Assembly (NCBI GenBank): GCA_965644265.1
Contig: OZ286467.1
Location: 98,766,001 to 98,830,000 of the forward strand
DNA length: 64,000 nt
Source: Glycera tridactyla
Taxonomy: Eukaryota
Direction: 5' to 3'
The stretch's first letter is position 1; every line of letters starts with the position of its first letter. The translations under genes and the position numbers were made by a program. A model generated the notes under the pieces. The model had not been told where the DNA came from, made no database searches, and saw only the letters and a program-made list of their open reading frames with translations. Positions 1-64,000 of the stretch are shown here, one piece after another.

Positions 1-3000
1 GATGGCGGCTCTATCCAAGATGGCGGATGTAGTTCAGTCGTCTAGTTGCCGACTCACCATTTATCAGATCTGGTAGGTTCATCTGATGATGAAAGCTCAC
101 CAGAAATCATGCTATGTATGAATATGAGTAGAGGTTTCACCATGGTGGTTGCAGTGGAAGCTGATCATCGTCTTGATCAATTAGTACACTATTGCAGTCT
201 GTATCTTGGCCATTCCCGTGAGAAAGACAGCATGGTAAGTCCCTGGAAATGTTTTCGGTTCTTTTTCGAGAGATGAGTCTGCACTATTTGTGGACACGAT
301 CGACAGGGCAGGACTTTCGGGTAGACTGATGCTATTTCTCAGATCACCCGCTACGGCAAATAAATTCTTGGCTCAGTCCGGAAAGACCGGGGAGCAACCA
401 ATTGATACAACTGGATCCATATGCAATGAAACGCAAGCCCGATTTTACCAACCGATCAATTTGTCAACAGTTACTGAGCAAAAACCCATTTGTCCATTCT
501 GAATTTTCACCAACCTTTTTCATATATGATTATTCGACATCAGTTAATTAAATCCAAACACCGCTAGAGACCGTTTTGTGGCAGATACTCAATTGGAAGC
601 TGTGTACTTCAAAACTCCGCACCATCTTATTGGTAGTGATGGTGATTGAAGAATACAGACCACATGCAGCAAACTCCATATCTAGGCTGTATAATTCTCA
701 GCAAGATGGGGATGGTTCAAGCTGGAATCAGAACTAGCTATTAAGTCAGTTTCTGCATTCACATTTATATCACATCAGTTTCATTAAGAGGGAGTATACA
801 AAGAATCACATGATAATTTCGTTCCATCTCATACCTCACAAAATGAAAGAATGGAAATCTTGGACGTACTCGAATACGTGTTCGAATACTGCTAGCTGTC
901 TGTTTCAATACAGATCATATTATGATTTGGCTACTTTCCCAACATATCTCACAATTTCCTTCACTTCAGATTTTTTGAGAATGGTCTCAGGTATTGAAGG
1001 CTATTGATCTACTTCTGGGTTTGTGAGATCGATGCTGTCTAGTAAAGCAGCATCGCATATAACACAGGCCATCAATCCGGATTTTAATACATCCTCCAAG
1101 ATACCTCATTCCTGTCTTCATTGAGCAACGACATTGTCATGCAACATGACATATATTGAGTATGAGTGAGGATAATGGTACAGCAAAAAATCCTCAAAAC
1201 ACCCTCTGCTTTTGGAACTACTTGAACAACTTTTAACAATTGAGCTCTGCACTTGAAGGATGAATGCTTTTATACTTCATAAATTTCTACTTGAAGGTTC
1301 GGGGATTGTGTCCACCAGAGTCCGTTCATGCATGACCTACTCTCAACAATCGACGCCATTCTGACCTCATGGTGCATTTCTGTATATAAATATGTTTTCT
1401 CATGTATATATTTGAATGCTGCTGAAATACCTCTGAGTGTAAATATTCTGCTGTTTGAGAGCACTTTTCAGTGTTTGGACTGATATATATTCATTTCGAA
1501 GATGTCAAGTTTCCCTCTGATTGATTGATTGATCCTCCATTCAAATGTTAAGAATTGTGAAGTCCTCAAAAACTTAGTGTGAATCTTACAACTCGATGAT
1601 GATGATGTAAGTAGAAACTTGATATTGTTCGAATGCTGAAAATGTAATTTCATCCAGCAGATAAATCATTAGAATGTGAGAATAAGATTTTGTGAAATGC
1701 GATCAGTTTCTGTGGAATCAGCCTGCGAACTCTACTTCACTATATGAAGATATTGTTGTTTTATTTGTTTTTGAGAGGCGTGTCTCTGTTTGCAAATATG
1801 TTCCTAAAATGATAGGTTCAATGCGATGTTTGGTTGTGTAGCTATGTTTAGGTTATTTTTGACATATAAATCGTGTGCCTTGGCATCTGAGATGAGTATT
1901 TTTGCATGATGTCAGCTTCATTCTTTAATACATTTCTTATACATCCTATATAGATTTCCTTTTTTGCATATAGTTATGTCAACGCTGTACAGAAGATGTA
2001 TGGGTATAGCATGTAGTCAAATACACATGCCACACCTCACAAATCTTATTTGTACGCGAAGCATTACTATCTAAAGGATACATATGGCTAACTGATCGTT
2101 TGTTTCATACTTCGTCATAGTCTATGTTACATGAATGTAGTCCGATTGTTTTCACCATAATATGAATGATATCAATGATGGTAATAATACTGATGATGAT
2201 AACAAAGATGATAGTCATATATTATGTATCCACGGAAATATTCACATTATTATCATTATATTAGATATTGTCAGCATTATCTTCAGTGATATCATTCTCA
2301 TCTCCATCAACTTCATTACAATCACCATCTGTATTCCAATCAATAATTACATCAGTTTGGCTTATTCAAGGAATAAGTTGTATACTAATGCAAAAATGTA
2401 CATGTCAAACCGCGTTACAGTAGTAGAAAATTTGGATGACTAGTTGATTTTATCAACCAGCGTTCTGGTTTTCTTGTTCGATATCCTATCCCACCAACTA
2501 AGACTGATTTTGAAAATACAGATGGTCAAATCTATGAGATTTAAAGCCAGCCCTTCATGGTTCGGGTATACCTCAGGGATACAACTTCTGGGAATCAAAT
2601 ATTGAGGTGATACATCTCTGATATAAAAGCACCACAGCTTATCCATCAAACTATTTATGGTGATTACAATCAGTGAACATTTGTTTTTGCTTCAATATAT
2701 GTGATTTGCTTTGCGAGCCTTTGAATATGTGAGTGGATGATTGAGTGACATTATTTAAAGTGGGTACACTGGTGAGTGCGTGGACCATATAGATGTATGA
2801 ATTAGGTGTTTTGTTGAGTGCATCGCAAACTTAGTTTCGTTTAGTCAAGTTCATCATTAGCAACATGTGTTTTAGCGCATGCACTCAAACAAGGTCTTTT
2901 TCGGGAAAAATGGGAAGTGAACCTCAATCATATAGGCGTTCACATGCATTTTATTTCATATTTGTTAAAGCAATATGATTAGATTTCATGTCTCACGGCT

Positions 3001-5487
3001 GAGTGAGATGAAAGTATGGTAGAATAAGTCAATAGAAACCATTCCCAAGTGCCAGAACAAGTGCCTTTTGCATGTAGATTATTCGAAGTGTCAAATGGCT
3101 ACGGTGGTCTTAAGGCAGAGGTATCTTTGGTTGTATATTCAACATTTTCGACAAACCTTGAGAACCTTCCCAACTGCAGAAGTTCAATATTGTTCACAAC
3201 GCAGTCCAATGGGTCCAGATTGGGAACAGAATTCTACAAATGAGAATATGTTAGAATTTATTCACATCTGGTCTTTATTCAGATGCAAATGATATCGCGT
3301 GTGATTCCACACACTGTGCAGAACTTTGAGAGTAGACGAACCTTGTCCTATATAGCTCACAACCCAGCAGCCTCATCAATTGTTCCTACTATGACATCAT
3401 TATCAGTTGACATGGATTGATCAGTTGAGTCATACAAGGAGCAGCATAATCCTATAGTAAGAGCTGGTCCGTCTCTAGGCAGCTTATCTCTGATCAATTT
3501 TCCCATGAACTCATCATTAAAACATATAATATTCACATGTCATGAGATTTGCACTGCTTAAGCTTAGTGTTCAATACAGCCATTACCGGAGATCTTTGGA
3601 GGCCAAGCCTGAGCTCAGTCTGAGCGGAGAATGCCCCCGGATCCTCAGGCAGGCTATATCCAGCACAGGGCTCAGTGAGACAAACGGAGAATTATAACCG
3701 AATGGCATTTGTACACCTGGTTGATGTTCCTTCATGTAGTTTGCTATCCTGTATGCATGAGTCTGCAGCTTACTAGATGACTATGTCCTATTTTATAAAT
3801 GTAATAAAATACGATTTCATAGATACGAAACTTTTGTTTTGTTTGGGGTGGATGATCATGTCGCATTTGGCAGGTATCATGAAGTATGTTTGCTTTTTCG
3901 GGTTCAACTTCCTTTCAACCATCTTGTATTATATCGGACTGAAAAACTGAAAATGCTGAAGAAAAGAAAAACTGTGCTCTATTCCACTGTGGTGGTTTTT
4001 ATCATTTGATGTCAATAAATACCGCAGAATCAGGTTTTATCAGTTACTCACATATTCAGGGGCGGACATGTGCTAGAAGGCAGATCTTGTACATGATTCT
4101 CTTCACCATTGGCAGCTAGTGGCTTCATGTGGTGGGTTTGTTTGTTTGAGTTCAACGGACTTTCAACCTTATTGGGTTATAGCAGACTGGAAAACTGAAG
4201 ATGTTGAACAAAAGAGACACCGCTGCAGGGGACAGTGCCTACTCTTTGCAAAAGCAGTGGTTCTTTTATGTGCATACAGGATCAGACTCCCATACACATG
4301 GCCGGCCTTTGATATTCCAGTCGGCATGCACTGGACTCCCACTGGCAGTTAGTCAACCTCATTTCTTCTGCACATTTACGTAATAATAATAATAATCTGC
4401 ATATGAATATCAAATGCGTGTGTGATTGTTGTGCGTACGCACATGCGAGTGCTGAATTCAATACTTCCATTTAATTGCTATCACATCATTCCAAAAAAGC
4501 CTAGTTCAAATCAGAGGTTTGCTTGATTGTTTGCTTAGGTTTAACGTCCTTTCAACCACCTTTGGTTATATCAGACTGAAAAACTGAAAATGCTGAAGAA
4601 AATCGGCACCACCGCCGGGGGCCGACCCTACTCTTTGCGAAAGACGGCAGTGTTTCTTTTACATGCGTACCGGAAGAGACCCCTATGAACACGGCCGGCC
4701 TTTGATATCCCTGTCGGCATGCACACGGAGCCATTTGCTCTGAAGAAATCAGTTTTACAGTAATACATTTGCAAGGATATCTATATATACGCTGTCCACG
4801 TCTAAGATGATTATCTGAAGAGCAATGAGAAAATGTGAAGGCACAGAGTGGTGAGAGGAAAAAGTCACATGGAAATAAAACATGCGTATTCATTTGGGTA
4901 TTATCGAACATGCTCGAAAGATTTCCTCAGTACAAAGATCACCTCCCCGCGAAAACCAACGATATTGAGACTGCTATAGTACGTCATACTATTCAATCTC
5001 TATACACAGGCGACCTGTCCACAAAGGCCATATATGACTTACAGTGATCTTCTTAGATCTTCCCCAATATCAACCTCTAGTGAAGCATGTCATGCGATTG
5101 AATACTTTCGAAATGCAATAGTGCTTCATTGAAATTTACCATGGATGCATGGAAAACTCATATGAGTTCATCAGTCTCCGCCTCAGCATCACTTACTAAG
5201 CAGCTACCTCATAAGGCTTGCTTCTTTCGACCCCCCCCCCCCCCCCCCCCTTTCCTTCTCGTCGTACTAATCACAAGCAAATAGATCATATACCTTAATA
5301 TATTGTTCAGCTTAAAATAGGAACATTTACATTTCTTGCTATGTATGCTCGGTTGAAAGTAAGGTAGGAGAATCGAAGGTAGAGTCTGTCAACTCCAATT
5401 GTGACGGGTACGTTTTTGCATCGAATTGAAATGAGACTCACAGACAGGCATTGTTGACATCTGCAGTGACTAGAAATGTCACCTTGG

Positions 5488-5661
5488 CGAACCTGCTCTA
5501 AAGACCACCTCTCTATAGAGACCACCTCTCTAGAAAGACCAGCCTGAGCTGCGACCGTGGTAGTATTTTCAACAGTAAATGACCTCTCTATAAAGACCAC
5601 CTGCCTATAAAGACCACGTTTTGATGCGACCGAAGGCGGTCTTTATAGACAGGTTCGACTG
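5488..5661. mobile_element. Tc1/mariner-pogo-type MITE nested in another MITE
   Basis: Same family as 52455-52630 in inverted orientation; ends AGGTTCGACTG|TA. Confidence 0.75.
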
Positions 5662-5807
5662 TATTTGACCATAGAGCGCAAAATATGTCGAGTTCACGCT
5701 GGTTTCACGGCGAGTGTGGCGCCCATATCTCTATCGCTCCACATACAAATAATTCGCTGTAAAAATGCAATGAAATGCAAGTGTATCCTCCTCAAAAGCA
5801 TTACAGA

Positions 5808-6195
5808 CTAAAGTCTGTCGAGCTTAATCGTGGCGGGTACGTTTTTCGTTCTAGCATCGCGATTTCGCTTCAGACTGAGATAAAACTTGCAGACATACAT
5901 TTGTTGACATCTCCGACGACTAGAAGTGTGATCGCGCCGAGGTTCCCTTGTTTATTCCACCTTAGAACGCTAAATATGTTGATTTCATGCTGGTTTCACG
6001 GCGAGTGCGGTGGCCGTATCTCCACTGTTTCACATAAAAATACTCTCCGATAATGGCGGCGAATTCGCCGAAAAACGCAATGAAATGATGCTGTAATCAA
6101 TACATTCGTGCAATTGAAACTCAAATCGAGCAAGAAATGGCGAATTTAGCGTCTGAAACGTACCCCCCGCCACATTTGGATTTGACAGAGTTTAG
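5808..6195 (+). mobile_element. About 390-bp MITE with imperfect TIRs of about 35 bp (superfamily uncertain)
   Basis: ctaaagtctgtc...gtggcgggtacgttt / aaacgtacc..cgccac...gacagagtttag. Other copies at about 5385-5790 (interrupted), 10070-10490 (inverted) and 43113-43505. Confidence 0.72.
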
Positions 6196-6443
6196 GTTCG
6201 ATGTGAGACCTATACAATCCATCTGTGTCAGTAAAACTTGAATCGGACAGAGAATGACGAATTCAGCTTGTGAAACATACCCGCCGCATTTGAACTTGAT
6301 AGGGTTTGTCTCTATTTACACCATGAACTGATTAAAATTACTGGTGTGTGGTTCAACGGACACAATCCTCTGATTCTTATAACATACGTTGGCGAGTCAG
6401 TGATTTAGCTATCTGCGTATTGATTCATGTGAAATTTACATTC

Positions 6444-7187
6444 CTAATCAATATGATGGCGTAGTCTTGAAGGTGCTTCAGATGGGTCTCGATCCTTCTT
6501 TGAGACATAGGTCGGTTTCGTCAACAAGCTAGCAGCCTCCAATGAGTCTAATTGACTTGCAGTCCAGGAGAGGTACACACCGAATCTGTCTTCCGTGAAA
6601 GACTTGAAACGATACCGGGAACGTTGAATACTGTCAACTTTACCTGGATGAGGTAGATTTCTAGTGTTCTGTCGGACTTTCTTGGTCACTACAGGGGTGA
6701 AAGGTACCCGTGGTGAACAGTTGTGAGCAATCTCAGGCAAGTGAAAAATATGCACATCATCTTTGTAGAATTTCTGGCGAGCATCCGGCCATTTTCTTAC
6801 GCGCTCAACTGCCTGTTTAACTGCAGTCGAGTAAACAAATTTGTACTGAACCGTAACCCCGGGGCCAAGCGGATCTTCTTCACTCAATTCGTCGTCGTCA
6901 TCGTCATCGTCTTCCTCCTCCTCTTCGTCCTCCAGATCGGTTGATGTCGCCGTCGATGAGGGCCGCCTGGCTCGGTTGTGACGTATCTCGCGAGTCGGCT
7001 TCTGATTGGCTGGCGCTGAGACTTGCTTCTCATTGGTCCGGCCAAGCGTCTGTCTCAGTCCAGAAGATGGCGATAACGCTTGGTGGCTGTTTTTGTTCAC
7101 ATTTTGTTTGACTATATTGCGAATAGCCTGCCGGTGTTTCCCGATCTCCCCCGCTTCATTAGGAGCGGAACCGTCCATTGCAGACAC
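6444..7187 (-). CDS. 247-codon ORF with an acidic tract; possibly a DIRS-type gag (LAP2alpha-like) fragment; upstream part lost in the N gap
   Basis: Open 744 bp, GC-richer than flanks. EDEEEEEDDDDDDD then VPFTPVVTKKV...RYRF...LDSLEAASLLTKPT...KDRD loosely follows the DIRS ORF1 pattern by eye only. Confidence 0.4.
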   Translation of the reverse strand: MSAMDGSAPNEAGEIGKHRQAIRNIVKQNVNKNSHQALSPSSGLRQTLGRTNEKQVSAPANQKPTREIRHNRARRPSSTATSTDLEDEEEEEDDDDDDDELSEEDPLGPGVTVQYKFVYSTAVKQAVERVRKWPDARQKFYKDDVHIFHLPEIAHNCSPRVPFTPVVTKKVRQNTRNLPHPGKVDSIQRSRYRFKSFTEDRFGVYLSWTASQLDSLEAASLLTKPTYVSKKDRDPSEAPSRLRHHID

Positions 7188-7219
7188 TCGCTCCTGTCTT
7201 CAACCATTCCTGCAGCAAC

Positions 7220-7348
7220 NNNNNNNNNNNNNNNNNNNNNNNNNNNNNNNNNNNNNNNNNNNNNNNNNNNNNNNNNNNNNNNNNNNNNNNNNNNNNNNNN
7301 NNNNNNNNNNNNNNNNNNNNNNNNNNNNNNNNNNNNNNNNNNNNNNNN
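7220..7348. other. Assembly gap
   Basis: Run of N. Confidence 1.
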
Positions 7349-8367
7349 TATTCGCACAAACCAATGTTGGAATCGGCAGATAACGACAACGACAATGGCG
7401 ATGTTAATGGTTCGGTATCTGGATTTCTTTTCAACCATTTGTTGGGAGCATGTGTAAGGATTTTATTTATTTGTTTGTTTGTTCGAGGTTTAACGTCACT
7501 TAAACCCGCTTGGGTTATATCGGACTGAAAAAACTGAAGAAAAGAGTCACTGCCTGCCGGGGGCCGTCCCTACTCTTTGCGAAAGACAGCAGTGGATCTT
7601 TCACATGCGTAAAGGAAAAGGATCCTAAAAACATGGCCGGCCTTTGATATCCCAGTCGGCATGCACTGGACCATGTGTAGGGAAGATATATATTCACTAC
7701 AAGCCTTATTCGTCAATAATCGACTACTAGGCTAGTACAAGATAAATTCTCGAGGTTCTTCATATTTGTAGTTGGTTGGTCGGTTCTGGTTTGATGTCAT
7801 GTCAGCTCCATTTGTGCTATATTGTGATGCCAATGCAATGGGCATGGATGGGATAATTCGAGACTCCTCTCGCTGGGTCCCCACCAGGTGAAAAATTATG
7901 AACTTCACAGACACTCAAGGTGTCATTTCTCATGAATATATAGTCAACCGCTATGTTCCATGAACGGGTGGTTTTATATTAAAAGCTACAGCTGCAGGGA
8001 TTATCTATCACCCGAGGGCAAATACTTAACTAGCTCGAGGTACTGAGAACCAACTCGTTTGTGGGCGCTATGTATGGTGTTAAGAGCGCTGGCTGTAATA
8101 ATGGACTATCACATTACATGAAGGGAGCACTCGCTTCAGCAATACAAGGGGAATGACTGACATGTACATACAGTCCGCAATACATTATCAATATTGATGT
8201 AAGACGTACATAGGTCCAAAGTCTATGGTGAATGTCTCAATTTATCGTCAAATACGAATCACCTTGCAATGTCATCTACAGATGTTGCATCCAGTTGCCG
8301 TACCGGAAAGCAAGTAGTTGCTATATCGTTTGTGATTGAAATGAGTATTCTTGTTACGATGATGGAG

Positions 8368-8595
8368 TTTGTTTGCTTGTTTGTGTGTTTGTTTGAGTTT
8401 AACAACACTTAAACCCGCTTGGGTTATATCGGACTAAAAAAACTGAAAATGCTGAAGAAAGAGTCACTGCCTGCCGGGGGGGGGGGGCCGTCCCTACTCT
8501 TTGCCAAAGACAGCAGTGGATCTTTAACGTGCGTACTGGAAAAGGCTCCTATATACACAGCCGGCCTTTGATATCCCAGTCGGCATGCACTGGGT
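8368..8595 (-). mobile_element. Family A short retroposon (about 210 bp, Meta/MESC-like core), representative copy with 14-bp TSD
   Basis: TSD ttacgatgatggag at 8354-8367 and 8596-8609. Other copies or fragments at about 3884, 4134, 4519, 7463, 10958, 14160, 14369, 14765, 16072, 16474, 34779, 35552, 36803, 37592, 38097, 38806, 39183 and 41163, all minus strand. Confidence 0.85.
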
Positions 8596-8742
8596 TTACG
8601 ATGATGGAGGTATTAATTGAGCCTCATGAAGTCTTTATTAAGTCTGATGTAACAGATAGATCCAGTTTTGTTGTCTTCGCTAGTGTTCATTGCCTAATGT
8701 CTCACCAGTATCATAGATGGGTTACACTAAGAGGTCCGTTCA

Positions 8743-9638
8743 GAGTGAATGTCACCATTTCTGAGTGAATGAGGGAATGTCTTCCTTTCTGAGTGAATGT
8801 CACCCTTTCTGAGTGAATGTCACCCTTTCTGGGCGAATGAGGGAATGTCACCCTTTCTGAGTTAATGAGGGAATATCTCCCTTCCTGAGTCAATGTGGGA
8901 ATGTCACCCTTTCTGAGTTGATGAGGGAATGTCACCCTTTCTGAGTCAATGAGGGAATATCTCCCTTTCTGAGTCAATGTGGGAATGTCACCCTTTCTGA
9001 GTGAATGTCATCCTTTCTGAGTTAATGAGGGAATGTCACCCTTTCTGAGTCAATGAGGGAATGTCACCCTATCTGAGTCAATGAGGGAATGTCACCCTTT
9101 CTGAGTCAATGAGGGAATGTCACCCTTTTTGAGTCAATAAGAGAATGTCATCCTTTCATAGTCAATGAGGGAATGTCACGCTTTCTGAGTCAATGAGGGA
9201 ATGTCACCCTTTCTGAGTGAATGAGGGAATGTCACCCTTTCATAGTCAATGGGGGAATGTCACCCTTTCTGAGTGAATGTCATCCTTTCTGAGTTAATGA
9301 GGGAATGTCACCCTTTCTGAGTCAATGAGGGAATGTCACCCTATCTGAGTCAATGAGGGAATGTCACCCTTTCTGAGTCAATGAGGGAATGTCACCCTTT
9401 TTGAGTCAATGAGAGAATGTCATCCTTTCATAGTCAATGAGGGAATGTCACCCTTTCTGAGTCAATGAGGGAATGTCACCCTTTCTGAGTGAATGAGGGA
9501 ATGTCACCCTTTCATAGTCAATGGGGGAATGTCACCCTTTCTGAGTGAATGTCACCCTTTCTGAGTGAATGTCACCCTTTCTGAGTGAATGAGGGAATGT
9601 CACCCTTTCTGAGTGAATGAGGGAATGTCACCCCTTCT
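8743..9638. repeat. 28/20-bp minisatellite with a 272-bp higher-order period
   Basis: Unit gagtcaatgagggaatgtcaccctttct (28 bp) and a 20-bp deletion variant; the diagnostic cata variant recurs at 9157/9429 and 9241/9513. Confidence 0.95.
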
Positions 9639-11618
9639 GCTATGAACAGCGCTCTTGCAGATCTTGGACACAGGTGGTAGGGTGGAATGATCGGTGAGAT
9701 GTTTAGACTCTCGGAGGGAGCAGTCAGTCTCTGGAGCGATGTTTCAGAAAGCACCAGACTTGAAACTTTCAAACCGATTTCAGAAACATTTGGATATTGA
9801 ATTCTGTGGCAAATCTCTTGACTTCAAGAAATCTCCTGGAAACGTGCATCACTGACTGCATACAAAACTATCACGATCAGGATGGCCTTTACAGGCAGTG
9901 ACTTTTATAGAGGTGGTCTCTCGAGCAGGTTTGACTATACCTTGGAACTTAGATCAGCCCCCGGGCCTCGTAAACGCCCAAGGTCGTCCCGAATGATGAA
10001 AAAAAAATTCATTCTATCTCCATGGGCTCTGGCTATATCGACCCCCATCTCTGGTCCTTTATAAACTCCAATCCAAAAGTGGCGGGTACGTTTCACACGA
10101 AAAATTCGCCATTTTCCGTTTGATCTGAGGTTTAATGGCACGAATATATTGTACAGGTCTTCCGGCGATTATCGAACCTGGTTTCGGTTATTCTACTTGC
10201 TTTTGAGGAGGATGCGCCATCATTTCATTACATTTTTTGGCGAATCCGCGAATATTTGTACGTGAAACATTGAGGATATGGCCACCGCACAAGCCATGAA
10301 ACCAGCGTGAAATCGACATATTTGGCATTTTAAGGTGAAATATACAAGGGGACTTTGCCGTGATCACATTTCTAGTCGTCGGAGATGTCAACATTGTCTG
10401 TCTGTGAGTTTCAATTTCAATCCGTAGGAATTCACGATGCTATGGCGAAAAACGTACTCGCCACGACTGAACATGACAGACTTTGGTACTTGGTACGGAC
10501 CTTGTTTGCGAGCCAATTACCCCAACTCATTCTTCGGTTGGTTCACGTTCCGTGATCACCATATAGGCTATATTACATGAGACGCCCATGCAATGGGCAT
10601 TGGAAAGGTCATACAAGGTTGGTTGGCTGTCCGTTTGTTCAAGATGCACCATCTGGGCTACATTGAGATGCCCATACAACGGACACAGACGGGATCGTTC
10701 AAGACTCCTCCTTCTGGAGGCCCAATCGAAGATGAAACTGTATGAAATTCACAGAACCACAAGGTGTTAATTCTGGGATTGTACTCCTGGGTCCAACCAA
10801 AAATATGGCATATGCCACAATGGCGGTTGGTTGTTGTGATTTAACGTCACGTCAGTTCCATTTGTGCTATATTGTGACGTCCATGCAATGGTCATGGGTG
10901 GGATCATTCAAGAATCTTCCTTCTGGGTCCCGATCAAAAGGCCGAAATTTGTGGGATTGTTTGTTTGTTTGAGCTCAACGTAACTTAAACCCGCTTGGGT
11001 TATATCGGACTGAAAACCTGAGAATGCTGAAGAAAAGAGTTACTGCCTGCCGGGGGCCATCCCTATTCTTTGCGAAAGACAGCAGTGGATCTTTAACGTG
11101 CATACAGGGGAAAGGCTCCTATATACACGGCCGGCCTTTGATATCCCGGTCGGCATGCACTGGGTTTAAAATGAACGTATTATTCCATATAACCTATTAA
11201 GGCACTGAAATGAGATAAAACTCAAATCATTTAATCATTTCATGAACAAAGATGACCACCAAGCAATATTACCTGTATCAATGATAATATTCCGGAACTT
11301 CCACGAAGACTATATGTGATTATCACGAACGTACGTATCACAATTTTGAGATGAATTCACGTCGCTGTGTGCCCTCTACCCGTTTCCTTCGTCTATCCAG
11401 GTTCTGCCTGTGTTGGTGAGTTGTGTGTGTGTATACCGTGGGTTTATCTCCGAGCCGGATTTACCCCCCCCCCCACGATAATCCACAAATCGCCCTCGGC
11501 TATGTATCATATCCGGAAGCAATTAGCGCCGGCGCTAATGATGAGATTCCGCTCCAAGTGGACAAACACCAGGTCGCTCAGGATGGCAAAATCTGGGATC
11601 ATATCGAGAGGGCTTTGG

Positions 11619-11621
<3 letters not shown>

Positions 11622-11684
<63 letters not shown>

Positions 11685-11700
11685 CGTGTGTGATGTGTGT
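11622..11700. repeat. (TG)n microsatellite; similar tracts at about 12440-12550, 17770-17800, 52359-52402 and 61020-61050
   Basis: Direct inspection. Confidence 0.95.
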
Positions 11701-12599
11701 GCGTGATGTGTGTTTATGTGCTTGTGTAATTTTCACCACGGAGCAGCATGCATTTGGAACACCTCACCACCAGATGTGAGAAATTCGAATACAGTAAATG
11801 CTTTTTAATCTGGACTTGCAAAGTGCAATACTCCATGGGAACTGGGAATAAAATGACCCGTTGATATAGTTATAACAGCATAGTGCTTTTACACTGCGGT
11901 TGGTTTTTAGTGCTATATATATAATAGTCATTAAAGTAGCATGAATTTATGAACTCTTATTGCCATCATATGACGAACGTAAACATTCACCTCCGGATCT
12001 AGTCTGTCGCGCTTACCGGTTTAGCCATTATTTTCACTTTCTTTTTCTATCTACCTGTTCATACCTGTGAACAGGCCTCCTTTCATACTTCTCCTTCGCC
12101 TATTACTTCCTCTTCCTTGTTCGACCTGTATGTAGTTCTCATGTGTATATTTGTGTAAATAGCTCTCCTATTTCACCTCTTGCTACCCGACCCGAATTGA
12201 TAGACTAAATTTTTACTGCATGTGTCAAAACCGTGCATTTTTTGGAATAGATACCAATAGACCATATTCCACTTTCGTAGGAGTCTGGTAAGGGAATTTT
12301 ATGATGCAGTAATTAACCCAGTCAAGTTTCTCTAACTCGTGGCCACTGGATAAAGCTCCTCTGTTTTGAGGTAAGTGTGGTCGTGCATATACTGTTATGC
12401 ATGTTCACGAGTATAAATGAAAAAAAATGGAATTTGAATTTGTGTGTGCATGTGATGTGTATGTGTGTGTGTGGGGGGGGGGGGGGAGAGAGAGATGTGT
12501 GTGCCTGATGTGTGTTTGTGTTTGTGTGTGTTTTTGTATGTGTGTGTGCATCTCCTCCACCAAAAAACATTGTGTGCACGAAAAACTCCTCCAAAGATA

Positions 12600-13050
12600 T
12601 AGTGCAGGCAGTTCATGACTTGTGTGGCAGCACAGGAGATTCATTTGCACATCCGGCAAATGCAAAAAAAGCTGGGTCAACATCTGAAAGATCTTGCTGG
12701 AATCAAGTTTGGTATGGCTCACATAAATGGAAACAAGAATGATGCAGAAAAATGCAGACATCTTCCTGACATTGTGCCAAAGAAACTGGAGGAAGGATGT
12801 TTCCTTTCTGGCGCCCATGCAACTGAATCTGAGCACAACTTCAACAAGACTGAGGAACTTCCACTTCCTAAGGATCTCAATAAGTTAGCTCCTGAAAATA
12901 GAATATCCAAGATTAAAACTCTGTGAGGGATCTTTCAGGTTTAGGAGTGCTCGAGTATGGAATTCTTATTCAATGAAATATCATGACTTCTCTAGCGAAG
13001 AACACCAAAAGTTCAAAGAAAACCTGACAAACTTCTTGCACTTATGATAT
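12600..13050 (+). mobile_element. Decayed L2/CR1-type LINE ORF2 C-terminus
   Basis: One frame gives YPRLKLCEGSFRFRSARVWNS...FKENLTNFL, typical of the SF.yR...WN.L...FK..L end of CR1/L2 ORF2; upstream stops. Confidence 0.55.
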
Positions 13051-13646
13051 CAATGATGGGATATACTTATAATGACCTCTGACGTGTTTTTGCAACTATT
13101 TTTGCAACTATATTAAGGTAATACTGGCTAGGTTCTCTGCTATATCTTCAGCTGAATGTACTTATTGAAATGAATGTTACGATCATACAAATATCGCGGT
13201 TTGTTCGGTTACCCTAGTCTTTTTGGTCATTACTTTTACTGAACACTGCTATTATCAAATTATTAAAAATGACTAGTGCTTTATTTTACCAGTTAAACAA
13301 TCATAATCATTATCCTAAGATTACTATCATGAATATTATTATTATCATTATTATTATTATTATTATTATCATCATTTTTCTCCTTTCTATGCTGTAAAAC
13401 ATCATTACTTTTGCCGATTGCATTATATGTTACTTAAGTTGTGTTGTTAGACCTTCGTCGTGTTGGAGACGCACCCATAGTGGAGCAATTTTTTCTGAAC
13501 GAATTGACGAAGAAAAATGAAGAAATTAAAACAAGAAAAATCCTGGAGGCAGAAAGCAAGAAGCAAGAAGCAAAACTACCAAGCAAGAGTTCAGAGCTGC
13601 TTGCGAAATATCTTAGACCCGTCTCCTTGTCTATAACAAGATTGTA

Positions 13647-13960
13647 TGTTTGTTTGTTTGAGTTTAACGTCACTTAAACCTGGTTGGGTCATATCGGACT
13701 GAAAAAACTGAAAATGCCGAAGAAGAGTCAACGCCGCCGGGGGCTGTCCCTACTCTCTGCCAAAGACGGTGGTGGTACTTTTACGTGCGTACAGGAAGAG
13801 ATTCCTATAAACACAGCCGGCCTTTGATATCCCAGTTGGCATGCACTGGGTTAGCATGCATACGATTCATATTTGACTAAATATGCAAACAATCAAATAT
13901 GTCTGTTGGATCGACTTTCATGAAAAGTTGTGTCATATTTTCAACAGTATAACAAGAAAA
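13647..13960 (-). mobile_element. Second, shorter 3' end of the same I/Nimb-group LINE (ORF2 end plus family-A 3' UTR)
   Basis: 13853-13960 matches 35356-35470 (aaatatgtctgttggatcgactttcatgaaaagttgtgtcatattttc) and joins family A at the same junction, with different flanks. Confidence 0.8.
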
Positions 13961-14764
13961 GTCCAGGGGAGCTGGAGGCATTGAGGTGAGATATTGAGCG
14001 AAGTCACAGATCTTCCGGTAACTTGAAACTAGTATCCTACAGCTAGATCGAAAATATGTTGCTTAGCAGTTCCTCACACGACTAATTGCAAGAGCATATT
14101 TACCCTAATGTCAAGTGGAAATGCCAAGACATTATCATTCAGCAAGTTTGCTAAGATGATTATTTCTTTGAGTTTAATGTCCTTTCAACCTTCTTGGGTT
14201 ATATCAGACTGTAGAAAAGGCTGAAAAAAATAGGTACCACTGCTGGTAGCAATCCTCTACTCTTTGTGAGAGACAGCAGTGGTTCTTTCACCTGCCTACA
14301 GGATTGACTCCGATACACATGGCTGGCCTTTGATATCCCGATCGGCATGCACTGGGTGTGAAAAATGATTGTTTGTTCCTTTGGGTTTAACGTCCTTTCA
14401 ACCTTCTTGGGTTATATAGGACTGAAAATGCTGAAGAAATGCTGGTGGCAATCCACTACTCTCGGTGAAGGGCAGCTGTGATATTTTCACATGCACATGG
14501 AAATAGACTCCAATACAGACAGCTGGCCTTTGGTATTTCAGTCGGCTTGCGCTGGATTCGGGAAGATGGATGAAACCCACCACAGTCAGATTGATGTAAA
14601 ATACACCAAAAGGTCAGAACAAATGTCAAACAGGGCCAATTTCACCCTGCATTGCAATTGCTTGACATACAATTGGCTCTCACCGCGGGTACATCACAAT
14701 ATTCGAAGGAAACAGTTTTACTGACACTTTGCACTGAGAGTATTCAACAGACCCTACCTTGCAT

Positions 14765-14953
14765 ATTTGTTTGTTTGGGTTTGACGTTTGTTTGGGTTAT
14801 ATCAGACTGAAAAACTGAAAATGCTGAAGAAAAGAGGCACCGCTGCTGTGGGTGTCCCTACTCATTGCGATGACAGCAGTGGTTCTTTTATGTACAAACA
14901 GAAACAGACTCCCATACACAGCCTTTGATATCCCAGTCGGCATGCACTGAATT
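14765..14953 (-). mobile_element. Family A (A2 variant) copy with 13-bp TSD
   Basis: TSD ccctaccttgcat at 14752-14764 and 14954-14966; the same insertion recurs at about 16474 and 39183. Confidence 0.85.
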
Positions 14954-17767
14954 CCCTACCTTGCATAAAATGCCAGTTTACAGAATGAGGGATTGAGGGA
15001 GTACGTCACAGAATAGAATCAGATCCTAGGTACCTGTCCGACAAAGTGGCAATATTCACAATTTTTCCATCATTAAGAACATCATAAAATGTCTTGTTGT
15101 CCAACTCCTTGATTTCCCACCAAAATATCTTTGTTGATTTCAAAATGAACCACATGGACTCCTTTGGGATCATGAGCAAGTGAGTTTATATCGAATTGTT
15201 CTGTATTATAAAGGTGACTGGGACCATATCATTACTGATGAATTGGTATTCATAAGTTCCTGAGATATCGTACAGCACTGATAGGATATACAAGAGCCGT
15301 GTGATACCAGGTTTCAATAGGGGACTGCCTCCAAAGTCTCGAATCTTGTTGAATAGACGGTAGATGCACTCAAATCATCTTGCCCCGTCTCTCCACCTGC
15401 CTCGCAATCCGAAAATATTGCTTCATCTATATAGGGGGGGGGGGGGGGGGAGCACTGTTATTGTATTCATAGACACATTACTATCAGTGTGACTTACTGA
15501 AAGCCCAGATACACTGCCCACACATAACATACTTGTGATATTGAAGCAAGGGTAGATGTAGAATGATTAGAAAAGATTACATGTATATCCCGATTGTAGT
15601 CCTATCATGCAAATATGAGGGAACTATTTTGTATGAGCAGTGACACTATTCTGAAGAGCACTGATGTTTAGTTCAAAAACGAGGTGATCAGTGAGTTGAA
15701 TTGCTTGTTTGGGTTTATCGTCCTTCCAACCTTCTTGGGCTTAATGCCTCGGGAATTCCCATCATCGATACACACCTTGTGAGGAATAACGTCGATCATC
15801 CACTGACGTGGGTTCTTGTTATGGACTTCAGTCGATCCGCAAGAATCCCAAATTGAAGTAATATTATGCAGGAGATATTCAATCCAGGTATGAAAGTCTG
15901 AGGAATGCCATCCGCACACTAGGAATGAGGTGGAATCACATGCAAAGAATATGTTACATAACCAGGTGAGCAGGAACGAAAGAAGAGCGAAGTCACATAT
16001 CTTCCGGTCACCTGAAGCTAGTCAAGTGAAGATGCCAAGACATTATCATTTAGCAAGTTTGCTAAGATGATTGTTTCTTTGAGTTTAATGTCTTTTCAAC
16101 CCTCTTGGGTAATATCAGACTGAAAAAAGTGAAACTGCTGAAGAGGAACCACTGCTGGTGACATTCCTCTACTCTTTGGGAAAGGCAGCAGTGGTTCTTT
16201 CATGTGCATACGGGAATAGACTCCCATACACACAGGTGGCCTTTGGTATTCAAGTCGGCATGCACTGAATCCACTAAGATGGATGAGACCCAATACTGTC
16301 AGCTGGATGCAGAGAACACCAATGCATACAAGCAAATCTGAAATCTGTCCCATTCCACGCTGCTTTGCAATTGCTTGACATACAATGGGCTCTCACCGCG
16401 GGTACATCACAATATTTGAAGGAGTTTCACTGTCACTCTGCACTGAGAGCATCCAACAGAACCTACCTTGCATGTTTGTTTGGGTTTAACGTCCTTTCAA
16501 CCACATTGGGTTATATCGGACTGAAAATGCTGAAGAAGGCCACCCTACTCATTGCGATCAGTGGTTCATTGCGATCAGTGGTCAGCATGCACTGGGTTCC
16601 CTACCTTGCATAAAACGCCGATGTACAGAATGAGAGATTGAGAAAGTACGTCACAGAATAAAATCAAATCCTATGCACCAATCCGACAAAGTGGTGTCAT
16701 TGTATCAATGGGTTCATGCCGAACAATCTAATAGCAGACATCAACATATCGGCCCTTGACTCCTCACAAAACATCACAAAAGATCTTGTCATCCAAGTCC
16801 TTGATTTCGCACAAAACTATCTTTGTCGATTTCAAGATGAACCACATGAACTCCTTTGGGATCAGGAGCAAGTGAGTTTATATTTAATTGATCTGAATGA
16901 TAAAGGTGACTGGGACCATATCATGATGAATTGGTATTCATACGTTCAGATCTGATGCATGATGTCCATGCAGGTCGGTCATTAAGCAATATTGCAATCA
17001 ATCAATTGCATAAGATCAATGTTACAAAAATAATACCCGGGAAGCATCAGTCATGTAGCAAAAGGTACAGCAATCCAGAACATTTTGTTACACTGTTACC
17101 AATGTATGAATCACACATACCAGTGGAAAACACTTCAGAATGACAGATTACACTGGAGCTGATATCCAAGACATCCAAATTAGTAACAAGGTCCCATCGA
17201 ATATGATGCAGAAATATATATGCATGTCATATAATTAAGGCCAAATTGACGCGATACAACTGAGTGCTATAAACGAATTTGTACCAACCAGTGGGTGGTA
17301 CAGATGACTGTATCAAACGCTCGCCTCAAGCCGGAACTACTTTTTCCGTCTTAAATTTTTATTTTTGCATCACACCACAGCTCATGCCTTTCATCTGCTA
17401 CTTGTTTACAGACAGAATGGATTTAGGGGCGAGGGCCTGTGTGGCAGTACCAGGGGATTAAGCCTGACCGTGAATTGCTGTTTGTACGTACTGTATAAGG
17501 ATCCCTACTGTACATAGCATTGCCTGTTGAATGGATAGTATCAGCTAATGTCACCCTTTGGTAGTTTAGGCGTGTTTTAATTAATTTAGTATTTATGCAA
17601 GGAATTTAGATATCAGGATGGAGGTTTGGGTGGGGGGACAAATGCGGGTGTGTACCTGTCGATGAGTGGGGGTGTGGGAGTGAGTGTGTGGATGAATGAT
17701 ATGTGCACATATGTGAGTGTAGGTGTGGGGGGGGGGACAAATGTGTGTGTGTACGTGTCCATGAGTG

Positions 17768-17803
<36 letters not shown>

Positions 17804-17958
17804 AATGGTATGTGCATGTATGTGAGTGTGACTGAGGAGAGCAGAGGCAGGAGACCAAGGGGGGCATTGTAGCAGTAATGACATTGGTAATGATAAGTTA
17901 TAAAACACTCCTAAGTGAACAATTAATATAATATGCAGGATAAGAGTGTGGCTACTAG

Positions 17959-20452
17959 TGTGGCGAGCCAGCTGTCGAGCTGTCACTTGTCAAACTTGCA
18001 CACGCTCGCGTGTTTCGCCGCCGATTGTTCTGATAGCAACTGTCACGCAAATAAACGTTTGTTTACGCGCATTTTGTGCTTAAAACACGCAGAAATCGTT
18101 GTTTTCAAGGTAAGCTTACCTAAATTGACCTGTTAGTATGTATTTCTTGCTAAAATAGCGGATTTCGGTGGTTTATGCTGCTGGAATCGCCATTGTTTAT
18201 ATCCGAGGTTGCACCCCGCATAATTATTTTGCCGGCGTCCTATTGGTCAATATTTGTATTAGCTGCTGAGCAGGCTTGCTTGACAACGCAAGCCGCGCTC
18301 GAACGTCGACTTAAGTTGTCACTCCGACTGAAGTGTCGACTCAAGCACCGACTCAAGTGACGACTTAAGTTGCCACTCATAGCCTATAAAGACCCAATAT
18401 GTCAAAGTGAGCAACCAGTCTCGGTTCAGCCCTGTTAGAGGCAACACTTAAGCAATATTATAGCTCCTCAAATCTGGACATTGGCCTGCCATAGGCACTT
18501 AATTGAATCAGTCCCCAGTGGTCCCTGTCAATTGAGACCACCTGTCAAGGTTGACAGCAGTTGATTTCATCAGTAATAACATCCCTAGTGCAAGTGTTTA
18601 GACCCTGAACTTTGCCAACTTAACTTGTGTCTCCACCTTTGGACTTAGTAAATACTATGTGGTAGCAAGGCTCCTGCTGTGTGATTTAATGGGCTGTGCA
18701 GAAGTATGGCCAGCCGTTTGGCAGTAAATATTTAGTTATCATTTGAGGTTGAGACCTCTAACTTGCGGGCCACCTCAAGTTTCAAACTGTTGACATGGCG
18801 TATTTCGGATCTGCTTATCACCCATGCTCCTAAATTGCCACCGGTTTACTTAAGCCAGCCTTTTAGTATTCTAGCTGTGTGATATAATCCTCCATAGTTG
18901 TCATAGAAGGCTCTTAATTATACATCATTTAAGTGAGGTGCCACTGGCATCTATTTACATATTTAAAGATAATGAACTAGTAGTGAGTGATACAATTTGT
19001 ATGCCTTGTAATGAACTGTATTATTCTGTCTCTTTTGCAAATATATGTGGGAAGGGAATCGGTATAGTCTAGTACCTTTGTGGTCCTAGAGATTCAGTCA
19101 GTTACAAGCATATAGTCATACCACTGTGGGTCTTGTCCCTTCGGTGAATCACCCTGTTGTCTTTTCCTCTGCCGTATATATTCTTGTCAGCATCAGCTCT
19201 CTTAAATCACTGCCATGAGTCTGTGTGAGTGTGTGAAGTAGTGTTAGGTGTGTGCGCCGACCTTGTGGTCGCACAGTGTATAGGAGAAGTGTGTAGTTTA
19301 GTTGCAGCTGTAGGTGTGTGTGTGTGTGCCGACCGCGTGGTTGCACTGTGTTTTAGTGTGTAGAGTGTAGTTGTAGTCGTAGTGTGGGTGCGCCGACTTG
19401 TGGTCGCACTGTGTTAGAGTGTAGTTGTAGTCGTAGTGTGGGTGCGCCGACTTGTGGTCGCACTGTGTCATAGTGTGTAGAGTGTAGTAGTCATAGTGTG
19501 TGTGCGCCGACGTGTGGTCGCACTGTCATAGGCAAGAGTGTAGAACAGAAGTGCTTGCTAGACTTAGAGGGGTGTAGTAGTTGAGAGTGGGGTTAGACGG
19601 AGAGAGTTAGTAGACAGGTGTAGTAGCTAATCAGGGGCTCAGTTCCATGTACAGTCTTGGGAAGTTGTGATTTTGGTAGAGATGGGTCAAGAGTAGAGTG
19701 GGACGGGCGAATCAGGGGCTCAAAGCTGTGCATGGGCTGAGGTAGGTATTTGGGAATCTTTGGGGTTTCTGTCCTTCCGTACAGGCTGGGGAGTCGTGAT
19801 CCAAAGTAGAGAGAGAAAGACAGGTTAATCAGGGGCTCAGTTTGTACGGGGGTCAGATAGTATAATTGTTAGGGAGGTCTAGTAACAAGCGTGACACTGT
19901 GTGAGCGAGTTGGGTGTGGTAGAGTGGACGAGTGTGGCGTGAGTTGTATGTAAGTGTTGGTTGGCGTATTGTTTGTAAAGCTGATGCGCTGTCTTGGTGG
20001 TTTTGTCGTGTAAATATCTCTTGTCTGTCGGTGACTGATAATAAATGCAAACGTTAACATAGTTTGTATGCTGTGTCGAACTCCTTTATTCAGCAAGGTT
20101 GGGTAGTGTCAAGGGAGGTTGTCGGACGTTTCAGTCTCGTTTTCAGGTTGATATCGCCTGTCTTGTGTCAGGTTTGACGTTCGAGAGTGATTGGTACTCC
20201 AGTTGTGACCGGCCCGTGGGGTCCCGAGCGTGTGGGATCTGGTGAAGGTGCAGCATTGAGTGCCCTTGCTCTTGTGTGAGACTCCGTCTGGCAGTCTGAG
20301 TGGGACTTTGTGTTCGGTGGAACAACGCTACCCGGCTTGTGGGCCTGAGACCAGGTCCCGCAAACTAGATCCACGAGACGGGCTTTGTCTTAGAAGAGGG
20401 CTCAGCCCCGAAAGACACAAATAGTAGACACCCCCTCCCCTTGCGCGCTACA
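17959..20452 (+). repeat. 5' LTR (2494 bp)
   Basis: Direct repeat of 30900-33439, roughly 98-99% identical by eye; TG...CA ends; TATAAA at about 18385, AATAAA at about 20040; internal tandem array of 5 units. Confidence 0.96.
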
Positions 20453-20465
20453 TTTTCTGTCTTCT

Positions 20466-20484
20466 TGGTGGCAGCGGTGGGATT
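20466..20484 (+). promoter_or_regulatory. Primer binding site complementary to the tRNA-Leu 3' end
   Basis: TGGTGGCAGCGGTGGGATT is the reverse complement of AATCCCACCGCTGCCACCA (tRNA-Leu AAG/TAG-type 3' end, from recall); starts 13 nt after the LTR's terminal CA. Confidence 0.88.
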
Positions 20485-20740
20485 GTTTGTGTGATCAGTC
20501 TTTGTTGGCAGGCTAGGGAATTAGTTTCTGTGGTTTCGCTGAAAGGCAGCTGTTGTTAGTTAGTTTTGCTCACAGGTCCTTTGTGGGAGCAGCTTCAGCT
20601 TTGATTTGGCTGAAGTCTTCGTACAGTTTGTACCTCTAACCTATCATCGTGTAGTACTCTTGTTCGGGAATTGTAGAGTGATTCCTATCGTTCTCTCCCA
20701 GTCGAGTACTGTCTCTTTGAAGTCCAAAAATCATCTCATC

Positions 20741-22950
20741 ATGGCTACCAGTCATGATCCCAGGGCTGAACCAAGGCCCCCTACTTCCTCGCCATCTGTA
20801 AATAATGGGTCCATGGGTGGAGGAGTGGGCCACATGAACAAAGCAGCACCAATCAATCACCTGCCAGCGATGGCAGAAGTTCTGGAGCCTTCACAGCGCC
20901 AATGCATGATGACCAGGAGGTTTTGTTCCGTCGCGATGGAGAGGGAGACAATCCTGAGGCTAGTGGTCATAGCCATGGTGGGGATTCAGCCAGGAATGAG
21001 TCCCGGAGCTCATCCCAGTTTGGGGGTGCTCCTGTTGAAGGTGGTGGAAGTCTGCACTTAAGATTTCATGAAAGGTTCCCTGCAAGAGGAACAGGGTGGC
21101 CTGATAAGCTACCAGAGACATCTTCTCCTAGAAGACCATGTCATCCTCCTGCAAGAGAAACAGGGTGGTCTGATAGGCTACCGGAAACTAGGAGTATGTC
21201 TCCCCCAAGAAGACCATATCGTCCCCCTCCAAGCAGCTTTAATCCAGGAAGTGACCGGCTGCGCTCCAGAGGCGATCAGCCATGTCAACCTCCGTTTCAA
21301 ATGATGCCGTATGGTCCACGGGGCCAGAGCAATATCGATCATTCAAATCGTCCTGTTGGCAATGACATCTACCGAGAAGCTGGACGACGAGATCACCACA
21401 GCTGGGGAATGGCTCATCAGTACACAGAGCGACATTCGCCATTGGGATACGACCAGCAGCCAATGCAGCGTCCCAATCACGACAGCCGAGGTCAACAAAT
21501 GCCCTATTACCAATCAAGGAATGGATGGTCAGATCCCTGTGTTGGCAGTGGCCGTGACTTCAGGGAAGGTGTTCCCCGACGTGAGGCTCCGCAAGGAACT
21601 CAGTCTTGGCAAGGGCATTATGGTGAAGCCTTTCATCGAGAATCGTACCCTGCTCAGTCAACTGCTGCGTTAGGGAGTCGGAATCAGCCATCATATGATT
21701 ATCCTAGGTTCATGTCTCATGATGTGGTGGATGGCTCAAGTCGAGACTCTGGAGATGCCAGATATGGGCGAAGGCTCGACTATGGCATCCCCGCTATGGA
21801 TCGAGGGAACTCCAATCACCTTGCACGGAGCAGAGACAACATTGACCAGCAAGAAGAGTGCATGAGTCGCTATGAAGGACGTCGGGAAGGCCATGTTTCC
21901 GAGTGTCGAAATGGGCCGTGGGATAGACCCGACCATGCCATGTCAACGTCGAGAAGGATGCCGAATCCGAATCCGAGGTGGTCTGTGGGTCGAAGTGATA
22001 ACCGTCCGTCGGGACACAAGATAAAACGTCCAATGCCATATGATGGACGCAGCAGTTGGGAGGACTATCTGGTCCAGTTCGAGATGTTGGCCGACATCAA
22101 CCAGTGGGATTCTGCGACGAAAGCTACAAGCCTCAAGGCACCTGCAACCGGAGTTCTCACAGACCTGAACAGAGAACAGAGACGTGACTACGAGTCATTG
22201 GTATCAGCTTTGACAGCTCGCTTCGAACCGTCAAATACAGCTGAGATTTTCCGTGCCAAGCTGAAAGGTCGTTTGAGAGGGAAGATGGAGCCTCTAACGG
22301 AGTTGGCTCAGAATATTAGACACCTAACACGTAAAGCATACCCCAAGGTGGATGTCCATGTCCGAGAATGTCTTTCTCTTGAGAGATTCATCGAGTCATT
22401 GAATGACTCAGAGCTTGAATGGTTCGTATTCCAGGCCAAACCGGAGAGCATGGAAAAGGCTGTGGAGACTGCTCTCGAATTTGAGGCCTTCAAGCAAGGA
22501 AGAAGACGTCGAGTTGGTGGGGACAAGCAGTTTGTCCGGATGAGTTGTCCAGAGGGTGGCATACCTGCTCAGCACCAGCCCTCAAGTCATCGTGATGATG
22601 GTCATTTTGGCCATGATGTTGAGTATGGAAGCCACGATCGGGTCGACGCAGATGACCGAGTTGCCAGAATGAATGGTGGAAATGTTCAAAGTCATCACTC
22701 AAGGAACCACCATGATGGGCTACATAAGGGAGCGTCTAATTCTCCGCCAAGGTGTCACAGATGTAACGAGGTTGGGCATTTCATCAGAGACTGCCCAGTG
22801 AAGGCACCTTGTTTTGCCTGCGGTGAGACAGGACACTGGAAGGGGAATTGTCCTCGAAGGTACAACACTGGAGGATATATGGGCCAGGGGCAGGCAAACT
22901 CCAACCAAGGAGCCAGGCAAGCCAGTCCAGGCCAGGTGTCGGGAAACTAA
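20741..22950 (+). CDS. gag: Gypsy gag: long low-complexity N-terminus, capsid-like domain, two CCHC zinc knuckles; probable frameshift near 20900
   Basis: ORF 20902-22950 has PMPYDGRSSWEDYLVQFE (capsid start), CHRCNEVGHFIRDC and CFACGETGHWKGNC; a likely ATG at 20741 (MATSHDPRAEP) is in an adjacent frame. Confidence 0.9.
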
Positions 22951-23003
22951 ATGTGGCTGAGTCTAAGGGCCATGACTCAGCAGAATCGAATGAATGTCGG
23001 CCC
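22941..23003 (+). promoter_or_regulatory. -1 programmed ribosomal frameshift signal (G GGA AAC plus hairpin/pseudoknot)
   Basis: Heptamer GGGAAAC 22941-22947 in the gag frame right before TAA; stem GCTGAGTC (22956-63)/GACTCAGC (22974-81); loop GGGCC (22967-71) complements GGCCC (22999-23003); pol is in the -1 frame. Confidence 0.85.
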
Positions 23004-26000
23004 AAAGAACACAGCCCTAAAAGGATTGGATGTAGTTTGTATATAAAGGCAGCTATCTACGTCGCTAAGGTGGATTGTCTGATCGATACTGGAGCGACAA
23101 TAAGTGTCATCCACCCGAGTTACTTTCGAGCCCTCACTCAGGGACAGAAAATCTCAGTTCAACCTTATACCGGCAACCTTCGAATGGCAGATGGAGGACT
23201 TGTTGCACCAGTTGGACAAGCCGTCCTCGGCCTGCTGTTTTCAGATTCACAATACGTCAAACACAACTTTGTGATAGCGGATCTAGAGGGACCTGTCGTT
23301 TTGGGACTTGATTTCCTACAGCAACATCGTGGTATCGTTGATGCACAGAAGAATGAGCTTTCCTTGTACGGAGTGGCCCATAAGTGCTACAACGCAGCTG
23401 AAGGAACTTTTGTATACCACATCATGCTTGGTGAGGATCTGACTATACAACCAGGGGTTGAAATGATACTTCCTGGAATGTTTGATAACAAGCCAAACTT
23501 TGCAGTCGGAATAGTGGAGCCCTATGAGAAGTTTGTATCGAGGAACGAACTACTTGTAGCGAAGGCAGTTGTGGACTCCACGAGTGACGAAATTCCAGCT
23601 CGAGTCACGAATATCTCCGATTCTGAATATACCTTGTACAAGGGAATGTGCATAGCCACATGTGAAGCCGTGGTCGATGTTACATCGAAAAATGGGGATC
23701 AGGAGGTTGTTGGTCACGTGACTACGATTGGAGAAGCAGATGAACTTCCGCAACACCTCTGTGCCTTGTATGAAGACTGTGTCTCCTACTTGAAAGATGA
23801 AGAGGATAAAGCCGACGTGAAGTGCCTTTTGAAGAAGTATGCCAATACTTTCGCTAAGTCCAAGGAAGATCTGGGTTGGACAACGGTGGTGAAGCTTACC
23901 ATAGATACTGGTGATGCTTGTCCGATCAAGCAGCGACCTAAAAGAGTCCCAATGGCGCTTAGAGATGAAGCTCAGGCAGAAGTCGACAGTATGTTGAAAC
24001 AGCATGTCATTCAGCCTTCGAGTAGTCCTTGGGCGTCTCCCATCGTTCTAGTCCGAAAGAAGGATCAATCTATACGATACTGTATAGATTACAGACAATT
24101 GAACGACATAACTCTGAAAGACTCTTATCCCATCCCACGGATGGATACAACTCTAGAAGCTCTCCAAGGCTCAACACTATTCTCAACTTTAGACTTGGCC
24201 AGTGGCTATTGGCAAGTCGAGATGGATCCTGATGATAAGCCCAGACTGCGTTTGTAACGGAGGGTGGCCTGTATGAGTTTAACGTTATGCCGTTTGGTTT
24301 GTCAAACGCGCCAGCAACATTTGAAAGGCTCATGGAGAGAGTCCTCTCTGGTCTACATTGGAAGACATGTCTTCTCTACATTGATGACATAATCGTGTTC
24401 AGCTCCTTGATGGAATCGCATCTCTCTAGGTTGGAGGAAGTTCTTCAAAGAGTCTCCGCCGCTGGTCTGAAGGTGTCTCCTAAGAAATGTTCCTGGTTCA
24501 GGTCAAGCGTGAAATTTCTTGGACATATTGTATCCAACAAAGGAGTAGAAACAGACCCAGAGAAAGTGGCTGCAATCACTGATTGGCCCACACCATGTAA
24601 AGTCAAGGACGTGAGAGCATTTCTTGGTTTCTGTTCTTATTATCGACGGTTCATAAGAGGTTTCGCAAATATTGCGAGGCCGTTGCATAAGTTGACCGAG
24701 AAAGATACGCCATTCAATTGGTCGATGGATTGTGAAAAAGCCTTCAATGAACTGAAAGGGATGTTCGTGAGTACCCCGATATTGACATATCCATCTCCTT
24801 CGGACCCTTTCATCCTTGATACAGACGCCAGTGCATTTGGAATTGGAGGTGTTCTTTCACAAATTCAAGATGAACGAGAATGCTTGATCGCTTGCTACAG
24901 CAAAATATCATCAAAGACTGAACAGCAGTATTGTGTTACCCGTCGGGAGTTACTCGCCATTGTAATGAGTCTTAAACATTACCACCATTATCTGTATGGG
25001 CGACATTTCACCACTCGCACCGATCATGGAGCGTTGAGATGGCTGCTTGGATTCAAAAATCCGGAAGGTCAAATGGCAAGATGGCTAGAGGTTATTGGCA
25101 CATATGATATGGAGATTCAACATCGTGCTGGCAAGCAACACGGAAACGCTGATGGAATGTCTCGCCGTCCCTGCAGTCCTTGCAAGCATTGTGAGCAGAA
25201 GGAAGACCAAGACACATCTACAGCTGAGTATGTGCATAGAGTATGCGCCATTCAAGGACCATCCAATAGTTCGGACAGTACACCTGAGATAGCTCCTTGG
25301 TTGCAGGCTTGGTCACAAGCTGATCTCATCAGATGGCAGAGCGAGGATCCGGCTGTTAACGAAGTCATACAATGGAAGAATGTTGGGACAAAGCCAAAAT
25401 GGGAAGTGATCAAGAATGAGTCATCTGACATCAAGATCTACTGGACCATGTGGCCGATACTTTCTGTTCAAGATGACATTTTGTACAAGCAGTTCACTCA
25501 GGATGGTCAGAAGTCGAACAGCTTTCAGTTGATTTTGCCACCTTTTCTTTGTAAGCAAGTGATGCTCCATTTGCATAGCATGCGGATAGCTGGTCATTTC
25601 GGAGAGAAACGAACTTTAGCAAGTTTTTGTTTGTTTTGTTGGGGGTTTAACGTCATGTCAGCTCCATTTGGGCTATATTGTGACGCCCATGCAATGGGCA
25701 TGGGTGGGATCATAAATATTCGTCGCCGATTCTGGTGGCCTCATATGAAGCAGGACGTCATAAGATGGTGCAAGATATGTGATCCATGCCAGAAGCGCAA
25801 AGCACATCCAGGTGCCAAGCATGCTCTTCTACAGCAAGATCCAGTTGGCTCACTAATGGAAAGAATATCAGTAGACATTCTTAGTTTCTCAGAAGTCACT
25901 GAGAATGGGAACTCTTGTGTCCTAGTCATAACCGACAGTTTCTCAAAGTGGACTGAGGCCTTTGCCTTACCCAACCATCAAGCCATAACGGTTGCAGATG

Positions 26001-26845
26001 TTCTAGTGACAAAGGTTTTCCTGAAGTTAGGTGTGCCGAGAGTTATACACACAGACCAAGGTCCTGAATTCCAGTCGCAATTGTTGGAAGGTGTCTGCAA
26101 GTTATTGGAGGTTCAGAAGACTCGAACTACACCATATCACCCTCAGTCGGATGGCCAAGTTGAACGGTTCAACCGTACACTGATCGCTATGTTGTCAAAA
26201 CTCTGTGCAGAGAACAAGCAAGATTGGGATGACCATCTCCCGTTCGTCATGTGCGCGTATAAGTCTACCGCTAACAAATCTACTGGTTGCAGTCCTAACC
26301 TGCTGATGCTGGGAAGAGAGACCATCCTTCCTATAGATCTCATGTACCCGCATCCATCCGATGATCAACATGCTTGCCCCAATGAGTATGTAGAATGGGT
26401 TCGACAGGCAATGCGGGAGAATTTTGAGAGGGCAAGAAGTCATCTTGGTGAGGCAGCCCAACGACAGAAGCGCTACTATGACAAACGGGCAATGACAAGA
26501 AGTTTTCAACCAGGAGATTGGGTGCTTCGTTATTACCCTCCAGACAAAAACAAGAGCAAATTGAATTTTCTCTACACTGGTCCATTTTTAGTCACTAAGA
26601 AAATCAGCGAGGTAAATTATGAAATCCAGAAGACGGAGCGATCATCCAAATTCGTGGTCCATGTACACCATCTGAAGGAGTACGAATGGGATGATACTCC
26701 GCCAAGCTGGTTACCAACGTATTCTGCACCTGAAGAGTCCTCCGATGAAACCAGTGCTCTCCCTGTTTCTGATGAAGAGCCTGTCCTCTCTGGCCATCGA
26801 ACACATAAGTTGCCTTCTCGGTTCCAGGATTTTGTCCTGTATTAG
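22948..26845 (+). CDS. pol: Gypsy pol (protease, RT, RNase H, integrase) with a 1-bp frameshift near 24243 and a 93-bp in-frame insertion
   Basis: LIDTGAT (protease); LDLASGYWQV, MPFGLSNAPATF, YIDD (RT); LDTDAS (RNase H); H..H..C..C, TDQGPEF, GQVERFNRTL, YTGPF (integrase). Restoring one base gives the canonical KTAFVTEGGLYEFNVMPFGL. Confidence 0.95.
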
Positions 26846-26977
26846 TTCTTGTTGTGAAGAGAACTCAAGGTCTCCTTGTTGTGAAGGGAACTCAAGGTCA
26901 TCAAGGTTCCGGGGTAGGGTGCATCAGAGACAGAAGTGATGTGCAGCCATCACTAAATGTGCTTATTCTTTTGCAGG

Positions 26978-28226
26978 ATGTCGCATAACCAGTCAGTCAA
27001 ATGCTATGACTGTGGCATGTGGGTCGCGAACAGGAAGGCGTTGAGCCGTCATAAAACAGACCATCACGAAGAGAAAATCGGCTGCCCGATGCCCAATTGT
27101 TATTTCTCCTACGCCCCGGGACGCAACTACAATTTCAAGCGGCATCTTGAGGAAGTTCACGGTGCGCTACCAGGATCGAAGAAACGCTGGCCCTCTTGGA
27201 GTATGACACTGCCCTCCAAGACCTTACCACAATAGACCTGGTGGCCCAGGCATCGCTCTTTGCTGGGATAACTGAAGTCGGTGTGACCCCACAAGTCGTG
27301 CCGACTGCTACGGCGACTGTGGCAGCCTGCCCTGCTACGAGCTCCACGGCTGCCCTGGGATCATCAGGAGGCGCGGAGGACATCATGGCTTCTTGTGTGA
27401 AAGCGCTCCATCATCCGCAAGTCGTGGACTTGGGTATTCCTCCCTGGGAGATGCCATCAGATGATGAGTTTACCCCGTCAGCTGTGAGGTCATTTGAGGT
27501 CAGCGTTCCTGCCCCAGTTTACATCCCGTCGACGCAAGTGGAGGAGTCAGCCGCAGTCAGCCTATCAGCCGAACCCCGTGGCAACCAGTTGAGGTCAGCG
27601 TCCCTGCCCCAGTCAAGATCTCGTCTTCTCGAGAGGAAGAGCTGGCAGCAGTCTGTCCAGCGACCAAACCCCTCACGTGTGATCGGGCATCCAGTCCCAT
27701 CATCTGGGCCGACGAAGATGTAAGACCATCGACCTGCTCCCGCGGATCGAGTCCGATTCCGGAGGAGTTTAACTTGAGGTCTGTGAACCGGACAACCCAA
27801 TTTCTTGTCGACGAAGCCCTCTTGGAGGACAGTGTAGAGGAGACCCTTCCACGTGGGAGAGGAGTGCAACCTCCGGGTGCTCCCACCTACCGCCTGCGAA
27901 ACATCACACTCCCGCCCAAGAAAGGACGCTCCTATGATTATTACCATGACGACGCCCGCATTTTCCTCTGTGGAGCTCCTTCCACCTTCAAGAGCAACCA
28001 TCCGCTGGCTAAAGCCCTCTTGTCGCGGGCCCGGGACGAGTTCATCAAGGATGGGTATGACCGCGTGGTGAAATTGGAGCCAGCTGGCCATTACGTCCTG
28101 CACCGGAAGGAGACTCTCCATCTTCCCGAGAAATCTTATTCGATTGAGGCCACCTGGGTGTCCATGCCAAGTTATTGCGAGCAGCAAAATGCATCTTGCC
28201 AGTGGTTGTCCCCTAAGGCAGACTAG
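26978..28226 (+). CDS. Gypsy accessory ORF3: two C2H2 zinc fingers, S/P/A/E-rich linker, unknown C-terminal domain; two apparent frameshifts
   Basis: CYDC-x12-HKTDH and CPMPNC-x14-HLEEVH; frames 26957, 27196 and 27774 each step -1 and join near 27170 and 27580; acceptor ttattcttttgcag|G ATG at 26976/26977. Confidence 0.7.
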
Positions 28227-29804
28227 TTAGTTTGACGGCCGATCTTTAGAAGTTGGTGAGTAGCCCGAGGTAGTAGTTCTGTGTGGGATTGGTTTGGGAT
28301 CTGCGGGTTGTGTTCCTTCTCCCTCCCTTGGGGATTTTCCCAGGGATATGAGAAGATGGGATGGCCTGCAGATGCCTTTATCTACCTGGCAGTAGTAGTG
28401 GTAAGTCATTCTTCACGCGTTGCAGCGTACATTGAAACGTCCTTTTCACATCTTTCAGAGAGGTATATTAATGAGTCAACTTTCAGTCTTAGTGACGGAT
28501 TGAGCATGCGTTTTGAGCAGGGGTTGCCCCTTATGATATGGCGCTATATGAATTACTATCAAGTATCACTACTAAGTATTAGTATTATTGTAGTGTCGTA
28601 CGTATTTAAGGATGGGGAATCATTTCTCCTTGGTGTCAGTAAACATTTTCATGGCACTACCTCAACTCGAGTAGGGATTTGATTGTCCTGTATTTTCTTA
28701 AATTCTCTATCTAGAAAGGCTGTGTCATTCTGACCAACCTGATAATTCTCTGGGCTAAACACCAACTTGTACTTAGCTTAGATGTCCTGTATTATTTCAT
28801 GAGCCCTCATCAATTCATTTAGTCTCTGGCAACGAACATTAGTGCTGGCCATCGTAGCGTCATTACGGCTGCGGTGTAACCCCATGCGGAATGGACTAAT
28901 TCTGGGTGCGTAGAAGTTTGTTGGAGATCATCATGTCATCCTTCATGTTTCACATAATCAGGGTATCAAGGCTATGTATCGGTTATTGTCTCATCTGTGT
29001 ATTAGATCACTATTGTGTCTTTTGATCGAGAACCGTACAGTTTTATCCAAAATGTCACAAATAATAATAGCAGAATCAGTCCACAGTCTGGTCAACTGGT
29101 ATGAAACAATTGCTGATTTCTTTCAATTTATAGTTGGACTTTGACTGTTTGTTAGCTGGTTCCGGTTATTGCTCTCCTAATGCCAACTTTGATTAATTTC
29201 AGTTCATGCAAATTAGCTGAGAGCTGATATGTTAGAACAATTGTTGATGGCATTAGTATTGCTGGTAATCACCCTGTCTTTGGACAAATATATCTATGGA
29301 ACTTGATCGCTCAATGCAAGCGATCTATCCATTGATTGAAGGAGTTTGTATGCACCATAGAACCCAATGTCTGCCATTTAGTTAGTGGATACATAAGACA
29401 TCACGCCTTCTTGAATATCATAGAGTGTTTGTGGGTGGTGTGCCTTGGCATGGTCTCAAGTTTATATTCCTTAGAACATGCCAAGATGTGATGGCCCACA
29501 TACTCCATATTTTAGTATCGTCACCAGAACAGAATTTACAACTTCTGAAATTATCATATAGTAGGTGAGCTTTTGTCGGAGAGCGACATTTTGTCTGCCT
29601 TACTTCAGAGTAACTCGGAGCTGACTTTGCAACTTGTGGATCACCAAAGGGCCCTGTTAATATTGTATATATGTACCATGTTATATCAAATGTGTGCACC
29701 ACTGTTGTATTGTCTGGACTTGGGACGGAAAAGTTTCATGTGATTACGTAACTTTGTCAGTATCTAGTTTTTGTGTCAATATTTATCAGAGTTTCTGGAT
29801 GGCA

Positions 29805-30022
29805 CATCTTTTGGTCTTTCTGAAGAACCATAGTCCTCAAAATTTCTGTGGCGCCGGAATTAGCGTCCGTATTGATCATCTTTGTCTTTCTGAAGAACCA
29901 TAGTCTTCCAAATTTCTGTGGCGCCAGAATTAGCGTCAGAATTGGTCATCTTTGTCTTTCTGAAGAACCATAGTCTCCCAAATTTCTGTGGCACTGGAAT
30001 TAGTGTCAGAATTGATCATCTT
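29805..30022 (+). repeat. 70-bp tandem repeat, 3 copies, in the Gypsy 3' untranslated region
   Basis: Unit catctttgtctttctgaagaaccatagtctcccaaatttctgtggcgccggaattagcgtcagaattgat; period 70. Confidence 0.9.
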
Positions 30023-30886
30023 GGTAACATGGTTTGGCCAGTTGAACTTTCATGTTGTATTCTTTGATCTTTCGGCCTTGTCCAAAAATTTGAAAACGCA
30101 AATTTATTAATGACAGGGTATCACGATGTGATCACTGGTGGAGTGAGTCCGTATCAGACCATAATGTACATATCAAAGCCATTTTCCGTCCAGAGTGTGA
30201 TGCCAAATCAAATGTGTTCAATGACTAGTCGAAAGTGCATGCAATAATCAAATGTTTCTTGGTGATTCGGTTTTAATGAATGCATGGTGTCTCAAACCTC
30301 GTTTTGAGATCTAATGTCATTGTGTGTTGTGGGTGTGAGTATTTAATGTATAGCTCAAACCGCCTTTGTAACTCTGCTCACGTTGATATGTGTATGGCAG
30401 GAACTGGGTCTTCGGTTATCCCTTAATGTATTGCGGCAATGCCTGATCTGACCAGATCACGCCGGGTTTACATCTTTTTAGGGATTTCCTATTATATGTG
30501 CAGTTTTAGGGCCTGTGTTATGAACTTGTTGTGGCAATGCACCTTGTTCCGCGGTGTCGGGTTGTATTTGGTTTAGGGTTTGACCTGTCTGGATTTAAGA
30601 GCAGATAATTGATATATGTATGGTAGTCGTGTTGTGTGGTAGTAGATGGTAATGTTAGGGTATCATTTTTGAACGAACAGTGCACTAGAGTTTCACTTTC
30701 GAATATTCCAAATTTGATAAGATAAAATATGAGTCCTTCCGGACAGTTTATAGTTCTCTACCTCAGTTGAGTTTGGGAGTACTGCAGTATGTAGTCTGGC
30801 CATCCTCTGGGTGCACTACTCGGCTGAGTTAGAAACAATGCTTATTTTACGTGACAGTTGAGTAGTTCGAGGACAAACTAATGTGT

Positions 30887-30899
30887 AAGAAGGGGGTGG
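30887..30899 (+). promoter_or_regulatory. Polypurine tract
   Basis: AAGAAGGGGGTGG directly before the TG of the 3' LTR. Confidence 0.8.
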
Positions 30900-33439
30900 T
30901 GTGGCGAGCCGGCTGTCGAGCTGTCACTTGTCAAACTTGCACACGCTCGCGTGTTTCGCCGCCGATTGTTCCGATAGCAACTGTCACGCAAATAAACGTT
31001 TGTTTACGCGCATTTTGTGCTTAAAACACGCAGAAATCGTTGTTTTCAAGGTAAGCTTACCTAAATTGACCTGTTAGTATGTATTTCTTGCTAAAATAGC
31101 GGATTTCGGTGGTTTATGCTGCTGGAATCGCCATTGTTTATATCCGAGGTTGCACCCCACATAATTATTTTGCCGGCGTCCTATTGGTCAATATTTGTAT
31201 TAGCTGCTGAGCACGCTTGCTTGACAACGCAAGCTGCGCTCGAGCGTCGACTTAAGTTGTCACTCCGACTGAAGTGTCGACTCAAGCGCCGACTCAAGTG
31301 ACGACTTGAGTTGCCACTCATAGCCTATAAAGACCCAATATGTCAAAGTGAGCAACCAGTCTTGGTTCAGCCCTGTTAGAGGCAACACTTAAGCAATATT
31401 ATAGCTCCTCAAATCTGGACATTGGCCTGCCATAGGCACTTAATTGAATCAGTCCCCAGTGGTCCCTGTCAAATGAGACCACCTGTCAAGGTTGACAGCA
31501 GTTGATTTCATCAGTAATAACATCCCTAGTGCAAGTGTTTAGACCCTGAACTTTGCCAACTTAACTTGTGTCTCCACCTTTGGACTTAGTAAATACTATG
31601 TGGTAGCATGGCTCCTGCTGTGTGATTTAATGGGCTGTGCAGAAGTATGGCCAGCCGTTTGGCAGTAAATATTTAGTTATCATTTGAGGTTGGGGCCTCT
31701 AACTTGCGGGCCACCTCAAGTTTCAAACTGTTGACATGGCGTATTTCGGATCTGCTTATCACCCATGCTCTTAAATTGCCACCGGTTTACTTAAGCCAGC
31801 CTTTTAGTATTCTAGCTGTGTGATATAATCCTCCATAGTTGTCATAGAAGGCTCTTAATTATACATCATTCAAGTGAGGTGCCACTGGCATCTATTTACA
31901 TATTTGAAGATAATGAACTAGTAGTGAGTGATACAATTTGTATGCCTTGTAATGAACTGTATTATTCTGTCTCTTTTGCAAATATATGTGGGAAGGGAAT
32001 CGGTATAGTCTAGTACCTTTGTGGTCCTAGAGATTCAGTCAGTTACAAGCATATAGTCATACCACTGTGGGTCTTGTCCCTTCGGTGAATCACCCTGTTG
32101 TCTTTTCCTCTGCCGTATATATTCTTGTCAGCATCAGCTCTCTTAAATCACTGTCATGAGTCTGTGTGAGTGTGTGAAGTAGTGTTAGGTGTGTGCGCCG
32201 ACCTTGTGGTCGCACAGTGTATAGGAGAAGTGTGTAGTTTAGTTGCAGCTGTAGGTGTGTGTGTGTGCCGACCGCGTGGTTGCACTGTGTTTTAGTGTGT
32301 AGTGTAGTTGTAGTCGTAGTGTGGGTGCGCCGACTCGTGGTCGCACTGTGTTAGAGTTTAGTTGTAGTCGTAGTGTGGGTGCGCCGACTTGTGGTCGCAC
32401 TGTGTTAGAGTGTAGTTGTAGTCGTAGTGTGCGTGCGCCGACTTGTGGTCGCACTGTGTCATAGTGTGTAGAGTGTAGTAGTCATAGTGTGTGTGCGCCG
32501 ACGTGTGGTCGCACTGTCATAGGCAAGAGTGTAGAAAAGTAGTGCTTGCTAGACTTAGAGGGGTGTAGTAGTTGAGAGTGGGGTTAGACGGAGAGAGTTA
32601 GTAGACAGGTGTAGTAGCTAATCAGGGGCTCAGTTCCATGTACAGTCTTGGGAAGTTGTGATTTTGGTAGAGATGGGTCAAGAGTAGAGTGGGACGGGCG
32701 AATCAGGGGCTCAAAGCTGTGCATGGGCTGAGGTAGGTATTTGGGAATCTTTGGGGTTTCTGTCCTTCCGTACAGGCTGGGAAGTCGTGATCCAAAGTAG
32801 AGAGAGAAAGACAGGTTAATCAGGGGCTCAGTTGTACAGGGGTCAGGGAGTATAATTGTTAGGGAGGTCTAGTAGCAAGCGTGACACTGTGTGAGCGAGT
32901 TGGGTGTGGTAGAGTGGACGAGTGTGGCGTGAGTTGTATGTAAGTGTTGGTTGGCGTATTGTTTGTAAAGCTGATGCGCTGTCTTGGTGGTTTTGTCGTG
33001 TAAATATCTCTTGTCTGTCGGTGACTGATAATAAATGCAAATGTTAACATAGTTTGTATGCTGTGTCGAACTCCTTTATTCAGCAAGGTTGGGTAGTGTC
33101 AAGGGAGGTTATCGGACGTTTCAGTCTCGTTTTCAGGTTGATATCGCCTGTCTTGTGTCAGATTTGACGTTCGAGAGTGATTGGTACTCCAGTTGTGACC
33201 GGCCCGTGGGGTCCCGAGCGTGTGGGATCTGGTGAAGGTGCAGCATTGAGTGCCCTTGCTCTTGTGTGAGACTCCGTCTGGCAGTCTGAGTGGGACTTTG
33301 TGTTCGGTGGAACGACGCTACCCGGCTTGTGGGCCTGAGACCAGGTCCCGCAAACTAGATCCACAAGACGGGCTTTGTCTTAGAAGAGGGCTCAGCCCTG
33401 AAGGACACAAATAGTAGACACCCCCCCTTGCGCGCTACA
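30900..33439 (+). repeat. 3' LTR (2540 bp)
   Basis: Direct repeat of the 5' LTR; internal array has 6 units instead of 5; followed by the CTAG TSD. Confidence 0.96.
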
Positions 33440-33772
33440 CTAGGACATAATGTGTGGGTGTCATCTGTGTGTGTGTGTATGTGTATACGTATGGGTGTGG
33501 ATATGTGTGGGTGTGTTGAAGGGGTGGGAAGTATATATGTATGTGGGGAAGGGGTGTGACAAGTGGCGAGATGGGGTGGGAGTCCTTATAAGTAGTATTG
33601 GCGATGGTCTATTATGATAAGTGCAGTACTGTGTGAGGATGTTGTTTTTGACAACCTTCCATCTTTTGCAGATTTCAGGCTTGCGACATCAATTTCAACA
33701 CTCACTTTGTTCTCAATCTTGACCTTGACCATTATACATTGACCTTGAATTTGACCCTGGATATAGATTAGG

Positions 33773-35060
33773 ATGAGCGGATACAGGAAACCATTTGACA
33801 GGGAGAGGGGGAGGAGGAACGTGTTGGAGATGAGGGAGGAGGCTTGTGTGAGTGGGAGGAGGCGAGTGAGGAGAGACGACTAAGTGAGGAGGTGTGGAGG
33901 GATTGGACAGATGGGAGGAGGAGCTGAGAAAGAGAGGGCGTTAGAGGAGAGGGAGAGAGGAGTAGGAGGAGCATGGGTGGCAGGAGGGCAAAACGAGGAA
34001 GGGGGTAATCCGGTGGAGAGAGGGAGGGGAGGTGGAGAGTTCCCAGAGGAGGGATGGGGAGGTAGAGAGTCATTGGAGTTTGTAGGAAGGGAGACAAGAG
34101 GCCGAGAGGAGAGAGTGAGGCGAGAGAGTTGAGGCGTGCGGAGGAGAAGAGACAAATGAGGGAAGCCAGGGAGCAGAGGAGAGAGTGGGAGATGAGGGAC
34201 CTGAGACACGCGGAGGAGGAGAGAAAGAGGTGGGAAGCGAGTGTTGAGAGGAGAGAGATGAGGCATGCGGAGGAAAAAAGCGAGAGGAGAGGAGATAGCA
34301 AGCGGAGGAGGAAGCGAGAGAGGAGGGGAGAGAGAGGGAGGTGAGAGAACTGAGCCAAGCGGAGGAAGAGGTGAGATTAGAAGAGGAGAGGCTGATGAAG
34401 GAGGCAGAGCAGAGAAAGGTGGTCAGGGACAGGGAGGTGGAGCTGGGGAGACGGAGGGGAGATATCAGGTGGTTGAGGGAAATGGAGAGGTGTGGTAGCA
34501 TAGAGAGGATGAGGAGACAGGTAAGTGAGGATGGGGGGGGGGGAATGAAGCAGTGGAGGCTAGGAGGGATGTAGGAAGGGATCAGGAGGAGAGGAGGGGG
34601 GTCAGTGTTGAGGGTGGAAGGGTGGGTTCATACGCAGAAGTTGTGAGGGTGGTGGTGAGGGAGGGACATCCGTTATGGGTGGGGAGAGAAGTTCAGGTGG
34701 TGAGAGGATGGCAGAGGAGAGAGTGCGGGTGGGGGTTCTTGAGGCAGTGAGACAGAGAGTAGGGTGGGAAAGGAAGTTTTGTTTGTTTGAGTTTTACGTC
34801 ATTTGAACCTGCTTGGGTTATATCGCACTGAATGGGACAGGAAGTTCAAAGAGGCGCTATGGAACAGCAAAGGGATTGTGTGGGTTGACAGGGAAGAGGA
34901 CAAGTATTGGGGAAGGGGAAGAATTGGACGGGGAAGGAATGAACTGGGCAAAATCCTGATGGAGGTGAGGCACGATGTAAGGAGGGATATAGTTGGGGAA
35001 GGCCGAGAGGAGTCGCGGGGTAGGGGGCATGTGGTAGGAGGGGGATGCAGGAGGGGAGTA
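33773..35060 (+). pseudogene. Degenerate purine-rich ORF: E/R-rich coiled coil followed by a partial NADAR (YbiA/DUF1768)-like domain
   Basis: After removing a retroposon insertion and one frameshift: GREVQVVRGWAEERVRVGVLEAVRQRVGWDRKFKEALWNSKGIVWVDREEDKYWGRGRIGRGRNELGKILMEVRHDV, matching the NADAR C-terminal D..WG.G..G.G.N.LGkiLMevR signature. Confidence 0.65.
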
Positions 35061-35143
35061 ACGATGGAATGAAGGGGGGTCGTTGCGATGAATAGAGAGG
35101 AGGGTGGGCGTGGGCGAGGAACATGAAGAAATGGAGACAGGAC

Positions 35144-36790
35144 GTTTGTTTGTTTGTTTGAGTTTAACGTCACTTGAACCCGCTTGGGTTATATCGGACT
35201 GAAAAACTGAAAATGCTGAAGAAAAGAGTCACTGCCTGCCGGGGGCCGTCCCTACTCTTTGCGAAAGACAGCAGTGGATCTTTAACGTGCTTAAAGGAAA
35301 AGGCTCCTAAATAAACGGCCGGCCTTTGATATCCCAGTTGCCACGCACTGGGTTAGCATGCACACGATTTATATTTGTCTAAATATTCCCAATTCGTGCA
35401 ATTGAACAAATATGTCTGTTGGATCGACTTTCATGAAAAGTTGTGTCATATTTTCTACAGTGTAATACTTTACTCTAGTTTGCGATAGTTTTCTATAGTC
35501 GAGCAATGAATGTTTGACAGTGAGATGGCATCCGCATGCAAAGCAATCAGGTTTGTTTTTGTTTGTTTGTTTTAGTTTAACGTCACTCAAACCCGCTTGG
35601 GTTATATCGGACTGAAAAACTGAAAATGCTGAAGAAAAAGAGTCACTGCATGCCGGGGGCCGTCCCTACTCTTTGCGAAAGACAGCAGTGGATCTTTAAC
35701 GAGCGTAAAGGAAAAGGCTCCTAAATACACGGCCGGCCTTTGATATCCCAGTCGGCATGCACTGGGTTTAGGATTGCCTTGTTTTTTCAGAAGGTGTGAG
35801 ATATGTATGTCCTATCCTCAAACGGGAAAGTACTATCTCCTCTCTTCTATTCATAGTTCTCGCAGGGAATGTGTCCTCAAGTTTTGGTCTGATGTGATTC
35901 AATTTATTTCGCTTTTTGGTTCCCCATTCATTCTGCCAGAGTTGGTCAATATGGAGCTTTATCCTTGGTTTGAAGTCAGAATAATGGATTTCCATCTCAG
36001 TGACTGGCAAACCTATAGCCCTTTTGGCCTCTTTATCGGCTGCCTCATTTCCAGGAATTCCTATATGGCTTGGAATCCAGCCAGTCTAACAGTCTTTTGA
36101 TGATCTTTGATTATTTGATACTCTTGCAAGATTTGCAAGAGTATACAGTTCCTGAGATTTCCCTGCAAGGCCTGCAGAGATGACAGGGAGTCTGTGAAAA
36201 TTATGAACTTTGTTTTTCCGACCTTGATAAGTATTTGAAAACCAGTAGTAAGGCCCTCAGTTCAGCTGAAAATACTGTTGATCAATCAGGTAACCTACAG
36301 TAATAAGTTTGTGATTCTGTATGAACAGCTGCACATGCTTTGCTGTCACATTTGGATCCATCTGTGAAGATGGCCTCATGATCACCATAACGTGACCTAA
36401 TCTCTAGGTATCTACTTTTGTATGACACCTTGAGTGTCTGTGAATTTCATAAATTTTCGCCTTCTGTTTGGGATCCAGAAGGAGGAGTCTTGAATGATCC
36501 CACCCATGCCCATTGCATGGGCGTCACAATATAGCCCAGATGGAGCTGACGTGACGTTAAACCCCCAACAAAACAAACAAACAAACAAACAAAAGTATAG
36601 CGATGGGTTGGTGGTCTCCTTTGTGGATGTATTTGTGGAATGTCACAGTCCCAGTCTGCAATCTGAGCAGGATCCATCTGTGGTATTGGGAGTGTGTCAA
36701 AGTCACAACTTCCAAAGTGATTTTCGAATCTCATTCCAAGAGGAGCAATGACGTGGAGATTTTCTTGAAATTCCTATTTATATTTAGGCC
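35144..36790 (-). mobile_element. 5'-truncated I/Nimb-group LINE: RNase H, CCHC C-terminus and 3' UTR; interrupted by two short retroposons
   Basis: Minus-strand AIFTDGSK...TVFSAELRA...IFTDSLSSLQAL...WIPSHIGIPGNEAADKEAK, then WQNEW...RREEIVLSRLRIGHTYLT and PDCFACGCHLTVKH...GIFRQI*; the 3' UTR ends in (CAAA)n. Confidence 0.88.
36421..36595 (+). mobile_element. Family B short retroposon (about 170 bp, hairpin-rich); the only plus-strand copy, inserted in the LINE
   Basis: ATGACACCTTGAGTGTC...GACGTTAAACCCCCAACAAAACAAAC. Minus-strand copies or fragments at about 7770-7930, 10545-10950 (three), 25623-25715, 37380-37420, 38405-38575 and 42495-42535. Confidence 0.82.
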
Positions 36791-39700
36791 TGAAGACACT
36801 CTCGTGTGTTGGATTCAATGGGTGACTGCCTGCCGGGGGCCGTCCCTACTCTTTGCGAAAGACAGCAGTGGATTTTTAACGTGCGTGAAGGAAAAGGCTC
36901 CTAAATACACGGCCGACCTTTGATATCCCAGTCGGCATTCACTGGTCATTCATGGGGGGATCATTGATATCATGGGGTGGGGCGGGAGTGACTTGACGAT
37001 GGACGAGGAGTGGTACAGGTGGCATTGAGGAGGGTGAAGCCGTGGGGGGTGATTGTGATTGCTGACTACAATTCCTGTCCAGATTGCCTGACTTGGGTTG
37101 GAAATGTTGTGAAACACAGATCCTATACTTGTAGATGTGTGGGGGCGCAAGTCAAGAAACGGAAACAAGAAGCGGACTTGAAACATGTTCTAATGTTACA
37201 TCTGAACAAAAGCAAGTTCAAACAAAAGCAAGCAAGATACTCCATACAGAAGTTTTTGCCAGTAATGATAATGTATGGGACATCGGATATGCAATAAAGA
37301 CGAATGCACGAAACACTTTAAAGCGGGGTAAAAATATAAAATGGGACTTCCATGACTCTTCCTTGGATCCATATGGGAGAAGAAAGTTTATGAAATTCAT
37401 AGACTCTCAAGGTGGCAATTTTTGCATGCTAGACTGCGGATTTGTTATCCATGGTTCCAGAATGGGATTGTCTCTCCCACTTACCACACAATACAGTGAA
37501 ACCCGCAATGAGAGACCCCTTGACGAGTGACCACCTGCAACAGGAGAGCATTTGTATCTAACAATGTCAAATATACCTCTGACAAGTTTTCTTTGTTTGT
37601 TAGAATTTAACGTCACTTCAACCCCCTTGGGTTATATCGGACTGAAAAAACTGAAAATGCTGATTGCCTGACAAGTTGATGTGTGCTGTTAGGTTGTTTG
37701 GCATGAACCCATCGATACGTAAAATCTGATCCTATCCTGTGACATACTTTCTCAATCTCAAGAACCTCTGCTGTCTCTCACAACGAGTAAGGACGGCCCC
37801 TAGCAGCGGTGCCTCTATTCTTCAGCAAAATATAATAGTCTGAGGAATGCCATCCGCACCTTAGGGATCAGGTGGAACTACATGCAAAGAATATGAAGCA
37901 TAACCAGGCATGAACGTGAGCAGGAAAGAAAGAAGAGCGAATCCAGATTTTTTTCGGTCACCTGAAGCTGGTATTGTACCGCCCATACGAAAATATGTTG
38001 CTTAGCAGTTCCTCGCAAGGCTAGTTGCAAGAACATATGAGTCCTATAGTCAAGTGAAGATGCCAAGACATTATCATTCAGCAGGTTTGCTTGGATGATT
38101 GTTTGTTTCTTTGGGTTTAACGTCCTTTCCACCTTCTTGACTTGTACCAGACTGAAAAACTGAAAATAGTGAAGATAAGAGGCACCACTACTGGTGGCAA
38201 TCCTCACTTTCTGTGAAGGGCAGCAGTGGTTCTTTCACATGCATACGGGTATAGACTTCCATACATGAGGCTGGCCATTGGTATCCCAGTTGGCATACAC
38301 TGGATTCACTAAGATGGATCGATGCAGAATACACCAAAGCGTCAGAGCAAATGTGAAATCTGTGCCAATTTTAGCCTGCTTGCAATAGTTTGACATACTT
38401 TGCTTGTTTTTTTGTTTGTTTTGTTGGGGGTTTAACGTCACGTCAGCTCCATCTGGGCTATATTGTGACGCCCATGCAATGGGCATGGGTGGGATCATTC
38501 AAGACTCCTCCTTCTGGATCCCCAACAGCAGGCGAACATTCATGAAATTCACAGACACTCAAGGTGTCATTTCTGTTATTAAAAATGTTGACCGTGGTGT
38601 TACCATGTGAACATATGATTCATTCACATAGCTTCCACTAGGTCAGTTATTTTAGGCCGTTGTGTCAGGCAGCGAACATGGGATCAGTTCACTGGCCTCC
38701 ACTTGGCCGGTACAGTGGGCTCTCAATAGGTGAAGCACAATATTCGAAGGATACAGTTTCACTGCCACTCTGCACTGAGAGTATCCAACAGACCCTACCT
38801 TGCATATTTGTTTGAGTTTAACGTCCTTTCAACCACATTAGGTTATATTGGACAGAAAAATTGAAAATGCTGAAGAGAGGCACCACTGCCTTGGGCTTTC
38901 CCTACTCTTTTTGAAAGACAGCAGCGGTTCTTTTAAGTGCATATAGGAACAAACTTCCATACACATGGCTGGCCTTTGATATCCCAGTCGACATGTACTG
39001 GGTTTCAGATCGATGCAGAATACACAGAAGCGTCAGAGAAAATGTGAAATCTGTACCATTTCACCCTGTGTTGCAATTACTTGACATCCAGTGGGCTCTC
39101 AACAGGTATAACAAAATATTCGAAGGATACAGTTTCACTGTCACTCTGCACTGAGGGTATCCAACAGACCCCACCTTGCATGTTTGTTTGGGTTTAACGT
39201 CCTTTCAACCACATTGGGTTATATCGGACTGAAAATGTTGAAGAAAAGAGGCACTGACTTCATGGGCTGTCCCTACACTTATCGAAAGACAACCGAGGTT
39301 CTATTACGACGTGCATACAGGAACAGACTCCCATACACACGGCCAGCCTTTGATATCCCAGTCGGCATATACTGGGCTCCCTGCCTTGCATAAAACGCAA
39401 CTGTACATAATGAGGGACTGAGAAAGAACGTCACAGAACAGAATCAAATCCTAGGTACCAATCTGACAAAATGGTTTCATTGTATGGGTCCATGCCAAAC
39501 AACCTGATGTCAAAATATCAGGCCCAAAAGAATCTGTGATGGGGACTTCTCTTAACTTCTCATCGATGACACCACATTCATATATTGTAACTTGGCATTA
39601 TTCACAATTTTATAGTCATTATGAATATTGCAAACGGGCTTGTCATCCAAGTTCTTGATTTTGCTCAAAACTATCTCAAGGTGAACCGCATGGATTCCTT

Positions 39701-39902
39701 TGGGATAACGGACAATAAAGTTGATACCCCATTGTTCTATATCATAAAAGTGACTGGGACCATATGATTACCGCTGATACCGTTGGTATTCATAAGTTCG
39801 GATCTGAAGCATGATGTCCACGCCGGTCGGTCATCCAGCAATATTGCAATCAATCACTCGCGAAAATAATACTGGGAAGTCATGCAGCTAGGGTACAGCA
39901 AA

Positions 39903-40408
39903 CCTGGATAATGGGGCACAAAACCTGGAAAAACCTATCTCTGGGACAGATAACCTGGATTATAGGATATCATACCTGGAGACACCTAACTCAGGGGAAG
40001 AGATCCTGGACCATGGGATATGAGATCTGGAGACACTCAACTCTAGGACAGAGAACCTGGATAATGGGATATAAAACCTGGAGACACCAAACTCATGGGT
40101 AGAGATCCTGGTTCATGAGATATAAACCCTGGAAACACTCAAGTCAGCGACAGAGATCCTGGATTATGGGATATAAAACTCAACTCAAGGACAGAGATCC
40201 TGGATTATGGGATATAAAACTTGGAGACACTCAACTCAGGTACAGAGATCCTGGATCATGGTATATAAAACCTGGAGACACTCGACTCAGGGACAGTTAA
40301 CTCTGGGACATAGATCCTGGATTTATGGGATATCAGTCCTGAAGACACCAAACTCAGGGACAGAGATCCTGGATAATGGGATATGAAACCTGAAGACATC
40401 AAACTCAG
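39903..40408. repeat. 51-bp minisatellite (about 9-10 diverged units; one more unit near 40595-40655)
   Basis: Unit ctggattatgggatataaaacctggagacactcaactcagggacagagatc. Confidence 0.9.
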
Positions 40409-40667
40409 ATTTGTTTTGTTTGTTTGTTTGAGGTTTAACGGCATGTATCAACCCACAGAATTATGTATGCTGTGTGCTTCTGGTCAATGACAGCTAGATG
40501 TTCTCTCCCCTGCAGACATCACTCTCACAAACCCTGATCACAAGATGATGAGGAACCTGAAAGGTTGTCAAATGGAAGTAGCTGACAGTTCGAAGAGAGA
40601 TCCTGGATCATAAGATATCATGCGATATGAGACCTGGAGATACCAAACTCAGGAGCAGAGAAAATGG

Positions 40668-40835
40668 AAATGTTGAGGTTTTAGGTCAACTTTCTGCACT
40701 TGAGTAGGCTAAATCAGACCACCTGCCAAGGAGGAGCGCAGATGAAGGGTGAAACATTCCTGCATGGTAGGACCGTGGATTGAACCTCAGATCCATTGCA
40801 CACCGGCCCAGCATGCTACCACTGAGCCACCAAGG
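40668..40835 (-). mobile_element. tRNA-derived SINE
   Basis: Minus-strand A box TGGCTCAGTGG (40819-40829) and B box GGTTCAATCC (40777-40786) at tRNA-like spacing; downstream sequence is not tRNA-like. Confidence 0.7.
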
Positions 40836-40844
40836 TAAATTGCA

Positions 40845-42480
40845 GTGGGTCAAATCCCTCCGAGATATGTCCTTTTGGAGAAGGTATTAGTTAGTTCGAG
40901 GCTAATTGCCATGGCCAATACCCGGGCAAATCATGGGCGTCAAGAGCTAGTACGGGACCATTCGGAAAAAATATACAATTCCTTGGCAGAAGAGAGGCAG
41001 CCTATCACAGCCAACCTCTTTGAATATGCGCTCGACACTAAGCTCGGCAAGACCTCGCCGGCGTGAACTCACAAAACCTGACAAGGACATGCTTTCAAAG
41101 CACATTCCATAACCAGAACGACCAGTTCAGGCCTCCATGCAAGCCTCGGTACCAGTACAGATTTTTTTGTTTGTTTGATTGAGTTTAACATCACTTAAAT
41201 CTGCTTGGATTACATCGAACTGAAAATGCTGAAGAAAAGAGGCACCACTGCCGGGGCCGTCCCTACTCTTTGCGAAAGACAGCGGAGGTTCTTTTACATG
41301 CGAACAGGAAGAGACTCCTATCAACACGGCCGGCCTTTGATACCCCAGTCGTTTGTTTGTTTGTTTGAGGTTTAACGGCATTATCAGCCCACAGGATTAT
41401 GTATGCGGTCTGTTCCTGGTTCATGAAAGCTAGATGTTCTCTCCCCTGCAGACATCACTCATGAACCCTGAACACAAGATGATGGGGAACCTGAAAGCTT
41501 GTCAGATGGAAGTAGCTGACGGTTCAGACACACCTCTACCTACTCTACAAAAAAGACAGATTGAACCTGACGATGGCATATCTAACTATGTAACTGGCTG
41601 GAAGCTAAGACTCAAACCGAATACAGGGGGCTTTCAGTTCGACTATAGGAACGAATACCAACCTCGGCAGAGAAACCAGCGATTCCGGCCCAGCAGCCCG
41701 GGGAAGGACTACACGGGCACATACACAGGAATTTGGCTCCCAAGACAGGTGAATACTGAATTGCAACAAATCTGAGTTCACTGCAGGGAGTTTGTTTGAG
41801 GTTTAACGGCATGTATCAACCATAGGACTATGTATGCCGTGTGTTCTTGGTCAATGAAAGCTAGATGATCTCTCCCCTGCAGACATCAAATCCTGAACAC
41901 AAGATGATGGGGAACCTGAAAGGTTGTCAAGTGGAAGTAGCTGACTGTTCAGACACACCTCTACTTACTCTTCATGAACAAAGTGAATCTAATGATGGCA
42001 TATCTAACTATGTAAATGGCTGGAAGCTAACACTCAAGCCTGATAGCAATGCTTTTTGTGCATAGAGAAAGGGACACAGCTGACGTCTGATCCGGATATC
42101 CTGGATATAGTTGAAAATGGTACTACCATTGAATTCAATACAATATAGAATGATCATTAATCTGAAGCCTATCATACAGCACATTGCACACATGCAATTG
42201 AAAATGGACACAGTGAATTGGTAAGTCAGAACAAATACATGGTCATGGCTGTATTGAATTTGCAAGATGCATACTATGCCATTTGTATCGCTGAAGACCA
42301 CCAAACATTTCTGAAATTTAAATGGAAGAATGCCATCTACAAATTTGTAACTTCGCCCATGGGTTTGAGCATGGGTCCCAAAATATTCACCAAGGTCATG
42401 GAACCAGTCACAGATGCCTATTGCAGGAACATGAGTAAACGGTCAGCCCGTATTTAGATGATCTTTCATCCCAATACTTC
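40845..42480 (+). mobile_element. DIRS-type (tyrosine recombinase retrotransposon) remnant: gag C-terminus and RT fragments, broken by family A and C insertions
   Basis: LIAMANTRANHGRQELVR...PITANLF (DIRS ORF1-like); QLTSDPDILDIVENGTTIEF; RMIINLKP..QHIAHMQLKMDT; MAVLNLQDAYYAI...FLKFKWKNAIYKFVTSPMGLSMGPKIFTKVMEPV (DIRS RT pattern). Confidence 0.8.
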
Positions 42481-45139
42481 TTCAATAGTAGGTGAAAATT
42501 TATGAAATTCACAGACACACAAGGTGTCATTTCTGATTGACCAGCATTTTCAGTTGGAAAGAAAAATACAAAATCTGAAATGAATCATTAACTTTTTATT
42601 TTATCTGAACATGGTATATACATGTGTCAACAAACCCTTCAACACAGGCTGTTCATAAAGAACATACAGTTTATATGGGTAATATACAATGTGGATCTAT
42701 GAAATTACTTTGTACATATGTATATATATATTATATAACAATAATATTAATAGTAATCTTTTATCACTTTTTAATGTGGAGTACTGATAGGCCAACGATA
42801 CAGAAACATAGAACACTGTTTCTCACGAGAACACAGAGGATATGGACCATTGGTATCTGAGATGGTTAGACAGGTATAATAAATATCATGAATGACCAAT
42901 CTATTAAGGTATTATTTCATTTTGGCACAGAATTGAGTACACTGCACTGAAAATGCTGACAAAATACAATCAAACCACTGAAAGCAATCCCATATTTGTT
43001 ATAAACTTGAGTGCCATGAGGCAGCTTGAACATATGGCTGTTACAGTAAAATTCATCATCAGCAAGTGTGATGATATGGTGTTCAAGTTGTATTGGACAA
43101 GCAGTAAGGATGTTAAAGTCTGTAAAGTTCAATCATGGCGGGTACGTTCTGTGAATTCGCATCGGATTGAAATAAGACTAAATAATGACGTTGTTGACAC
43201 ATCTCCGGCGACTAGAAATGTGATCACAGCGAAGCCCCCTTGTTTATTTCACCTTTGAGCGCCAAATATGTCAATTTCACGCTGGTTTCGGGGCAACTGC
43301 CGCGGCCGTCTTCCCATTGTTTCAAATATTCACCGATAACACAGGCAGATTTGCTGAAAGAATGCAATAAAATGATAGGGTAGTTCTCTTCAGGAGCAAG
43401 CAGAGTAATTCAATAGATCTGTGCCATCAAAACTCAGGTCAGACAAAAATTGACGAATTTAACATCCGAAACGTACCCGCCACATTTGGATTAGGCCGAG
43501 TTTAGTTAATTGTTGGACTTTGAATCGCATATCCATGGCATCTGTATAAATACCTCATTCTACATCAATGAAAATGTAATTAGCGATCAATCAATTTGGA
43601 TAATTCATACAGAACTCTATCCTTGTGTATTAACAGTTGCCTTCATTTTTAAAAGTGATGGCCGTTAACCAATATAATGAGGAATATTTTTTTCAGATGG
43701 GTAATTCTAGCACATACATTCGATACATTAGATGGGTTCTTTTTGTGATAAATAGCATAAGCAACATATGGCCAGCATTTGATGCAGCCTAGTACACACT
43801 GGGGGTATCATCCCATTTTGATAATGAACAGCAAAAATGAAGCGCAATACAATATTCAACCGGAAAATCAAATCAATCGCGTTCCAGCGAGCCGAACCGC
43901 CTTATCAGACCAACACTTGCAATGACATACAATCACTCACAAATGCAGAACAATCATTTCAGGTTGCAACCGAGTTTGACAGGACAACCATGAAAACTGC
44001 TGAAATCAGGACATTGACTCAAAAATTGCCGAATAATCATACATCTTCAATCAAATCTTTGACCAACAGAGATGATGGAGTCAGAAAAAACATCAAATGG
44101 AAGAATTTTTCAGTTCATATACATCTATTCCTACATTTTGAAATACAGATGAACCAATGTGCAGAATATCTAAAAGACAGGTTGGCAGGAGACTCTTCAA
44201 CTTGAAAGTAATGATGCATTCAAGGGCAACTGGGATGGTATAAAGTTGATCCATTGCACCAATGGAAATCATAAAAAAATGGACCAGCATGAGTCATAAA
44301 TAAATCTTTATTATGGAGACTATGGCAAATTTCTGACCAGCAACCATGACGCCAATCCTTGTTCCTAAGGTTTTCAGCTTCGGTACTATGTCACATCTAC
44401 AGATTTCGTGACTAGGGTACATGTTTGGGCATTTTGGTCACATTCATGCAGTTTCCATAAGTCATTTCATATTACCGAACGATGTAATTTTTTAAACGTT
44501 TGCTGAATCACATGTGTCAGGGATGCTAATCTCAGATGACCAAAAATAGTGATGGTGCCAATTTTTACAAGTAATGGTGGCGGTATTTACAATGATCAAA
44601 TGAAAGGGTCTTGACTTTCTTGAAGTAATGTCATGCGAAAAAGACAAAAGTTTTATCTCAATGAGAGATCCAGTGATCAACATCTGGACACCATCATCCA
44701 ATTCTTCGAATCTAGCCACTTTGTTGAATCCAGAGAGAGTGAATTGAGTTTTGGGAGAGTGAGGATGCCAAAACTCACTGTCTCGATGGTACAGTGTAAA
44801 AATGTCAGTTGAGCAGAAAGTGATGAATTCATCGTGGATATAGAAAACCACAGTTTTGACTCGACCAACAGCAGACCCTATTCCCTATGAGATGGCTTTG
44901 CATACACCAGCACATGTATCATTCCCAGTGATGCCAATGAGATGAAGCTGAAATTTCGGAAATATAGGAAAATTTGCTAAAACTACCCCATCATATCATC
45001 GAAAGTATTTGTTCTGAAACTCTCAATCAGATTTTAGCAATTTTGGAAATTATTATTTTTCACCCGATTTTCGGATTTCCGAAAATATTCAGGAAAATTG
45101 GCACCACTGCATTCCGAAGAACAATCATTGGCAAAATAT

Positions 45140-45799
45140 GGGTTGGCGGTACTTAGGTAGGGCAATTAATCTCCCATTTGTTTTGCTTTCAAGATCATTT
45201 CTCTTCAAATTTAGGAGAGTGATTTTCCCAGTCTGCACCCCCACTGGGAGATTGACTGGAAAGTCTATTTTGTGAAGACTGCATGAAAATCTCATTTATC
45301 TGGGGTTACAGCATATACAGTGACGTAGATCGAGACCGACACCAAACAAATACACGTATCATGTCGAGAAACTTACCTCTCCCAACCAACCACATCCAAA
45401 GCAAACCCATACACAGCATCATCACAATCATCGCTGTATAACATCATATCCGATGTCACTTGCATAGGTAAATCCATTTTGCAGAATTCAACAAAAAGAT
45501 TGTCGAGCGATGAAAAAGAATTTTCTGGTGACAAACAGGCAGGTACCTTAATGACCGTTTCGTATTTTTTACAAACATTAATCAAACTGAATAAATGGAC
45601 ATGGATTCATATCTTTTTTCAAAGACACAAGAAAGAACAACTGCCATTTTCCCATGCACAACGTATATCTAATGCTTGGTACATGTAACACAGAGGATAC
45701 TTACACAGGAATTAAGAATTTCTTCAGGTACTTCCAATGATTCCTAATAGCTCACGGATCAGTTGAAGGTCCACCAAGACGAACAGAATCCATTGAAAA
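45140..45799 (-). pseudogene. Three phase-compatible exons of an unidentified decayed spliced gene
   Basis: Exons 45799-45705, 45586-45377 and 45278 onward; two GTAAGT donors, tag/cag acceptors; introns 118 and 98 bp; spliced frame has a single TGA. Confidence 0.5.
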
Positions 45800-47274
45800 C
45801 TACAAAACATCTTGTATTATATCCTTTTTTTCGTCTAATTATGGGGAATCTCAGAATAAAACATCAATTAATGGTGGAAGGACATTTGCTAAGGTGAATC
45901 TGAGAAGAAAGAAGACATCTTCCTTTCGTGGAAGCTCAGTAATTTAGGTTTTTTGTTTGTTTGAGGTTTAACGGCATGTATCAACCCGTGGGTTATGTAT
46001 GCCTTGTGTTCCTGGTTAATGAAAGCTCTCACAAACCCTGAACACAAGTTGATGGGGAACCTGAAAGGTTGCCGAGTGGAAGTAGCTGACAGTTCAGACA
46101 CACTTCTACCTTCTCTGAACACACATAATAAACCTTTGATGGCATATCTAACTATGTAGCTGGCTGGAAGCTAACACCCAAGCCTGATAGCAATGCTTTT
46201 TTTTTTCGCAAAGCGCAGCACCTGACACAAGGAAAAGCATTAGGTTTGGGGAATACTCAACCAAAGTGTTCAATTACAAACTGCCAACTTCAAACCAGCT
46301 TTACAATAATTTCTTGCCCTACACTCGCAGTACAATGCCATCACACATCCTAGTAACCTAGTCATCAGCCCTAGTAACCCAGAACTGGTGTGCAGTAATT
46401 TGGGTTATTGTCACTGTGAGTTCTTGTTCTGTGCTTTTTGCTTATCCCTACAAGGTCAGCAAGTAATTGTTAATAGAACCTCAATGAGTATCATTAGAGG
46501 AATCCAATTTGTTAGTTGGCTATTAATTATTTTTTTTTTTGATGGCACATAATAGTCAGGAAGGATTGAGATGGCACACAGGATAACGGACTCCCTGTAA
46601 AGTCGGCACAATCTGATCATATCCAAATGTGGCAGGTGCATTTTCCACGCAAGCAATTTCACTGGTACCACTGGATTCAATCAAACTTTCAGTAATTATC
46701 AAACCTGATTTCAGAAAGTTGACATGCATTTGACATTATATGGCATCAAGACAAAAGATCCCAAGTATATAATGTGTGAAGCCGAGGATCTTTAGTCCTT
46801 GCTGTGGAACAGTCCAGCAAGATGGGGGATGAAATAAGTGGCCTGTGTCAAAGAAGGTGATCATTAGTTCCACATATGTCACCAGATGGCTGCTGGACAT
46901 AATTCAACAAGAACTATGTCATGAATTTATGCAGTGTGTCTTTTCACATAGCCTACTCGTGACAAACATGCCTTTTTCCAAGAACCCCTCTCAATTATTC
47001 CTTTGAAATTATACCTGCAACCAGCAAACGACTATCATGAGACCAATATTTAAGGAATTTAGCATGTTTGTTCATCCCAGATTCCAATTTATTAATTACA
47101 ATATGATTGAAGGACATACTCTAATTCATCAACTTATCCTTTCCTGCTAAAATCACAGAGGTTTCTGACATGAATGCACCAAAATTTGCCTATTCTGTAG
47201 GATTGGATGGTTTGGTAGAGGTTCAACCGCACTCAAACCTGATAGCAGTCAATTATGGGCGTCTTATGCTTATT

Positions 47275-47720
47275 TGTATGAGGTTTAACGGCATGTATCA
47301 ACCCACAAGATTATGTATGCCGTGTGTTCCTGGTCAATGAAAGCTAGATGTTCTCTCCCCTGCAGACATCACTCACAAACCCTGATCACAAGATGATGGG
47401 AAACCTGAAAGGTTGTCATATGGAAGTAGCTGACTGTTCAGACACACCTCTACCTACTTTTCATGAACAAAGTGAATCTAATGAAGGCATGTCTAACTAT
47501 GTAACTGGCTGGGAGCTAACACTCAAGCCTGATAGCAATGCTTTTTTACTGGAAAGCGCAGCACTTGACACAAGGAAAAGCATTAGATTCGGAGAATACT
47601 CAACCAATGTGTTCAATTAAAAACTGTCAACCTCAAGCCAGCTTTACAATCATGGTATGCCCTATGCTCGCAGTACAATGCCATCACACAACCTAGTAAC
47701 CTAGTCGCAGCTCTAGTAAC
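47275..47720 (-). mobile_element. Family C short retroposon (up to about 450 bp), representative copy
   Basis: Ends GTTGATACATGCCGTTAAACCTCA(AACA)n. Further copies or fragments at about 40410, 41350, 41790, 45950, 49990-50450, 50550, 54650 and 57200, all minus strand. Confidence 0.8.
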
Positions 47721-50700
47721 CCAGAACTGGTGTGCCTGGTACCTGCTTTTTGCATAGTGACAATATCTGCTACAGGCAAACCATCAGCTACCTACATCTG
47801 AGACCATTTGCTCACAGTACACTGCCATCACTTATTCTAGCCCTGCAGGATGATATGTAACAGATGGTATGACTTGGGTGGGAAATCAGGCTTGGAAGAT
47901 ACTCACTTTCGAAGGATATGGGTGACAATTTCAAACATACATCTTCCTGGCATCCAATGACGTATTCAACCGAATCAGAAATTTGAGCAAGTTGCATTCA
48001 ATCTCAGTGAAGCACCATTAAATATGAGACCCACGTTAAATCATGAGAAAAGCATTCATCCTCTCCATGGCTTATTATGAAGACGTGTCCAGACATTTGC
48101 GGAGCGGAAAACATCAAAATCAATGTAAGCGGAACAACGAAACAACATGGATGGAAGATTGTGTGTAGTTGGCAAATGAAACAAATGCTCATGTACATCG
48201 AAGACATCCATTGATTGCAAATTATCATCCCAATAAATCATCACCAACAATCTCGTAGTTGTGCTGGACAAAACAGAGTACTTGATTAAATGGATCGAAG
48301 GCACAGTGCCACTCCACGATGGAGTTCAATATACCATAAATGACGTAGTAATCACCCACGCCTCAATGAACGCTCCCCCCCCAAATTTGAGCTGATCACG
48401 GGAATGTTAGCCCTAATAATTGCCAACCCCCACTTCTTCACTCAGCGGGAAGCCTAATGAACGCCCAGGGCAATTATTATGTCATTTACCGTAATATGAA
48501 TTCTGGCTACTTGGAAGCAAAATCACATCATTCATGGGGCCAGTTCACTAGATTGGAGAGCAGCAAAATTTGGACCAGTTTCGTCTCGTTTTTTCAAAAC
48601 CATAACACTGAAGACATCCACAAATTGGGTGAATCAAGACATCTTTGTTGCAGGCACCCCCTCATTTTGAGAAGTGTAACCCGAGATTTTTTTACAGTGC
48701 ACATAATGGGTGGACGGCAAATGTTTGCCAGAGAGCTGCTTGGCAGCGTGTTGGCTAATTACAGTCCGTCTACGGGATCGTAACTACGGTCTATTTGCTA
48801 CTTTTATCCATTATTTACACCAAGATTTGGCCGGGTATGCGATGAAAAGTCAGGCGATGTCAATATACATAGATGACACAGAAATAATGATCATTGGCAA
48901 TTTGAGTCTCTTAACCCTAAAACGAAAAAATACAAAACACATTTGAATACAAGCATCCCACATTTTGAACAAAATACAAGCCTTTTATCTGTTTTCAATT
49001 TTGACGGGCTTCAAGATCCACGGATACATAGAGGATTTTCATTTAGGAAATTTGGAAAGAGAGGCACTCTGTCACTACATTTCCCGTGATGAGTTCCCGC
49101 AATTTTCAATAAATGAAAGCCTCTGCTTGATTTTGTGAGCAGCTTGGACTGCGATTGTCTTGAAAAGGGGCCAGCATCCAATAACATGAGTGGAAAGTCC
49201 TCTCCGGATTCGACCCTGATACAGTGAGAGACCCCCCTCAGGAGAGTTCACTTGCGGTGGGAATCCGCTTCTTCAGGACAGCTGGCGGAGTCAAATTAAC
49301 AATACACCATCACATGAATTCCATCCCTATGTTCAACCGTTTCCAGCACCGCATTCACAATGCCAGTCTTTTTGAAGACCTGACTTGTTCAATGAAGTGA
49401 CCAAAATGAAGACCAGAGTGTTGATCATAGTAACAAGTCTATGAAGCAGTACAGTATTCAGTGTCCACCGTTACCATAGAGACTAAACAGATGTGACGTA
49501 GTGACAAAAAAACGCGGACATTTTGGCAACAAACATGTTAATCTACATGTGCGTATGATGCGATATCTGATAGCACTAGCGGTGAAACAGAAATGTAAAG
49601 CGGACATCATACACATAAAAGCTTGGAGCCTTTCTAGGCGATCTATATACAAAGTGAAAATAAATTTTCCCTGATTTTTGCAGCAGGAGCGGCAGATTGC
49701 AGCAAATAAATACGGTAAATTATGTACACATATACAATTGAAATCAGGAGAAAATTGTATATTGGTCTTAACACTTGAAACAGATGGGTAAACTATGTCA
49801 GTATGACATGATATGATATACAACAAACTAACCACAAAGGTATGATGCATTTTGGATAATTCCAAGTATAGGTAATATTTATTGGGTCGTTATATTCTCT
49901 ATAATAATGCCTATGATTATCTTCCACCTCCTGATTATGAGAGAATTGGTTTAGTTTATTCCAGGTTCAACGGTATGAATCAACCCACTTCAATGAAAGC
50001 TAGATGTTCTCTCCACTGCAGATATCAGTTTGGTTTGGTATATTTCAGCTTCAATAGCAGGTACGAACCCAATAGACTATGTATGCCATGTGTTCCAGGT
50101 CAATAAATTTATTTTTGGTTGGAGGTTTAACGGCATGTATCAACCCTAGGGTTATGTATGTTGTGTGTTCCTGGTTAATGAAAGCTAGATGTTCTCTCCC
50201 CTGCAGACATCACTCTCAAAAATACTGAACACAAGATGATGGGGAACCTGAACGGTTGTCAAGTGGAGGTAGCTGACAGTTCAGACACACCTCTATCTAT
50301 TCTACACAAACATAATGAACCTGAGGATGGCATATATAACTGGCTGGAAGCTGACATTCGAGCCTGATGACAATGCTGGATGATCTGTCCCCTGCAGGCA
50401 TCACTTTTACAATCCCTGAACACAAGATGATGAGGAACTGGGATCCATCATAATTCTGGACATTTTAATTTCACTGTTGTTCAAATCCTTCGACAGCCCA
50501 TAATTGTCAGGGTTGTCTTTAACCAGGATGGGAAAGGCATTCAGCTGGGTTTGTTAGTTTGTGATTTAATGGCATGTATCAACCCAGAGGGTTAAGTATG
50601 GCATGTGTTCCTGGTCAAGAGAATGTGTCCAGTTAAGAACGGCTAACTTCAAACCATATCATAAAGCAAATGGCTGTCAAATTCTCCCCAAAAATTAACT

Positions 50701-51373
50701 ACCCTGGCACAAGTTACAACAAAAATCTGACAAAGATGAGGGAATACATAAGCACCGGTGCTAAAAGTAAATGCATGATCATTAAGTAGAATTCAAATTT
50801 CACGCTTATCTCTTTCCAGTGGCTATGAATGTTGTCTAGTGGATATGGTGTTGCCTAATATAACATATTTCAAGAAGACGGGGGAGGTTCCAACAAGGTG
50901 TCAGCAGTATTATAACATTTTGTCCCATTACAAGCATGAAATACATGCATGAGTCTCTTGGGAACTATTCCACTCCCTGTGAAAAGAGGGTGAGAGATGT
51001 GAAAAAATATGTCGTTGAATCTAAGGAGTCATCATGAAACAAGGTTTACTTCTCCTAGAGGGTAAAATGAACGAAATCGAAACAAATGAGGCAGATTCTG
51101 GCATGTTTGGGTGAATTCGCAAATGATTCGAACAGAAGTCGGGAATATTCTGCTCACAAATTTTCCCACTTGGACTCCAAAACCTGGAACACTTTACAAT
51201 TCTATCCACCCGCAATCATATGACGAAAGATACCAATTTTTCATTCCTCGTTTATAAAATTCTATTTGGCATGGGGGTTCTAGGTGGGCCGCTGCCCCCT
51301 CCTTTATCAGGAATATGTACGGACAATTTAGAAAAAATACGCCTGTGAAAGTGCTGCAGACGATCTCCAAGTC

Positions 51374-52356
51374 AACTAGAATTTTAGTGAGGCACCTCCT
51401 CACTCAATATGTCTCCCCCCAGACTTTGTAATTATTCACTACCCGCATACATGCCTGGGTCCACCTGCTTGCTTATTCATCTTCAAGTGAGCATGCTCAC
51501 TGAAAAGCTAGACATTAATGGTTGACAACTATCCTTTGAGTGACCAATGATGTAGTAGCATACCTAGTCATAAGTACGGAAATGTGTCCTGGGGTATGAG
51601 GTGTGCTGGGGTACAGGGGGGTCTCCTTGTGTAGGATTTGTCCTTGAGAATATGCCTCAGCATCAGAGAACTCAAGTTGAATTTGGGTCAGCGGTTTGAG
51701 TGGAATTTTGCTGACAAGGGAAGATCTTGATCAGGTCTTGATCAGTGACCCAGGAAACTAAAACAATTCAGCAAATGAGATTTGTCCATATTCTCAAATT
51801 CTGAAAACAGCTCCTGTGACCTTTACCTTTGACCTTTTGACACCATCTTCAAAATGCCAGTGTATCACCACTGGCCATTAAATGCATTCAATAGGTGTGA
51901 ATGCCCAGCTGAGTGCATGATGTCACAGGAAAGTAAATTAGAAAAGTGAAATATGTGAACAAAACTGATACATTTTCACTCTCAAATTAGGAACAAAACT
52001 AAAACATTTTCACTCTCAAGTCTCGATGACTTTGAAATTTGAGATGGCAACCCTAAAATCTTGCCATAGCCTGGGAATGTCTGTACACCAAGTTTGTCAA
52101 AGCCACCCCCATAAATTATGAAGTAATTGAAAAATTGATGGGAGTGTTGCCATAGATGTACAGCCTCTATGAGAGGCTGTTCACCAAGTTTGAGAAGGCT
52201 ACCCCTGAAACTCATGAAGTTATTGTCCGGTGGTTGGCAAAAATTCTCAATTGGATACCAATATCACAAGTATGGTAGCCATGGGGTATTCACACGTAGC
52301 AACATGGAGCATGTTGTTGTACGTGTGCACACACACAGGCACAGCCATAGGCGCTT

Positions 52357-52405
<49 letters not shown>

Positions 52406-53154
52406 AGTGGACCAACACAGGGGGGTATGACTGTCAAATCGCAAACAGCAATTACAGTCGAACCTCTCTATAAAGACCACCTTCGGTCACATCAAAAAGT
52501 GGAGTTTATAGAGAGGTGGTCTTTATAGAGGTCATCCACTGTTGAGAATACTACCACAGTTGCAGCTCATGGTGGTCTTTATAGGGAGGTGGTCTCTATA
52601 GAGAGGTGGTCTTTAGAGGAGGTTTGACTGTATATACCAATATGCCAAGTATAATAGCCATTGAATATTCACAGGTAGCAACAAGGAGCAGACACAAACA
52701 GGGAAGTTAATTAAATTTGGGCTTTTGTTTGAGCAGAGAGGGAAGATGAAATCAACGTCAGGTCATTAGAGCAGGACAAAAGAGCATTGTCCTAGACCGA
52801 AGAATCTTACATAACATGAATGGAGAGGCATGAGAAATGCGTTCATTTCGTAGAGGTCACAATACAGACTGAGTTTAATCAGACTACCTTTTTGGTGAAA
52901 TTTCAGTGAAATTTTTGCCCCTGGTGATCTTGAAAATCATGTCACATGGACCAAAATTGGACTCTCCCAAGGGGTATGCCTGCCAAATTTCATCAAATTT
53001 GGATGGGTAGTTTTGCTGCAATCGTGCTCACAAGGTTTTGTGACAGACAGACGGACAGACGGACGGACGGACAGACGGACAGACGGACAGACGGACAATA
53101 CAAATTCTATATGTCTCCCCCATCAGGGGGGGGGGGGGGGGGGGGGAGACATAA
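51374..53154 (+). mobile_element. Non-autonomous Helentron/HINE-like element with nested MITE and microsatellites
   Basis: 5' AACTAGA, palindrome agtgagg/cctcact and subterminal atatgtctcccc; 3' (GACA/GACG)n tract, same subterminal motif and terminal hairpin ATGTCTCCCCC/GGGGGAGACAT. Confidence 0.65.
52455..52630. mobile_element. Tc1/mariner-pogo-type MITE
   Basis: TA|CAGTCGAACCT...AGGTTTGACTG|TA with internal tatagagaccacc repeats. Related copy at 5488-5661 and a probable partial end at 63940-64000. Confidence 0.8.
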
Positions 53155-53757
53155 TTCATATACTGTCCACTAGGGCTGTGTCATGGCACTGCATGTATTT
53201 CTGTTTCCGCTCGCGGCGATTTAGGCGGGAAAGCGCCCAATAAGCGTGCATGATAAACGACTAAAAGTGTTAACGATTGTCCAGCAGAGCCATGGTGGAC
53301 GTTATGTAAGGCGCTCGACGCGCATGCTAGCGTTGCAGGGTTTGCGACTGATAGTTGCCACGGGCAGTACTTCACAGGGGATTAATAATTTAAGATGGAA
53401 AATAGAATGAAAGATAGAATGTATTGCACATAACAAGATCTTCACAAGTTCTTCACAAAACATCAAATTCCAGATGTGCGGAAACAAAGACAATCATTGA
53501 GTACTTGGACGAAATAACATGTGCCAGAAGTCGATTAAAAAATTCAAATCCCTTTGGAATTGTAATCCCATCGAAATCAGCGATGAAATCTGTCCAGACC
53601 ATCACCAATTGGTAACGTCGCATGCAGTCTGACAACAGAACAAATGAGTCTAAGGAGGGAAGATGACAAAAAAGAGGTGCAAAATGGCAGATATGCTACT
53701 TGACGAGGAACTAGATGAATAAATTAAGTTTGAAATCAAAATCATCTCATGACCACA

Positions 53758-54003
53758 NNNNNNNNNNNNNNNNNNNNNNNNNNNNNNNNNNNNNNNNNNN
53801 NNNNNNNNNNNNNNNNNNNNNNNNNNNNNNNNNNNNNNNNNNNNNNNNNNNNNNNNNNNNNNNNNNNNNNNNNNNNNNNNNNNNNNNNNNNNNNNNNNNN
53901 NNNNNNNNNNNNNNNNNNNNNNNNNNNNNNNNNNNNNNNNNNNNNNNNNNNNNNNNNNNNNNNNNNNNNNNNNNNNNNNNNNNNNNNNNNNNNNNNNNNN
54001 NNN
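53758..54003. other. Assembly gap
   Basis: Run of N. Confidence 1.
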
Positions 54004-57000
54004 ACAGCAATCAGAAGAATGCATGGACAATCAGATGTATATAACCAATGAAGAAATCATACAATCATCAGAGGAGAACACCCAATCACAAAAGAAAGCA
54101 TTACTTCATGAAAACATTTCAAATCAATCTGCAGTCAAAACGATCATCAAAACCAACAATTCAAGTACTTTTCAAGGGCTTGTGGTAGCCTATCAGCCAC
54201 TGCAATCATCAATAGATGAAAGTGCGCATGTACATATACACCAGTGATTCAAAATGGCCGGTCTTCATTCAATTGCTTCAACCCAAACCGAATCTATCAT
54301 GAGGCACATATTCTGTTGGTGTGGGAGAAAATACCCTTCATCAAATTTGGATGTAGTTATTGTTTCATGTCCAATCAAAGAAAAGTCGAAACTTAGTATC
54401 TTCTCTCCATCTTACCAAACGAAAACTGTTTGAAGAATTTCAGGATTTCAGATACCTGAAACTTCTGACATGGGATATTCATATATGTGAATGGGTGAAA
54501 AATGATATTGCTCTAGGGCTACAAATAATGCATGACCTTGAATTCATGGATTCTCGCTACAGTGAGACCTGCCGACAAAGACCACATTGGGAACAGACCT
54601 CTGTACATAGTCAACAAACTTGAGAAAGTTGTGGATTTCTAGTTCGTTCGCTTGATTGTTCGAGGCTTAACAGCATGTATCAACTCCCCTGCAGACATCA
54701 CTCTCACAAACCATGAACACAAGATGATGAGGAACCTGAAAGGTTGTCAAGTGGAAGTAGCTGATGGTTCAGACACACCTCTACTAACTCTACAAAAAAA
54801 GACATATTGAACCTGATGATGGCATATCTAACTATGAATCTGGCTAGAAACTAACAATCAAGCCTGATAGCTGTGCTTCTTTTTTTTTTTTACGCAAAGC
54901 GCAGTACTTGAAACATGGGAAAGCATCAGGTTCGGAGAATACTTCAACAATGTCTTCAATTACGAACTGTCAACCATTTACCACCATAAACTAAAATAGA
55001 TTGTGCCAATTTGCATTTCCATGCGGGTTCAAAAATGTCTACTTTCACACAAAAAACTTACATCACTGTATTATGGAGACATTCTATTTATCAACAATTT
55101 GGTTATAATGATTTGGTCAGACCATGAAATACATCTTGATCCAGCTCATCAGCAAAATGAAAGATCCAACAGTTCATCACCAGAAGCAGCAGAAATCAGG
55201 ATCAGACAACTTAAGATCACAATTCATGTGGGAATCAGACAATAAGAGTTCGAAATTGAATCGCGATGATTCACGTAAGACGCCTGTGCAAAAACTCCTG
55301 TCAAACATCAGTGGAAGTGAACAGAAAACTCACAATGAATATATTGGACTCATTCCAATGATGACAATTGTGAAATCATAAAACAAAATAGATAAAACAC
55401 AGCTTGCAACATGTCGACCAGCAGTGCACATCTAAATAATGGTCATTCTATTTGACGTTTGGAGAATGGACTAGGCAGAAGTCAATTTGCAATCCAGGGA
55501 TTTGAGGTGCAGTAAATGCCAGAATATAGCGATCAGTAAGAATGGGATGATTCATCGAAATTACGATAATATCGATTGTTTGCAAAAGAAACAATCGTTT
55601 TGAAACTAGGAGGAGTGTTTTGAAGTACAAATAAAAATGGCTGATGAGTACTCACAAATGCCAATGGATACGGAAAATGCACAATTTTTAAAACAAACCA
55701 TTGCGGGGAGACCGAATGATGGAGATTTGATGAACTTTTTACTAGAAATGTCTTTATATTCGATAGTAATTGGCAATATTTCAAGGCCACTAAAATATGG
55801 GTGGCTTGCTCATGGCACTCGCAACCAGGAGGACCATGCCAGACTCCTGAAAGAGGGTTGCATGGCATTTTCTTTCGTCATTCATTTCGTGAGGTGTGTT
55901 TCTACAAATGTTCGTATTGCGACCAAAGTGGGTTTCCAAATAATTCAGGCTTACGAATTTCCGCATTGTTCCCCTCTTCCTTATGCGATAGAGAATAATG
56001 AATATAGATTCCACAATGTCCTCCACATCTTACAGGAATGAAGGATTGGGGGTAAAGCATGAAATAATGGTGATATAACATTCGAGTAGACAAACTGAAA
56101 TGCCTGTGTAGTGGGTATGGCATATGAGTGCAGCCATTCAAAACTCCTTCTCCTCCTACTCCTCCTTGAACTGCAATGGAAGGTATCTCTAAGTGAAGGC
56201 GCTTTACGACAATGATGCACTATTTGGCACGAGAATTGATGCAGTTTTTGGCAGTAGAGAAAAGGCATACAGTACAGACCTGTCAATAGAAGGTTAGACA
56301 TGGGAGGAAACCTGTTAATCCCAACAACTTTGAACCACTTGTCACAAAAACTCCTCAACATTTCAACACAATGTGGAGAAATGAAGAACAGAATTTTCTG
56401 AACATTTTGCAGCACAGCTTATTTATCCACCACAACTGTCATAATTTCAATATCACAGTTTGTGTGTTTGTGTGTCTGAATCAGGGCTAAAACACAATGA
56501 AATGTGAGAAATGCCCGCATGCTCCCACTGGATGCACCACTGACTGTATTAATGGCTGGAAGCTGGATAGATGCTTGGTCAGTTGGGATGCAATGACATG
56601 TTTCATCTCATGGTATTGTGACTGCCACATGAGCTCCTAGATGAATGTTTGATTGATGTTTAAGGGCATATCAGACCTGCCAACACCCAAACCCCGTCTT
56701 CAGGAAGTTTTAGCCAGCATGAACAAATTTTCAGTAAGATTTCCAACACCTTCATTAAGAATTTCAGAATTTTCTCAGTACGATTTAGAAAATGAGAAAA
56801 CATGCATGAAACATGAACCATCAATAGTAGTCACGTTTAATATTGATACTTTTGGCTGTGCTCAGCATTTTGTTTCGTTTCTATGGGTGATATTTGTCCT
56901 ATAAAATAAAAAATACATCACCAGACCCAGTGAAAATACAGCATTCCATATCATTAATAATAATGAATAAATATTCAATAATCATGAAAAAAGGTGGTTG

Positions 57001-57916
57001 CTGTTCAATATCCCACTAGAGTTATTAGTCATTTGTTGACATCATGTCCAGTAAGGTGGCAGAGCTTCAATAAACATCCCTTATCAACACCCATCACAGT
57101 GATTATGCAATTTCCATAAGTCTCACTTGTCTACCGTAATTCCAGAATATGACTGCTGAATTCAGAGAGATTACGGATTTTTTCCGGATGTTGGCGGTCT
57201 GGCATATATCAACCCCGAGGAATGTTTGTCATATGTTCCTGATCAATGAAAACTAGATGTTCCGTCCCCTGTAGGCATCACTCACGCAAACCCTGAACTC
57301 TAGAAAGGATGAGAAGCAACTAGTATTCCTTGATTCAGACACACTATTAATATCTGGCAATAGATAAAAACATATGGCTGGTATATCCAAGTATGTTTGG
57401 GTTGGTGCTAGAGTAAAATATTCAGGTTATGGTTTTATCTTCAACCAAGGACTGAAGACTGACAAACATATTCTCCACAGATATTCTATATTGTTATGGA
57501 TATCATTGAGTCCTTTACAGTCATAGGGAATATCTGATGACTTTTAAGCAAAAGTTACCAAAAAGTATTCAGTTTTCTGCAAACTGTTCGATTTTTGGCA
57601 ATGAAATGAAGATGAAAATGGTTTATATTTGAAAACGATAATTCATCTTGTTATCATGGTTGTGATTTCTATCAAATTTGGATTTCAGCAAACTGTTCGA
57701 TTTTTGGCAATGAAATAAAGATATTCATGTTTGAAAATAAGTTGTATATTTCAACATGGCTGTGATTTCTAATAAATCATATGAGGATAGTCATCAAAAC
57801 CCACCTGAATGCAATATGACATGAAGGCAGGGGTTTTCAGGGGAAGGTATGAAGATCGTGGTATAACAGTAAGGACCATAAAACATACACAGGTAACGAA
57901 AAGATCTAGAATGGCT

Positions 57917-59406
57917 CTATGAGTGTTGCACTTGTTTGGCCTTGTAGGATAATGTTTGTTGTTTTTGTTTATAACAAGCGGAACACAAGAAGTCCGTTGC
58001 TTGCGTTCCATAAAACTGGCACCCGTCGGAACGGCAGCGTTGTTGTACTCTACTACCTAGCACCACTTGGCGTTGCAACCGAGCACCGACCTCGTCTGGC
58101 GTATCACGAAGCTTGAATGCTGGTTTGCGTGTTGGCGAGCTCGTATCTTTGTTGGCTGGTTGTTGTAGTGGTGGCACTTCGACGCGTTGCTCGATGCGCT
58201 GACTTGGAAGGCGGGAAGGTAGCGTGCCACATTTACGTTCGTATCCGTCTGTGACATCACATAAGTCATTGATGATGTAAGAAGCCGCAGTAGGTGGTGC
58301 GCCATAACTATCCTCTTTAGTAGACATTATCGTGTTATTTTGCACCACTGTCCCATGATCCAGCTTGTTATTCAAGTTCGTATCCGAATACGTTTTGGCA
58401 TTTGAGATATGATCCTCAGCTGAAGACGTATAGAATTTGGATTTACCGGAAGTTATCAGCGTATCGGCACGTGCCATCGGAGGCAAGCGATGATCCGTGA
58501 GTGCATTGGCATGGCGATGGTCGGCAGCGGTAATGGTAGCACTGGCGGGACCGGTGGAGGCAGGACGTCGCTCGTAATCGAGCGCTTGTTGTTTCTCTTT
58601 CTGAAAGCACGCGGGGCATAAATAACTAGTAGCGGCCGATCCTTCTTGGTCACAGCCGGGGTTCACACAATTTGACGCAACTGGTAAGGCAGGTTTAGCA
58701 ACATTCGTCGCAACGTTAGGGGGCGCAGAATTGCGCATAACGGTACTCCGCGCCTTCATCTCTTCATCCTGCAACCGCCGCAAAACCCGATCCTGCTTGA
58801 ATCGCTCCTGAGCCGACGTTATATAATTTTGTACCATCTCATTTTGATAGTCGGGTCGCTTTTTGGACAGTTTCACACAAATAATATGATCGCGATCCCC
58901 GAGCATTTCGGCGGTGATACTGTTCACTTTAGTGGACTGAGTGGCACTACCAACGGAAGACCGCCTCCGGCGATTATTTTGATCTTTGGTCTCTCCGCCT
59001 TTCTGGCCTTTATTCACACCGGCAAAATTCTTCTTGATTTTCTTACTCATGGTTTTACCAATGCTACCGAAAGATTTTGCGACACTCTGCATCTGTTTTG
59101 CCACCTTCCCTTTATCTTTGGCTACGACAGCGTTAATTTCATCGGAATCACCACCATTGCTACTTGAACGTGAGCGTGAGTCAGAATTGGCGTCGATATC
59201 GCTTGAGTAGACAGAGTTTGTGATGGGCAGGCATTCCACGCACAGGTATTTGCGGATTACGCCAAGCTGATCCTCTTTTGATGACTCGAGATGCAACGGC
59301 TTCATCTTATCGTTATCGTTCCGACTCCAGTCGTACATCGGACCTGGATCCACCAGATAATGGATCGGTAATAACCGAAATTCAGGATCAACGAGTGGGA
59401 TGGCAA
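57917..59406 (-). CDS. OTUD7: OTUD7A/B (Cezanne)-like deubiquitinase, last coding exon (end of OTU region, basic segment, two A20-type zinc fingers)
   Basis: Acceptor ttttcag|TTGCC at 59406; translation VAIPLVDPEFRLLPIHYLVDPG...KKIKKNF...CVNPGCDQEGSAATSYLCPAC...CRSDGCQFYGTQATDFLCSACY; TAG stop at 57917; splice phase fits the upstream exon. Confidence 0.9.
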
Positions 59407-60306
59407 CTGAAAATAGAAACAAAACACAAAATTGACTGATTGGAATCATGATCCCATACCCATTTGATGGTTCACATACACTGCAAATTTCTCGGTTCCC
59501 TGTTAGGTAATCATGAGGACATCTGACGCAGAAAACAACTTTCAAATTAACAAATTAGTTCTACGCTCGAACAAAATATCTTTGCGCATTAGATTGCAGT
59601 GATGCATTTTCCGGCGCATCCTGCTTATTTCATGCACTCTAAATGAAGGAGGACTCATCAGTCAAGTCACTGATGAGTCCCTGAGATGCAAAAGGATCAG
59701 GCAGTTCCCATGCACTTTGGTGATCTGTGATGTTAAAACTAATAAATATATTCAGGAACATTACTTCATGAACATGTTTCTGTGAATGAAATGGTTATAT
59801 GGTATGAAATGCATTTCTGGTACCCCATTATCCACAGGACTCACAGGATGCATCACAGGACCCACTCTGAACAGTCAGTTGGGGTCCCCGGGATGCATCA
59901 TCATTCTGGTGAAAACACATCACTGGATTGCGTGTATTGGACTTTGTTTTACAGCCAGCTGTTTAACTCAACTGAATGCTGTTAGAAAAAATTCTGAGAC
60001 ACTATTTTTTTCTGAATTCCTGATTTTCAATGCATATTAAACTCACTAGAAGTGAAGCAACATTTATGTCCATTTTGCACTCCCCTTCTTCAACCTCTCA
60101 GGATACTGTAGCAAAAGACACATTTTTCCCTTGACCATTGTCCAATGAAAATATTTTTAGTTGGGCCTGTTAGTTGGCGAGTTGTAATCTGTGAAACCAA
60201 TTGCATGTGTTACTTCACAGCTGGGTGAGAGCTACTTCTCGATGATTTCTCCCCTTATCCATGTGATAAAAGCAAGAATATATGGCTGTGATGCGTGACG
60301 CCTCAC

Positions 60307-60447
60307 CTGGGAGTTCAGGTCGATCATCAGGGGATGATTCCTGTTCCATGGCACATATGGCAGAGAAGTGCGAAGCATCGTAGGTGAGCAGGAGAGGAGC
60401 GCGATGGCAAATACGCGGCTCACACTCCAGCGGCAAATATATACCAC
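60307..60447 (-). CDS. OTUD7: OTUD7-like internal exon with the OTU catalytic His motif
   Basis: ttttcag|...|gtgagg boundaries, 141 bp, phase 1-1; GIYLPLECEPRICHRAPLLLTYDASHFSAI matches the Cezanne GIYLPLE...LAYDQAHFSAL pattern. Confidence 0.9.
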
Positions 60448-61064
60448 CTGAAAAATGCAAACAGAAAGACTTCATTAATGTAACAACCCAGCGATACGAC
60501 ACATCTGTTACAGGTAAGAACAACGGTGAATTTATCTCAATATTTGGTTGCTTGATACTGATTTGATTCCATGATTCAAAATAACAAGCACATGCATGCC
60601 GGTTTTGGAATTATCACTTTACTCTAGTGTTCAGACTCGGTGCCGAAAACCAGGATTGATTACTCAGCATGATAAGTGGGAACCCAGGTATTAGAGAGGG
60701 TTTTGCAAGTATGAGAGTATATGATTTATGCGGTTCTGATGAGAGTTATTGGAGCTATGGCTGATATATATTCATTGCATTTTCACGGTTACTTCAGTCC
60801 TAAAGAGTTGAGAAGAAATGAAGTTTTTCTGCTCATTTTAGCAAATCAGAATCAATCTCAAAAAACGGGCGCCAATTAATCGGATCGGTACTGAAAATCA
60901 CCGACTAACTCTACCTTTGCATCAATCGACGAAACACTACTGTACACAAATTGTGATAGGTGGATTAGCACACACCCCAGCCAACACCCACATACACAAT
61001 CACCCACCCACCCACTCACTCACTCACACACACACACAGACACACACACGAAAAATGCACCTAC

Positions 61065-61240
61065 CGAAAGGTATTGGAGCCAGAGCTTCTCCATTGGAGT
61101 CTTTCAGCACCGTGTCGGCCACCACGATGATAGGTCGTCTTAACACATGTGCGAGCACGAAGACGTGAAACTCTTCCAGGCTCTCGTAGAAGTATTCAGC
61201 GTCATCCTGCGAGTCACGCTCTCCAACACGCTCCATCAAC
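61065..61240 (-). CDS. OTUD7: OTUD7-like internal exon (OTU domain)
   Basis: ttttcag|...|gtaggt boundaries, 176 bp; [42 protein letters not shown] is the conserved Cezanne OTU segment. Upstream exons not located in the window. Confidence 0.92.
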
Positions 61241-62310
61241 CTGAAAATATCATCACAATATCATCCGTCTGATAATGGATAGGTACATGGAACAAGTTGG
61301 TTTGGTTTGGTTGACTGTTTTGACTGATGTCAGTCCAGTACCACTATCAGAGCCAGAAGGTTCTGATCATCCCAGTGCTGCTGTTAGCTATTTATGTGTG
61401 ACAGGTCTAATCTTGACGAGGCGCAACCCTCTGCCTGTGATTAAATATTGAACCTCCTCTCTTGTGCCTGCATGTGTGTGTATGCTGAGGAGGGGTATTG
61501 GTGTAGCTGGTTTTTGTAGTCACTTTTTATAGCGCCACTGCTAACCTAGGACCATTGTTTTCAGATCCCAGATAGGTGCTCACACCATCACTCAGCCCTG
61601 GTGGTGTGTAGCTCATGCCTCTTTCCGTGTTTTGAGCTCAACACTGGGGGGCCCAGACCACTCGTGTAGTCTGTGACTATTAGTGTAGTGTATGGTCCGC
61701 CCATACCGGTACTCACTGCATCCTCACAGCCTGCACAGGTAGCGTCACATGCTCTATAGATTTGTTAGACTGCCGATTCCTGTCGGTGTTTTTATCTGCA
61801 CATTTCACTATCAAGAAAGAGGTTCTTTTAATGAGAAGCTTTTCTTGAGTATTCACATATCATTCACTTGTAATTTCTAGTGAAATTGCTAACAAACGTA
61901 TTTTGGGTGTATTTTAGGTGCATTTCTTCTTGAATCATGTCATATAATAAAGACAGAAGTGCATGTTCCTCTAGTAGCGAGTCAATCATCAAACTTGTGG
62001 CGGCAGGCATAAAAACATCACTTGTGCTACGCACTCTGGGTGTTCCACTTGCTACCGGACGTTTGTTCAGTTCTGTCTTTCTAATTTGAAAATAACTTCA
62101 CCAGAGCCCCACATTCACTATATTCCAGAGGGCTAGTCAATAAATTCTAAACTGAAGGAAAGCCTCTGCACCTTAGCAAATCTAACTCCATAAATCAAAA
62201 GTCATGATAGAATATTCTATGTCAATCAGCAAACATTACTCTTTTTCTACATAGTTTTTCCGGTCCAGTACCTAGTCTGGCATTCTTCTCCAATATTTTC
62301 AGGATACCAT

Positions 62311-62720
62311 TAGGGCTGGGACGAAACACTTTGGTCATGATACAAAACATTTCTAGAAACACACCTCACGAAATGAATGACGAAACGAAATGCCATGCAA
62401 CCCTCTTTCAAGAGTCTGGCGTGGTCCTCCTGGATGCGAGTGACATGAGCAAGCTACCTATATTTTGGTGGCCTTGAAATATTGTCAATTACTATCGATT
62501 ATAAAGACATTTCGGGTAAAAAGTTCATCAAATCTCCATCATTCCGCAATGGTTTTTTTAAAACAAGGTGCATTTTCTGTATTTATTAGCATTTGTGAGT
62601 ACTCATCCACCATGTTTCTTTGTATTTCGAATCACTTCGAAACACTTCTAGTTTCGAAACGATTGTTTCTTTTGCAAATGATCAATATTATCGAAATTTT
62701 GGTGAATCGTCCCACCCTTA
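62311..62720 (+). mobile_element. hAT-like MITE, about 410 bp; inverted second copy at about 55535-55940
   Basis: TAGGGCTGGGACGA ... TCGTCCCACCCTTA terminal inverted repeat; no clear 8-bp TSD, so the superfamily call is tentative. Confidence 0.6.
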
Positions 62721-64000
62721 GTCAGATGAGTTATGCGCTTTTAACAAACAAGTGAGCAGAGCTCCATATCTAATTTTTAGATGAATGGCCCCCTGTGACC
62801 CATGGACTAGAACTATCATGGACCATATCCCCAGATGATGAGTCCCCCTTCCTATCTATCTATGGATGAAAGTGGCAGAGAAGCTGGGCTGATAACCCAC
62901 AGTAGAAGATGTAGATTGGCCAAAAAGGCGAGAATAGGGACCTTGGGCCATGACCCACCAACAATCTGGAGCTCTGAAGAGAGGCCACTAGAGAAAATTG
63001 AGACTATCTAAGAACCAGAGTCAGTGGGGTACCGGTTGTTGAGGGCCTTGCTCTTATTGTTACATGAAAAGTCAGCAGCAGATCACTATTATACCTGCCA
63101 ACCCTGAATCACGGCATTCAGTAGTGACCCCACCTCGGTTTCAGTAGTTTTGGTTCATTTTCATTAGTGATATTCTCATCATTTTCAGTAGTTATTTTCG
63201 ACACTCTCAGCACCGTGGCAAAGGTAGCACATGAAAATTACACCATCTTCATATCAATACATTATTTCCAAATGATTCGATTCATATCAGAACGAGACAA
63301 AAACATGTGTATTGATGAACAGGTATGTATGTGTATGTCATGTCATGTGTGATGAAGTTTTTCATAATTATTTTCTAAATAAATCTCTGAACACTCCTAA
63401 CTGAGATTGATGATGTCATCAAATTATGGATGACTCAAACTACACACCGGAACTTGTTAAATCATCAGGTTTTCATCAACATTTCATGAATATTTGGCAA
63501 CGCTGGGCTGGGAACAATGTTTTTTTTGGGTAGGGCTTCATTTCAGTAGTTTCTCAGAGGCTTGAGTAGTTCAGCAGTTTTGACCCCATTTCAGTATTGA
63601 CTACTCAAGTTCAGTAGTACTTGGCAGGTATGCACTATGGATGTACAATAGAAAATGGAATATCAACTGACAGACTTGCATGAGAGCAAGGTAAATTCTG
63701 AAATTTCACATGATGTCCCCTCCACCACACTTACCTATGACCTAGACAGTCCTACTTGGGGATTTTAATCAACTATATGATACATTCGACAAACACGGAG
63801 TTCAACCGGCTCCGGGGTTGTGGGACAAACTGGGTTGCATCCAGATTTCAGGGCTTTACGTTACAGGTTGCCCTCTATTGTCCGGGGAAAGTAAAATTTG
63901 TTGGAGGTATATTTGACTATGCCAAAAAGAAAAGCTGCCCTGGAAAAAGGGTCTCCTGCCAGAGGTGGTCTCTCATTGGGGGTCTTCCACCACAGGTTTC

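Follow-up and report, generated by a model that had tools for sequence, protein, structure and literature searches.

The Glycera tridactyla genome contains Gypsy retrotransposons in which a third gene after pol, ORF3, encodes two C2H2 zinc fingers, and short TATA-proximal repeats in their long terminal repeats (LTRs) track the recognition residues of these fingers in sequence, which is the new observation of this study. The element under study lies in a 64,000-nt stretch of DNA (the window; contig OZ286467.1, positions 98,766,001 to 98,830,000) and is a complete Gypsy element with the third gene following pol. On the evidence of the promoter repeats and finger residues, we hold with somewhat better than even confidence that ORF3 is a putative element-encoded transactivator of its own LTR, which would act via the repeats upstream of the TATA box.

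A third gene in a complete Gypsy element

The element was assigned to Ty3/Gypsy by its TG...CA LTR pair, target-site duplication, primer-binding site (PBS) and polypurine tract, together with a CCHC gag and a pol with the domain order PR-RT-RH-IN as identified by Pfam (Table 1). The window copy is decayed, with one frameshift each in gag and pol relative to a sister copy, that of pol being near 24238. Inside pol, a 90-bp host repeat sits at about 25624-25713, and a 72-bp triple repeat was found at 29805-30025 in the 3' non-coding stretch. Elsewhere in the window, some 19 members of a dispersed ~200-bp repeat family are spread over 3885-16542 and 34774-41370, and tandem arrays with units of 28 bp (8754-9650) and 51 bp (39860-40424) are present. 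The same genome also has a large tandem array (L181; G000:C1, about 37.1-37.4 Mb) whose period is 1,871 bp and which contains tRNA-Leu and tRNA-Ala genes; there were 984 pattern matches across the genome.

Table 1. Features of the ORF3-bearing Gypsy element, in coordinates of the window
Feature	Position	Strand	Remarks
Target-site duplication CTAG	17955-17958 and 33440-33443	+	Abuts the outer end of each LTR
5' LTR (TG...CA, 2.5 kb)	17959..20452	+	96.4% identity to 3' LTR (self-comparison)
YY1-like site / CCAAT box	18188-18194 / 18242-18246	+	Same order in A, B, C, D, L101, L103
Seven GACT(C/T/G)A or CACTC repeats, candidate finger sites	18308..18378	+	Directly upstream of TATA
TATA box	18385-18390	+	Same TATA-Inr spacing in A, B, C, D, E
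Inr-like CAGTYYYGGTTCAGC	18415-18430	+	Inr-like motif also in H, L101
Best candidate splice donor, junction 18494/18495	18489..18498	+	Motif common to family B
AATAAA	20040..20045	+	About 410 nt before LTR end
Primer-binding site	20466..20483	+	Matches 3' end of a tRNA-Leu(AAG) gene of the same genome
gag, two CCHC knuckles	20741..22950	+	Pfam; frameshift near 20823 in window copy
pol (PR, RT, RNase H, IN with C-terminal p58/SH3 module)	22827..26845	+	Pfam
Splice-acceptor sequence	26961..26977	+	One base before ORF3 ATG
ORF3	26978..28226	+	Broken in window copy; 469 aa in intact sisters
Two C2H2 zinc fingers	27002..27160	+	Eight Cys/His ligands invariant across seven families
Duplicated linker segment	27496..27613	+	Within acidic, Pro/Ser/Thr-rich region
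Conserved C-terminal domain	27810..28223	+	172 clusters; helix + beta-hairpin in model
Polypurine tract	30885..30899	+	Preceded by 2.7-kb non-coding stretch
3' LTR	30900..33439	+	Pairs with 5' LTR in window self-comparison

The original prediction had described a strong acceptor one base before an ATG, two C2H2 fingers, an internally duplicated linker, a C-terminal domain that could not be named and the absence of a transmembrane segment, and each of these was found. After the pol stop at 26845, a polypyrimidine-CAG ends at 26976, with G at 26977 and the ATG at 26978. Finger 1 (C-x2-C-x12-H-x4-H) corresponds to aa 9-30 and finger 2 (C-x4-C-x14-H-x4-H), which is two residues longer, to aa 36-61; the linker duplicates lie at 27496-27518 and 27591-27613. 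The same prediction went wrong in joining the pieces by two -1 shifts into about 415 aa. Comparison with intact sister copies shows that ORF3 of the window copy has lost 160 bp near 27184/27185 and 1 bp near 27578/27579; both deletions are private to this copy, which rules out programmed or simple -1 shifts. The 415-aa product is thus not the real gene, and the window copy is unable to make the full ORF3 protein.

Six sister copies are 96-97% identical and ~160 bases longer within ORF3, and in each of them the frame that begins at the ATG stays open for 469 aa. Their LTR pairs are 99-100% identical in five and 95-99% identical in the sixth, and this near-identity indicates that the ORF3 family was recently active. 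Among the six sisters, 64 synonymous and 30 non-synonymous variants were found in ORF3 (pN/pS 0.15, with 0.20 for the integrase of the same copies), and variants seen in more than one copy comprised 27 synonymous versus 2 non-synonymous changes. By part, pN/pS was 0.11 for the fingers, 0.18 for the linker and 0.11 for the C-terminal domain, and pairwise dN/dS of ORF3 ranged from 0.04 to 0.27. The pN/pS of 0.68 in six copies of family D ORF3 (families are defined below) adds little because the differences are few and mostly private and the copies very young. ORF3 is therefore a functional gene under purifying selection in the sister copies, so that both the intact copies within Gypsy elements and the selection that had been proposed as checks were found, and it is virtually certain that the gene is real and element-borne.

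Like an env gene, ORF3 is located after pol and ahead of the 3' LTR with an acceptor before its start. It has no transmembrane segment (maximal 19-residue hydropathy of 0.73-1.26 in all seven families), neither a membrane anchor nor fusion-protein homology was found, and near-significant Pfam matches were to zinc fingers only. The element is thus Gypsy and ORF3 is not env, which was rejected as a candidate for want of a membrane segment.

ORF3 families, their relatives and splicing signals

Within the genome, 43 matches to the C-terminal domain were found. In 8 of the 10 loci fetched with flanks, ORF3 lies directly after the integrase between LTRs; one of the remaining two is internally deleted and the other a fragment in which fingers, gag and pol are all missing. 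A locus considered as a retro-copied spliced RNA (L061) was rejected as such, since it is a fragment that lacks fingers and shows no PBS in the stretch that was read. Seven families were defined, namely A (the window element), B, C, D, E, H and J, the latter six having 23-40% identity to family A ORF3. The presence of ORF3 after the integrase in seven families rules out a host exon captured by the window copy alone, a possibility against which the original prediction had asked for a check.

All seven families share a layout of two C2H2 fingers, a linker and the unnamed C-terminal domain; every zinc ligand is conserved in them, as are the core of the C-terminal domain and a YHPTP-like motif. 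Position -1 of a finger is a base-contact position in canonical C2H2 fingers, and the arginine at this position of finger 2 is invariant in the seven families. The Pfam family zf-C2H2_4 matched six of the seven (best E 1.7e-4; below the curated cut-off for the member shown). The linker has a net charge of -19 to -46 in six of the seven families and is not acidic in J, and a basic stretch follows the fingers in A, B, C and E.

In a reverse transcriptase (RT) tree holding only elements of the G. tridactyla genome (46 of 48 were kept; L113 and L135 were dropped for lack of a match), the seven families form one clade, with a support of 0.999 without J and 0.938 with J. This clade also includes L101-L104 and a decayed copy, L140; L101 and L102-L104, the nearest relatives, keep the fingers, with all or most of the C-terminal domain absent. 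Families A and B have 84-91% DNA identity in pol, and C and D about 90% in gag-pol, but in both pairs there is little or no alignment of LTR and ORF3, a pattern that is modular exchange. Since pol is shared by A/B and by C/D without LTR and ORF3, the latter two move as a unit, as would be expected from a single template switch. By locus, pol or gag-pol is shared and LTR plus ORF3 is not in L051/L052 versus L141/L133 and in L055/L056 versus L057/L058. Four loci (L053/L054 and L063/L064) are internally deleted with near-identical LTRs, their ORF3 being all or mostly open and gag-pol lost or cut.

We further inspected the slot after pol in 40 Gypsy loci picked across integrase similarity. A C2H2 gene was found in 21 of them (two such genes in 10), an SGNH-like ORF in 11 (7 recognized by eye, 4 assigned from their length and clade; Pfam did not support the label in the two that were scanned) and a TatD-like ORF in three, with nothing clear in the other five. 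Each cargo type follows one RT clade, and LTR length is 450-2,700 bp in finger families and about 200-233 bp in SGNH and TatD families. The clade with two tandem zinc-finger genes (L122-L129, L138 and L139) often has two LTR TATA boxes, and its second finger gene has a different unnamed C-terminal domain, Pfam giving fingers only in L126 and L128. In L114, L116 and L136, and in L109, the finger pair is accompanied by a coiled-coil-like end, or by several TQT-like motifs and a hairpin like that at the end of the ORF3 domain. The SGNH/GDSL-like ORF shows D-G-x-H by eye in L107, L112, L113, L115, L117, L120 and L137 (e.g. L112:4354-5136), and AG directly precedes its ATG in L107, L112, L113 and L115. 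L130-L132 (e.g. L131:4293-6125) have short LTRs and a TatD DNase-like gene after pol with a Cys/His-rich region before it; the gene of L131 matches Pfam PF01026 (E 8.7e-43), and nothing relevant on TatD in Gypsy retrotransposons was found in the literature searched. Three short LTRs of non-finger elements (L158:8538-8737, L168:8231-8437 and L157:5992-6216) have CCGGAAGT sites, which we take to be ETS-like, and a strong donor-like sequence.

Outside this genome, a full HMMER search with the C-terminal domain profile gave 172 clusters at 50% identity, and word-index protein searches gave no matches. Among 150 clusters listed of the 172, 30 have a C2H2-like match and 14 have a pair, and 28 of the 69 proteins of at least 250 aa among those listed start with a finger; many of the listed proteins are finger-less, plausibly because gene callers missed the start. 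Of 20 clusters whose records were looked up, 4 have a species name (Potamilus streckersoni, Owenia fusiformis, Argopecten irradians and Mytilus galloprovincialis), and these homologues are annotated as unnamed, hypothetical or 'C2H2-type'. In one external record (P0175), a Gypsy integrase that is 62% identical to that of the window element and the C-terminal domain occur in a single predicted protein. A metagenome scan gave 91 pattern matches and no confirmed locus, and the atlas neighbours of the ORF3 protein were generic fingers only.

No family beyond the fingers was shared in a Pfam scan of 143 members with the C-terminal domain. An AlphaFold model of this domain consists of a long helix and a hairpin (pLDDT 79.5, pTM 0.56; an earlier model from 8 sequences had a pLDDT of 41.6), and the low pTM may mean that the domain folds as an oligomer. 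Fold searches with this non-compact model gave no match at E<=0.001 in PDB or BFVD, the best VIA Z being 2.3, and sequence searches of PDB gave E>1. TQT is the LC8-binding motif, and was found in 61 of the 150 matches listed (172 in total), family A having no clean TQT.

The message of ORF3 is very probably spliced, judging from the signal before its ATG. By an approximate matrix, the acceptor of the window element ranks first of 755 AGs between the LTRs, and none of 248 other ATGs has an equally good acceptor within 10 nt. AG with a pyrimidine tract occurs 0-8 nt before the ORF3 ATG in all nine families compared; by the same approximate matrix its rank among 234-755 AGs is first in six families and second, third and sixth elsewhere, within the top ~2% in all nine, and 5 of 1,085 other ATGs in these families have an equally good acceptor within 10 nt. 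Because the spacing between acceptor and ATG falls in each of the three phases, the exon upstream is probably non-coding; a coding upstream exon was rejected on this varying phase.

The TATA box and an Inr-like motif 30 nt downstream are conserved though the LTRs are otherwise unalignable, and transcription of the window element likely starts near 18415. Two donors had been proposed in the original prediction. That at 18109/18110 precedes the likely start by about 300 nt and is hence probably not transcribed from the 5' LTR, and that near 19745, located here at 19742, is present in family A as claimed but not matched across families; both were set aside. The best candidate donor has GT in 12 of 12 sister LTRs and GC in both window LTRs, and its motif is shared between A and B although the rest of their LTRs is not alignable. 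A donor conserved across all families was not found, and family C has none scoring at least 4. In A, B, C, D, E and H, the distance from AATAAA to the end of the LTR is 370-600 nt, and the position of AATAAA in the window element suggests that R is long, at about 1.6 kb. Tandem repeats of 54 bp that can form hairpins lie within this putative R (18415-20045 of the window), at about 19320-19526; TAR-like hairpins were rejected as a trait of the families in general, as they occur in A and D only and not in B, C, H or J.

Promoter repeats and the zinc fingers

The families have a common LTR promoter order of YY1-like site, CCAAT box, short repeats, TATA and Inr, the YY1-like site (18188-18194) and the CCAAT box (18242-18246) of the window element being presumed from their consensus. 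The flanking sites are constant between families and the TATA-proximal repeats differ. In the window LTR, the repeat cluster has 42 repeated 5-mer pairs where 14.9 would be expected (p 0.005), and its repeat class is common to B, H and L101, which share finger-2 residues. Families A, B and H, with R at -1, N at 3 and R at 6 of finger 2, have GACTC/GAGT repeats, while C, D and E have GTCGC or GTCAC and J has GCGGG. Two predictions made in advance held: GACTC was expected for L101 from its A-like fingers and TGAGT repeats were found, and GCGAC was expected for L103 from its D-like fingers and GTCGC/GTCAC repeats were found; the motif classes beyond these two were picked after inspection. J and L116 belong to different RT clades and have different C-termini, but share finger residues and both have CGGG three times. 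L123 and L126 have CGGAG twice in the promoter window, and we take their finger residues to read NCG-GA by the finger code. The code fits loosely, an overlapped register being required for A/B/H and C/D/E, in which the second finger is long.

Across 12 families, which are not independent points because ORF3 and U3 are linked, the similarity of finger residues tracks that of the -90..0 window (Mantel rho 0.37, p 0.003; partial on RT, rho 0.31, p 0.011), and the correlation is null in three control windows. Shared ancestry alone could give such a correlation since ORF3 and U3 are physically linked and co-inherited. TATA-proximal repeats exceed shuffles (p<0.05) in 7 of the 12 families and in 1 of 24 downstream control windows; they are not significant in H (0.07), L103 (0.08), J, L116 and L126, and three short LTRs from families whose cargo is not a finger gene have no such cluster. 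The motif of A/B/H is similar to the host AP-1 site, being exact in 2 of 12 windows, with CpG variants in A and B. The idea that ORF3 may be a transactivator gains new support from these repeats tracking the fingers in sequence.

The CpG observed/expected ratio in the first 450 nt is 0.9-1.5 in seven of eight LTRs (one being the short J LTR), and that in the next 750 nt is 0.07-0.38 in seven long LTRs. A sharp step from a CpG-rich U3 to a CpG-poor R, between 17959-18410 and 18410-19160 in the window, was seen in six of the seven long LTRs and is weak in H.

Possible roles of ORF3 and known parallels

If ORF3 is a transactivator, transcription would start from the TATA/Inr of the 5' LTR, and a short non-coding first exon in R would be joined to the acceptor before the ATG. 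The basic stretch after the fingers would direct the protein to the nucleus and the fingers would read the repeats of their own family, with the acidic linker as a putative activation domain and the C-terminal domain, often TQT-ending, aiding oligomerization. The outcome would be a family-specific positive feedback loop, for which basal LTR transcription would supply the first spliced ORF3 message. We would give an even chance to the wider proposal of a 'complex' Gypsy lineage in molluscs and annelids, in which each family would have its own C2H2 factor and co-evolving LTR sites, forming private activation circuits with orthogonal two-finger/target pairs and a new oligomerization domain.

Binding of the same U3 repeats could instead block or reverse silencing as VANC does, with no direct activation. 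The CpG-rich first 450 nt of the LTR with the depleted 750 nt that follow, the CpG within many repeats and the family-specific tandem repeats that VANC targets (PMC5735166) would agree with such a role, which we nevertheless regard as unlikely: the repeats are confined between the CCAAT box and TATA, as expected of an activator, rather than element-wide, those of H and L101 are mostly without CpG, and a catalytic domain is not evident in ORF3. It is decidedly unlikely that ORF3 binds element RNA for unspliced export or read-through of the 5' poly(A) site, as in the case of CERV/Rev. Its position and probable spliced expression are like those of CERV (PMC10309623), strong splice sites create a need for an export factor, and AATAAA lies inside the putative 1.6-kb R, where A and D have hairpin-forming repeats; yet repeats upstream of TATA, outside the 5' transcript, that track the fingers would be left unexplained, the hairpin repeats were not seen in B, C, H or J, and the described domains of CERV are unlike those of ORF3.

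The sign of the effect is a separate matter, on which the covariation is silent, and fingers on promoter repeats could repress in a self-limiting control of copy number, as sites beside TATA could block it. We consider this very unlikely given the acidic linker, the location of the sites upstream of TATA and Inr rather than over them, and the strong purifying selection where LTRs are 99-100% identical. Least likely of all, the repeats might be host sites, e.g. AP-1-like, with ORF3 guiding integration or acting on host genes; the linkage of ORF3 and U3, the AP-1-like motifs of A/B/H and the union of integrase and C-terminal domain in P0175 would be compatible with this, but the YY1-like site and CCAAT box stay constant while the repeat class changes with the fingers, and the motifs of C/D/E, J/L116 and L123/L126 are not AP-1-like.

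By analogy, ORF3 as a transactivator likely works like Tas or VANC without membership of either, and their trait of family-specific repeats in the element's own non-coding DNA is present, being significant in 7 of 12 families. To our knowledge, Tas is not a C2H2 protein. The likeness to Tas/Bel1 of foamy viruses lies in an element-encoded DNA-binding transactivator with U3 elements upstream of the start, but the virus that encodes Tas is a complex retrovirus that has env, and Tas is expressed from an internal promoter (PMC8670036). VANC of Arabidopsis VANDAL and TnpA of Spm are sequence-specific accessory regulators whose target repeats differ between related families; they belong, however, to plant DNA transposons, VANC demethylates across the element (PMC5735166; 10.64898/2026.08.24.746577), and TnpA has helix-turn-helix domains as opposed to the C2H2 fingers of ORF3 (10.64898/2026.08.24.746577).

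Among Gypsy/Ty3 elements, Cer1 of C. elegans encodes CERV, a spliced nuclear regulator of RNA export (PMC10309623). As described there, the 3' ORF encodes the C-terminal half of CERV, which is a larger spliced protein, whereas the ATG of ORF3 follows the acceptor; CERV has H, M and G domains, with a Cys loop and a G-protein-like domain, which by their descriptions set it apart from the C2H2 fingers of ORF3; and no obvious homologue of CERV is noted in that account outside Caenorhabditis, whereas relatives of ORF3 span bivalves and a polychaete. In bdelloid LTR retrotransposons, the env slot holds varied family-specific non-env ORF3s, typically with spliced messages, including GDSL/SGNH esterases as in some Gypsy families of the G. 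tridactyla genome; their cargo comprises enzymes, coiled-coil or transmembrane proteins, and the word 'finger' is absent from the main text (PMC5408684). The Drosophila MDG1 group has accessory ORFs (sORF1/sORF2) in env-less Gypsy elements, which are downstream of pol in some Lepidoptera, but sORF2 is a membrane protein of 63-107 aa for cell-to-cell spread and ORF3 is without a membrane segment (PMC11952523).

The terms 'zinc' and 'ORF' were not found in the accessible text of mollusc and annelid LTR surveys (PMC6238403; PMC8556966), nor 'zinc finger' and 'C2H2' in that of an errantivirus survey (PMC13524379). A description of ORF3 was not found in the literature searched; Repbase, most subscription journals and supplements lay outside it and may hold an annotation. 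Non-env cargo after pol was known already, as were self-activators in foamy viruses and plant DNA transposons, and the well-studied Gypsy accessory regulator so far is CERV alone, which acts on RNA export. If ORF3 is a transactivator as we propose, retrotransposons would be using the C2H2 fold that hosts use for silencing them, which would explain the separate control of many related families in one genome, and the finger/repeat pairs are short and directly testable. Elements of this kind are also the likely origin of many proteins that annotations of bivalve and annelid genomes list among host genes as 'uncharacterised C2H2 proteins'.
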